A DNA stretch of 61,761 bases, the filler included, from Aduncisulcus paluster (Eukaryota), in the NCBI GenBank assembly GCA_024181965.1. It is 5 parts of 5 records of this genome, joined end to end, with 100 filler letters (N's around TTAATTAATTAA, not from the genome) between each part and the next. Parts side by side here need not be neighbours in the genome. Positions count along the whole stretch, not along the records: positions 51,252 to 61,761 come from BQXS01010798.1; 4 more parts are not named here. One strand, 5' to 3'. Under the pieces are notes generated by a model that had not been told where the DNA came from, made no database searches, and saw only the letters and a program-made list of their open reading frames with translations. Position numbers and translations under genes: made by a program. This document shows, one piece after another, positions 1 through 61,761 of the stretch (positions are counted from its first letter, which is position 1; each line of letters begins with the position of its first letter).

Positions 1-449
1 TTTCAGAAATGAATACAATGACCTTTTCCATTTCCATTTCCATCATCATTAATCTCCATCATTATCCTCTCTCTGAGATGCGATGAGACTCATCTCTATA
101 GAAATATCAGAAAGCTCTTTTGTGCATATTAATCCTTTTTATTTGAGAGATCGATCATTCAGACGATTCTTTTCCAAACACCCAGAGAGTCTCTGATTCT
201 TCAAGAATGGACTTAGAAGTTCCGAGTATCGATGAAAAAGAAGGTCTACAAAAAAAAGATACATCGAACAATCCAATTAATCACGATAATTATGAAATCA
301 TTTCGATAATTGCTTTTATAAGATTTATTTTGCCAAATTTCACTCAAAATGGGGGAAAAAAATAAAAATAAAATCAAAAATTATAAACAGTTCATAATGA
401 ACAAGAAATTCACACAGAAGACGTGAGCTGAATGACATTGCAAACAAAA

Positions 450-1101
450 CTATTTGAACATTCCTTTCAAACCAACACGAATGGCAAATCTTACCATCAT
501 ATCAACCTCACTGACACTTTTAGCACTCGAAACAACATCTCCAATGCAGATCTTGAGTTGTTGGAGGTTACTTTTGAGGGAATAGTACCCATAATCGTGT
601 GGGAATCTTGGAGCTTCTTCCTGAGGCATCAAACTCGGTTCAGGACCCAATTTCTCCAATATAGAATCGTTACTCGAGGATGATTCTTCCTCGATCTCCT
701 CCTGACTCTCACCCTCCGACCTATCCTCGAGCTTCAAAGCCTTTTCCTCTTCACGAAGTTTTTCAAGCCTTTCTTTCTCAGCTCTCCAAGCTTTCCGAGC
801 CTTTATCCACTGTTTTCTGATGTGTTGATGAGACAATTCGACTGAACGCTTCACAATGAGATCGTCCTCATCGATCAATTGCAATGCAACGTGACAACCA
901 CACATCATAATAGAATCCGAACTCAGCATCGCATGCAACATCCTCAAGATTAGCGTCATCTTCTCCCTTGGTGTTTGCAGATACAGGGACGTCACAAGAG
1001 TCGCAAGGGAACTTGGGAGATCTTCACTCACGACAACTCTATTCAGGCGGTGCGAAGGAGAGTTACTGCTAATTTGAGCGATAGAAAGGGTAGATCCACT
1101 G
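450..1101 (-). CDS. 3' part of a hypothetical protein (5'-truncated at the contig edge)
   Basis: The frame of ORF 450..1031 stays open up to the N-linker at 1102. It has a charged coiled-coil/acidic segment and no recognisable motif. Confidence 0.6.
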
Positions 1102-1201
1102 NNNNNNNNNNNNNNNNNNNNNNNNNNNNNNNNNNNNNNNNNNNNTTAATTAATTAANNNNNNNNNNNNNNNNNNNNNNNNNNNNNNNNNNNNNNNNNNN
1201 N
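1102..1201. other. Artificial contig linker (44 N + TTAATTAATTAA + 44 N)
   Basis: Six-frame stop linker; the same 100-nt structure occurs four times in the window. Confidence 0.98.
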
Positions 1202-1309
1202 CGATTGTGGTGAAAATTGTAGCTAATTAAAAATAATAGATCACTAATGATGCACCCGTTACAAGGCTTAAAGGGACAAACAATCATATGATTCCATGGA
1301 TCAGGGAAA

Positions 1310-2551
1310 TTACAAAAAATCGAATGGATCAGAGGTTTTGGGAGCAGGTTTAGAGGCCTTGAAAGGATCGGAAGCAGTCTTGGCATATCCTTGACTGGAC
1401 CTTCGCCCTGTGTAGCCCGTGTATGTACCTGCAAATGGATTGGAACCGCCGAACGGATCTTGGCTTCCAAATGCGGTGGGTTTCTTCGAGCCGACAATAA
1501 ATGAGTTTGTTTGGAACGATGTATCAGGAGCTGTGCTGAAAGGGTTTGGCCCACTGGTGGAGGCCCCAGGAGAAGAGAACACGTCCATAATGTCTGCGGA
1601 CATGTCCATGGGCTTCTTGACAGGCGACTTGGGCTTGGCTGGAGCAAACGTCCCAGGACTGGAGGAAAAGCCCATCAGATCTGAAAATGGATCACTGACT
1701 TCTTCTTTTTTGACATGGAGAGTGCTCTTTTTTGTAGGAGAATGTTTCGGAGCTTCGGTTTTAGGACCGCTGGATGGAGCACCAAAATCAAACAAATCCA
1801 TCAATGGATCATCTTTCTTTGGGGTTTCAATCGGAGTTTCCTTCTGTTCAGGGGATTCTTTTTCATGTTTATGTCTTTCTTTACGATCATGGTGTTCGTG
1901 GTGTCTGTGATGATGAGAATGAGCAGGAGGGGCGGCAGCAGAACGGAATTTCTCGGCAGCAGAGGAAGCTGCTGGAGCAGAAGAGGCACCTGGCTTTTTG
2001 AACCATTTACGTTCGACATATTTCAAACGAATGAACCGGGATGCCTTCTTATCGTCAGATGAAGAAGGAATGGGGAATTCTTGAGGGGTCCAAGTTGCCA
2101 AGAATGCCTTTTGGGCATATCTATTTCCAGCTTTTTCTAATTGAGAGACGAAATCTTCTTTAAAATTGGTCATAGAAATATTCTGAGCATGGCGACCTTG
2201 TTCAATACTACAGGAAAAATAAGATATGAAAATAAAAAGTAAATAGAAAGTACGGTCGAAATATTCGTAATCGAACAAAAATATTGAAAATACATACTGT
2301 AGAGAAGCACATCTTGTACAAACAAAAATACGGAGTTCTTTAACAACATATCCAGGTGACTGAACGTTAAAAACAACAAATAATCAAAAATAAATAAGAT
2401 TACACAATAATATATTTAATAGGAGGAAGAATATAGGAATAAAGAATTGGATTCATACCTTACTGGAACAATCAGCACACACTCGATTATCAGGACGTTT
2501 ACGGAGAGCTTTTATCCTATCGTCTAGTTTCTTTTGGCTACTTATTGGCAT
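1310..2551 (-). CDS. ArfGAP-domain endocytic adaptor (AGFG/SMAP-like), 3 exons: 2551-2459, 2359-2298, 2207-1310
   Basis: Splicing GTATGA..CAG (2458-2360) and GTATGT..TAG (2297-2208) gives MPISSQKKLDDRIKALRKRPDNRVCADCSSKSPGYVVKELRIFVCTRCASLHIEQGRHAQNISMTNF...GN...FIRLKYVERKW, with the CX2CX16CX2C zinc finger. The tail has 2 NPF and 4 DPF motifs. Confidence 0.9.
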
Positions 2552-2882
2552 TGAATGTGAACAAAATCCATTCATTCTGTCTGTCAATTTCCAATCTTTC
2601 AAAGGACTGTATTGTATTCACATTTCCATTAGTTATATGAATTAAAAATATATTTTGCTATTTTCCTTCTTGATGGATTCTATCGCTGAGAGTTCTGATG
2701 TTTTATATGTTTAGATTTCTGAGTGTTAAATTGAGGTATGACAATCATATATTTGATATCAGTGAATAAAAATCAATTGTTATGGCGATAATCACATGAA
2801 ATACTTGAAATTATTGAATGAAATCATCAAGTTTTTCAAAATAGTGTTTTTCTTTGTCATTATCCTTGATTTGATTTTTGAA

Positions 2883-5800
2883 ATGGGAATTTTAGATAAT
2901 GAAATAGATAGTTTTCTTGATTTGAGTCTGCTTGAACCTGAAACACAACAATATGAGACCCGAATCAAGCGATTAATCGTCGTTGGGAGGCTTCCCGCGG
3001 CTGAATTAGCTCGAGAAGTCATAAAAAAGTGTGAAGGGAAAGAACATATGGCGGCTTTTAAATGTATTGCCATTGTGTGTCGAATTTTGAGAGACGTTCT
3101 CCACATTGGAGGGCTTTCAAACACTTCAAGTGTTATCGCTGCAGTTATGTCAATATCGAATCAAAGGTTATCGGTATGTTGCATGATTTGGTCAATTCTA
3201 TCTTTTATATGTGATACTCTTATTTTTTACTTCTTTTTTATGTCTATATAGTACGATTTGGAAAGGAGAGAATTATTTGCTACTCTTATTGCTGCCTATA
3301 AGGTTGATAGTACAACATTATCTCCACGAGTCATGTATTCCCTAATTTCTAATAACAGCAAGAATAGTATGCTGAAAAATCTCTCAATTTCTCAGAGAAA
3401 ATTGATCTGGAGTATATTTATAAGTGGTTGTGTGGACAATGGTATCATTAGTGATGCCGAAAAACAATTTGTTTTGAAGAAAACAACTTGGGGCAAGGAC
3501 CAAGAGTCTGCAAGAATCAGTAGAAAACATCGAATTTCTGAATTAACAAAAGGAACAAAGGCTTATTCTTCAATGGTTGCAAAAATGCATGTCACATCTG
3601 ATGTTCTTTGTGATATTTCGTACGGGGAAGATAATCCCATTTGTTTGTTATTTTTTTTACGTATGGCTCGCTTGGTATTCGAACAATTACCATTTGACGA
3701 TATAAAGGTGATGTCTCTGGATGATAAACGCCGCTTTGAACGTGTTTTCAACTCATATTCCTGCTATTTCCCCATAACCTATCAGCCCTCTTCCTCTGAT
3801 ATTAATGCGATCCAGCGTTCTGATTTGATATTGGATATTGCGAGTCTCTGGTTGTGCCATCCCTATCTCCTCAAGAAGGGACAGGAATACCTGTTGGAGG
3901 GAGTCGACTATTCCCTCAATGGTGAGCATGTAGTCCAGCTATTTATGATGATTTCTCTGTGCATCGAACAGCAATATAAGGAATCTAAGACAATATCTGA
4001 GGGGAGGGCTGAGGTTTTGATTGATTTGTTGGAGTCTTACGGAAGTGATGTTTGGTGGATGATTAGTGACCAACTTACAAGCTCATCCGCTTCATTTTCA
4101 ACAGATTCGGACATCAAAAACTCAGTTAACTTTGACATTTCATCTATCCTTTCATCGAAAACATCCATTTCTGCATTTTCCTCTTTGTTAACGCACTCAC
4201 CGAGAACATGGGCATTGCTATGTCTTAAGCAACTTCTTGTGCATACCACCATGAAAGATAGACCAAAACTACGCAAACTAACCTCCTCTAGCATCGTTGA
4301 TGATGAGTTTAAGCTTGGAACTTCAACCGAACAGATGAGTCCTTACCATTCTTCCGTCTCATCCTCTTCCAATGGAGCATCTGGGCTGAGCGCATTCATC
4401 TCGGCATTCGTAGACCATGTAAGTCGGGAGTTTATCTTTGACGGTGACAATAGAGCTGCACGGGCCGCGTGTATTGATTGTGTTGTGTGTGTGGCTGCAT
4501 CTCTCAGAGAAATCTGTGCTAACATTGAACCAGACATCGAGGGAACTGATCTGATGCTTAAGGATGCTATAAAAATACAGGAAATATCGACAGCCAGGAA
4601 GAAAAGAGGTGTTACACTTGAAATGGTATCCCAAGTAGCTCCTTTGATTGAGCTGTTTGCCCAATTGTGTGTTGACCTGGTTCAGAAAGTGGCATTCACA
4701 GCCGATAAGCTTGGTAAAGTGATATTCAAATATTCTACTCTGATTAAGGAAGGAAAAGAACCTAAAATTGTCGGTACATATCGCACTGATTTGGCAGTGT
4801 GGTTACAATCCCTTGTTCGAGCTATGAATATGCTTCCATCTATTAAAAAATACATATATTTGATGAAGAAACAAGTTGCTGGCACCGATATTCTCAAGGA
4901 AGACTCTGATTTCTCGTCTATTTTTGGACTTGTTGAGTTATTAATGAATGAGATGTCTACAATGGTTGAGAGGGTGTTGTATATGGAGCATTCTTTTGTG
5001 GATGTGATGGGAACCAGTGTGGCATCTGGAATTGAACAAGATACCACACTGATTCGAACTCTTGAATGTTTCAATCGGTGTTGTTCTATTTTGTGCATAA
5101 TTCCCACCAATGACGCTTTAATTGGAAGGATCGAATGGTTTGTAGGACTTCTTGAGGGAGAAACTCTTAAAGATCTGAGTGAATTCACATCTGAAGATGA
5201 AAAGTCTCTTGTCTGTTCTCTTCCTTCTCTTTCTTGTGATGAATCTCTCGTTTCGATCCAAACATTACTTCCAGAATTTCTTTTACATGCTAAAATATCT
5301 CTTAATCCTACATCTAAATCGTTCACTGGACTTTCTATGCTTCCCTTGGTAGATGATCTCGAAAGAAACGCTCAGATCGGTAGAAAAACGATCGATGTTG
5401 TTATTCCTCACATATATGTTAACAAATCTCTCTGTGCTTCAATGTTTTTGTATTGTAATGCAAGCATTTCAGAGTATTTAATCATAAAGTTGTTGCATTT
5501 CGGATCAGGAGATTCTTTCTCGGATCTTTTGAATAATCTTGACCAGATGATGTCTATTTTTGGACATATTTTGACTTTTCTTGACTCTCAATCCCAACTC
5601 AAGAAGATTAATGATCTCTGTTCTTACGTGGAAGGATACTGTCTGCGATATGTTCACAAGTATGATTCTGCCTTTTTACGCACTTCCTCCCTTGACATTT
5701 CGACTCAAATCGATATTATTTCGTTCAGTTGTCTCCTTTTATGCTTTGTACCTTTCTTCCCTTCACTGTCGTCTCTCTGTTCTTCTCTTCTTCCCATTGT

Positions 5801-6866
5801 TCTCCACTGTCTGAAATCCAAGCATATATTGGTATATGCACCCGTTTCTCTCTTGTCTTTCCTTTTATTTGCAACTCTTAATGCTGAATCCTCCGGCAGT
5901 GAGACTCGGGGTCAGAAAAGGGAAGATATTGTTGTGGCTTCTGTATTGTCTCTTGTCGAGTCTCTGTCAAGTGTGTTTCCTTCTTCCTCACTGGCTCTCA
6001 TGATATTATCTGTTATCCATCTCTCAGATATATGTGGAATTGATGCGAGTTCGTTGTACTCCATATGTGATCGAATTGTGGAGCTTCTAAGTTCTTCTGA
6101 CAATGAAATCCTTGCAATCTCTCTATCTGAATACTTTCCAATCTCTTTCTCACCTTTTTGCTGCTACATTTGTGGGAGATTTATAGATATAGCCGAATTA
6201 AAGGTGGTGTCTTCTTCCTCTGGAAGTAAGGTTATTTTGAATAACATTGTCAGTTTGTTGTGTCTATTATTAGATCGGTGTGACGATGAATCTAGACAGA
6301 AGATGTGTGAAAGGAAGGAAGGAAGTTTGATTATTTTCCTCGAGTCCTATCTTGAATGTCCTCGAGAAGTATTACACACAAAAACACTAGAATTCGATAC
6401 CATTGACATTCGCACAAAAGTACTATCCCTTCTGAACCTGTTGTTTATGTCTGGAAGTCGGCAAGGTGCCTTATTGTTCCGCAAATTCATCCAGGAGGTC
6501 GTGTGTGATCTACTCAAAGTTGAACGAGGAATTCTATCCTTTGATGGGGAGATTTCAGTCGGGTGTTCTGAAGAAGATGTACAGATTGAACTGATTTGGG
6601 ATGAAGGAGACGAGGAAATAGTTGATATTGGTAAGGAATTGAGAGATAAGGAGTGGACTAGGATCTTAGAGGATGATAAAACCATAGATTTTTATAGGAA
6701 ATTACTATTAATATCGGAACAACAAGCTGTTGCACCTGTTCCTCTTCAATTTAAGCAAGCAGACAAACGTGAGGTCACATTTAGATTGTTGAAATGGTTA
6801 GATGCCCCCATCAAAGTGCTTAGGAAGGCTGCAAGAGAGGCTAGAAATGCCTGGTTTAAGTTGTAA
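2883..6866 (+). CDS. MMS19: MMS19/MET18-like HEAT-repeat protein (~1300 aa), 2 exons: 2883-3173, 3252-6866
   Basis: A phase-0 intron GTATGT..TAG (3174-3251) joins the two ORFs. The sequence is helical and Leu-rich, and its C-terminus LLKWLDAPIKVLRKAAREARNAWFKL matches the MMS19 terminal signature (LDDxKRxVRxxAxxARxxW). Confidence 0.65.
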
Positions 6867-7409
6867 TTCTGAATGGAACGGAATTTATTATTATTATTCT
6901 AATTAGAATTCAATCATTGAATCAAAAATAAACTTGCACCGTGTCTTCGGATAGATTTTGTTGTACTTCTCTAACTCTCAAACCAAACCAAACTGACAAA
7001 GCAAAAATGTCATTCTCTTTGCCAAACCAACATTCTTCAAGCATGATTGAAAAAAACTCATGACAGATATAGAAATTTTCATTTTACATCAATAAAAGTT
7101 CCATTTTATTCAATGATAAGACAAAAAAAGGAACCAACTTCTATTTTTAGAAAATCTATTTTTAGAAATTGCCAAAATAATTCTCTTCAAAAATTCGATT
7201 ATATTTTGAATTTTATCAAAATTCCCATCATATCACAAAACTTAGCCTTATTTCATTTTTAATCTTCAAGATAGATCAATATTCAAATAGAATATCACAT
7301 ATTCAAAATAATAACCCATAAAATAATGATATAATGATATATATTCACAATAGCTTATTATTTTCAGAGCTTTTAAAGATAATTATTCAATATTTTGAAC
7401 ATTTCTAAC

Positions 7410-8161
7410 TCATTTATCAGCATATTGGAGAGTGACTTTTTCTTCAACTAGTTTTTCCAACATCTCTTTTTTCAGACGGAGGGTAGATATTTCCTTTTCT
7501 GCCAAAGTAACATCGGTTGGGAGCCCTTGAAATGAATCAAGCTTTTCCCGCATTCCTTCAACTCTTCGCCTAAGATCTCTCAGAGCTTCTATCCGCTCAC
7601 ACATGCCAGATGGAAGAATATCCTTCTTAGTTTCCAAAATATCATCAAAGGTTGGCTCGGAAATAATCGATGAAGCAGTAATCGGAGTTGATGGAAGAGC
7701 ATCAAAAGTAATTTCAGGAATAGACCCAATTAAAGAAGATTTATCCCTAATTTGATTAATATATTCAAATATTTTCTTCTTTGATTTTAAATCAGGGCCT
7801 TCAGATCCAATAAGAGAATGTAATTTTCGTTTAATAGTGGGTAATAGAAGCTCAAAGTCCTGCAAGACAAGAAAATCATGAATATGCAGTTCATCAGCAA
7901 GAATAATAAGAGGGTATAATTGTTCATTTAATCTTTCAAATGCTCGATTATCAATATGCATTGAAGACAAGACATCAGTTAATTCTCGTTCTAATTTGAA
8001 AAAATTAATTTGTTAGGAGAAAAAGCATATGTATTGATATAAAACTTTAAAATTGGATAAAGTAATATCTATAACATACCTAATTGAGTATATAAGGCTT
8101 GTTCTTTTTGCAACAGCATTACAAACGAAATAGGAATTCCATATTCAATCTTTTTTTGCAT
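7410..8161 (-). CDS. Coiled-coil protein, HAUS1/augmin subunit 1-like, 2 exons: 8161-8080, 7990-7410
   Basis: Intron GTATGT..CTAAC..TAG (8079-7991) joins an ATG exon in frame. The C-terminal LDSFQGLPTDVTLAEKEI resembles the HAUS1/AUG1 motif (F/Y-x-x-LPPD-x-x-LA). Confidence 0.5.
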
Positions 8162-8386
8162 ATATCTCTATTTATAAGTTAGAATATACAATATGTTTGT
8201 ATTTATACTAAGATATCTCGAGAAAAAGAGTTATTGCGATGGCCTTTATTATAATGAAAAATGCACAAAAAACGAATAAATTGGAGTCTAAAAACAATAA
8301 TTTTGCATGTAACTCCTTTAATTTGTCTTTATATTTTCTTGTCGATGGGTGAAGTGTAAAATATTTTTTTGTCCACACATTGCATT

Positions 8387-9463
8387 ATGTCATACTATTT
8401 GTTGACTGCCCCGATAGATGATCCAGCTGTATTAAGTATTTCTTCAACCTTTCCAAAGGAGCCTTTCTGTCACGACGTTATTTCCATCGACTCCACCACT
8501 CTTCCTATTGGGATGCTCGATTCTCTGTTAGATTTATCAGAAGAGTTACCCCGTAAGATTATTAATACAAAGAATGTCTTTAATCGTGTCAAAAGACTCG
8601 CTGCTGATGTTGGAGAAACTGCCGATGAAAAAAGACTGTTAGATGTTATTTCTCAGACGATTAAAGACTTTAGATGGAATGAAATGCGTTTTCCTCTTGA
8701 TTTGACTCTTGAAGAAATGGTATCTTCCATTCAAGAAGCAGCTGAAGCGCTTGATGAAGTTATCCGGACTGATCATGAATCTATTGCAGAATTGAAGCAA
8801 GAAATGACAGCTATCACCCGTAAAACAAGTGGAGATCTTGCAATTCGTGATCTCACTGGGATTATTTCACCCAGAGACATTATCGACTCTGAGTTCATGC
8901 GTTCTGTGTTTTTGATTGTTTCTGCGGATAAAGAAGACTTTGTCAAGAAGGAATATCAAACATGGCATGAATATATCGTCCCAGAAAGCCTCATGAGTCA
9001 CATCCACGAGAGTAATTTCTCTTTGTACTCTTTTGTGTGCTTCAAGAAGGATTATGAAGAGATTGTGGCTAAAATACGTATTCATGGCATTGGAATTCGT
9101 GATTTACTTTCCGAAGATATGTCAGAACCTGTGAATTATGCCGAAAAGAAAGAAACCGTTAATCTTGAGCTTCGAATGGCCGAATCTGAGGTTTTGACGA
9201 AGCTTGACGATGCTACAAAGGAAATTGTTGGTCTTATCCTCCATATGTGTGTCATTGCAGGCCACGTTGAAGGGTGTTTGAGACTTGGAGTCGATACGCA
9301 TAGTGTTTCATATCGAATGAACATTCTCCAGATTGCTGAGGGAAAAGAAAGGCTTTTCCAGACTAAATTATCTGCTCATCTTGCCCATTTGTTAACAGGG
9401 GGATTCTCTGACGATGCCGAAAGTGGGCTTACCCCTTGGCATGTTATGAAACTAGATCTGTGA
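8387..9463 (+). CDS. VMA5: V-type proton ATPase subunit C
   Basis: Motifs IGMLDSLLDLSEEL, FRWNEMRFP, RKTSGDLAIRDL, DSEFM and IVPES are typical of V-ATPase subunit C; ~358 aa from the ATG at 8387. Confidence 0.9.
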   Translation: MSYYLLTAPIDDPAVLSISSTFPKEPFCHDVISIDSTTLPIGMLDSLLDLSEELPRKIINTKNVFNRVKRLAADVGETADEKRLLDVISQTIKDFRWNEMRFPLDLTLEEMVSSIQEAAEALDEVIRTDHESIAELKQEMTAITRKTSGDLAIRDLTGIISPRDIIDSEFMRSVFLIVSADKEDFVKKEYQTWHEYIVPESLMSHIHESNFSLYSFVCFKKDYEEIVAKIRIHGIGIRDLLSEDMSEPVNYAEKKETVNLELRMAESEVLTKLDDATKEIVGLILHMCVIAGHVEGCLRLGVDTHSVSYRMNILQIAEGKERLFQTKLSAHLAHLLTGGFSDDAESGLTPWHVMKLDL

Positions 9464-9640
9464 GTCACTCACATGTTTCTTGAATTATGTTGATTTGTGT
9501 TGAGAAAGTGCTCTTTTTATACCCATAATATTATGAAAAAACACTTAATTAATTCCTTTACCTTTTAGCTTAAACTGTTTATTGTTCAGAACAATATCAG
9601 TTCTGAAATAAATAATAATAATTATTAATTATCTCATGAT

Positions 9641-10213
9641 TCATGATTCATCGATTCTTGAAGAAAAGATAGATTGGAGGATTTTGATCAATGGTTCGCT
9701 ACCATTCTCAATTGAGAATTTCTCAATACAATCATCTGGACAGCTTTGGGTTGCACTTGATATAGAAATGCCTGAGAACTGATCTTGCAATAATGTCACA
9801 ACATTATTAATGTCACAAATATTGTTATCACTAATGTCAAGAGTGGTCAGATTGGAAGATGATATGATATCCTCGGTGAACAATACAGACACATCAGAAA
9901 TGTTGTTCGAAGAGAGATCTAAAGAGATGAGCTTGAAGTTGGATGTTGCATCGTCTTCAGCATGAATCGGGGTCAAATCAAGAACATCTTCGAGCTTATC
10001 AAGTGCACACCCACTCAGAGAGAGAGATGTGAGACCTGTGCTAATAGAACTATAAGAGTAGGAATATGATGCATCGACACCCTTAGCCAGTATTTGTATC
10101 ACGGAATGCGGTGGAAAGTGGGAGATATCTTGGGAAGAAAGGGTCAAGTTTATCAATTTTGGTTGTATAACTGGCACAAATACGAAAATAATCTTGCTCA
10201 GCATCTCCTTCAA
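9641..10213 (-). pseudogene. Leucine-rich-repeat protein fragment
   Basis: LTSLSLSGC, LISLDLSSNNISDVS and LTTLDISDNNICD are LRR units. There is no convincing start, so it looks like a fragment of a multigene family. Confidence 0.6.
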
Positions 10214-10367
10214 TCCAATGCTTCCTCACATCTTAATAGATGACCAATGAAAGTGTCAATAAGATCATTCAGATCAGAGATAGGAGAAAGATTTTAATTT
10301 CAGAAATATCATGACAAACAAACCATCTTAAACACAAAGAACAACCTCTCTCTTGTGCTCTTCAATC

Positions 10368-10697
10368 TCACTCTTTGATTGGAATGAAAGGAAGACAGAA
10401 AGAATCTCGATGTTCATGGTAGAGTTTGGAAGTTGATTCTGAGTCAGGACACTTGTTGATAGATTCAACCAATTCTAACCATTTCTTCAGAGAAGGATAA
10501 CAGTTAACAAGATATCTTATATAATCTTCACTCCAACCCCCATTATTCTTACACCATACCATGTCGGCATCATATTTAGGAGATATGTGAGGAACAAGAG
10601 ATGGAACAGTTGAGAGCATGGAAATGAATATGGACCAGTATTTGGTTCCCAAATCTTTGGATCCTTGGCTACCATCACCTTTCCCTTCTTCACTCTT
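10368..10697 (-). pseudogene. Fragment of the helical-repeat family, in frame downstream of the giant kinase
   Basis: YWSIFISMLSTVPSLVPHISPKYD and KCPDSESTSKLYHEHR are near-identical to segments of the 22886..24688 protein. It is separated from the kinase frame by TGA-AAG-TGA. Confidence 0.7.
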
Positions 10698-10703
10698 TCA
10701 CTT

Positions 10704-13700
10704 TCATATGCTCATAATAGATCCACGGTAACCTCCATACTTAACAAGCTGAGTCTTCACAATATCATCAATGGATGGACATTTCCACCCTTCTCCAATC
10801 TCTGGCAGTAAATGTTTGATGCTTTGCACTTTCTCACGAGCTTCATGTACACTCATACGTTTGTCAACATCAATTTGAGTTAAACCTGTGAAAACTTCAT
10901 TCAAACATTCATGAACAGGTTGGAATTTACCTCCTTCAATGGTCTTCAAAGATCTAAACAAGGGAGATTGACTAAGTTTTGGAGCCAGATTCTTTTCCAT
11001 TAGAACCATTAATATTCCTATAATCTTTAAATCAATCCTATCTTCAATGGGTTCTCTAACAACTTCTCTGAAGTTGGGCAATGAAACAAAAGGATGTTCA
11101 CATATGAATAAAGCGAGAATCGACATTCCAAGAGAATATCCATCACTCTTCTGAGTTTGAGTTCCAGCTAAAAATGTTTCGTAAGAATTGTACACAAGAG
11201 TTCCACATATGGAGGCTTTTTGTTTCGAGGTTTCCTTTTTTTCTTTCTTTTCAAACTCAATGGGTTGAATCAAACCTGATTTGGTAGTTGTTGAAGATGA
11301 TATGGAATCTAAGATCTGGGCCAATCCAAGATCAGAGAGAACAACAGTGCATTCTCTATGTTTGGGATCAACACGAACAAGGAAGTTGTCAGGTTTAATA
11401 TCTCGATGAGTAAGTTTTGGTTTGGCAGTGAACACATCATCGAGGCACTCAATCATTCCAACACACAAGGCACTCACTTTCACAGGGTTTAATGTCATGG
11501 GATCAAAATGTTTGTGATCGTCACTATCTTCCTCTGAAGAAGAACATTCCTCTTCCTCTTCCTCTCCATCTTGAATACACCATTTCTTGGCAAATGAACT
11601 CACACTGCCTCCAATACAAAATTCCATAAGGAATCCATATTCACCCTTCAAATCTGCAACAAGAAGATCAAGAATATACAAAGGACGAGGGATACGATTG
11701 AAACATTTGGGGTTATTAAATAACTTTCTTTGCACCTTAAATTCCTTGCGACATGTCTTGACAACCTTTTCATCAGCTTTCCGAAGCATCTTCTTCAGAA
11801 CACAAGGAATGGGAATACCTTCAACTTCAACAAGAAGAACTTCACTAAATCCACCATGACCAATGATGCAGTGAGGTGTGATGGAGGAAGAGGAAGTGAG
11901 AGTGAAAGAGTCATGTTTGATAACATTAGAGACATTTTTCTTTCGCTGGGAGTTCTTCCCATCTTTCCCGTCCGATTCTTCTGAGGGAGTTTCTGATCCG
12001 CTATCATGAAGCGAACCAGGGAAGAAAGAAAGAAATTTTTCAATTCTTTCCTCAAACCTTTCCAACAATACTTTATGCATATATGTCGATTTCTTGATCT
12101 TTTCTTCACATTCAATCGTTGAAAGCCATGCATGGGCCTCTCGAGCTGAATTTAGATATGCACTAATAAATTCAGGTTTATCTAACAGAGAAATATACTC
12201 TTCAGATTTTAGTTGCATTCCAAGGTAATCAAACATTTCGAAGATAGCGATCAATAATTTGATATTTTCACAATGTTTAGAAATGTCATAGCTCGAATAT
12301 GAGAATGAATGCTCACTTTTTGAGGAAATAAAATACATACATTTGAAAAATCTATCCAATTTCTCTCCAATCTGCTCTAGGGTCATATTCCCAGAATGGA
12401 ACATATTCTGCAATGTCTTCAAAAAACGTTGAAATATCCGAATAATTCTCGTAATTTCAAGTGGTCCATCAGAATAATGGAGTTCACGAAGAATTACACC
12501 TCTCCATTCATCCTCAGCAACAAAATTGCCCAATCCTTTCTCTTTCTTGTATCGATTCACCACAGCCTGAACTCCTGGATATGTAAGGTCGCATCCAACA
12601 CCGAGGAACATAATCGTATTCATCGGTTTCCTCAACGATTCAAGGAAATGATCAAAGTTCCTCCTCAATTCCGTTATAACATTTTTATCGGCTATTTTAA
12701 AACTTTTAGAAGGATAAAATGGCATTCCATTGTGACCATTGAGTGTAACTGAGAACCGTTGATCTTTTGACTCACTTTCAGTTGGACCCACATTAATATA
12801 TTCCATGCAATATTTTGACAATTTCATTTCACTTGGATATTCCTTATATTCATCATATTCTGAGCCAGAAATGAGAATATTTCTCCATTTTGACACGTAC
12901 AAATCACTCTCAACAACCATCTCTTCTTCGTTTATAAAAACATCGTCTCCCATTAATATTAGTTCGTCCACATTGATGTATTCCAGAAGCTTTGTTAAAC
13001 TCGATATTTGCTCACCCATCGCATACGGGAACAGCTTTTCATCTTGTTGGGGAAGATGGATTCCAACCACGGTGACGCTTCCTATTTTTAGACTTGACAT
13101 CTGAGTGAATCCTTTCTTTTTGGTGCTCTCATGGAAAATATCCCAAAATTGCTGGAAATGACAACTATGCTCAAAAGTCACAGATCTTATATTCGGGGCA
13201 AACATCCAAACTGAGTCATCTCTATCGGGCAGTTCAGGCAAAGGTCCCCAAATTCCATATCCTCCAAGAAATCTTTTATCTAGACTTGAATCCCCATCTC
13301 CATCTGCAGGTCTCAATAGAGTGACAAATGTTTCATATGCAGATTTATCCAATAGGGAGAGATTTGAAAGAGTGATGTGCTTAATCACAGAGTCACATAA
13401 CGGTTGAAGAGAGTGAGTCTTGGATTGTGATGTTATTCCTCCCCTTGGTCGCTTCCTCCTCGATCCAGTAAAGAAACAGCTCAGAAGAGGTGTATAGAAC
13501 GAGGAAGATAGTGAAATGTGGGGGACCATATGACGACAATTCTCAAAAAGTATATAAATAGATTCAAGAACTGCATATATCGGTTCGAGAATAAGAAGAT
13601 ATCTTTTTTTAGGAATAGGTTCAGAAATATCATCAACATGTAAAAAATGAATCAAATGCTCAAAATACCAAACAGATGAATACTCATTTGTAAAACAATA

Positions 13701-16700
13701 CGAGAAATTAGAAATATCAGGCAAAGAACTCGGATCTTTGCCTCTTTCTTCATGGAGAATCAACAGGGAGCATAATTGCAAATATCCAACAAGTTCAGAA
13801 ATAAAATGAATTAATACAGCAAATTTACGAGCTTTATGATAAAAAAACTTTCTAAACTCGGTTTGAGGACAAATTGAGTCCCTACACATGGCTTTCACAG
13901 CACAACTTAAAGCTAAGAGGATATTTTGCAGACAAATATCAAGTGTTGGAAATGGGGATTTTTTCTGCTCAATCAAGCATGCAAAATATTGTCGTATTTT
14001 GATTATTGATCTGTATTGAATAGCATGGTCCAAATTCGTATCGCTTGTCGAGAATGTGGACAACTTATAGAAATTACTCACACTATCATCAAATCTCTTG
14101 AATAACCCAGAAAGAGATACGGAACCAGCTTGAGAAAAAGAAGAAACCCTTTCAAGTGGGGATCGAATCAGGGCTAAGAAATCAACTTCACTCACTTTAG
14201 TTTGGACTTTCTCACCCTCAAATTGTTCTATTTTATCAAGATTCTCAAAATTCTGGAAAATACGAGTTCCCACGGCTTGTCTCTGTGTCTCCAACGACCT
14301 CAAAATGATACTTGGATATGCATATGCAGAAATACCACACTCTCGAAAGTCGACCAAATCCTTCTTTCCTCGAGTTAATCTCTGATAGAGAATATATGGA
14401 GCAATCAAACAACTAGATCTTGACAAAATACCTCCATCTTGAGAATATTTGAATAAATTTGGATTATTCCTCAAAGATAGTCTATTAATAACCATTGGAA
14501 TCTCATCAAATCCTTTAATAAGTCCCAACGCAGCAAAATGATTGAGTTTGTTTTTTGTCAGAAAAATGACATATCCAATATTATCATCCTTTGAAAGAAG
14601 TTTCTTCAAAGAAACAATCAATTTAAACATTGTATTGACATATTTACCATCCTTGTCATTAAACTCTGTTGGGTATTTAATAGCTCCAGAGCCTGATTTC
14701 TTTGTTGAAATGCTATCATATTTTTGAGAATATCTGTATAATCGTTGTATTTTTGCAGATTCCACACGTCCTTCAATATTATTCATATCAAGTTTCAAAG
14801 AGATATAATTGACTTCCTTCTTCTTTTTTGCAGGAATGGGATTGGCTTGAATTCTATCCAATATCACAAAGAGATGGAAATCATCCATTTCAGCATCTTG
14901 AATACATATGTCGTTCACACAACAATATCTGAACATCACACAGAGACTTAGAACAGAGAGTTTATGGGTTGAAGCATCATCTTCATCCCAAGTGACTCCT
15001 TTCCTTTCCTCGTCAAAAGAATAGAACTTTACATCCTTCTTCTCCTTTTTATCTTTGGAGAATGACGGTTTCTTAATTCCAATCACAGGCATCGTATCGT
15101 TTAACATAATAATGAGATAGAATAAAATGGAAAGAAGAACAGAAATTTCAAGCATATTCTTGGCGATTGTCTGGGTTACAAAGAGATAATCTCCAGGTGA
15201 TATTGAGGGCAAAGGTCCAACCTTGGATGGGTCCGAATGGTAGAAGTCAAATAAAACGGACATCAGGCCAGGATCGTTTGCAGTAGATTGGGTATTTCCG
15301 CTCAAACTAAGAAGACTGTTCACAATATCTCTGACTGAAGAGTTAAATGTGCTCGATCTTTGAATTCTTTGTCCGATACCACGAATGATGGTATCTTGTG
15401 ATTCAAGATCATAAAAACAACGGACAAGTTGATAACGGGGTAAATTGGGAGAAATTTGCATGAAAATTCCAGTGTGAAGGTGGGAAATAGAATCAAACTT
15501 CTGCAAACGTTGAACAAATTCACGAAGAGAAGATATCTTGTTACTTTTTACAGTAGGAGGTTGACATAATAATCGAGATAATTGATAGAAATTCTGAGGG
15601 TATTCATCTTCGGAGGCTAATTCCATTCCTTTTCCCAAAATAAGTCTTGTAGGATTTGAGAAAGTAAGAGTGGATAAAAATAGATGAGGCAAATCTGTAA
15701 TTTTTGATCTCAAATTTTTAGGAATTTCTGCCTTACTGTCAAAAGATTGTCGAAGAACTCCTTCTCTAATACGAGAATGTAAACAACTCATTTGCCACAA
15801 AGCTTGTATTGGGAATCGACAATCATGAGAAAAGAAAGCAGAAATCCAAAACACATTGACAAACACTTCCCAGAATTCAGCATTGAAGAAGGAAGATTTT
15901 GAAGAGTCTTTCAAACATACATTCCTGATATCAGTGCCAGTCCCCTGCACAAACAACCCATTAGAATCCATCCCACACTCTGAAGCACTAATGTTCGATG
16001 GAAGAATAACTTTTGGAAGTTTAGATTGCTGGAATAACAAAGAATGGAAATACCCTACGATCCTATCTACAAACAGAGCTTTATCACTGGATGATTCCAT
16101 TGCTATTCGAACAAGATTATTCTCAGAAAGTTTCTCAATCCACATATCATGAAGAGGTTTTGCATCTCCCAGAGTCCATCCCCTAACAATATGACATCTA
16201 AACAATCGAGTCAAAATCTTTGGTAAATTTGAGGAATAATAAGCGATGAGAGGAATTCTTTCAAGCACATCTGGACTAACCAATCGAAGTGAATCCATAA
16301 ATTCTTTAACAGGAGATGGACTTGTGAACAAGTCAGAAAATTCACACAAAAATTGAAAGGCCTTTTCATTCTCTTTTATCTTTGTTGATGGTTTAGTTCT
16401 ATACGCTACAATCTCAAAGGATGGAATCTTGTTTTGTTTTCTAAATAATTTTCTTTCATCTGTGGACAATGAAACCTTTGAATCTGGATATGCCAAAGAT
16501 ATCTCAGGATTCTTTCTGAAATCCCAACATTTAAGAACCTCGGTCCATCGTTTATCATGTAAAATCCCTCCTAGTGTAAACTTGGCCTTTTTCCATTCCA
16601 ATTGAATATCACAGAGTACAGACGCTCTCTCATATAATGGACTTTTGATCCACGTTCTAATCTCATTGAGGGAATAAGATTTCATCAATTCAGAGGCTCC

Positions 16701-19521
16701 TGATAATACTTGCGCCTGTTTCGAACTCTGGGGGGCAGGAGGAGATTGATCATAAATAGAAGAGGTAAGCTCAGGGTTAATTGATAGAATAGTTCGCTTT
16801 TTAACTGAATTCGCATCCACGGAACCAATGTGAGATTCACTATCAAGATTTCGTGAAACCCTCACAGAATCGACATGATCGAAATTACACTTATGAATCA
16901 AATATATAATAACTTGTGTCGATAAACATTCAAATGAATAATGTCCATATTTGAGAGAATATGCAAGAATAGTGAGAGCATCTGGGGAGTGGAACAAAGC
17001 CGTCATAAGAGAATGACCAGTACCAACAAAACAGAATTTGTGGGAGAAATGATGCAAGAATCGGAATAATTTGTTAGGGTCATCGATAATTGCCTGTAAT
17101 CGCTTTCTATGCTCATCAATTCTTCTTTCGGAATCTTGAGGGTATTCAATTATAGATTTTTTTAAGATATATTCAATACATTCAACCAAATAAGCTCCCC
17201 CTGGGATAGAAACAAGTGGTACTGGACATATAGTCGGTATTGTCTCCCTCCCTTCAGCAACAGCATAGCATTCTTCAAGGTCAGATATAATGCCATCCCT
17301 GAATCGTTCATTGGATTTCCTCTCGGCCTCTCTCTTCGCTTCTTTCAACCCATTACAATGCTTCTTGATATATCCCATCTGAGGTTCTTCTGGTACCTTC
17401 TCAAGATGTGGAATCTCTTTATCACAATACCTCGTCCAGCACCTTGTATAATAATCTGTACATGAGAGGAATATATCGTGGGATACAGCTTCATAATCCA
17501 CTTCGGCGATGACTGGTTCTTCACTTTCTTCCCCTGGATCGAGGGGAAAAGATCCTTTCGTCAATATCAAGGGTTCATATAAGTTATCCCACATCCTCTT
17601 CTCTCTTATTTTCATTGAAGCCTGGTCAGCAACATCTACTTCGGCATAAAATCTATAATTAACCTCGTCTAAAGGATACAATATTGAGAATACAGCTATT
17701 TCAACACTTGGGAAATAAGACTGTCGAGGCATGCGTTTTGTATCCTCATTGATATTAATGATCAGAGGTGATGGTTGGAAGCTCCTTCTTGATGGGTATG
17801 GTTGGACATGGACCTCATTGAGAAGGTCATTCACAGCAAGAATATCAGCACAGAGTCTAGAGTAAAAACACATTGCGCAAGACCACATCTCTACAATATC
17901 TTGATGAGACTCGAAATATGGAAAATAAACAGGGGTCAAATAAAACTTTAAACCTTTGGGAACACCGTTCTCACTAAAAGTATGTGATTGGACGGCGTAA
18001 TCCTCACTGATAAATCTAGAAGGCTGACTTTTCTCGCTCTTCTGGGTTGCAGTTTTAATGGGACGATGTTTTAATAGCCATAAAAACCCCAAATCCTCAA
18101 GAGAAATATCAGTCACTTTAAATATATCAGTGATGCCCTTTCTTTTCTTGAGTATTCTTCTCTTTGTATCATTCCACATTAAACCAGTGATTCCATCCAT
18201 CTTTCCGATACCTGAGCCATCCCAGTATGGATCAGCTTCGGCCATCATCCTTGCCATCCGAACCTTGAACATCTTGAAGAGGACAGAAAGGAAGCAAATA
18301 AGATGCTCCTGTTTTAAAACTTTTGATTTTTTGAGACATTCGTGTGAGACTGGCATGAAGAGAGGTGGTAGAATATAGAAGAAAGGGAAAGGACAGGAAG
18401 GTCTCTTTGGACAAGGAGATTGATCACCATCCATTGAAAAAGCAATGTACTCGTTGATATATTGCAGATGATCCCAATTCGCAGAAAGGATACCAAGCAA
18501 ACACTCCCTAATGGACCCATAGGCAACGGAACGGGAATGGGTCGAAAACACTTGATCGAGAGCTGCATAATCAGTGTGAATAAGCTCGGAATAAGGAACT
18601 TCTTCCAATGGAGATCCACAAATAGCATATCTACGGTTTCTGTACATTGTACATTGTTCCGGAATAAGAACCAATCCAAGATGATCCAGTCCTTCTTCTT
18701 TCGCATTAGGTATCTTCACCTCCTCAAACATTGAAAAATATGGGTATTTCGGTAGAAATGTTGATGGATGGGGAAAAGGGGCAGGCATTGGCACAAGATG
18801 ATTAATATCCTGATCGTAGAATGGCATTTCTGAGCCGACCATACCATTATGTCTTCCTCTCAAGAAGTCAAAATGTTTAGTTTTAGCAAACATGTGAATA
18901 AAACTTTTTTCGGTAATATGTGAGGACCAAATCTCAATGGGGGCCATAATTTGTGTCACTAAATGATGATCTTGTTTTTCAGCTGGAAAATACTGTTGAA
19001 ATTCAGTTATATAACCATATTCCGCATTAAATGAATGTATAGCATGTGCATTGTATATTGTAGGTCTTTGCATGATTACAGAAACGTCGCCACTAGGGAT
19101 TTGAGTCAAATCCCATTTCTTTTGAAGTAAAGAATCAATTAATGATTGAAATCCGGGAAATATACCCGTTAAATCTTCTAAAGTTTCTTTAATTTTCTCA
19201 TGATCCTTATGGGTGCCAACACAACAAACCATTAATAATTGACATATTTGGGCGATGTGATATTGGCGATAAAAACTTCCAGAATAAATCTTACTATCCT
19301 TAGATTCAGCAAAATAATCTGGTATAGAACGAATACCATTCGCAGAGTTGAATTGTAGTACTTTCGATAATAGTATTAGGGATTTCTTTTTTTCAAGCTT
19401 TTCAATAGTAATATCTGGAGGATTATAACAAAAATTTAAGATCGCTCTATTCAATTTCTGCATAAGTTCCATCAACCGTCGTTCAGAAAAGGTGGTGATT
19501 GTTTGTCCAACCCTCAGCACA
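10704..19521 (-). CDS. Giant (~2940 aa) protein with a C-terminal Ser/Thr kinase domain (~11870-10830); 5' end uncertain
   Basis: Kinase motifs GHGGFSEV, VLKK, HRDIKPDN, SDLG (DFG variant), GTLVYNSYE and SDGYSLG. The ORF opens right after a polypyrimidine/AG acceptor at 19522; a candidate donor GTAAGG lies at 19656. Confidence 0.85.
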
Positions 19522-19691
19522 CTTGAAAGAAGAATTAAAAACTAATAATAAATGATTCAAGGAAAAAGTAAATAAAAATAATAATGATCTTTTATTTCAA
19601 TACAAAATATGAATAGAGCCGGAAATATTTAAATTGTGTGTGATTAGAGGCCTTACCCGTTAGTAGAGAGCTGAAACAACGCGTATACTCA

Positions 19692-21370
19692 AATGTGGCA
19701 GACCGTTACCTTGCTACCGCTGAGGATTTGTTTATCCCAGCAAGAGGAGTCCCCCAAGGCAACCCCCTGAGTCCTCTTGAGTTCTCCTATGGCATAAATG
19801 ACCCCCTGAAGGAGGCTGGCAAGCTGGTAGGTAACTGGAAGTACAAAGGCAGCTGGAAACACGAGGATACAGAGCACAAGTTTGAGTTAAACATCCCGAA
19901 AGTCACTGCATACCTGGACGACATTGCTGTTACTGCGTCTTCCCTCGAGGAACTCCACGAAGTCTTCACCCTCCTGCGGGAAAGGATGGCAGACATCGGT
20001 CTCCACTTCAATCCGGAAAAATGCAAGGTCCTGCATCTGCACAAGTATGGCCCGGCAGCACCAAGGCAGCTGGAAGGAGCGAAGTTTGTCACATGTGCCA
20101 AGCTGATGGGAGTATGGATCAGTGAAACGGATGAGGAAGCGGATGAGATGATGCAGAAGTTGTTTGAGCAGAACCTCAAAGAAACCAAGAAGCTCAAGAA
20201 AATGCTGGGCCTGGAACATTTCTATGTATACCTCAGGAACTCTATTCTCAAAAGAGAGGCATATGCAAGGGAGAACACACCGGTGAACTGGGAGGAAGTG
20301 AAGAAGCATGACGCGGAGTATAGTACAATCATTGCAGAAGCGTTTGAATTACACAATTTGCCGAAGTCTCAGATTCCCCTGGCCGTCAATCAAGGAGGTT
20401 TGGTTTGCAGCGTTCCATCTCAACACACAGTGGCGGGCACCAGGAGAGCGGTGCGACGAGTTCTCCTGAACAAACAGGGCTGGATAAAAGGATCAGTGCC
20501 TGCATTCCTGATGACCATCGATGATAAGGCGAGACAACAGATGAAGTCCTTGAGAGAGCGCCTGGAACTTGACTTGGAAACAACCAAGAAGTCAATCACC
20601 AAATCAGTCGAAGCGATAGCCGAAGGTCTCAGGAAAAACCAAGCTGCCTTGAGAAAGGACACAGAGGAAACTTTGACGGCCATCATGGAGAGTGAACATG
20701 CGACGGACGAACAGAAAGAATCGGCGAAAACCCAATTGATCACTCTGAGAGGTAACGCGACGAAAAGGAATGTGATGAACTATCTGCTGCTCAAACACCC
20801 TTTTGTGGGAGACAGGACGGAGCCAGTGACAGCAGAAAGGTGGGCAGTTTTCCTTAGTGGTCTGGCTTCCCATTTTGGTACCAAGATATCCGGAACACCT
20901 GACAGCTCAACATTGACGGAACATGTCCAAACTGTGGAAAAGAGGTCGAAAACAACAAGAAGGATCATTTTAGAAACTGTAAATGGTCAGCCAAAGGAAG
21001 ACAAGTCGGGCATGATGCAATGGTGAGATGTGTCAAAGAAAGTCTCAGGAAGGTGAAAGGATTGAAAGTGGCGGCTGAGAGCAACTTCTATACCAAAAAC
21101 ATGGGATACAAGCCAGACGTGTTAGTATATGCTCCAGATGAGTCAACCGGTGTCCAGGGTATTGATGTGGTGATACGGGACATGGCGTACACTCGATCAA
21201 GCCAAATCAGCATCACAAGGAGAGCCGAAGCAGAAAAGATGAAGAAGAAGCAGGAGAAAGGAATCGCTAGAGCAATCGAACAGGGTGTCAACCCGAGTGT
21301 AACCATCCAATCCCAGTTAGAAACAGTATTCTACACCACTTCAGATAAAGGCTACTGCCACCAATCAACA
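19692..21370 (+). mobile_element. 5'-truncated R2/CRE-like non-LTR retrotransposon: partial RT, CCHC knuckle, restriction-like endonuclease; one frameshift near 20900
   Basis: RT motifs GVPQGNPLSP, YLDD, GLHFNPEKC and LMGV. In the next frame (20903-21019): CPNC-x10-H-x3-C and HDAMV, then the RLE motif KPDVL..IDVVI..AEAEK. Confidence 0.85.
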
Positions 21371-22784
21371 CCCTCACCCCCCCCTCCAATTCTGCTGACT
21401 CCACCCGCCCTCATCTCTGGCCCAAACCCCAGTGTTGCTTCAACGTCAACCCCCCACAATACCCAAACACCAAAGAAAAGGGGAAGAAAGAAGAAACGGA
21501 TAAGATGTGACTTATCACAAGAAGACATTGAAACAACACAATCCAAAAACCGGCCCACCAGGAATAAGCTCCCCTCCATCATTGAGCAGAAGGATAAAGA
21601 AAACTCCAAATTCCTCAAAACAGCAAGGAAAAGGCGAAAACCCAAACCTCCCTTGCAGGAAATCTTAGAGGATAAGCCTGCTGAAGAGATGGCCGCGATG
21701 ATCCCGATCCCCCCCTCCGTTCCTAGGAATATTCGATCATTTTCCCGTGGTGTAATACCTGTTTCAAAACGCCGGACAATCTCCGTATCCCCGGATTTGG
21801 TCCAAACCTCAGACCAAGAGACAGAACCGACAACCCCTTCAAAGAAACGATCTCTTGCTCTTCTTGACTTCTCAAATGCCTTCAACAGTGTGTCCGTGGA
21901 GGCAGTTTTGGCAGCTGTTAACCGTCTCAAAGTCTCATCCACAATTAAAAATGCTTTGCTAACTTATCTGCAGAGCATTCAAATCGTTCATGATGGTAAG
22001 GCCTTTGCCCTGTTGCGTGGTCTTTGCCAAGGTGATGCTCTTTCCTCGTTACTCTTTGCCGTCATTATCCATCATCTTGTTGAGAAGCTTCATAAGGATT
22101 GGGGTATGTTGAAGCTAAAAACCAACGAGAGTGTGGAGGATTCCCCAACTATTGTGGAATTGCCACGCACGACATCTTATTTGGACGACATTTCTGTCAT
22201 TGTGGACTCAGAAGATGACTATAAAAAGCTTCTCAGTTTTGTTGAAGTGAATGCCATACAGTTTGGTCTTGAGCTTAATGCTGACAAGTCCAAATGTCTC
22301 CCACTTCACAAAACCCCCGGCGTTGAGCACATTGTTAAATTTATGGGAATCTCGCTGTCCAATTGTGACAAACTGATGCGCAGGGCAGCTAAAGATGAAC
22401 TGAATGATATCCATGCTAATGCCATCAAGGGCAAGAAAGGCTTTGACCTCCAGAACTTCCTTGAAGTAATGAGGACGGTCGTTCTTCCCAGATACTCTCA
22501 TCAAGTCTTGTTCGCCCCTGTGAAGGAGAGCTTCCTTAAGAATCTTGATAAAGGAATAGCCTCTCTTTTCAAGGACATGATTGAAATACCTGTGGTCTCT
22601 ACCACCAGGATGTCCTTACCTTTCAAACATGCTGGCCTCAATATGAAGCTGCCTGGTGCTGACTTGCTCAGGATCAGATTGATTGGTCTGGCTCACTTCA
22701 TCAATGACACAAGACACATCTTCCCCCAGGGTGCAGGGGCCTTCTTGAAGGATGTTGCAGAAGACTCTCCTTATTTCCTTCGTG
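21371..22784 (+). mobile_element. Second non-LTR retrotransposon fragment (basic N-terminal region plus internally deleted RT), running off the contig
   Basis: LLDFSNAFNSV, RGLCQGDALSSLLF, YLDD, GLELNADKS, FMGI and LPFKHAGL. The N-terminal RT blocks are missing between EPTTPSKKRS and LALLDF. Left boundary approximate. Confidence 0.8.
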
Positions 22785-22884
22785 NNNNNNNNNNNNNNNN
22801 NNNNNNNNNNNNNNNNNNNNNNNNNNNNTTAATTAATTAANNNNNNNNNNNNNNNNNNNNNNNNNNNNNNNNNNNNNNNNNNNN
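22785..22884. other. Artificial contig linker
   Basis: 44 N + TTAATTAATTAA + 44 N. Confidence 0.98.
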
Positions 22885-22885
22885 G

Positions 22886-24688
22886 GAATATGGAGGTGAT
22901 CCTGGGAGTATCATTGAAGGAAGTGAGGGTAAGAAGAAAGATGAATCGCAGACCGACATGGACCATGAATCTCTTCAAAGCATCGAACAGTTTGATCAAG
23001 CTTGGGATGATAGTTTGAGGAGTCAAGTCATCATTCCATCTTCCTCTTCCTCTTCCTCTTCCTCTTCCTCTTCCTCTTCCAATCCTCTGATTCAACTGAC
23101 ACGAATGAATCCCCTTTCACCCTCTGACCTCAAGACAATGGTTAGAGACATTAAAGGGACTGTATCACAAGGATCTCTGACATCTCTCTATGAACAGTCT
23201 TCTCGTCGTCTCAAGGAAACTTTTGAAGAATGGCTCATCAAGTTCTCTATAAACTCCATTCCCATCTCATCCTCTTCCCTTACATCTGGTATCTCTCTGT
23301 TCACACTTTGTTTCGAATGTCTCTCCCTATTCGTACGACATGAACACTCCTCATCCCCAATCTCTGCTATTGATGCAGCAGCTGGAAGTGTGAGCACATT
23401 GACACTTGATGAAGAGTCTTTCAAAGATTTGATTGAGACCTTTTTAGCACCCATGATTCGAGTTGTATCTTCTCTGAGAAAGCTGGATGAAGATACCGAA
23501 AGAAAAGGTAATGAAAGTCTTATTGTTATTGAAAGAGCATTGGTTCATATTGTGTTGATTGCTGAAGAGACAGTTGATGATTTCAAGTCCAAACTGATTC
23601 CTCAAATATCTTCTGTATTGATGCGGGTTGTTGATGAATTTGATCATAAAACTTTGGTTGATACTATAAAGAAATGTCCAGACTCAGAGTCAACTTCAAA
23701 AATTTACCACGAACATCGAGCATCCATTCTCTCTGTCTTCCTTGCATGCCAATCGAGAGGTGAAATAGAAGAACATAAAAGGGAGATTGTTCTGTGTTGT
23801 CAATGTTTAAGATGGTTTGTTAGACATTCTATTTCTGGAAATTCTATCTTTCTCCCTATTCCTGATCTAAATGATCTCATTGACACTTTCATTGATCATC
23901 TATCAAGAGTTGAGAGTATATTGGAAGCAGCTGTTGATGAAGATTATTGTTGGATTTGTACTAATTATACTTTCGAAGTTCAAGATAAATGGGATTCCTT
24001 CCTCCCTAAGATATCTCCCACTTTCCACAGCATTCTTGAAAGAGGAAGCAAGGAAAAGTTGGAAGGGAATGTTCCAAAGTGGTTGTTAAGAACACTCGGT
24101 AATATCTCCAATTCCAAATCTTCTTCCACTCTATCATCCATTTTCACCCTCATCAAACCATATGTCAAAGATTGGATGACAAGAATATTTGGGGATACAG
24201 AGTATTATAAACAGTGGTTTGTCATATTGAAATGCCTTACTTGGTCACGCGAAGATGATTCTCCAAACAAAGCTATCTGTTCCGAATCATGGCCATTCTT
24301 CCACCCTATTCTTGCTTTTGTGAAGAGAGAATGTTGTGGGGATAAGGTTGTTGAACATCATTATTACAAGGTTTTAGATTTCTTCTCAAACCTGTGTTGT
24401 GATCCCTCCCATGTTCAAGAAATATATGACAACATCAAGGATCTTCTCGATGGTTGGTATGAAGCTGTGAAGAAGAAGAGACATGAATGGGGAATCAGAT
24501 ACTGGTCTAAACTCATTTCCATGCTATCCACTTCTCCATCTCTTGTTCCTCTCTTGTCTCCTAAATATGACACCCATATGGAGTGGTGTAAGGAGAATGG
24601 AGGGGATTGGGGGAGTTATTGTTCGAAGTATTCCAAAACTAGTGCCGTGAAATCAAAGAACTCAAACAAAGAGTGCTTAATAATGTGA
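22886..24688 (+). CDS. Helical (ARM/HEAT-like) repeat family protein; probably the 3' part of a kinase fusion gene
   Basis: The frame is open from the contig edge (EYGGDPGSII...), resembling the post-kinase tail KYGGYRGSIM of the 10704 gene. It has poly-Ser followed by helical repeats (FFSNLC..EIYDNIKDLLDGW..WSKLISMLS). Confidence 0.75.
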   Translation, partial: EYGGDPGSIIEGSEGKKKDESQTDMDHESLQSIEQFDQAWDDSLRSQVIIPSSSSSSSSSSSSSSNPLIQLTRMNPLSPSDLKTMVRDIKGTVSQGSLTSLYEQSSRRLKETFEEWLIKFSINSIPISSSSLTSGISLFTLCFECLSLFVRHEHSSSPISAIDAAAGSVSTLTLDEESFKDLIETFLAPMIRVVSSLRKLDEDTERKGNESLIVIERALVHIVLIAEETVDDFKSKLIPQISSVLMRVVDEFDHKTLVDTIKKCPDSESTSKIYHEHRASILSVFLACQSRGEIEEHKREIVLCCQCLRWFVRHSISGNSIFLPIPDLNDLIDTFIDHLSRVESILEAAVDEDYCWICTNYTFEVQDKWDSFLPKISPTFHSILERGSKEKLEGNVPKWLLRTLGNISNSKSSSTLSSIFTLIKPYVKDWMTRIFGDTEYYKQWFVILKCLTWSREDDSPNKAICSESWPFFHPILAFVKRECCGDKVVEHHYYKVLDFFSNLCCDPSHVQEIYDNIKDLLDGWYEAVKKKRHEWGIRYWSKLISMLSTSPSLVPLLSPKYDTHMEWCKENGGDWGSYCSKYSKTSAVKSKNSNKECLIM

Positions 24689-25096
24689 TTTTTATTCGAA
24701 TTTAGATCCTTTCCTTGTTTTTTCTTCATTCAGATATCACCAAGAAATCAGAAAATCTAATTTGAAAGGCGGGAATGATGTTTTTCTATCAAATAATTGG
24801 ATTTTCTGATTCTTTCCCATTCCATCGGGTTGTTTTCTTCGCTTTTCTTTTATCCTCTTCTCTTTCCTTCTCTATCTTTTCCATGCTCATCTCAACGGCC
24901 TCTTTAACACTGTACTCAGAGTACAGTACTCTACAAGTCTTGTAGTATAAGATACCAAGACGATCATCCTGATGTGCCTCTATACTATTCTAAAATTGTG
25001 TGGGCTTATCCACTTCCTGTATTTTGAAGTTTATTTGTTTATCAAAACCGTTGAATTTGTTTTGTAAATGAAATTGATTGTAGAATGAGATTCAAT

Positions 25097-28000
25097 CTAC
25101 ATTAAGAACTTTTCCACCCATCTCTTAATCCTTTCATTCCATTTTGCAACCTTCTTCATCTTTTCCTCAAATAGATCCAAACATTCCATGAATATTCTGC
25201 CTTCAGAGCTCAGTAAGAATATTATTTTGCACCATTGTTCCATTGCTTTCTTTGCCCTTCCCTTTGATTGCCCTCCATCCCCCCACTTTTTATCCGAAGA
25301 GTGGGAATGGCTTTTATATTCCTCCAATCTCTCTGGCGAGGAACACTGCTCTTTTTCCGAGACAATATCAATGTACCAACATTCAAGAAGATCTTTGACA
25401 TGATAGAACATTTGCCCACGAACATCCTCATTGTGTGAGATATTACCAAGAAATCCAAGGAAATACCAAACATCACAAACACTCAGAGAATTACCACAGG
25501 AAATACTACTTCCAGACGGAGATATACACGACATATCATGATTGTTTTGAGATAATGGGGATGTAAGTGCCTTGCAAGGATTATTGTGAGAAGATTTGCA
25601 ATGATATTGAGTTGTGTGAGATTCTTTGAAATGATGAAACCGAATGCAAGGCTCAAATAGAAGGTTAAGAAGAGGTGAGAATACCCTTCGATGAAGAGAA
25701 AACTGAATCTTTTGAGAGAAAGAAAGGTTCCACATTAGTAAACATACCAATTGCTCCACTTCAAGCACTGAATGATCATTCGGAGGAATAGAATACCCTT
25801 CAACATGAATAGACGCACGTTCTTCAACTTTTTTATGGCGCATTCTCAATTTTTGAATCCATTTGAGGCTTCTATCCTTTATCAGTGCCCAGACTTTCTC
25901 TCTAAACGCTGTCGATGAATTCTGAATCAAATTAATCAACAATTGGAATACTCTTGGAAGGGTAATAAAAGGAAAATACCTATCATAAGATTCGATAACA
26001 AGAATAAATTCTTTAATATTATCCCAAATCCGTTCCTTATATTCCAAGTATTCATCGATCATACTTTTCTTCTCCTTCTCCTTTTTCCTCTTCGTTTTGG
26101 TTTTTGTTTTCTTCTTAACCCTCTTTTTTCCAGTAGAGTGATGATGGTGACCTTGTTCATTCTCTTTAACCTTCGTGGCAGAATCATGGAAATGTTGAAT
26201 TGAATGATCCTCTGTCAAAATAATAAGAATCTCTAACACCAACATTCCCAATGAAATGTCATAATTACTATGACTTCCAGTTGAAGAATGCACAGGAGCT
26301 TGTAATGTGCTTTGAGGGTTGTCAGAAATATGGTGTAACTCACTTGCAGCCACATCAGATATTCGAAGCCTATCGCATATTCTTCCAATTGTGCCCAGAA
26401 TGTATATTTTATCCTTCATCCAGAGGGAAATAGAAGTGTTCTGCAAAATAGTCACAAGTTCAGACTTGGAAGCATGTTTGAAGCGTTGTTTCTCACTCCT
26501 TTTGCTCAACTGAATGGAACCTCGTATCTTGAACATCCGATCAATCTCGTCACTTCCACTGGAACTATACAAAGACATGAATTGAACAGGAAGGCATAGT
26601 TTCTCCCTGAATTCGTCCAATAAACCAAGAATATCGTGCAATTTAAGGTAATGTTCACATAGTTTCTTAAGGTTTGCCTGTTGCTTAAGATGGAATTGAA
26701 CCATTTCTTGTGCAAGTTGAGCCTGTGATTTTGAGCTTGCCAAAGGAATACGAGAATATAAAAAGGAGCCAGAAGAGGAGGAAGAAGGAGAAACAGTTCG
26801 AACAGCACACTTGGGCGTATTCTGCCTATATTTAGAACTTTGAGAAAGACGAGTTATTGATTCCAATAAAGCTCTTTTTGCCTTAGACACAAGGGAATAT
26901 ATATCCTCAATAATTGTTCCAATACTAATGGGTAGCTGCGGATATAGCGAAAATGCAAAGGATAAGTTTCGTACCAATCTACTCCACATATGAAGAGAAT
27001 CAAAGAGACTCGGGTCAAAACAGGCCAATACTGAGTCGTCAAGAATTAATGAATTGTCCTTTTCTCCAATTTGGTGGCTAGAAGACAACGATTCTCCACC
27101 ACCAATTCTCTCAGCGGAGGCATCAGGTTTTGAAGGAGGGCAAATTGAAAGAAATGGCATTCCATCTTGCTTAACAGTATAGTACCGTATACCCATTTTC
27201 TTTTCCTCTTCCTCTTCACTTTCTGTACATGATGATCCAATAATCATAACTGTAGATATTGAGGATGATCTTGAAGCAAAACTGATATGTTCATGAAGCT
27301 TTTCAACCGATTCTCCAAAATGTTTAATCAAATAAACTGATACTTTGCGTATAAACTCCTCCAAAGATTCCCACAATAATTCTCCATTCCCTTCAACGCA
27401 GCACAGATTAGCATAGAATCCAAGAAGAGGAGTCACATGAGTCAAATCGATGACAGGATAAGGATACTTGTGTGACACTATACCAGAAGGTGAAGGAGCA
27501 AACGAGGGACCAGTGATTCGTTGCATTTCAAGACCAGGTTTATCACTCTCATCAATTCTCCGATATTCATATTCGTATTCGTATTCATATCCATCTGGTT
27601 GATCCTTTCCATCTTCCACTCGAGGAAACACACGGGGATCGGAGTTGTCTATCTTCTTCTTATCTTTTCCAGTGTTGTCAATTGAGGGATCTTTTGAAAT
27701 AGGATCAACTTCTTCTTTCACAGCAGGTTTAACTTGTGCACCAGTGGTTTCACCATCAGTCAGTTGGTTAAGTTTCTCTTCCTCTTCCTCCTTCGAGCTT
27801 GTCCCTTCCTCGATTTCCTCACACTCTTCTCCCTTTTCTTTGGAGAAATTTAATAGAGGGATGATATACGGGTGCATATATTTAATTAACACTCCAATAT
27901 TCATCGGACAAACACTCAGTTTATGCAAGATCTGACACATTTCAGAGGATACCTTTGTGTTGACAAACAAGGAAGGAGTGTTCAAAACGAGGGATAAGAA

Positions 28001-29690
28001 AGGAATAAGGGACTTCTCAGTCCAAATTGACAACGAATGCGGGGGATATGTTGAAAACTGGAAAGACGATGAAGCGTCAGAAATAGGATTCAATTGAACG
28101 TCGGCACTCCCATTTGTTGGTTGTTTTGGAGGAGATGGTACAGTTGTTCCACCTATGAGCTGAACATCAGGCTTCTTACCAACACAATGGACTTTATATG
28201 AATCACTAGAGTCTGTTAGGGCTATTCTGCATATTCCAAGGAGCATCCCAGCGAATATGTGTGTCATTGAATGCTCGTTAATCTCTTTAAAACTCGGAAC
28301 GGATGAACCTTGATCATGGGACTCACAACTGAGGAAAGAACGTGACTTTGGGTCAGAATCAGCAGTGGAAATGGAAGTACTGCTCGCTGAAGTCGCACAC
28401 ACGGAATCCACCGATTCCATTTCATCCCGAACAACGAATTCTCCCAACTTAATAAGGGGAAGCAGTGACATTGATGAGAACTGTGGATCTCTGACAGCTT
28501 CAGGGCAAGCCAAACAGAGTCGCATCACCCACAAGATGCACTTCATGTCACCAAGGTTGATCTCAGAACTGCCTTCTAGCAATCTGGCAGATGATACTGA
28601 TGTCTTCAATCCACGCATTTGAGATGAGAATCTATATGAGGAAAGACCTAGGATAGGGCTATCTTCTGTAACTCTTCTCTCATCGTCTTTCCCACTCTCA
28701 TCGTCTTTCCCACGCTCATCGTCTTTCCCACCCTTCGAAGCTGCAGTAGATATGTGAGAAGAAGAAGAGATTCTTTGAGAAAAGGGAGAAGGAGTCTCCT
28801 TTCGTGACTCACTGTCGGCACAGATCGTTCTTATAACCTCTTTCTCGAATAAAGACTTTGTAAATGAACGTACGAGATGTACAATGAATTCAACTAACTT
28901 TGGTTTATCATCGATAATTGGAATAATGTTCTGTGCAAGCTTTCTCCTGAATAAGATAACATTATTGAAATATTCTCCATTTCTCTTAAGCTTCATAAAG
29001 CTATGTATTGAAGAAGAAGGAGAAGAGGAAGAAGGGGAGAAAATAGAGTGACTATCAGCATGTATGTGTCGTATATAGTTTTCAGCAAGCGTTTGTTCCT
29101 TTTCAAGCTGTTGATTCATAATGTTCTCAACGGTTTCTCTTCTTTCCCATTTTGCAAGTGCAGAAGGAGAAGCAGAAGAACTAATACCAATCACAGAATC
29201 TGATTCATTCTTCTCTCTTAACTTTAAATTCTGGAGCATTCCATGTGTCAACAATAACAAATCGAAAGAACTAAAAATATTTCTTCCAAACTTCCGAACC
29301 TGTCTTCCTTGTTTTCCATCTTCCCCTTTACCAACAGTCGAGACAAACAGATCTCGGGATTGTAATATCTCTGTTTTAAGCAACGACTGAGGAGTGAGTG
29401 GACCTGATTTTAAAATCTCTTGGGGAGTTAAAAATAGACAATTCTTGAGAAACACTTCAACGGCATACTCAATTGTCTCATTTTCAGGATAATTCTGTTG
29501 TAGCTTTATCATTTTATCCCTTACTGTAAGCACTAGGAAGGGAATATTTCCAGACCAATAAGAGAGGGAGCAGATAAACGAACACCAATGTTGCAGCGAT
29601 CTTTCCATCGAAGATGACGAGTACTTTACCAATCTTCGTTGGTCTGCGTCAAGAGAAGAGGACGAGAGATAGGAATTATTCCTTGGGGAA

Positions 29691-29722
<32 letters not shown>

Positions 29723-32302
29723 AGAGGAGGAAGAGGAGGAAGAGAGTAACATGGTTGAACCAGTGGTTTTAAGCGAGGACAAAGCATCTCTATCTTCTTG
29801 TGATGTTAAGAATAGTATCCTCCCATGTTTCAAAGTATTGGAAGGCACTTTCCTGCTTTTTGTAGAGAGAATATCATGGAAAACGACCAAGTATTTCGAT
29901 AAAGCAGTCATCATTGGTGGAATAAGAGGAGAATAAAACGTGATATTTGTAAAGAAACACAACAATCTCCTCACATAAAAGAATAAATTCTCCCCCAAGA
30001 TTCTCTTATTCTTATTATTCATGTCCTTTTCTCTGTTTTTTCCGTCAGATTTATGTTTTTTCTTATGATATTGCTCTTCTCCTTCTTCTCCTTCTTTGCT
30101 TCCTTTCTTTTGCCATAAATCCTTTTCTTGATCTGATTTTTGACTTGTAATAACCTTTTCACAGGTTGGAATAATGAATTTCCTCATGATATTCTCAAAC
30201 ACAATATCGTATAACTGGAATTCAACGCCATAACTCAAATCGACCAGGAGATCGATCAAATGGTTCACACAGATCACAGACTGACACTCTTCAACAAAAA
30301 AAGGTAAGTGGGGAGATACTTGATCGAATAAATATGAAGTGAGATCAGAGTCTGAGCTTTGAAGACAGTTTTTAAGGATGATAACCACTCGTTCGAATAC
30401 AGCTTCATTCTTGAGCTTAGCATAGAATAGCCTTTCTCTATCCTTCAAAGTAAGAGAGGAAGAGTCAATGTAATGATCAACAAGCTCAGATGGATCCGTG
30501 GATTGCTTGAATACAGACACACACGACAAGATGGGCGATACAACACTGCGAGCAATCTCCTCACATGTGGAGCTGTTTGAAAGGAAAGATAGCTCAATAA
30601 TAAGCTTTAGGACAAGCATAAGACTCTTTCTTTTCATATCTCTCCTGAAACCAGTATTTACAGAAGATAAGTGAGTTAAATGTTTTAATAAGGGAACTTG
30701 TTGAGTTTTCCACACGGTGTGAGCATGCTCTTCTGTTCGATTATCTTCAATTTCACTCACTAAATTAAACAACGTACTGAATTCAATCAAATCCTCGTCA
30801 ATATCTCCAGGTTTCCCTGCTCTAAAGTCGTCAGGTCTCAAGCTAAGTGTTGTATTCTTCCACAAGGTATATTGACGATTAATCGAATCGATGTTCGACC
30901 ATTGCCGTCCGATTGAACGAACCCTTCGAGAACATACCACAATACACGATTCCATGAGATCATTTTCCTCACATAGAGAGTTCAATATTCTCAAATACAT
31001 ATTTATAGATACTTGAGCATTATTGAACCGTCTGGAAATCTCAACATACCGCCGGTGTTCGTCAGGGATCTCTCCAATCTGATCAAGATCATCAAGATCC
31101 AAACTGCTCCTCGATGAACGTGGAGAGATTCTTAAAATAGAAGTAGGACCACCCACACCGGTGCCAGAAGTGTAATTATGACCGCTAATAATAGAAGCTG
31201 TGCGCATTCTTCGTTCTTCCCTTTCCTTGGCCTCACTTGCGGATGTCAGTTCCCGAGACATTCGTTCTCCCCATTTTGACATGTACGGCTTAATCCTTGT
31301 CCACAATAATCGTTTAAGCTTCTTTCCAGCTTCTTGATGAGACTTTGTGAATAATTTTGACTTTTCTTGACATTTCCTTCCACCTTCATTTGATGTGATA
31401 TCTCTATCACAAGAATCTACAGGATTCAGGATATTTATGCTTTCTAAGCCATCACATATGTCACATATTGTTGTCAAAAATGATAACAACGACACTGGAA
31501 AAGGTTCAGGCGAAGCAAGAGCAGGGTTAGAGCATGCAATCTCGATCAAGGGAGTGGATATATCCGAGAACAACACATATAACGTTGGAACTGAAGTCTG
31601 AGATGCCCCTACTGAAGTCTGAGATGCCCCGACTGACCTCATCCTCATCGAAGGATCCATATGTCCATCGGTGCTAGGCTGAATAGGATCAGTGGGAGAT
31701 TGAGAAAGAGAGAAAGGGGACTCTGAGGCCGAAGTGTGCGATGAAGAAGATGTACCGATGCAATAAGCTTGAAGCAACATATGAAATACTTTGATGATCC
31801 ATGTATACGAACGAGGACGAGATACTGAAGGCAAGATAGACATAAAGGTGGGCAAAAGGCCTTCTAAAACGATCTTAGAGAGTGTTTGTGGAGTGTGTGG
31901 AAGACGAAAAGTTTTGTAGGTATCGAATGACTCATATCCACTGACGAAAAATAAACAGTTACGAATAATAACACAGATACGAGTGAATACAGAGTTCGAT
32001 CCGTGATAAAGGGAGATATACTTTGATAAATGGGATAAATAAAGCAAAATAATGTCGATTCTAACAGAAATTGGAACACGGTATGAAAAACAAAGCAAAA
32101 TATCAAGAAATAATACAAGAGATCGATGATGACTATCATCACGATCAAAAAGGGTCTTATTACATAGAAGTTGAGTTGAGAATTTAAATAAATTATCTTT
32201 GATTTGAAAATATTTGTCCTTTAACGAAATTTTCCGCTCAGATTCAAATTCATCGGCAAAGTGGACTCTTTTCTCAGACGAACCCGAATCTCTATTTTCC
32301 AT
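25097..32302 (-). CDS. Large (~2400 aa) helical-repeat protein with low-complexity inserts
   Basis: Long uninterrupted ORF with a likely ATG at 32302 (MENRDSG). It has several divergent copies of the motif LxFxxNI/L...W..II/FIxxLS shared with the 22886 and 48593 proteins. Confidence 0.8.
28679..28731. repeat. 18-bp coding tandem repeat x3 (GKDDE(R/S))
   Basis: CTCATCGTCTTTCCCAC occurs three times with an 18-nt period. Confidence 0.9.
31590..31636. repeat. 21-bp coding tandem repeat x2 (SVGASQT)
   Basis: ACTGAAGTCTGAGATGCCCC(T/G) is duplicated. Confidence 0.9.
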
Positions 32303-32838
32303 GAATATATTTTTCAACTCAAAGTCAAGAAGATCGGATTTTTTTATAGATTTGAAAGATATATCCTGTTTTAATATTTCAAGCTCATAGAGCGAAAAAA
32401 GAACGTCTGAGAGAAAAATATTTAATAAAAACATATAAAGATAACAATACAATTTAGTTTTGAATATGATTCCCTCAATTCCCAAAGATGTCTGGAATAT
32501 TTCGAAAAGACATCAAAAGAAAAAAATAAGAATGTAATAAGTCATTAATATAAATCAACATACCACTACTCATGACGTTACTATTGATTTTGTTGTATTA
32601 GATAATTATCTTCAAAGAAAACTCCAAAATACATCATCTAGGTACATCGGATTACAATTCTAAAACATTATTAATATATTCTATCATTATGAATATCTTG
32701 ATTAAAAATTAAGCAGATAAAGTGATTGCGAGTGGCTTCTTTTAGACGTTACGAAAGTTGAATTTGCCGAGGGTTATTTTGATTGCCTCTACATTTGTTA
32801 TATAAATATAATCTTAATATTTCTCATATATCAAGCTA

Positions 32839-33534
32839 ATGGATCCGAAAGATTTTCATAAAAAATATATTAAAGCAGAATTAGAAGCTTTAGAAAAAGA
32901 TATGGTTATTTTGACTGATGAAGTTGGTAAAGAGATTGGAAAAGCATCAAAACTTGAGTCACACATTAAAGGAGGTTTGCTTCATAAAGCTTTTAGTCTT
33001 TTACTGTTCAATGTAGATGGAGAACTACTCCTCCAACAAAGAGCAGCATGCAAGATCACTTTCCCACTTTTATGGTCAAATACTGTATGTTCTCACCCCT
33101 TATATGTTGAATCTGAGCGTTATTCTATTGATGGAGTATTTCGTGCCGTCATTCGTCGCACTAGATTTGAGCTAGGTCTTGATCTCCCCTCTGTCATTTC
33201 TAAACAATTTCATATTGCCACTTTATTGTACTCAGCTGGTACCCGAGATGGGTTTTGTGAGAAAGAACTTGATTATATTATATGCGCTGTTGTTAAAGGA
33301 GACTCTTCCGGCATTGTTGATTTCTCTGTAATCAATAAGGAGGAAGTGAAGGAATTAAGGTGGATTTCAAGGACAAAACTGGAAGAAGAGATCAAAGAAT
33401 CGCCCGATATGTTTTCTCCATGGTTTAAGTTACTTTTTAGTTCCTTTTTAAATGACAAATGGAAAGAATTGGGAGTTTCCGAAGAATCCTTTGAAAAATG
33501 GAAAGTGGATGGGATAATTAAAATGTCTAAATAA
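32839..33534 (+). CDS. IDI1: Isopentenyl-diphosphate delta-isomerase type 1
   Basis: LLHKAFSLLLFN, LLQQRAACKITFP, WSNTVCSHP (catalytic Cys), ELG, EKELDY (catalytic Glu) and FSPWF. Confidence 0.95.
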   Translation: MDPKDFHKKYIKAELEALEKDMVILTDEVGKEIGKASKLESHIKGGLLHKAFSLLLFNVDGELLLQQRAACKITFPLLWSNTVCSHPLYVESERYSIDGVFRAVIRRTRFELGLDLPSVISKQFHIATLLYSAGTRDGFCEKELDYIICAVVKGDSSGIVDFSVINKEEVKELRWISRTKLEEEIKESPDMFSPWFKLLFSSFLNDKWKELGVSEESFEKWKVDGIIKMSK

Positions 33535-34001
33535 GTAATCACAAAATAAGCGAGTCAAATAAGACGTGTGAATTTCTTTTATTCGTTTCAAAATCTAAAA
33601 TACTATGGATTGTTTTTAATTGTTGAAGAAAGAATATAGGACCTTTGAAAATGAGCAGAAAAGAATCATGACGTCCGAATACTATAGAATATTAGAAACA
33701 TATAATTAAAATACAAGAGAAAGACTATATATAGCATAAAAGTGCAATGAATTCTGAGAAAAAACCAGGAAATAAAATGTTGATGTTTTTTATGATCAAA
33801 AGATCACTGTGGCATTAATTATTCTCAAATAACCTCTCAATTTTGATATAAAAGGCTGGATTTTCACCCAAGACCTAAGATACTCGATATTTCAGTGAAA
33901 TTTGAATTTTATACGAAAAAAATAGGTATATACCAAAACAAAAAGGTTAAATGAGACTTAATACTGGCGATAAAATCGTCGATAGTGCTGTATACGAGTA
34001 A

Positions 34002-34643
34002 TTACTCCAAACTACTCTCAGTCCAATATAATTTTGGAGTACTTGTCGTTCTACGGAAAGGACTGGTTGTACATGAACTGAAATTAGCTGCTAATTGACC
34101 AGTTTGTTTCGTAAGGTCATGATATTTCTTCTTTTCACGAACTAGTTCATCGCGAAGAGTAGATAGAATTTTAGAGTCAGAATGCAAAGCATCTTGCTCT
34201 TCTTTAAGTTTTGGATGTTCTTCTTCATAAAGTTTCCGTTGACTCATAATCCTTTGACGTATTTTTTCAATTCGGGAATTAAGTTCATGAGTTTTCATTC
34301 TAACATCCAAAAACCTAGTCTTCTCTGCTTTTGCATCCCTTTCAACACCAAAACTATCTTTTCTAATTGTTTTTATCCTCTCATCTGATACTTTGGTCTT
34401 CGCTACATAAGAATCAATTTCTTTTGTCATAGCAAGCTTTTCACTCTTCAAAATCGTAATTTCTTGATCCAATTTATCAATTTCTTTCTTTTTTATGGCA
34501 GCAGATTTATCTAACTGTCGTTTTCTTTCAGATAAATTAGCACAGAGTTTCTTTAAGTATACTAGCCGATCACATGCATTTCTAAGAAGGGAAAGATTAT
34601 CTTTGGCTTGTTTTGGAGAAAGAAAAAAAGTTTGATCTTCCAT
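34002..34643 (-). CDS. Coiled-coil hypothetical protein (213 aa)
   Basis: ATG-initiated ORF flanked by AT-rich intergenic DNA; heptad-rich K/E/L sequence. Confidence 0.7.
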   Translation of the reverse strand: MEDQTFFLSPKQAKDNLSLLRNACDRLVYLKKLCANLSERKRQLDKSAAIKKKEIDKLDQEITILKSEKLAMTKEIDSYVAKTKVSDERIKTIRKDSFGVERDAKAEKTRFLDVRMKTHELNSRIEKIRQRIMSQRKLYEEEHPKLKEEQDALHSDSKILSTLRDELVREKKKYHDLTKQTGQLAANFSSCTTSPFRRTTSTPKLYWTESSLE

Positions 34644-35178
34644 ATTAATGTTAGTGGGGCAAACGACGAAATTTTTTTCTGGACAACAAAATTCGAGCTT
34701 TCATAAAAATATATTGAATTTATTATGAATATTATTAAAAAATTTATCAAAATATTTGATGAAATATGATAAATATCGAGGGAACAAAATACTATTTTCA
34801 TAGTATGAAATAATTCATCCTCTATTTAGCCTTATAATTCAATAAAAACGTTAAAAAATAAAGTCCATACTGCTATAAGATGGAAAATATTCGCAAAATA
34901 CCCCACCGATTGGTGATCGTATATCATTATAGAGGTGAGATGGATATCTATAAATAACACATGTTGAGGAATAGTATAGAGACCATGGAGGTATATAACT
35001 TCAAACATTTCAGATTCTCTACTATATTGTACTATTCTATACTAACACATCACACATGAGTGCTCCTTCTCATCTCCTTGTATTAGAGTATAGTATAACA
35101 CATAGATCCACTTCTGTCAATGAGTAAACACCATAATTGACAAATATTATATCATAAGACAATGAATAATATTCATAG

Positions 35179-36576
35179 TTATTTGGTTAATTTTTTATAT
35201 ATGGCTCTGACATTTGCCAAGGAGGAGACCTGCCATTTCTTTTGATTACATCTCTCACAATACACAGCTGGGAACAATGTATTGAAGGCAGTGATCCTAT
35301 TTCCACAATTCCGGCATTCAAACTTCCTTTTCACAGCACTCACTACCTTCACAGGATGTTTGGCATCACAACAAGCATGGGGCTTGAATTCACTATATCG
35401 ACGACAAGTAGCACAATGGTAAGCTTTCAATGTCACTTCTGTATGCTTCATTGCCTCTTCTTCTCTCCTCTCGGCTTCAATATACCCGGCAAAATGTTTG
35501 TCGATCTGGTCAAGCTTGGAGATAGTATCCAGTCCCTGCTGTGCACGTTTTAACATTAGTTTCTCAGCCTTGGTCTCTTCTTTGCAGTCAATAGTACTCA
35601 AACTACTTGATTTCAACACTTTCTTCTTCCTTTCTTGTGCGATTGATATCAATTTAGCTACTAACTTGGCCTTAAGAGAATCACTGGCAGTGAGTAATGT
35701 TGCTTTGATTTTTATGACTTTATCAATAGGATACCCAAGGTCATCGAAGGAAAACCACTCGGGGAAGGAAGACGAGATAACGGAAGATATTGATGGCTGT
35801 GATGAGGGAGAGGAGGAAGAGGGAGAGGAAGAGGATATGTGATCATGGGATATGGTTGGAGATCTTGAACAACCCTGTTTGATATTAGAATTCTCCATAT
35901 CCTTTGCAGTTGAGACCTTTGATTCCTTTCTATCTTGGTATTTTCTATCCATTTTCTTCCTTTGTTCCGCCATAAGCTCCCTTCTTTGTGAGTGAAATGG
36001 ATTGATTCCCTTGGATGCACCTTTATCTCCTTTGTTTGAAGAGACAGGATGTTTGGGAGAGGGTTTATATTCAAATTTACCATCTCGAACGTTCTTATTA
36101 CGTTCAATAACACGTGCCATTTCAAGTTTACGCTCTTCTACTTTCGAAAGTTGTTTAAATTGGCACGATTCAAAGGCTTCGAGGAACGACTTTCCAGTAT
36201 CGAATAATCTTAAGCCACTATCTTTACAAAATAAATCAACGGGTTTTGAGGGAGTGGAAATAACTTTTAGAGGTTTTGGTTTGGTCTTGCGTACAGTTTT
36301 CGTCGGCTTTGATTGATCTGCCACCAATGGTGATTTTGACGCTTTTGAATCCGTACTCATTTCTTTAGTTCCACCTGCATATTTTTCAAGTGCGCTAATA
36401 ACTTGTTGAGTTCCTCTACTTCCAACGCGTGAAGTCATCGAATAAAACTGATTGTTGGTGATTAGACTGATGTATGGATTGAAAACAGAATCATCTGAAG
36501 CATTTGCCGTCTTTTTATGAGTTTTACGACCTTTTCTTACTGTTTTTCTTATTCCATGATCCTTTGTAATCCTCAT
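35179..36576 (-). CDS. MCM10: Mcm10 C-terminal zinc-domain protein
   Basis: The C-terminus ERREEEAMKHTEV..YHCATC..CCDAKH..VKRKFECRNCGNR..FPAVYCERCNQKKW matches the Mcm10 CTD (CCCH + CCCC). The N-terminal part is low complexity. Confidence 0.75.
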   Translation of the reverse strand: MRITKDHGIRKTVRKGRKTHKKTANASDDSVFNPYISLITNNQFYSMTSRVGSRGTQQVISALEKYAGGTKEMSTDSKASKSPLVADQSKPTKTVRKTKPKPLKVISTPSKPVDLFCKDSGLRLFDTGKSFLEAFESCQFKQLSKVEERKLEMARVIERNKNVRDGKFEYKPSPKHPVSSNKGDKGASKGINPFHSQRRELMAEQRKKMDRKYQDRKESKVSTAKDMENSNIKQGCSRSPTISHDHISSSSPSSSSPSSQPSISSVISSSFPEWFSFDDLGYPIDKVIKIKATLLTASDSLKAKLVAKLISIAQERKKKVLKSSSLSTIDCKEETKAEKLMLKRAQQGLDTISKLDQIDKHFAGYIEAERREEEAMKHTEVTLKAYHCATCRRYSEFKPHACCDAKHPVKVVSAVKRKFECRNCGNRITAFNTLFPAVYCERCNQKKWQVSSLANVRAIYKKLTK

Positions 36577-36729
36577 AGAGAGCAAATCAACTCGATTTTT
36601 GTTATCGCCGACTGCTTGACTGAATCAACCACCTAATAATAATAAATATAGTACTGAAACGTAAATTATATTTTTTCAAAAATAATTATTTACTCAAAAT
36701 AACCAAGTGGAAGCTTTGGAACTTCAACT

Positions 36730-37473
36730 CTATTTCTTCTTCTTATTCTTCTTCTTTTTCATTTTTTTATCTTGGTTTTGTTCCTTTTCCTTTCCTTTCT
36801 TACTCTTTTTCTTCATTTTAGTCTCCTTCAACGCAGCTTTAGCATCTTTCAATTCTTCAGTAGTAATATCGTCTTTCTTTGCGGCACTTAATTTCTTTTT
36901 AAGTACTTCTTCAACTTTCTTACCCTTTGACTTGGATTTTTTGACCTTCTTGGCCTTTTTCGACTTCTGGGGGGTTTCTTCCTCTTCTTCTGTTTTATCT
37001 CCCATAATATCGTCAAAAGAAATTCCCCACTCTTCCAATTCTGCCAATTGTCGTTTCAATTTCTCAACCATCCGTTTCGCCCGCTTCTCCATTGTTTCGA
37101 CAGAAGCTTCATTAAATTTATGTCTACTAGCGGCAACAGCGGGTTTTGTTCCACAGAATGGCCGTGTAATTTTGTATTTAGAAGAAAAAGTCATAGGATG
37201 GACATCTTTTGGGGGAACACACCGTACCTGGAGCAAATGTCCTTCAAGAATATAATTGTTCAAATTATCCGCAGCAATCTCTGCAACTTCAGGATCTTGG
37301 AACTGAACAAAACCAAAATGTCTACTAATTCCGGTTTTGGGGCTCCTTGACAGACGTAAGTTAGTGATAGTTCCGAATTGAGAAAAAAGAGTTTTTAAGT
37401 TCTTTTCATCGAATTGAGCTGGTAATCTACCAATGTATATAACACCTTCACAATTTTTTTCCTTCCTGGACAT
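36730..37473 (-). CDS. NOP15: Nop15/NIFK-like RRM ribosome biogenesis factor (start near the contig edge)
   Basis: VIYIGRLP..FSQFG..LRLSRSPKTGISRHFGFVQF..VAEIAADNLNNYIL..LLQV, followed by a lysine-rich tail. Confidence 0.85.
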   Translation of the reverse strand: MSRKEKNCEGVIYIGRLPAQFDEKNLKTLFSQFGTITNLRLSRSPKTGISRHFGFVQFQDPEVAEIAADNLNNYILEGHLLQVRCVPPKDVHPMTFSSKYKITRPFCGTKPAVAASRHKFNEASVETMEKRAKRMVEKLKRQLAELEEWGISFDDIMGDKTEEEEETPQKSKKAKKVKKSKSKGKKVEEVLKKKLSAAKKDDITTEELKDAKAALKETKMKKKSKKGKEKEQNQDKKMKKKKNKKKK

Positions 37474-37494
37474 GCCAATACCACCCAAAAGCGT

Positions 37495-37594
37495 NNNNNN
37501 NNNNNNNNNNNNNNNNNNNNNNNNNNNNNNNNNNNNNNTTAATTAATTAANNNNNNNNNNNNNNNNNNNNNNNNNNNNNNNNNNNNNNNNNNNN
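37495..37594. other. Artificial contig linker
   Basis: 44 N + TTAATTAATTAA + 44 N. Confidence 0.98.
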
Positions 37595-38132
37595 TTATCA
37601 CGGGGCGATATTATTCACCAATTCGAAGAAAAAGGGGATTACGCTGCTTCAAGAAAGCACTATCCTAAATATCGTAACACTTACGCGATATAAGAAGCCA
37701 GGAAACAAAAGAACGAAAAGAACGGACAAGATTCGTAGTAAGGGAAGAAAAAAATGAATCCGTGAAAATAATGTTTTCATATGAATTGAAACAAGATAAA
37801 ATATTTTATCGATATTGTCAATTTATGAACGATTAAAGAAGTAGAATCAAAATGACCAAAATGACAGGATATCATCAAAATGCATGGATATTGTATGGTT
37901 AAATATCATCCAAGACTATAAGATATGTCCATTTTACACCAATAAAAAAATGAAGCTTGGTCCAATCATCGGGAAAATCCAAATTGAAACTTTCCAGAAA
38001 CTATTTTCACCTCTATATCTTGGAATATCAGAAATTACACCCTAAAGTGGGTTGAAATGAACTTGTTTTGATCATGAGAAATATTCTCTATCAATACAAA
38101 GATTATTGACGTTTTGATCAATTCACCCAGAT

Positions 38133-38354
38133 ATGGCAAACATATGGTCATTTGGGGGAGCTTTAGTCGCAATATTGTTAATAATTTGCTCATGTACATA
38201 TATAAAAGGGACACCATTCCTCGCTAAGTTTTTTTTGAAAGAGAAAAATGGTTTTAAGGGGACATTCTACAAAACAGCAGTCATTGGAGAGAGATTACAC
38301 GTTATTGTTTGCGCTTTATGTCTCATAGCAGCAATATCTCTTGTCTTCATGTGA
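38133..38354 (+). CDS. KSH1: Protein Kish (TMEM167/Ksh1)
   Basis: 73 aa with ILLIICSCTYI, GFKGTFYK.AVIGERL and a terminal TM helix. Confidence 0.92.
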   Translation: MANIWSFGGALVAILLIICSCTYIKGTPFLAKFFLKEKNGFKGTFYKTAVIGERLHVIVCALCLIAAISLVFM

Positions 38355-38689
38355 TAGATGCTACGATATGATATCTTAGATCCCGCCTCGTCAAAGTATG
38401 ATCATCGTCAGATATTCTTGTAGAAGAAGCATATAAATTTTGGTTGGAACTGTATCAACAGTTTCCATCTTCTGAAGCCAATCCTCCACCTTGTGAAACG
38501 AAATTTAGAACTTTTAAATTACATTGAATGTAGAGAGTGAAAAAGTAAAGTCACTCATAACAGTATAAACGAAAAACATAACTACATTTTATTTCTATTT
38601 TGATTTCCATTGTGTAGATCACCACAATTCCTTTTCTACGGCGTAGTTTTTCTTTCCGGAATTCAATTCCACAAGTTGTGGATTGGTAT

Positions 38690-39930
38690 TTACTTCATCT
38701 TTGGCTCCCATGGTAGAAGAGATAATCGCTCGGCTTCAAGAATTTCAGCTGCCACAGTGAAAATAAGTGAAGACAGGGAGAAAATAATGTTTTTCTTCGG
38801 ATCCCATCTTCCATTTCCATAAATCTCACAGGACACAATATTAGATAAATCAATTGGAAGAAAGAACCATTCAGATTCATGTATGAGTTCTCTAAAATCA
38901 TATTTTCTAAATATCTTCTTTCCATCATAATCAGTAAAAATAAAGAAAAGAGAGGGAGAACTGTGAGTTTTTGTCACACAGATATAAGCCCCTTTAATGG
39001 GAAAAGATATTAGGAAAGGGATGGAAAGATATGACAATTTTACATCGCCTTCCCCTTTTAACATTTTCTGAGCATTTAAACTCTCATCTCTTTCAAGATG
39101 CATTCTTTCAATCTTTCCCTCAACTTTTGAGAATAAAGGATTAATTATCGATGGATCATAACGTGGAATTGGAATAGAAGATCCATTCCCAGGCCCTAGA
39201 AACTTTGATGGAACGACGTGCTGATAAAAAACATCAAAATAAGTCAAATAATAATGAAATTTTGAATAAAAATAAATAATTTATATATATCAACAATTTA
39301 ACATACAGCTTTGGACCATTGAGATTCTAAGCGTCTGCGAACAGAGCATTCTGTCGGAATCTCCTTTCTGAAGAATGCAAGAGAATGGATTTTAGAGCTC
39401 GTAGATTTTGATGATCCATCCTTATTTTGTTCCATTACTTTTATCTCACAATCAATAACATCATTCAAATCAATTGGAAGGAAAAACCATTCATATTTAT
39501 GTTTCGGTTCTGGGAATTCAAAAATACGAGTTTTACGGAATTCACGGCAGACGGAAAAGGAGAGGTGAATAAACGGAGCTCTACAATAATCATCCAAACA
39601 GATGTAAAGACCTTTTAAAGAGCATATAAATGGAAAAGTGAACTCAAGATACGAGAGAGTTAGACTACACTCACCTCTACACATGAGGAATGCCTCCCTG
39701 TCCAAATCACAAGAAAATTTCTCTCTTGATACCAATGAAAATGGAATATAAATGTGTTTCGGGTCATCGCGTGAAAAGGGATCTGAATTTCCTTCTTGGA
39801 CGAACTCTGGCTCCAGACTCAGGATTGTCGGACAACTTGTCCTTCTTGAAGAACGTGCTTTTCGAGGATGTCTTTTGGATTTATGAATAATGATTTTTTG
39901 AGGGAAATTTGTTTTCTCCTTAGAATCCAT
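38690..39930 (-). CDS. Two-domain tandem-repeat protein ('EWFFLPIDL' domain x2), 2 exons: 39930-39307, 39220-38690
   Basis: A phase-0 intron GTATGT..CAG (39306-39221) joins the two ORFs. Both halves share LSYL..PF...KG.YIC...(E/Y)F.E..H..EWFFLPIDL..(V/I)..CEI. Confidence 0.7.
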
Positions 39931-40374
39931 GTCGCAACAACTTATTGAGAAAGAAATTTAATATAAATAAACCAAAAATTACAAAAATTCGGAACAAAAA
40001 TAAAAGTAGAATGTATATTTCTTCTCAAAGTTCTTGATCACGACAAAAACAAGGAAAAATAACCCAACTAAAATCCTGTCGATTTTCCTCATCAAAATCC
40101 TCGATCACCACCAAAAAAGATCGAAAAATAAACATGAAAACATTGTTTTAAACTTGAGACTCTGAAGGTAAACATATTTACTGTTTTTAATTCATTCAAA
40201 CAGACTTATTTATTTGTTAACGGACCTCAGCGGTCATTCCAAAATCCTCAAGTGCAAATATCATCGTAAACCCCAGAAATGAAGAATCATAAGAAAAAGA
40301 TAATATAAAAAATATGAGTGTTGCCGTGGTACAGCAAAAAAAAAAAAAAAACTTGTAAAAATACCGATAAAACA

Positions 40375-43300
40375 TTAAAAATCTCCTTCCATTTGTTTGA
40401 TGTCCTTTTCGACTCTTTCATAGTCCCTCTTTAATGGAGACATGTGAAACCCAAAGTTTTTGCTCAGAAATCCATTTGAAATAGCCTTCCTTTCGGCCGA
40501 TGACATATTTTCGTATTTTGTTTTGAGCTCTTCTTTTTTCAAGGATGGTTTTTCAGCTCGAAGAGCACTGCGGTGTTGATAAGGTCGCACTTGAGAGTGT
40601 GAGAACAACTTAGACCCTAGGGATCCAGAAATTACAGGATTTGGGGAAGACAATCCTGAGGAAGAAGAAGAGGAGGAGGAAGAAGAAGGGAAAGAATGGT
40701 CAGATGCCAGATTGGATGAGAATCTCTTTGCCAATAATTTCGATGGAGATGATCTGACTGAGTGGTATCTTTGTTTTGACCCATGGGCGGGAAGAGATAG
40801 AGATTCGATGGACTCTGGCAGTACTCGATGTTTCAACACTCCATCAATGTCTCCATCTTCAGAGGGAATGAATCCGCGTGTTTTTTCAAGGAGCTGGAGA
40901 GATAATTTAAGCCCAGCAATGACGAGTAATCTCCCACTTTCTCTCAAGTGAGATAGATCAGGAGAAGAGGAGGAAGAGGAGGAAGAGGAGGAAGAGGAGG
41001 AAGAGGAAGACGCTGATTGTCCATAACGAACAAGATTATCAATGAGGTCTCCAAGTTCTTTACATACCCTTGTCAAATGGTTGCGTTCACTCACATTTAA
41101 AGAGTCCTTGAGACACTCACCTACACTGAGGAGATGATCGTGAACACCAGAAAGTTCCTCAATTCGATTATTAACTTGTTCTGAATAAAATAACTTTCCT
41201 TGTTCGATGGAATTTCCCATCACATCGCATATTTTGGTAATTCCTGTACCGATTCCTTTCATTCTTGTAGATTGTTCATAAAATATCTCATCAGAAGGAG
41301 AAAAATCTGAATCAAATGTATTTTTAGATTCCTTATCCAATATTTCACCAATGTTTTCGAGTTCTTTAATATTGTTTTCCAACTCAGAAGCAATATCGGC
41401 ACATTTCGAGAGACCATCTGTGCCAACGACCTGGTCGCCATGCTTAGCACGACTCAAAAGCCCCTGTATTTTGACAATAAGGGCACCAAAGGATTGAGTA
41501 AGGGTTTCGAGCTCACGAGCACGTATTTTCACAAGACGGGAGCACCATCCACCTACCTTTTTATGAACGCTTGAATGCACTCCTCTTTCACTCTCGTGGT
41601 GAACTCGAGTATCCTCAATGGATTTATGAGCTATTTTTAGATCGGAATCTAACTTATTCATGGCAGCTGTGGTGGCTCCGAGGGAGGCTTCAAGACGATG
41701 ACGAATTTCTTCATTCTCATGAAGTTGTTTCTCAAGCAATCCTATTCTATTTTTAGTTTCTGAGAAACTAAGAGTATGGGAAAGTGATAATGTGTCACAA
41801 ATGAGGGAAGGAGTGTCATAAGGTCCCTTGGGTCCACTGGAAGATGTGGAAGAGTCAGTTGATGAAGAGAGAATTCCAACAATATCTTTGGAAAGAGTCA
41901 AAGACTTTCTCAAACGATCTAATTCGGGAGTGGATGACGATGCTCCAGTACCATCCGTTCCAGATGTATCTCCACTGATATGGGGATCTGATTGACTTGG
42001 ATCTGAACTCTTCTTATTTTGCTGAATACTCTCACTGGTTTCCTTCAATTGTGCGACAATATGTTTGTCTCGCGAAACAGAAGTATTTAGAACAACACCA
42101 CGATCCGTTACCCTTCTCTTCATCTCTCCAAGAGCCACAAGAACCTGACCGCCAATGGGATTTCCTTCTAAACGAGACATGACATCCGTGACACGTTGTT
42201 CTGCCTTGTGAAGTTCGAGGATGAGCGACTCACAATGCGCAATGTTACTATCTTTAGAATTGGCATATGCAGATATCAATTTGTGAATACATATGGAGTT
42301 AGAACGTTGCAATTCAGACAAAATCCCAATACTTTTGCGGGCAGTATTAAGAGAGGTCGACAGAGCTGCATTTGCTTTAGTTCTTTGAATAAGTAACTGT
42401 TGTATCTTGTGATGTCCGGATGATTCAGACTTTAGTTTTTCACTCATTTGCTTAGTTTTATCAGTCAATTGCTGGTATTTCCTTGAAACAATTCGATGTT
42501 GTTCCTGAAGACTGGATAATTGGCTATCAAGCGATCTACATTTCATTTGTGAGCTTGATAATTGTTTGTCTATTGTTGAAATGCGTTCAATGAGATCCCT
42601 TTCTCTCTCTTTCTCTCTCTCTCTTTCAAGTTCTCTCTCTCTTTCTCTTTCTCTTTCTCTCTCCAGACCTTCTTTCCTTGAACCATAGGCGATTTCATCC
42701 AAAGTTAGAGTGCTTGACGGTGATATGTTATGTTCAGCCACTTGAGAAGAAGAGGAAGAAGAGGAAGAAGAAGAAGAAGAGGAAGAAGAAGAAGAGGAAG
42801 AGGAAGAAGAGGAAGAGGAAGAACCAGACGGTGGGATAATTGGCATGATATCACGAGATCTGCCTGACCAAGCTCCACGTAACAAGGCATCTAAGATTGA
42901 AATGGCCTTCTTAATGTTAACATAGGAAGCACTCGACAGGAGGGAACTTGGAGGCACCGAGAACATTCCAGCAGAGGGGAGGAATGAGAAGGGGGAAATT
43001 GGGGGAAGAAGAGAAGCATCAGAGTGGTCAAAGAAAGTCAAAGATCCAACGCCTCGACTCCCTGGGATGGACGTGGTGAATGGAGCAAAGCCACCAACAG
43101 AGAGCGCTTCAAAACTGTCGGAATCCTCGAATGAAGAAGAAGGCGAGGAAATAATCTCTTCTTCTTCTATATCTCCGGCTTCATCGCCTTCAATACCAGC
43201 TGTACCGCTTGAAGAAGCACGGAGCATCTGAGCATTCTTTAATTGCATCCTGCGTTGTTCACGATGTTGCTTAGAAAGTAATTTCTTATGTTCTTTCTTT

Positions 43301-44241
43301 CTTTTTTGTCCTTCTCGCCTTCTTCGACGCTTTTCATATTCTTCTTTCTTCTTACGTTGCTCCTCCTCAATTCTCTCTGTTTCTCGGCGTCGATCTTCTT
43401 GTTGTTTCCTCAATTCTAATTCATACTGAACTTTGGCATCTTGGAAACGTTTTTTCTCTGTCTCCCACTTAGATTTGCGGCGTTTATCTTCCTCTTCAAC
43501 ATCACGAAGAGCATCGGTATGGAGAGACAGCAATTCAAGAATGGATCCAAAAATAGAATCTTGTTTGCGCTTCAATTGATTGTTTTGTTCAGATTTATGC
43601 TCATTCTCCTGTTGTAAACTAATAAAATCTTTTTGTTGAGCCTCGAACTGTAATACTTTTTTTTCAAGGTTAAGATTGACTTCAAGCAGTTTTTCTTGAA
43701 GATTTTCTTTTTCTTTCATTATGTGATCGATTGATGTATTCTTATGGGTCACATCAGAACGGAGAGAAGTTAATTCTTCGGAGAGGCGCGAATTCTCAGT
43801 TTCTAATGATGATATTTTCTCAGATAACTCATCTAATTGTTGTTGATGATGCTTTTTTTCACTTTCATAAATGGCTTTTTCTTGTTCTAAAGCAGATGTA
43901 GCACTATGAATTTCCGTTTTCATATTTTCATTCTCCGTTGTCAATTCTTTAAGTTCAATGACTTTTTCTTTCAATGCCTTTTCTAATCTGCCTATTAAAT
44001 CACGATTTCTCAAGTTCATTTCTTCATATCTTATACGATCTTCCTCATGAAGGCGTTTTGCTTCTTCTAGAGCCCTATCTTTCTGCTGAGGCTCACTTTC
44101 TTTCTTTCTAAATAGGCTGATATCAAATGTTTTTTCAAAGGAGGGGAGATGAGTTGAGGTAGGAGAAGAATAAGGTCGATAGCTTCTATATGGGGAAAAT
44201 GAAGCTGTTGTTGGAGGGTTCCAACTAAATTCCTTTGACAT
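40375..44241 (-). CDS. Large coiled-coil protein (1288 aa) with poly-Ser and (ER)n tracts
   Basis: ATG at 44241 and long heptad regions. No ATPase motifs are seen, so it is not called SMC or myosin. Confidence 0.8.
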   Translation of the reverse strand: MSKEFSWNPPTTASFSPYRSYRPYSSPTSTHLPSFEKTFDISLFRKKESEPQQKDRALEEAKRLHEEDRIRYEEMNLRNRDLIGRLEKALKEKVIELKELTTENENMKTEIHSATSALEQEKAIYESEKKHHQQQLDELSEKISSLETENSRLSEELTSLRSDVTHKNTSIDHIMKEKENLQEKLLEVNLNLEKKVLQFEAQQKDFISLQQENEHKSEQNNQLKRKQDSIFGSILELLSLHTDALRDVEEEDKRRKSKWETEKKRFQDAKVQYELELRKQQEDRRRETERIEEEQRKKKEEYEKRRRRREGQKRKKEHKKLLSKQHREQRRMQLKNAQMLRASSSGTAGIEGDEAGDIEEEEIISSPSSSFEDSDSFEALSVGGFAPFTTSIPGSRGVGSLTFFDHSDASLLPPISPFSFLPSAGMFSVPPSSLLSSASYVNIKKAISILDALLRGAWSGRSRDIMPIIPPSGSSSSSSSSSSSSSSSSSSSSSSSSSSQVAEHNISPSSTLTLDEIAYGSRKEGLERERERERERELEREREKERERDLIERISTIDKQLSSSQMKCRSLDSQLSSLQEQHRIVSRKYQQLTDKTKQMSEKLKSESSGHHKIQQLLIQRTKANAALSTSLNTARKSIGILSELQRSNSICIHKLISAYANSKDSNIAHCESLILELHKAEQRVTDVMSRLEGNPIGGQVLVALGEMKRRVTDRGVVLNTSVSRDKHIVAQLKETSESIQQNKKSSDPSQSDPHISGDTSGTDGTGASSSTPELDRLRKSLTLSKDIVGILSSSTDSSTSSSGPKGPYDTPSLICDTLSLSHTLSFSETKNRIGLLEKQLHENEEIRHRLEASLGATTAAMNKLDSDLKIAHKSIEDTRVHHESERGVHSSVHKKVGGWCSRLVKIRARELETLTQSFGALIVKIQGLLSRAKHGDQVVGTDGLSKCADIASELENNIKELENIGEILDKESKNTFDSDFSPSDEIFYEQSTRMKGIGTGITKICDVMGNSIEQGKLFYSEQVNNRIEELSGVHDHLLSVGECLKDSLNVSERNHLTRVCKELGDLIDNLVRYGQSASSSSSSSSSSSSSSSSPDLSHLRESGRLLVIAGLKLSLQLLEKTRGFIPSEDGDIDGVLKHRVLPESIESLSLPAHGSKQRYHSVRSSPSKLLAKRFSSNLASDHSFPSSSSSSSSSSGLSSPNPVISGSLGSKLFSHSQVRPYQHRSALRAEKPSLKKEELKTKYENMSSAERKAISNGFLSKNFGFHMSPLKRDYERVEKDIKQMEGDF
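42745..42823. repeat. (GAA/GAG)n coding microsatellite encoding poly-Ser
   Basis: GAAGAG/GAA run; similar tracts at ~23037-23080, 29686-29742, 40659-40686 and 40962-41010. Confidence 0.9.
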
Positions 44242-44586
44242 AATTGAAATTTAATGAAATATGTAATTATAAATTGTTGAATTTGCCGAAATATGGAAAT
44301 TTTGGGTTTGAATTTTTTGGTACCCTGATAAGTGGTTCAAAATGAATAAAATGCATTATACTTGGATGATTGAATATATATTCCTTCGTCAAATCTCATT
44401 TCTATATCTATTTCCTCCAAGAGATTTTCCCATACGTTTTGGCTTCAGCAAAGAAGAAATCTAACAATAAAAACACGATAGATTCTTAAATTAGAGATAA
44501 AATGTAAAATCGCCGCATTTCCTCTCCCTTATTACTTTTCTCCCCCTTTAAAACGAATTCAATCCATTTTCTTTGGCTGATTGCAG

Positions 44587-45489
44587 ATGGCTAAAGGTGA
44601 AACGATCTCATTAGATACTTTCAATGATGATTGGGATGAGGAAGAAGAGGAGGAGGAGATTGATGAAGGAAAATTGAGGGAAATTAAAGAGCAGCACCCC
44701 CACGCAACCAACGTGTTGTATATTCGTAATATCCATTACGATGTCACAGACTCTGATTTATTTTCTCTTTTTGAGAAAAATGGAATCTGCCCAGAAGATA
44801 TTGTTCTTGTAAAAGAAGAGTCTGGCAAATTCACTGGTAATGCTGTTGTTCAATTTGGATCTGTCGACGATACTTATCTTTCTTTTATGAAAATCGATGG
44901 TCAGAAGCTTTTCGGACGTGAAGTTTCCCTTTCCGAGAATAAGGACTTCCGTAGAGGTTTTAGTGGTGGACCTCGTTCAGGGGGTGGTGGATTTGGTTCT
45001 AGGGACTCCAAACCTATGGTTAACTTCGCTGATGTTCGTAAGAGTGGCCCAAGGGAGGGCAGAGGAGATGCATTTAAGAGTACTGGACACTCTCAAGGTT
45101 ACCGTGAAAGTCGTGGGTTTTCGGGTGATCGCGAACGTGATCGTGATCGTCCTCGTCGTGAAAGACCCGCCCCTATGGGTTTTTCTCGCTCATCTATGCG
45201 TAGTAGTGATGACATTGAGAAAGCTAGACGTGAGGTTGAAGAGAAGGAGAAGAAACGTATCCACGAAAGGGAAAGGAGAAGGATGGAGAGGCAACCACTT
45301 CCATCCTTCTCGAGGGATCAGATGAAATCCGCAAAAGATGTGGAGGAAGAAAAGGCCAAACATGATAAACCCTTTAAAAAGGACTCTAAGAGTATCAGGA
45401 AGAGTTCTTCTGTCCACAAGAAGAAGGATGATAAAAGACAACCAAAAAGGGAGAGTACTAATCCCTTTGAAGCTTTGAGAGGTAAATAA
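44587..45489 (+). CDS. Translation initiation factor eIF4B-like RRM protein
   Basis: The N-terminal KGETISLDTF resembles eIF4B KGKTISLTDF. It has one RRM (LYIRNI..GNAVVQF), an R/D/G-rich region and a terminal NPFEAL motif. Confidence 0.65.
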   Translation: MAKGETISLDTFNDDWDEEEEEEEIDEGKLREIKEQHPHATNVLYIRNIHYDVTDSDLFSLFEKNGICPEDIVLVKEESGKFTGNAVVQFGSVDDTYLSFMKIDGQKLFGREVSLSENKDFRRGFSGGPRSGGGGFGSRDSKPMVNFADVRKSGPREGRGDAFKSTGHSQGYRESRGFSGDRERDRDRPRRERPAPMGFSRSSMRSSDDIEKARREVEEKEKKRIHERERRRMERQPLPSFSRDQMKSAKDVEEEKAKHDKPFKKDSKSIRKSSSVHKKKDDKRQPKRESTNPFEALRGK

Positions 45490-45865
45490 TCATTTTTTTT
45501 TCTTTGATAATGAATTCTGTATGTGAATATGACCAAGGAGACTGTTTTCCATTATTTTTTAAAAAATAGTAGAAATAAATTTAAAAATAAATTCAAAATT
45601 TAAAAGATTATTTATTTTTATGGCATATCACAGGGAAATTTCCAATATTTTCATCTCGACAGATTTTTTCCCTTGTGATGAAATAACTCGAAATATTCCG
45701 AAAATTTGTTTTAAAATGGAATGTTACATACAAGTAAAAAATGAAATCATTTTTAAACTGTGAAAAAAATAATTTGAGCGCACGTACGATTGATTTTTTG
45801 TTCATTCGAATAGACTTTTGGCAACATCAGGATATCCTTATAGGAATTAATTATATTGTTCCAAT

Positions 45866-48067
45866 ATGGGAATCAAAACACCGCCCTTTAGGGTGATTGA
45901 TGATTTTGAGCCATATCCACAAAGGGATTTCAATTTACCTTGGCCTCCCAAGCCAAGAAGACATCCTGTATTTTCCACAGAGCCTTTATATTGTAGTGGA
46001 TTCTTTTCTATGAGGAAAACATTGATTACTGTTGTTGATCTCGAAGTATTAATGGACTCACACAAATTTGACTCATCTGAGTCGCCTGAGAAGGTCGCTA
46101 CCCAACATTGTCATCCATTATGGATGAAACAAGAATTATTAGATGAAAAGGATGATGTTAGATACTCATATTCTGAAGGTAAGACTGCTAGATTGCATGC
46201 TTTGCAAGAAATACTTGCTGCCGATGAAAGAGATGCTAAAAAGATGGATTCTAGTCGTGGTGTTAGAGTGAGTGATGGAAATGGGTTTAAATCCTCACAA
46301 CACATTGTTGTAGCTCGTTTGGCATATCATATTCTGTCTGTAACTCCAGAGATTCCTGATGTGGTCGTATCTACATCAGCTAAAACATCTTTCCCGTATT
46401 TAACACAACGTTGTGGCCATTTAGTTCCTCACATTTCTGTGATGCGTTCGTGGCTAAAGAATGAAGGTATTTCGACGGTTGAAGATCTTCCCAAGAGTTG
46501 TCTTGGAATATCCCACTCTGTGAGACGCCGTAAACGCCTCTTCCGGAATTGTTCCAAGAAAGAATTGGTTATTGAACTCTCCTTGCGTTTGTTAGAGCGC
46601 CTATTAACCTACACTCGTGTTGGTCGTGGAGTCTACCCACTAACCATTGATAAAACGCATAGTTTCCGTTACATTACAATGCCCTTTACGCAGCATCATA
46701 GTGGTATGTATCATTCCAGGTCTGTCTCGCCACCTCCCATTAAAAAGAAGAAACCTTTGAAACGCATCAAGAAACTCGGTAGAAGTCCGCTTAAACGGCC
46801 ATCAAGATCGTCGGGGGCAGCACCTTTCTCGATGATGTCTTCCTCTGGCGATGGCACGTTTGTTTCTTTCCCTTCATCATCATCTCGAGGTATCTCCTCC
46901 ACTTTGTTCGTCCCTGGATCTGTTTTGAGGAGCTTAATGTCTGCACCCGCAGAACCCCCTGCTATTCATGGGTCTGAGCTCGAGAAGATCATGAATAATC
47001 CGAATCCTCTTCGCAGGCGGCGTTTCTCCCGCTCCTTGCCGAATTCTCCTTGGGTATGTGGGTGTGCTTCGGACATGTATCACCCTGCTATGATTGCACT
47101 GCGTCTTGGCATTGAAGAGAATACGATTGAACGGGAATGGCACTCACTTAGCGAAAAGAAACTCTACCCTTCTGAATCTGTTGCAAAGAATGATTATTTC
47201 TCGACGAGCGCTCAACGTTCTGTTAAACGCCGTTCCTTCCTTCCGTCTGACCCTCTCCCGCATTCAACAGCATGTGTAGATATCTATAATCCTATGATTA
47301 ATGGTGGCGGTGGACGCAAGAAACCTCTGTTGATCGGTGCTCCTTCGTCCTCTTCCCCATCACATGGTTCCATTCATGAACTTCCTGCTATTCCTTCGTG
47401 TCATCTTCATGTCTGTGTCGATGTAGATTTCAGTTATGTTGATGCTGCTCTTCTTAAGGACAGAGAAAGGGAGGATGAACGAGAGTCCGAGTCCTCTTCG
47501 TTTTCTTTATTATATTCTGAAAATGCTTCCCTCGCATCGGCCATCTCTTCTCCGCCCCTCTCTCTCACATCCTCCATAGCCATGTGTCCTTCCTCCCCTC
47601 TTTCTGAGGAGAGAGAACATGAAGAAGAGGGTGACGGGGAAGGAGATCGGAGGCAGAGAAGCACTCCGTTATCAAGGAAAACAAGCTTATTGAGACATTC
47701 TACACTCCCTGCATCGAATTCCCTGAGCTTGATTTCTTCACTTTCCTCTGCAACTTCTTCTTTGCCTTCAAATCTTGGCATTAATTCCACAATCCCAAGG
47801 GAGGAAGAGGAGGAGGAGAGAGAAGATGGAAGTGAAAATGGTTTTACTGGACCTTCACAGATCCAGTGTCAATGTATAGCCATCAGTGGTGGGTTTTCTT
47901 ATGAAAAGGAAAGTGTTTTGTGGGCACAAAAAATACTTAATTCTACATCAAGAAGAAGAAGAAACGGAAGAACTGAAATTGGAGCGCGGAGAACAAGAAT
48001 TTCGTGTAAAATTGGAAAACCTACGAGAATCTCGCCTCGCTGCGAGTCCTCAGCCTCGATTCTATGA
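45866..48067 (+). CDS. Hypothetical protein (733 aa, Ser/Arg-rich)
   Basis: Long ATG-initiated ORF between AT-rich spacers; no family recognised. Confidence 0.7.
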   Translation: MGIKTPPFRVIDDFEPYPQRDFNLPWPPKPRRHPVFSTEPLYCSGFFSMRKTLITVVDLEVLMDSHKFDSSESPEKVATQHCHPLWMKQELLDEKDDVRYSYSEGKTARLHALQEILAADERDAKKMDSSRGVRVSDGNGFKSSQHIVVARLAYHILSVTPEIPDVVVSTSAKTSFPYLTQRCGHLVPHISVMRSWLKNEGISTVEDLPKSCLGISHSVRRRKRLFRNCSKKELVIELSLRLLERLLTYTRVGRGVYPLTIDKTHSFRYITMPFTQHHSGMYHSRSVSPPPIKKKKPLKRIKKLGRSPLKRPSRSSGAAPFSMMSSSGDGTFVSFPSSSSRGISSTLFVPGSVLRSLMSAPAEPPAIHGSELEKIMNNPNPLRRRRFSRSLPNSPWVCGCASDMYHPAMIALRLGIEENTIEREWHSLSEKKLYPSESVAKNDYFSTSAQRSVKRRSFLPSDPLPHSTACVDIYNPMINGGGGRKKPLLIGAPSSSSPSHGSIHELPAIPSCHLHVCVDVDFSYVDAALLKDREREDERESESSSFSLLYSENASLASAISSPPLSLTSSIAMCPSSPLSEEREHEEEGDGEGDRRQRSTPLSRKTSLLRHSTLPASNSLSLISSLSSATSSLPSNLGINSTIPREEEEEEREDGSENGFTGPSQIQCQCIAISGGFSYEKESVLWAQKILNSTSRRRRNGRTEIGARRTRISCKIGKPTRISPRCESSASIL

Positions 48068-48231
48068 TTGTTTAGTAAAATAATTTTGAAAACGCTTCTT
48101 AAAGGGGATTTTTTTCGAATTTTTTTTTTTCACAATTTATTCCCGAAATCAACTGATTTTATTGGTTAAAAAATTGTCAAGGCAAAGGAAAACAGGGGTA
48201 TCTACCCTTCTATGTGGGCTTGGAAGAGGCC

Positions 48232-48275
48232 TGTGCATAAGAGAAGCGACTTGTGCATAAGAGAAGCGACTTGTG
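48232..48275. repeat. 20-bp intergenic tandem repeat (~2.2 copies)
   Basis: TGTGCATAAGAGAAGCGACT x2 plus TGTG. Confidence 0.9.
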
Positions 48276-48592
48276 TATCGTTTTATAGCTGGAATTAGAT
48301 CCGAAAGAAAGAACCAAAGAGCAAGGGTACTCCCCTAAGCTTTTAGTTCTTTCGACCAAAAAAAACACCTAAAAATCTCACAAACGGAAAGGTATTAATA
48401 CTATTAACAAAATTTAAAAAAATATATATATATATATATATCTCATCCCATGACGGAGCTTAAAGATGTTATTCCAACCAACAGTTCTCAAATTTAATTA
48501 TTCTACACAAATCTACAATAAAATTTGAGAAAGAAGGAGTTATTCATAAAGAAACATACGAAAAGACAAATAAAAAAACGATGCAAAAACGA

Positions 48593-51151
48593 TTAAAATA
48601 CAAACGACCCAATAGAACTGAGAAATTCGTAATCAATGAACATACTGATCTCGTTCTCTTCTTCTTCTCCACTCACCCTCTCCATTTCCATCTCCCTTTC
48701 CCATCTGTCCCGATCAAACCCTTCAAATGAATATGTCTTTGCATCAAAAAGAGCCTCAACTCCACCTCCAGTTCGTTCAATCAGGTCATACGCCGATTGT
48801 CTCAAAGATCTTTCCTCATCGAATCCCATCTTAACAAGGAGGTGTTGGGGAGGAGTGTATTGGATGAGTGAAGAATGGCTGATCACGTGGGAAGATTGCG
48901 TGGACGAGTTATCTGAAGGGTCGACACTTTCACAATAAGTTCCCATACATTGTACCATTTGATCAAATATTCCTGGAAAGCGTTCCGGTTCTTGATCCTC
49001 TCCATCTCTCAATTCCATCTTCTTCTTTCTCAGATCCCTGATAGGTTGAAATGTCAATTCTCGATTTGAAATGGCATCAAAATTGATAGATTTTATCCCT
49101 TTTCCATCTTTACAGAGTTTAATCGTAAATTCAATTGTACACATAAGATTTGTTCCATAATAATAATTATTTAAACATGCATCCTCACGAAAATCCTCCT
49201 TTTTTCCAATTCCAAAGGAATTTTGACCAACAATTTGGGGTTGATTTGAGTCTAATTCAATGATAATCACCGGAAAAATAAGGACAAATGGCGTTGAGTG
49301 GATGAGATTCAGAAAATGACTTTCACTGATAAATGACATGATATTTTTACAATATCCATCAATAAAATGCTTACTTTCACGTATTTTGAATGGTTTGGTC
49401 AGACACCAAGCCATGGATTCATCAAACAAGGGAGATATTTGAGGAATTAAAGATCTACGCGATGAGAAAGATCTAATCAATTTAAACCATGATTCAATAG
49501 CCCATCCCTGTGGTTTACATCCTGTTCCTTCCTTAATCTCTAATATCCATTGTTTTAACATATCCTTAACTGCGTCGTAGATTTCAAATACATATTCATC
49601 ACTCACAGAACAAAGTTGGCTAAAAAAAGACAATATGGAATGGTGAGAAGAAACCATTATCGAAGAAGATTCCCTCAAATAGTTAAGAAGAGGGTAAAAT
49701 AAAGGCCATGAATATGCACATAACTCAACATCAGGAGACTCTGAGCCTCTCATACTTGTCAAAGACCTAAGAATAAACATCCAAGCACAGTGGATGTGAG
49801 AACCCGTATAGTCTTTCATCCAAGGAATCATGAATGGTAAAATCAGTTCAATTATCCTCTTCTTATCAGCAATGGATAGAGAAGGGGAGAGGCAGAGAGA
49901 GAGAATGGTATTTATCGTATAATCTATGATATCATTGCCATATCGAACAAGGGTTCCTCTCCTCAATATTCTGGAAAAACTTGGAAATATTTTTGTCACA
50001 ATATCGGAATATTCACTTTGGGTATGATTTTTATAACTCAGACAGAAAAAAGAATACAACGAATCGACCAAACCATCCAATACGATTTGAATGTGGGAAA
50101 AGAGATCAATAAATGTTATAAATATATCTTGATAGATTTCTAACAGCTGAGAAAGTTCTGTTTCTTCCTCTTCACATGAGATGTCTTGGCTAATGAAGGA
50201 ATTAAGACACTCACAACAAAATATAATATCAACTCGATTCTTAACTATTAATTCATCTGGTATAGATAAATTAGCAAACAATATATCTCGATTTGAATAA
50301 TATAACGAAGAAAAAGATTGGATTGTTGATGTTTCATGGATTTTGGTGGAGAGAGTCTGCCATGACAGATATCGAGAATAACAATTATAAAAATAATTTG
50401 TTTTAAATGCAACAATATTCTCACATGAATAACAATACAAAAAAAATTCATCATATTTGGGACTAATAATGGGGCGAATGGATGGAACCTCAGAAAGGAT
50501 TGAGAAAAACTTCAAAAAAGAGAACAAACCTAAATTTGGACGGAATTCTTTAATTCGTGATATCCATACGTCAAGATATTGCTCAACCTCCTCAAATATC
50601 TCGGTAGCTTGTGCTGGAATGGAAGAAAGGTTTGCAAAGAATCGAAGATAATCTACAAAAAAACTATGACCAAACTGAATTCGATCATCATGATACATGC
50701 TTAAAACAGTATCAAAAATGGGTCTAAATAAAGGAAATAATGTTTTACACCTTTCAATGTGTGGAGTTCGTGTGCTATGATCGAGAGTTGAGATATTTAG
50801 TAGAATTTCTAAAATGGCATCACATATCTGTGAACTAGGATATTTCTCAAGCCAATTCCCGATATAATTGGCAATAAACGAATATAATCTCTCCATTTCA
50901 GGACCCTTAAAGTCATTTGAAACGAAATAACAAATAATAGAAAGAACGTTACTTGCAAATTCATCTCCAAAAAAGTTGGTTTCAAGAGTTGATCCCATTT
51001 CCAAAATTCGACAAATACAATCCATGGAAAATGTCATAGATATGCGCATTTGTTCTAATGTTCCCACAGAAAGAACATGAAAAACCAATTCGATAAATAC
51101 TTTGGTTGGCACGTTGATTTGTGTTTTATCTGAAAGAACTGATTCAACATT
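48593..51151 (-). CDS. Helical-repeat family protein, 5'-truncated at the contig edge
   Basis: The frame is open to the linker. It has two copies of the module FFxxL..EI(F/Y)..V...L..W...FF/LI..S....I.P.ISP.(Y/F)D, homologous to 22886..24688. Confidence 0.75.
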   Translation of the reverse strand, partial: NVESVLSDKTQINVPTKVFIELVFHVLSVGTLEQMRISMTFSMDCICRILEMGSTLETNFFGDEFASNVLSIICYFVSNDFKGPEMERLYSFIANYIGNWLEKYPSSQICDAILEILLNISTLDHSTRTPHIERCKTLFPLFRPIFDTVLSMYHDDRIQFGHSFFVDYLRFFANLSSIPAQATEIFEEVEQYLDVWISRIKEFRPNLGLFSFLKFFSILSEVPSIRPIISPKYDEFFLYCYSCENIVAFKTNYFYNCYSRYLSWQTLSTKIHETSTIQSFSSLYYSNRDILFANLSIPDELIVKNRVDIIFCCECLNSFISQDISCEEEETELSQLLEIYQDIFITFIDLFSHIQIVLDGLVDSLYSFFCLSYKNHTQSEYSDIVTKIFPSFSRILRRGTLVRYGNDIIDYTINTILSLCLSPSLSIADKKRIIELILPFMIPWMKDYTGSHIHCAWMFILRSLTSMRGSESPDVELCAYSWPLFYPLLNYLRESSSIMVSSHHSILSFFSQLCSVSDEYVFEIYDAVKDMLKQWILEIKEGTGCKPQGWAIESWFKLIRSFSSRRSLIPQISPLFDESMAWCLTKPFKIRESKHFIDGYCKNIMSFISESHFLNLIHSTPFVLIFPVIIIELDSNQPQIVGQNSFGIGKKEDFREDACLNNYYYGTNLMCTIEFTIKLCKDGKGIKSINFDAISNRELTFQPIRDLRKKKMELRDGEDQEPERFPGIFDQMVQCMGTYCESVDPSDNSSTQSSHVISHSSLIQYTPPQHLLVKMGFDEERSLRQSAYDLIERTGGGVEALFDAKTYSFEGFDRDRWEREMEMERVSGEEEENEISMFIDYEFLSSIGSFVF

Positions 51152-51251
51152 NNNNNNNNNNNNNNNNNNNNNNNNNNNNNNNNNNNNNNNNNNNNTTAAT
51201 TAATTAANNNNNNNNNNNNNNNNNNNNNNNNNNNNNNNNNNNNNNNNNNNN
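51152..51251. other. Artificial contig linker
   Basis: 44 N + TTAATTAATTAA + 44 N. Confidence 0.98.
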
Positions 51252-51947
51252 TATTCTTTTCGGAGAATACCTTTCAACAAGACAAGATTGGATGGATGGA
51301 GAGAAATTTCCGTTGTTACCAACGCAAAACCTCCACGAATGGGTAAAATTACTCGGAGAGAGGAGGGAATGGATGGTAAAGAAAGTTGTTGAGGCTCAGA
51401 AGAAAGTAGCAGAAGGAAGACTCGAGAGAAGTGAAGAAGGTGAATGGCCTGCTTTGCACTCGTATGTCCTTGTGAGACCGAAAAAGAAGCCACCCAAGTT
51501 ACATCCAAGATGGGCTGGTCCTGTTGAAGTTGTAAAACTATTCAAAGATAGGAACTCACTGGAGGTGAAGTGGTTATCAGGAAAAGAGGAAAATGAGGTC
51601 ATATCTCTACGAAGAATTGTGAAGTTCAGAAGTCAAGACTATTCGCTGGAAGACCTGAAGAAACTCGCTCAGCTTGACGATGAGGCATATGTAGTCGAGG
51701 AGATAAGAGGTCATCGAATGGGTGATGATGGATTAGAACTTTTAATCAAATGGTTAGGTTACGAAGAGGTCTTTTGGGAGCCAAAAGATGGATTAAAGAC
51801 AGTTCCATTGGTAATGGAATATTGTCAGGAAAAGGAGCTTGAGTAAGCATCCGGTGGGTGCCTCTCTAAAGGAGAGAAGGGTGTAATATAAGTAAATTTG
51901 CTAACGGTATAAATAGTATCGGTTTGCTTTATTTTAGAATCATCACA
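51252..51947 (+). mobile_element. 3' end of a chromovirus-type Ty3/Gypsy element: integrase GPY/F region, chromodomain, PPT and 3' LTR
   Basis: KLHPRWAGPVEV, then chromodomain YVVEEIRGHR..LLIKWLGYEEVFWEP, stop at 51846, polypurine tract AAAGGAGAGAAGGG (51868-51881), then TG. Confidence 0.9.
51882..51947 (+). repeat. Putative 3' LTR, 66 bp
   Basis: It starts TGTAAT right after the PPT and ends ATCACA (imperfect inverted ends), with TATAAATA inside. Its CA end coincides with the point where the opposing integrase is cut. Confidence 0.6.
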
Positions 51948-54900
51948 GTCCCACTGAATCTACTGCGATTTCCTTGAATGCTTGACTAGTGGAGATGGTA
52001 GCAAAATGTCCTGAGTCTTTTTTCAGTCTCATTTTTGCACAGTAAACACAATGACTCGATAACTCCTTTGCAAGTGCGTTCATTCCAGGAAAATTGATCC
52101 CAGAGGATCTCATAGAGTACAGAATTTTCTCCGATGAAGCGTGGCCCAGCCTCACATGTTCCTTGTAGATAATCTTGTCTTTAATTGATAATGCATCATC
52201 CCCTAATATAATTTCGTTCTTTTTGTTAACGAAAATTCCGTTAATGCATTTTCCTTCAGATAATAAGTCTTTTGGTAACCCATTTTGATAATTAATGATC
52301 TGGTCGACCACTGATTCTTCCGGGTTGTTCCTTGCTTCGACATCGTCTGTCTGAACGTCTATTGCTTTGAGAAAAGACGCTGAACCCACTTGATGTGTTC
52401 TGGATAGCAGGTCGGCAAACGCGTTGGACCTCCCAGCGATATGTTTGATTGAAAACTCAAACGGAGATATCTTGAGTCGCCAACGGAGAAGTTTCGGTAC
52501 TTCAGACTGATATATATATGTGAGATTGCGGTGGTCGGTTTCTATAAGGAAAGGTTTACCCAGCAAGAAATACGTGTTCGAGACGATCCCATACATTACT
52601 CCAAAAGCCTCCTGCTCAATCGTGCTCCATTTTTGCTCTGCCGGGGTGAACTTCTTAGAAAACAAGTTTATGAGATGTAATTCTCCATCTACCTCCTGCA
52701 GTAACACTCCACCCATACCGAAAGTACTTGCATCCGTTCTCAAAATGAATGTGCCGCCTGGTTTTACGTGATGCAGAGTAAGCCGTTTCTCCAGCTTTTC
52801 CAATATCGAGTTCCAAGCCTTCTGCTGATCTTCGCCCCATGAAAAGGGGTATTGCTTGACATCAGTCTGGTTATAGGCTCCGATAACCTCGAATAGTCTG
52901 GTATGAATTGACGGAGGAAGTTGATGGATCCCACCAACTTCTGCACTCCCTTCACTGAGAATGGCGGTGGCATGTTCCGTAGATTCTCCAACCTTGTTTC
53001 ATCGACTCGTCGCCCGTTTTTGTCTATAATGAACCCCAGGTACTTTACGTCATTCATACCGGTAAAACACTTCTGAAAATTGAGAATTAAGTTCACTCGC
53101 CCCAATCTCTCCAATACCTCCGTCAGATTGGTTAAGAAACTTGCCTTATCATGACCGAAAACCAAGATATCATCGAGATATACTAGGCACTTGGCGCCAA
53201 TTATGTCGTGGAGTTGTTCATTGAGACACCGTTGAAAATGGGCCGGGGCTGTCTTCAGGCCGAAAGGCATGCGGCTCCACTCGAACAGCCCCCAAGGAGT
53301 CGTAAATGCCGTCAGAGGTCTCGAAGATTCCTCCACCTCGATATTATAATACCCTGACTTGAGGTCAAGGGCCGCAAAGATGGACTGGCCAGAAAGAGCA
53401 GCGAATAATTGGTCCTGTCTGGGCAGCGGATAGCTGTCAGCGATTGTTTTCTTGTTAAGGACTTTATAATCACAGCACATCCTGACATCACCTGTCTTCT
53501 TGTTAACCAGGACAAGCGGGGCGGCGAACCGGCTAGATGATGGATGAATAAAGCCTTGTACCCGTAACAAATCAATCATCTCCTTGACTTCGGACTGCAA
53601 ATGGTACGGAATTAGGCGGAATGGGCTTCGAGCGATTGTGTCCGGTTGGACTTCCAATTTAAAGCGGTCTACCGTGGCGGGTTGTGTACGGTCGATTCTA
53701 CTTTCATACTGATTGAGAAGCACTTGAACGTCCTCCTTGATCTCCGGAATATCACAGGTCCATCCCTTCGTGGAGGATGTATCGAACGGTTGTGGAATAT
53801 TTAAATCGATCTCATTTTCCAATTCCGATTTGCTTGTGTTACTTTTTGACGGTTGTTTCCATTCAATCAGCCCAGCTTGTTCGATGCATTTTCCTGACAA
53901 TATCACTTTATGCCGATCCCCCAGGTCGTCCAAAACGTAGCATGCTTCCTGGATGGCAAGGGAGGCACCATCGAATCCCTCGATGGGTACTATAACATTT
54001 AAAACATGATTTGTCTCCACCATTTGTCCCGTTGCTGTGGATAACTTCTTAGATATCACCCGTTCAGTCCGTTCTTCCCATCCGTTAATGAAACTTCTAT
54101 CTATTACAGATAGGTTCGCTCCTGTATCCAACAAGATAGTTCCCAGTCGTTCTACACCTCCCGAAACCGGTTTAACCCAGGCTTGTCGCTCCGCCGCGTT
54201 CGATGATAAACTTTTAAGGTACTTACTGGAGGCTTTACTCACTGCTTGAGAAGGAGCCTCCTGACAGGCGCTGGCGTAGTGACCAATCCTTTTACACTTG
54301 TGGCACCTGACTTTCGGGAAAAAACGGTGATAACGAGGGTCGTGATGCTTGATGAAGGGCTTGCGGCCACGGTGCTTTCTTCCGATCGTTTGGACATCCT
54401 CAGAATCCGGTTTCCCTTGGGTTTTCTTATCTTGGGAGAACCTTCGCTTCCCACTACGTCTCGGACAGTCCTTCCACTTGTGTCCTGGTTGGCCACACTT
54501 GAAGCATCGAATGACGTGGGAAGTTTGTGGAGGGGTTGTCAAGGCTCGTTCCGCTTCGAAAGCTAGCATTCTTTTCACCTCACCCACAGAGATTTGGGTA
54601 ATTTTTGGCACGTCATAGGTGTCAGACGGAATCATTGCGGATACTCTTTCTTGAAGTCGCTGGGGTTCCAAGCCATCCATAAAAAGCTTGACAACCTTCT
54701 TAGGGTCAGGTTTTGCCAATGATCGGCTCAGTTCTTTGGAGAATTGTTGAGAAAACTCCAGGAAGGCATCCATGCTCAGGGGTGATGACATACGAACCGC
54801 CCGGAGCTTATCGTATAATTCGATGGTGGAGGAAGATGAGAATAGACTCTCAACTTCAAGAAAGGCGTGGTCTCGTTGGGTTTGCAGCGTGAAGTACCCC

Positions 54901-55205
54901 ACTCCGGAAATAGTGGTTATGAAGGATAGTGCTGACACCGAACAGAAATGTGGCCAAGGTTTCTTTCCTCCCAGAGAAAGATAGTGCTGAAATTCAGCCA
55001 CGAACTGCGTCCAAGATTCGGTTGTAACCTGGTCGAGGAAGGGTTGAATAATTTCCTCAGATAACAGCTTAGACTTTCCACTCATGGTTAATACTATTAA
55101 TTAGTAGTACTAATATTAATATTGTTATAACTCTAATGAGTTGGTCAAATTTTATTAAATAAACACACTGTTGTTGTTCTAAATATAGAACATGAGAATC
55201 TAACA
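51948..55205 (-). mobile_element. Ty3/Gypsy LTR retrotransposon: 5' LTR, gag (2 CCHC), PR, RT, RNase H, truncated integrase; frameshift at ~52842
   Basis: CFKCGQPGHKWKDC and CHKCKRIGHYASAC, LLDTGA, LDLKSGY, MPFGL, YLDD, TDAS, ETDHRNL, ADLLSR, integrase HVRLGH..CVYC, ending at VDSVG. Confidence 0.93.
55123..55205 (-). repeat. Putative 5' LTR, 83 bp
   Basis: On the minus strand it reads TGTTA...TAACA (5-bp inverted ends) with TATATTTA and AATAAA inside. It ends 37 nt upstream of the gag ATG at 55085. Confidence 0.6.
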
Positions 55206-55222
55206 CATGCTCTGCTCATCTT

Positions 55223-55568
55223 TTGAGTACAGTGGTTCAACACTATATCACCTTCTTTTTTGAACAAATTGAAATCTTTTTAGAGGATCTTAATATTGTT
55301 TTAAGTTCAGGATCCCAGGAAAATAGAACTTTGTGTTCTCTATTAGGTATTCAAGTACCTCGATATACAAAAAATCAATGGACGTCTCTTCTGGAGGAAT
55401 ATTCCAAAGTTTGTTCTTCGTGGGATGATATATTATCTTGTTTAAAATTTAAAAGGCAAACAGATCAAGTCAAATCTTGCCAAACGTTTTTACTGAACGA
55501 ATCATATAGAAAATTCAATAGTTCGTTGATGAAAGAGTTCATTCCGTGTGCTTTGGAGGTACAGTCCA
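55223..55568 (+). pseudogene. Possible hAT transposase internal fragment
   Basis: VPRYTKNQWTSLL and EFIPCALEVQS loosely match the hAT TRWxS and LxP...LQS segments. Confidence 0.35.
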
Positions 55569-55885
55569 TGTTGTTACAGAAAGTTCATATCGAGTTGGGA
55601 CATGCATCAGAAAAGTTGATGGTAAGAGTTCTAAAGGAGAGAGGTTTTACTTGGTTAGGCATGGTAAAACAAGCGAAAGAATTAAGACAGAAATGTGTCC
55701 GGTGCCAGAAAGTTTTCAAGGGCAAAGCAGTACCTATCAGCCATCATTTGAAGGCTTCCGCTGTTTCGAACACATATCAGTCGATACAGTTGGTCCCTTG
55801 CCAGAAGACAACAACGGATATAAACATTTATTGGTCGCAATTGACGATTTTTCTCGTTTTGCTGTCATTGTCCCATTACATAATG
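55569..55885 (+). mobile_element. Gypsy integrase fragment (HHCC plus start of catalytic core), frameshifted
   Basis: HIELGHAS..CVRCQ, then FEHISVDTVGPLP..YKHLLVAIDDFSRF in the next frame. Confidence 0.85.
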
Positions 55886-56408
55886 TAACCCGATTCAGAT
55901 ATAAATACGGACGAATAGCCCAGATTCAGTTCAATATCTGTGATACTTTTCTTTTCTCGAAAACATTTGTATCATACGCGTCAGAGTCAAAATATGTAAT
56001 AACACATCTAATACAAATGAACGTACTAAAACAATCCATTTTTGTTTGCCTCCTTGTGCATTATATTGCATACTGGCAAAAGAACTCATGCCAGTCATCT
56101 TTCGAAAACTTAGTCAAAAAGGGTGGTTTTAATATCGGTGACATACTTATTTAATCAGTGAATTCACTGTAATTTAAGTAAAGTGTATGTAGGTGTGTCA
56201 ATTTACTTGTATGTACAGTATATGTCTACATTTATCATTCGTGCTTAACTTCGCACATCAACATTCATATATTGATAGACCATAATCCATGATCTATACC
56301 AATAATATTAAGATCAATATTACATGGGGGGAAATTTTCGTCTGAAAATGGTCCCAGAGCAAACATGGACCAATTTCACAGACCAAATTTGATCAATTTT
56401 TGATCCGA

Positions 56409-56465
56409 GACCAAAAGTGGATCATTAAACATTGATCTCCAACCAAATTTGATCCACTTTTGGTC
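56409..56465. repeat. Perfect 16-bp inverted repeat with a 25-nt spacer, within a cluster of degenerate GACCAAATTTGATC repeats
   Basis: GACCAAAAGTGGATCA (56409-56424) and TGATCCACTTTTGGTC (56450-56465). Confidence 0.9.
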
Positions 56466-56734
56466 ATTTCCTAAAATAGTGATTTTTATTCGAAATAAAG
56501 CTTTGAGTTTTGATTTTCTCAAAATCTTTTTTTAGATCATTTTGTGCTTTGACAAATTTTCCAGGCGTGGATTCACTCGCAAGACCTAGGGACGTCTCTC
56601 CTGTTATTGACTGAATATTTGACCGGTCAACTTTCTCAAATGTTTCTAATCTGGTTGAGAGTCTAAGAATGGCAGACGACATAATTTCCATCGCTCTTTG
56701 TTGCTCTGCTAACATCTTTCGTAAACATTCAACT

Positions 56735-56990
56735 TCACTGGCATAAGAACTTCTACTTGGCTGGATAAATTTCTTATCCATTAAATCATCGATAATCTCC
56801 TTAACTGTCTGTTGGAATTTATAAGGAACCCTCCTTGGTGGATGTGACACTACCTCTTCCTTCACTAATTCCAACTTCAACGGACGAACTTCTATTGGGT
56901 CATCAGGTCTGACCTTATCAGCATAGTGTTTTACACTTCCTTCTGCTTTTTCTTTGATCTCCTGATCCTCCCAATGAATTACTGAAGCTA
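56735..56990 (-). mobile_element. Gypsy RT N-terminal fragment
   Basis: PPRRVPYKFQQTVKEIIDDLMDKKFIQPSRSSYAS; boundaries approximate. Confidence 0.75.
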
Positions 56991-56995
56991 TAGAT

Positions 56996-57480
56996 ATGTT
57001 TACAAGGAAGATTCCACTTCCGTCAGTAAGAAACATCCTTCTGGCAGGTATGAGGATTCATTCCATCACCTCCCTTGACGTGGCCTTAGGCATCGCCCTG
57101 GAAGCGTTGAAAGACGCAAGGAAGACACATCATGCTCCGAGATCAAGGAAACAATCATCAGGAGGAGGCAAGAGAAGGAGATCCACGAAAACTTGCAATT
57201 ATTGTTCGAAGGTCGGATACGATGAAACTGAGTGCAGGAAGAAGATGAGAGACGAAGCTCAGAAGAAACAGAAAGGGAGGAATGCAAGCTCAAGACATAT
57301 CTCTATCGAGAACGAAGAAGATTCTATGGAGGCTAGAAGTGTTGCAGCAACCTTGGGATGCCAGAGAGGGAAATGTACTGCTATGTGGAAGTAGCAGGAA
57401 AACCCGTCGATGTTGTGACACTTGCAGACACAGGGGCTGACTGCAATCTAGTCCATCCAACATTCTTCAAGGAGATCGAA
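56996..57480 (+). mobile_element. Gypsy gag-protease fragment, frameshifted
   Basis: Degenerate knuckle CNYCSKVGYDETEC and aspartic protease motif LADTGADCNLV; boundaries approximate. Confidence 0.7.
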
Positions 57481-58498
57481 TCTTCGGTGCCAATCTCATC
57501 CTCAACAACGTCATCAATGGTTTCTTTCTATCCTCTGGCTTTGCATATACCGTCAGCGCCCTACACACTTGCAGAAATGCAGTCCTCAATCCTCTTTGTT
57601 CCTCCTCTCACTACATGCTTTGTGGTCCGAAACAAATTTCTCGAACTGCTGCACATTCAAAACCTTCAAGATAGGGGGTTCCAGATCAGCATATATGCAC
57701 GGAGAACCAGGATTTGGTCGAGGAGCTACTGGGTCCATAAGCGAGATCCCACCGGGATCCGCAAGATCTACACGACGCATTGGAGATTGATGAGGTTGAA
57801 AAGGTGGTAACTTAACATCATCCATGGGTATCGTGCTGACTACTGGAGGGGGAGGGCCTATAGAATCCTCTTCATGTGTTCTTGAAAACAACTCCTTCCT
57901 CACGTTGAGGGTTCGAAGGATCCACTGCGGCATCAGGTTGTGCCGAAACGATAGACTTCATCATGGCTTTGAACATTTGTTTGCGACACCGCATAACCCA
58001 AGATCAGTGATAACGATATCCATAAAGTGACTTGACTCTCAATGACACAACTGCTCTTTTCACCATGCCCCACCAATGTGTTACACTTCTTTATGAGTTT
58101 TTCGGCGTTAGGTATTTTCTTGACAGCATCGGGCGTAATGATATTAACAGAGGACCCTGTATCTATCAGTGCTGTCAAAGGAACGAATCCACTTTCCCTG
58201 TCTGAACCTAAAGATATTAGACGGCGAGATGACGTGATACCAGTGGATATTTTCTTTAGATCCTGATTATCTTTCTTTTTCCAACATTTATTTTCAGTAT
58301 GTCCTATTCTAACACAGAAAGAACACTGGGGGATCCGAGTGGGAGAATCTTGAACTAGAGCTCGAGTTAGAAACTCTCGGATGCGATCTTGACGAAGAGC
58401 TTGACTTGTGACTCCTGCCAGATTCCAAAGACGGTGTTGAATGACGTTGGGATTGTGGTTTCCGCGGAGCTGAAGTGTGCTGATCCGTACCTACAGAC
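57481..58498 (-). mobile_element. Two Gypsy fragments: gag CCHC plus protease (~58498-58010) and a gag N-terminus (~57930-57481)
   Basis: CSFCVRIGHTENKC is in frame with ALIDTGSSVNII. LEPPILK..FEKFVSDHK resembles the gag start of the 58578 element (LKPPFL..WSKFMNDHK). Confidence 0.7.
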
Positions 58499-60300
58499 AT
58501 TCTCAGGGATGTCCTATTTATAGAACTGTTTATTCAAATAATTTTGGCTTTGTTTACAGTATTAATACTCAGTTATTATGGCCGAATTATTAAAACCACC
58601 TTTTCTAACAAGGTTTTCAAAGGAAGATTGGTCTAAATTCATGAACGATCACAAGATTTATTCTGCTCGAGGTGGAAAAGGAACCTTGTCACACGTTGAT
58701 TGATGTCCACGTGTTATCAGCGTTGCGACCTGCAACAAAATGTGATGGGGACACAAACCCAGAGGAATTTCTGGTTGCGATTAAGAAGTTCTTTGGAGCT
58801 GGATCTACCCAGGGCTTTTACGACCAATCAAGACGAATTAAGCTGAAAAAGATGAAAGAACCAGAACTAATACAATACGTAGCCGCGTATCAGGAAATAA
58901 TCGCTTCGAACCCTGACGTTGGAAATGATGATACAGTCGGACGTTTATTCTTGGGAGGTTTACGAAATCAGAGACTGAAAGATCGCATAAGAAGTGAAGC
59001 GGACACGGCCGGGAAAGAAGACGACATCTCTTTTTTCATGGCTCAGGCTTTTATTGAATTATCTGAAATGATTCAGATCCGGGACGAAGTTTTAGCACAT
59101 GCATCGGAATCGAAATCAAGCTGAAACGTCGTGCAAGCGACAAAGGTGAGCATCGTGGTGAATGGCAGGGTGAAAAGAAACATTCCCAACAAAGGGATGG
59201 AAAACAGAAACATTTCCGTTGTTATCACAAAGATTTTAGAAAATCAGACCGGGCTAGAACAACACCAGGAGGTGAGACAAATCAAAGGAGATTTTACATA
59301 AAAAGACTGCTGAAGCGAAGGTGAGTAAATCTCCGGATGAGTATATGACACTGGTAAATAATGCAGGAGATGAGCAGAAAGTGTTTATTTTGCTAGACAC
59401 TGGATGTTCAATGTCTATCATTAACCGGAGAATAATAGCTAATTCCTTCGTAATTTCACGAGAAGTACTTCCGGAATATCAGCTAGAATTAGCCGATGGA
59501 AGTTGCATGGAAGTGTCAGAGAAATGGAAGATATTGGTTAAAGCAAACGGAGATTTTGGTACAGACTTATATTTTCATGAATGGGTAATACCGATTATAA
59601 TGAAAATAACCAACATGATCTTTTACTATGTTTTAATACAATAGTACGGTTAGATCTCCTGGGAGTGAGATTTCTTGTCATATCGGATCATACCGAGGAT
59701 TGGGATGCAGATTGGGAGATTTACTAAATCAAGCAAGTTTGATGAAGAGATCATATCAGAAGAGTTAAGAAGGGAATTGATACCCATTGTGAAGGATTAT
59801 ATTGAAAATGTTAATCCAGAACAACCGGTTTTAATGGAGCCAAAGATAATTGAGGTGGCTGAAGACACCCCATCTATAGCATACCGAGCTCGGAGACTTC
59901 CGGCTAAACATGACTGAATTTGTCAGAGAAGAGATTGACAGATTAATGGAAAAAATGATTATAATACGTGCGAAAAGCAGATTTGCCTCGCCAATACTCG
60001 TCATCCCTAAGAAAGGAAATAAGTTTCGCATACTATACTGTACTATAGGCGTTCGCGGTAATATATAGTCTTAGAAAGAACATACAGTTTTGCTTGGGCT
60101 GGCATTTCCGAATTGAGACCGATCATAGGAACTTGACGTTTGTATTGAAAAGCGAGTCAGCAAAGTTAATGGGATGGAGACTAGAGCTTGCAGAATACAC
60201 GTTTGAAATTGCTCACGTATACGGAGTGGATAACAAGCTGGCCGATTATTTATCTAGAAAACATCAACCAGTTAAAGAAACTGTCACCGCAAAATCGTAA
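58499..60300 (+). mobile_element. Degenerate, internally deleted Ty3/Gypsy element: LTR remnant, gag (ATG 58578), PR, start of RT, end of RNase H
   Basis: gag MAELLKPPFL..WSKF..YSARGGK is similar to the 55085 gag. LLDTGCSMSII; FASPILVIPKKGNKFRI jumps to FRIETDHRNL..NKLADYLSR. Several frameshifts. Confidence 0.85.
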
Positions 60301-60700
60301 GAAATATCCGTGATTTCGAATTAACTCATGGCCTCTAATTCCAACTTCATCACAGAAGTATATTCGTGCATTTGAAACATAAGCTCGTTTTAGACAAGAT
60401 TCATAGCGATAAATATCTACCCTGGGCTTCCCACCATTTTTTGATACTCATAAATAATAGTAAAATATATTTATACTTTTTATAATTTGTTTATTAATAA
60501 AGAATATATCAGAGTGTCTCACGTTTTTTACTCAATCAGAAAACCGACAATAATAAATAAAATAATGCCAAGAATAAGCAATATTTAATAAAAAGATAAC
60601 AATATAAATATTCTTCAAACATAAAATATCAAACATACTAACCACAAAGAAATCCTATCTAGGTTCATAATTCAGAGTATTGAATCTAATAATTATAATA

Positions 60701-61708
60701 ATGAATTTAGAAACTGATTTAATTGAATTAATTTTAAAAGAAAAGATAGAAAAACGTACTGTCCAAGATGCCATGTTCGATCCAAAACTATCATCAAGTA
60801 AGGTCTTTCAGTCAACACTTAAAAAACATTTGTATCAGGACTTTAAGAAAGAATTATGCCTTAAAGATGGAATGAAAATTTATTGTAAATGCTGTGAGCA
60901 ATCGTACGCCCACAATCCCCGAGTAATCGCCAAACATCTCCAAACAAAGAAACACTCAGAAAAATTCTTTAAAAGATATTTTAATCAACATTTAATATCC
61001 GCTCAATTTAGAAACATCCATGAAAAGTTGGTAGAAAGGTGTGATTCATTAGGTGTTTCAGTTGACATAATTTCAAAGCTATTTACTCCCGATATATGCG
61101 ATCTAATTCAAAATTACCCAGGACCAATGAAATTTTCAAGAAGCACAAGCTATAGAATTCAACAAGAAAGCCTGATAAAAACTGTTAATGGCCAGATAAT
61201 TAATCGGCCCCCGCCACCGTATTCCCTACTTCTTGATAAGTATAAATCAGGTTCAAAACATTTGTTAATGGTAATGTTAAAATCATCAAATATTTACTTG
61301 GCACTGGATTATGTAGATCTGGAGATGATCCAACGAGATCTTGAAAAGGCCAGATTGGCACAAATTGAGACGATCCAAACGTCCCGTGAAAATTTGCAAA
61401 AAGATGAAGAGGAGGAAGATGAGGAAGAAGAATCAATGTCAAATTCCATTGTCATTAATCGATCATCCTGTCTTGATGATATCACAGTACCAAGAGAAGA
61501 AATGGTCAAAGCCATAATCAAAATCTTAAATAAGCATAATATTCAGAAATGTCATATATCAGCGATCATTACTGATAGGGAAAAGATCATGGTGAGTATT
61601 GCTAACCAGTTGTTATCTGAAGGCTATGGATTTGTAGTTACCCATTGTTCTGTCCATATTGTTAATATTATAATAAGGGAATATTTACAAGACATGTCAT
61701 CATGTTGA
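60701..61708 (+). mobile_element. hAT-like DNA transposase, N-terminal half only
   Basis: Zinc finger CKCC..KHLQTKKH, first Asp in YSLLLD, second Asp in IITDREKIM and the CxxH motif THCSVHIVN. It stops before the catalytic Glu and dimerisation domain. A candidate left TIR CAGAGTGTCTCAC lies at 60510. Confidence 0.7.
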
Positions 61709-61761
61709 ATATTATAAATAAATTGGCCCACAGGAAAAGTATTATTATTTTTTATTGAAGG

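What the first reader, a model, noticed from the sequence alone, without database searches (positions are those of the whole stretch)
55086..58580. A conserved 12-bp palindrome replaces the tRNA primer-binding site in two Gypsy elements
Seen: in both elements with a visible 5' end, the LTR-terminal ...ACA is not followed by TGG. Instead a perfect palindrome starts at the terminal A: AATATTAATATT (55123-55112, minus) and AGTATTAATACT (58558-58569). The two differ by a compensatory A-T to G-C change, and the gag ATG follows only 37 and 19 nt after the LTR. Established: most LTR elements prime on a tRNA 3' CCA (PBS begins TGG), while Tf1-like chromoviruses self-prime by pairing the PBS with the transcript 5' end. 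No perfect complement of the palindrome is visible in these LTRs. Inference: the self-complementary site may support inter-molecular dimer pairing or hairpin-based, tRNA-independent priming, i.e. a possibly undescribed priming mode. This rests on only two copies of an AT-rich motif.
Basis: partly seen in the sequence, partly recalled or inferred. Interest (0 to 1): 0.85.

Follow-up and report, generated by a model that had tools for sequence, protein, structure and literature searches.

The report
Palindrome at retrotransposon primer site
Two related jumping genes in a free-living relative of Giardia carry a short self-complementary sequence exactly where such elements normally bind a tRNA to start copying themselves, which hints at a little-understood, tRNA-free way of starting reverse transcription.

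Summary
Both 12-nt perfect palindromes are at the stated coordinates. Each starts on the last A of a TGT...ACA terminal repeat, and gag ATGs follow 37 and 19 nt later. The host is Aduncisulcus paluster, a metamonad. The elements are Ty3/Gypsy with very short LTRs of about 85 and 92 nt. There is no LTR pair in the window. The LTR ends are supported by depth steps and contig ends in a DNA run and by significant LTR homology. No TGG follows the LTR, and the LTR holds no Tf1-type complement. Between the conserved LTR core and gag, only ACA plus the palindrome aligns (p about 0.02).

The idea is not wholly new. Fungal GalEa Copia elements replace the PBS with a palindrome that also includes the final LTR A, and its mechanism is unknown (PMC5445492).

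My reading is a tRNA-independent primer site that works by self-pairing of element RNA. This rests on two junctions, one from a family of about 50 copies. The "compensatory" change is weak evidence. I rate it a new variant of a known oddity, of moderate interest.

The parts
55123..55207 (-). Element 1 5' LTR, 85 nt, TGTGTTAG...TTATAACA. It contains a TATA-like CTATATTTAGAAC and TGTTTATTTAATAAAATTTG.
   Evidence: Sequence. Homology to the element 2 LTR: local score 32, reached by 0 of 2000 shuffles and 0 of 2750 genomic windows. Depth steps from 1114.9 to 7487.3 at 55122/55123. The 5' end is placed by similarity to TGTGTTA in the loose-end consensus of element 2 copies; this is an inference.
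55112..55123 (-). Element 1 palindrome AATATTAATATT. Its first A is the last base of the LTR.
   Evidence: Self-duplex -6.8 kcal/mol at 37 C and -11.2 at 17.5 C.
55086..55111 (-). Rest of the element 1 leader, up to the gag ATG at 55085. It cannot be aligned to element 2.
52764..55085 (-). Element 1 gag (CCHC), protease (DTG) and reverse transcriptase ORF, 773 aa.
   Evidence: Pfam zf-CCHC 1.1e-7 and RVT_1 6.4e-34. 99% identical to an NCBI A. paluster protein. Best PDB match is Ty3 RT, 2.4e-51.
51946..52998 (-). Element 1 RNase H and integrase zinc-finger region, frameshifted relative to RT and cut off just after the first catalytic D region.
   Evidence: Pfam RT_RNaseH 1.2e-25, Integrase_H2C2 0.0054. 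Sequence.
58476..58558 (+). Element 2 5' LTR, 83 nt in this copy, TGTG...TTGTTTACA. Other copies carry about 9 more bases (TACGGACAT) before 58481, giving about 92 nt. It contains CCTATTTATAGAAC and TGTTTATTCAAATAATTTTGG.
   Evidence: loose ends before 58481 in 8 X1 and 2 X2 contigs (median loose length 13 in X1); the unique contig 57387-58510 ends 30 nt into the repeat; depth 132,247 at 58527; an X2 contig covers 58506-58558. Homology to element 1.
58558..58569 (+). Element 2 palindrome AGTATTAATACT. Its first A is the last base of the LTR.
   Evidence: Self-duplex -11.4 kcal/mol at 37 C and -16.2 at 17.5 C. One search lists no differing letter inside it, but 33 rows were not shown.
58570..58577 (+). 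Rest of the element 2 leader, 8 nt, before the gag ATG at 58578.
   Evidence: The dominant other copy has a 1-nt insertion after 58570 and a 1-nt deletion at 58573.
58578..60267 (+). Element 2 internal region in this copy. The gag N-terminus is homologous to element 1. The copy is frameshifted, its protease remnant lies at about 59270-59665, RT is missing, and an RNase H remnant lies at 60049-60267.
   Evidence: BLASTP of gag N-termini 1e-7, 11/34 identical. Translation with stops. tblastn.
51868..51947 (+). Context: the 3' end of a third Gypsy element (a chromovirus) inserted into element 1's integrase. Polypurine tract AAAGGAGAGAAGGG at 51868-51881, then a 66-nt LTR TGT...ACA at 51882-51947.
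   Evidence: Chromo domain ORF 51292-51846, Pfam 1.9e-7. Sequence. Purine-tract scan. This shows that very short TGT...ACA LTRs next to a normal PPT are usual in this genome.

Best explanation
The 12-nt palindrome is the working equivalent of the primer-binding site in a lineage of Ty3/Gypsy retrotransposons of Aduncisulcus paluster. These elements have LTRs of about 85-92 nt and almost no leader.

Shown:
- The palindrome begins on the last A of the LTR in two elements. Their gag proteins are only about 30% identical at the N-terminus, yet their LTR cores are homologous.
- It is the only alignable block between the LTR core and gag.
- No TGG follows the LTR.
- The LTR contains no complement of the site.

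From established reverse-transcription logic: the primer's 3' end must anneal within 0-3 nt of the LTR end, because everything upstream of it is copied into the LTR. The site is therefore where priming happens.

Inferred mechanism. A palindrome is its own complement, so the one RNA certain to carry a matching strand is the element's own second, co-packaged genome. The two genomic RNAs pair through the palindrome into a 12-bp duplex. One strand is cut at the 3' edge of the duplex, using the kind of RNase H cut of an RNA duplex known from Tf1. The new 3'-OH, paired to the terminal A of U5, is extended through U5-R of the partner. Plus-strand priming is ordinary, since PPT-like tracts abut the LTR.

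Layered odds: a real, selected cis element at the PBS position, about 0.7; tRNA-independent, about 0.55; dimer/self-duplex priming as described, about 0.3.
For: - Position and sequence.
- LTR ends: the depth step at 55122/55123; loose ends before 58481 (8 X1 and 2 X2 contigs); depth 132,247 at 58527 against internal bins of 57,410-75,512, about 2:1 as expected for two LTRs per element; an X2 contig ending at 58558.
- LTR homology independent of the palindrome: score 32, reached by 0 of 2000 shuffles and 0 of 2750 genomic windows.
- Island of conservation: between the LTR core and the ATG, the best local match is ACA plus the palindrome. 98 of 5000 shuffles reach its score.
- gag start homology.
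- No Tf1-type complement.
- The self-duplex is stable (-6.8 and -11.4 kcal/mol at 37 C; -11.2 and -16.2 at 17.5 C, the culture temperature given in PMC9933649, whole text read), while the hairpin is negligible.
- Element 2's family is abundant, at tens of copies by depth. 119 of 274 laid X1 contigs were 99% alike or better. Another copy is in frame where this one is frameshifted. The site therefore belongs to a family that multiplied successfully.
- Normal PPT next to the LTR: the loose-end consensus ...AAAAATAAAAGGACT before TGTGTTACGGACAT, and the clean PPT-LTR of the third element.
- Precedent for a palindrome that includes the final LTR A in place of a PBS: fungal GalEa.
Against: - Only two junctions were seen, and one (element 1) is a dead, single-copy, truncated element.
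- No LTR pair, no 3' LTR of either element and no target-site duplication lies in the window.
- LTR ends rest on contig-graph behaviour and summed depths from one laying, with 273 contig rows, 33 difference rows and 23 loose-end rows not shown.
- The DNA is AT-rich, so 12-nt palindromes are not rare (4.3% and 0.6% in shuffles).
- The two differing positions are the only G:C pairs, so mutational decay also preserves the symmetry.
- No tRNA set of the host could be examined: none in the window and no genome held. A host RNA primer is therefore not excluded.
- The transcript start is unknown.
- A cut after the palindrome would sever the donor genome, so the model needs one RNA of the pair to stay intact.
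- Nothing here shows cleavage, dimerisation or priming.
Confidence: 0.4

Rival explanations
1. The site is an ordinary short PBS for a host RNA that was not visible here, for example an internal or 5'-half tRNA fragment as in copia/Ty5-type elements. Its palindromy is then incidental.
For: Internal-tRNA PBSs that start with AT-rich anticodon-loop complements exist. FunCo1's ATTAAGAGTCT, for instance, matches an internal part of tRNA-Lys (PMC5445492, section 10). The host tRNA set could not be checked. An 11-12 nt match is a normal PBS length.
Against: - 10 of the 12 bases are A/T, which is unlike cytosolic tRNA stems (general knowledge).
- An even-length perfect palindrome cannot be centred on a 5-bp stem plus 7-nt loop arm (reasoning).
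- The two elements differ at two positions of the site. One host RNA cannot match both perfectly, and those two positions would not be partners in a tRNA arm.
- Rfam found nothing in the contig at E<=1.
Confidence: 0.2
2. The palindrome is a dimerisation/packaging signal of the genomic RNA, or a promoter-proximal or initiator DNA element of this short-UTR protist. It is not the primer site, and priming happens by some other unseen route.
For: Palindromes drive genome dimerisation in retroviruses and Ty1 (search listing only: PMC6844567, PMC5454406). In the element 2 leader fold, the palindrome sits at the apex of a larger stem and forms the interface of the predicted dimer (-39.0 against 2 x -13.4 kcal/mol). 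The site lies 19-37 nt upstream of the ATG, where a metamonad promoter element could lie (recalled).
Against: - The whole element 2 leader is 19 nt and nothing else in it is conserved, so there is no room for a separate PBS.
- By reverse-transcription geometry the primer must anneal at this very spot.
- The upstream 90 nt of 13 other long ORFs in the window show no similar motif by eye.
- In the element 1 fold, the predicted dimer does not use the palindrome at 37 C.
Confidence: 0.15
3. It is chance plus common descent: an AT-rich stretch inherited by two related, decaying elements, with no function attached to the symmetry.
For: - 23 or so independent 12-nt palindromes occur in about 61 kb.
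- Shuffles of the element 1 segment give one in 4.3% of trials.
- The same degenerate LTR-plus-palindrome pattern hit 15 unrelated metagenome contigs.
- The 'compensatory' pair can arise from GC-to-AT decay.
- The selection was post hoc, by a reader looking for oddities.
Against: - The flanks on both sides (13-24 nt of the LTR tail, and the leader) cannot be aligned, while 12 of 14 positions of ACA plus the palindrome match (p about 0.02).
- Both copies are perfect palindromes in the same register with the LTR's last base.
- Element 2's family is high-copy, so its junction is that of a successful element.
- The same arrangement recurs independently in fungal GalEa elements.
Confidence: 0.15
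4. Ordinary Tf1/sushi-type self-priming: the 5' end of the transcript folds back onto the site.
For: At least one neighbouring element is a chromovirus (Chromo domain), and many fungal chromoviruses self-prime (list in PMC6934838, passage). The transcript start is unknown.
Against: No part of either LTR pairs with the 14-mer better than shuffled LTRs do: element 1 -2.4 against a mean of -3.56, element 2 -3.1 against a mean of -4.99 kcal/mol. The extra TACGGACAT of other copies does not match either, as the letters show.
Confidence: 0.05

Closest known systems
[quoted passage not shown] 2017, PMC5445492)
   Same: There is no tRNA-type PBS. A short conserved sequence directly after the 5' LTR is palindromic only when the final A of the LTR is counted (A+CTGATCAGT or A+CTAATTAGT). 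Variants keep the symmetry by paired G/A and C/T changes. LTRs are TGT...CA. No Tf1-like complement was found. The mechanism is unknown.
   Different: GalEa is Copia, these elements are Ty3/Gypsy. The palindrome is 10 nt there and 12 nt here, with a different sequence. GalEa has a second conserved complementary block 12-41 bp downstream, which forms a hairpin with a fixed A/A mismatch. Here a downstream complement is no better than chance (element 1, 19.8% of 2000 shuffles and 9.4% of 374 contig windows as good or better at 37 C; element 2, 65.6% and 51.3%). The hosts are fungi there and a metamonad here. GalEa's additional files with the full variant lists could not be opened.
Tf1/sushi-type self-priming chromoviruses
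   Same: There is no TGG. The primer site is about 11-12 nt and directly abuts the LTR. The primer is presumed to be element RNA. The proposed cut of an RNA duplex borrows Tf1's RNase H step (recalled from the Tf1 literature; summarised in passages of PMC5006619 and PMC5445492).
   Different: Tf1 pairs the first 11 nt of its own transcript with a non-palindromic PBS in cis. Here the LTR has no complement, and the site is complementary only to itself.
Skipper chromoviruses of dictyostelids
   Same: [quoted passage not shown]
   Different: Skipper has a degenerate polypyrimidine tract after the LTR, not a palindrome.
Retroviral and Ty1 dimer-initiation palindromes
   Same: These are short self-complementary leader sequences that pair two genomic RNAs (search listing; otherwise recalled).
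   Different: They sit in hairpin loops, exist in addition to a tRNA PBS, and do not prime. Here the palindrome occupies the PBS position itself.

Membership tests
Ty3/Gypsy (Metaviridae) LTR retrotransposon | Pol domain order protease - RT - RNase H - integrase | tested here: met
   For element 1: DTG motif in the translation, RVT_1 6.4e-34, RT_RNaseH 1.2e-25, then Integrase_H2C2. The order is confirmed by tblastn with full Gypsy polyproteins. The best solved relative is Ty3 RT, 4ol8, 2.4e-51.
Ty3/Gypsy (Metaviridae) LTR retrotransposon | Gag with a CCHC zinc knuckle | tested here: met
   zf-CCHC 1.1e-7 in element 1.
Ty3/Gypsy (Metaviridae) LTR retrotransposon | Two identical or similar LTRs (TG...CA) flanking the element, with a target-site duplication | tested here: inconclusive
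   There is no LTR pair in the window, because both elements lack their 3' ends here. TGT...ACA ends, depth steps and loose ends support an LTR. A neighbouring element shows a clean PPT plus 66-nt TGT...ACA LTR.
Ty3/Gypsy (Metaviridae) LTR retrotransposon | PBS complementary to a tRNA 3' end (starts TGG) within a few nt of the LTR | tested here: not met
   No TGG within 20 nt of either LTR end. This feature is typical but not obligatory for the family.
Tf1/sushi-type self-priming | PBS complementary to the first ~11 nt of the transcript (start of R in the LTR) | tested here: not met
   Best duplex of the 14-mer with the whole LTR is -2.4 and -3.1 kcal/mol. 76% and 91% of 1000 shuffles did as well or better. 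The transcript start itself is not known.
GalEa-type Conserved Hairpin Site | A conserved sequence after the LTR that is palindromic when the final LTR A is included | tested here: met
   The definition comes from PMC5445492, section 10.
GalEa-type Conserved Hairpin Site | A second conserved inverse-complementary block 12-41 bp downstream (hairpin, fixed A/A mismatch) | tested here: inconclusive
   Candidates exist (AGTATTAA 16 nt downstream in element 1; ATTATTAAAAC inside gag in element 2), but their duplex energies are within chance.
GalEa-type Conserved Hairpin Site | Ty1/Copia element of the GalEa clade | tested here: not met
   The Gypsy domain order and Ty3 as the best relative.
copia/Ty5-type internal-tRNA primer site | Site complementary to an internal stretch (anticodon arm) of a host tRNA | not testable with these tools
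   No tRNA gene in the 61.8-kb window, no genome held, no Rfam hit in the contig.
Skipper-type polypyrimidine site | A polypyrimidine run directly after the left LTR | tested here: not met
   The sequence after the LTR is mixed A/T. The definition comes from PMC5006619 passages.

The most novel reading that the evidence does not exclude
A distinct priming mode for LTR retroelements, which could be called reciprocal dimer priming. The primer site is a palindrome that overlaps the last base of U5. Two co-packaged genomes pair through it, and the element's RNase H cuts one strand at the duplex edge. That genome's 5' fragment, or a 12-nt oligo released by cuts at both edges, then primes minus-strand synthesis on the other genome. 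The same solution would have arisen independently, or be very old, in fungal GalEa Copia elements and in metamonad Gypsy elements. That would explain why in both the palindrome starts exactly on the terminal A of the LTR.
Probability: 0.25. Interest if true: 0.85.

Novelty: new variant of a known kind. Interest (0 to 1): 0.55.

Why it matters
How LTR retroelements start reverse transcription is textbook for tRNA priming and for Tf1 self-priming. Several lineages fit neither: Skipper, fungal GalEa and bivalve TRIMs. None of them has a mechanism.

A Ty3/Gypsy lineage in a culturable, deep-branching protist carries the same 'palindrome on the last A of the LTR' layout as a fungal Copia clade. That suggests the layout is a recurring functional solution and not a curiosity of one clade.

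The element 2 family has tens of near-identical copies, tiny LTRs and a 19-nt leader. That makes it a compact system for mapping the primer on strong-stop cDNA.

The finding also matters in practice. LTRs of 66-92 nt and a missing TGG PBS fall below the default limits of common LTR finders (recalled). Such elements are therefore likely to be missed or mis-annotated; one gene model here fuses gag to an unrelated gene.

Tried and rejected
- **LTR pair in the window.** None was found by the repeat finder, self-BLAST or nhmmer with the two-LTR profile. In the nhmmer search only the two inputs scored, and the next hits had E of 1.4 or more.
- **Relatives in metagenomes.** The protein-based scan matched 18 stretches, of which 0 were confirmed. 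A DNA pattern joining the LTR core to ACA plus the palindrome hit 15 loci, all unrelated AT-rich sequence. Seven of them were one conserved coding stretch of marine microbes.
- **RNA evidence.** No RNA holder was listed for the stretch. X2 is only guessed to be RNA and covers 8 of 30 bins thinly. A contig that starts near 58526-58528 is explained by the common T/C difference at 58527 breaking the contig, so I do not read it as a transcript start.
- **Tf1-type pairing.** Rejected.
- **GalEa-type second block.** Not beyond chance.
- **A long stem in element 2.** It pairs AAATAATTTTGGC in the LTR with GGCCGAATTATT at the gag start, which would put a TGG-type site 20 nt downstream. I rejected it for three reasons: the LTR would then have to extend to 58580; the gag-side letters are explained by coding homology with element 1 (E-LL/II-K/Q-P); and element 1 has only 5 bp of the equivalent pairing.
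- **Third pattern hit at 60599.** This is AT-rich spacer with no LTR similarity.
- **Earlier-scan notes.** Nothing on this genome, and nothing relevant by words.
- **Literature.** A search for fornicate LTR retrotransposons gave 2 papers, seen as a listing only, neither about priming. The search for 'shortest LTR' gave nothing usable. An RT phylogeny against Tf1, sushi and Skipper was not built, because no reference sequences could be obtained through the tools.

Full report
**What the window is.** The 61,761-nt window is not one molecule. Four linkers of 44 N, TTAATTAATTAA and 44 N join five contigs. The finding lies in the last contig, 51252-61761 (10,510 nt). A. paluster is a free-living fornicate metamonad. 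Its draft assembly is Illumina-only with an N50 of 4.6 kb (PMC9933649, whole text read). No genome is held for the window. Gypsy-like coding pieces occur only between 51.3 and 60.3 kb.

**The observation.** On the minus strand the sequence reads ...GAGTTATAACA|ATATTAATATT AGTACTACTAATTAATAGTATTAACC ATG. The 12-mer AATATTAATATT is at 55123->55112 and the ATG at 55085. On the plus strand it reads ...GGCTTTGTTTACA|GTATTAATACT CAGTTATT ATG. The 12-mer AGTATTAATACT is at 58558-58569 and the ATG at 58578. Both are perfect palindromes. The spacings of 37 and 19 nt are right, and no TGG follows either ACA.
- The degenerate 14-mer occurs exactly only at these two places.
- The ATGs are the true gag starts. 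The two N-termini align (BLASTP 1e-7, 11/34 identical), and element 1's model is 99% identical to the NCBI protein.

**What the elements are.** Element 1 (minus strand) encodes gag with a CCHC knuckle, a DTG protease and RT in one 773-aa ORF. RNase H and the integrase zinc finger follow in a shifted frame. Its best solved relative is Ty3 RT (2.4e-51). Its integrase is cut off at about 51946 by the 3' end of a third element on the plus strand. That element has:
- a chromodomain ORF ending at 51846 (Pfam 1.9e-7);
- a 14-nt polypurine tract at 51868-51881;
- a 66-nt TGT...ACA LTR at 51882-51947.

Element 2 (plus strand) is a decayed copy. Its gag is frameshifted after 41 codons. Protease and RNase H remnants are 27% and 51% identical to element 1, and RT is missing.

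Three lines of evidence support them.
1. With the terminal A and the palindrome excluded, the two upstream stretches are homologous. A local alignment (ATTCTC, ATGTyCTATwTwTAGAAC, TGTTTATTyAA, ATAAnTTT) scores 32. Shuffles average 15.4 with a maximum of 30 (0 of 2000 reach 32), and 0 of 2750 other windows reach it.
2. Contigs of a DNA run (X1) laid at 80% likeness or better give boundaries.
   - Element 1: the three bins up to 55122 have exactly the depth of the one unique contig (1114.9), and the next bin (55123-55263) has 7487.3. Extra copies of the LTR-like stretch exist and none of them crosses 55123.
   - Element 2: the unique flank contig (57387-58510) ends 30 nt into the repeat.
   - Element 2: eight X1 and two X2 contigs have loose ends before 58481.
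   - Element 2: depth is 132,247 at 58527, against 57,410-75,512 in the internal bins. That is about 2:1, as expected for two LTRs per element. Place-wise depths at 58570-58640 are lower, at 20,587-37,621.
   - Element 2: one X2 contig covers 58506-58558 and stops there.
   - These contigs are built from 31-letter words and break where copies diverge (recalled property of the resource). A break after 58558 is therefore what an LTR end predicts.
3. The loose letters before 58481 share TACGGACAT and, in X1, read ...AAAAATAAAAGGACT TGTGTTACGGACAT. That is a purine tract followed by a TGTGTTA start, which also matches element 1's TGTGTTAG at 55207.

I therefore place the LTRs at 55207->55123 (85 nt) and 58476-58558 (83 nt here, about 92 nt in other copies). 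These are inferences from one laying. 273 contig rows, 33 difference rows and 23 loose-end rows were not shown.

**Is the palindrome more than chance?** This is AT-rich DNA. The window holds 36 perfect 12-nt palindromes, including 4 in linkers and 9 in one TA run. Shuffles of the junction segments contain one in 4.3% (element 1) and 0.6% (element 2) of 3000 trials. What counts more is the pattern of conservation.
- Between the conserved LTR core and the ATG, the tails of the LTRs (24 and 13 nt) and the leaders do not align.
- ACA plus the palindrome matches at 12 of 14 positions. It is the best local alignment, and 98 of 5000 shuffles reach its score.
- Both copies are perfect palindromes in the same register with the LTR's last base.

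G2 and C11 are the only G:C positions and they are partners. Two ordinary GC-to-AT transitions in the dead element 1 would also give a perfect palindrome.

**What it is not.**
- It is not a tRNA 3'-end site, because there is no TGG.
- It is not Tf1-type. The best pairing of the 14-mer with its own LTR is -2.4 and -3.1 kcal/mol, and 76% and 91% of 1000 shuffled LTRs did as well or better.
- It is not a stable hairpin by itself (0.0 kcal/mol at 37 C).
- It is not accompanied by a significant downstream complement.
- It is not a known RNA family.
- A host tRNA fragment could not be tested. The composition, the even-length symmetry and the two differences between the elements argue against it.

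**How it most likely works.** In reverse transcription, everything upstream of the primer's 3' end is copied into the LTR. The primer must therefore anneal within a few nucleotides of the LTR end (established). In element 2 the whole leader is 19 nt and only the palindrome is conserved, so the palindrome is the primer site.

A palindrome is complementary to itself, so the co-packaged second genome always carries the matching strand. The 12-bp self-duplex is reasonably stable at the organism's growth temperature: -11.2 and -16.2 kcal/mol at 17.5 C (temperature). I therefore favour priming from a duplex of two element RNAs, with a Tf1-like RNase H cut at the 3' edge of the duplex supplying the 3'-OH opposite the terminal A. 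Plus-strand priming looks ordinary, because polypurine tracts abut the LTRs.

Only the anatomy is shown. Pairing, cutting and priming are inferred. I put about 0.7 on a selected element at the PBS position, 0.55 on tRNA independence, and 0.3 on the dimer mechanism.

**Comparison with what is known.** The closest match is the Conserved Hairpin Site of fungal GalEa Copia elements.
- These elements have no PBS.
- Variants arise mainly at positions 3 and 6, which are partners.
- The authors found no Tf1-like complement and proposed no mechanism (PMC5445492, section 10 and discussion passages).

Bivalve TRIMs were compared to it (PMC6934838, passages). Searching 'Conserved Hairpin Site' with 'retrotransposon' found only these two papers. 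[quoted passage not shown]

The present case shares the first GalEa feature but not the second block, and it is Gypsy, not Copia. I found no description of LTR retrotransposon priming in fornicates: the search returned 2 papers, seen as a listing only. The supplements of the GalEa paper, which list all variants, could not be opened and may bear on how close the parallel is.

**Verdict.** The finding is a new variant, in a new superfamily and a new host lineage, of a published but unexplained kind of primer site. The evidence is thin: two junctions, one genome and no experiment. The position, the conservation and the independent fungal parallel make it worth a genome-wide follow-up.

Noticed in passing
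window 1102-1201, 22785-22884, 37495-37594, 51152-51251: The window is five assembly contigs joined by artificial linkers (44 N, TTAATTAATTAA, 44 N). Features that seem to span these points, and the four TTAATTAATTAA palindromes, are artefacts of the joining.
   Followed up: yes
window 51292-51947 (+): This is the 3' end of a third Gypsy element, a chromovirus. It has a chromodomain ORF, a 14-nt polypurine tract and a TGT...ACA LTR of only 66 nt, and it is inserted into element 1's integrase just after its DSVG motif. Together with the 85-nt and roughly 92-nt LTRs, it suggests that this genome's Gypsy elements have LTRs near the shortest known (comparison recalled, not checked).
   Followed up: partly
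window 56316-56499: A short, very high-copy repeat: summed depth is 35,916-45,862 against about 1,200 for unique sequence. It is also present in run X2. It contains a perfect 16-nt inverted repeat, GACCAAAAGTGGATCA / TGATCCACTTTTGGTC, at 56409-56424 and 56450-56465. It may be a MITE-like element, but it is not classified.
   Followed up: partly
window 55196-58490: The space between the two elements is a mosaic of unique-depth fragments of other Gypsy elements on both strands:
- RNase H/integrase at 55196-56154 (+);
- a PR-RT linker piece at 56716-56961 (-);
- gag knuckle and protease-like ORFs at 56996-57810 (+) and 57933-58490 (-).

The fragments are joined through repeated segments (for example 55546-55827, at depth about 19,000-21,000). 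This is either a nest of insertions or, in part, an assembly chimera.
   Followed up: partly
protein P0011 (NCBI ADUPG1_014023, another contig): This annotated gene model fuses about 690 residues of an unrelated protein to an element 2-type gag from residue 13 onward. It is probably a false intron across a retrotransposon edge. Its gag part is in frame where the window copy is frameshifted.
   Followed up: partly
window 19644-22783 (+): Two overlapping ORFs carry reverse-transcriptase domains (RVT_1 2.8e-12 and 8.4e-17) in a stretch of raised GC (0.476 against about 0.38). They were not hit by the Gypsy queries, so this is a different retroelement class or family. It was not examined further.
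   Followed up: no
window 10104-10650 and 23654-24603: Inverted matches of 76-82% identity between two different contigs. These are probably paralogous genes rather than a structural inverted repeat, since the two arms lie in separate contigs.
   Followed up: no
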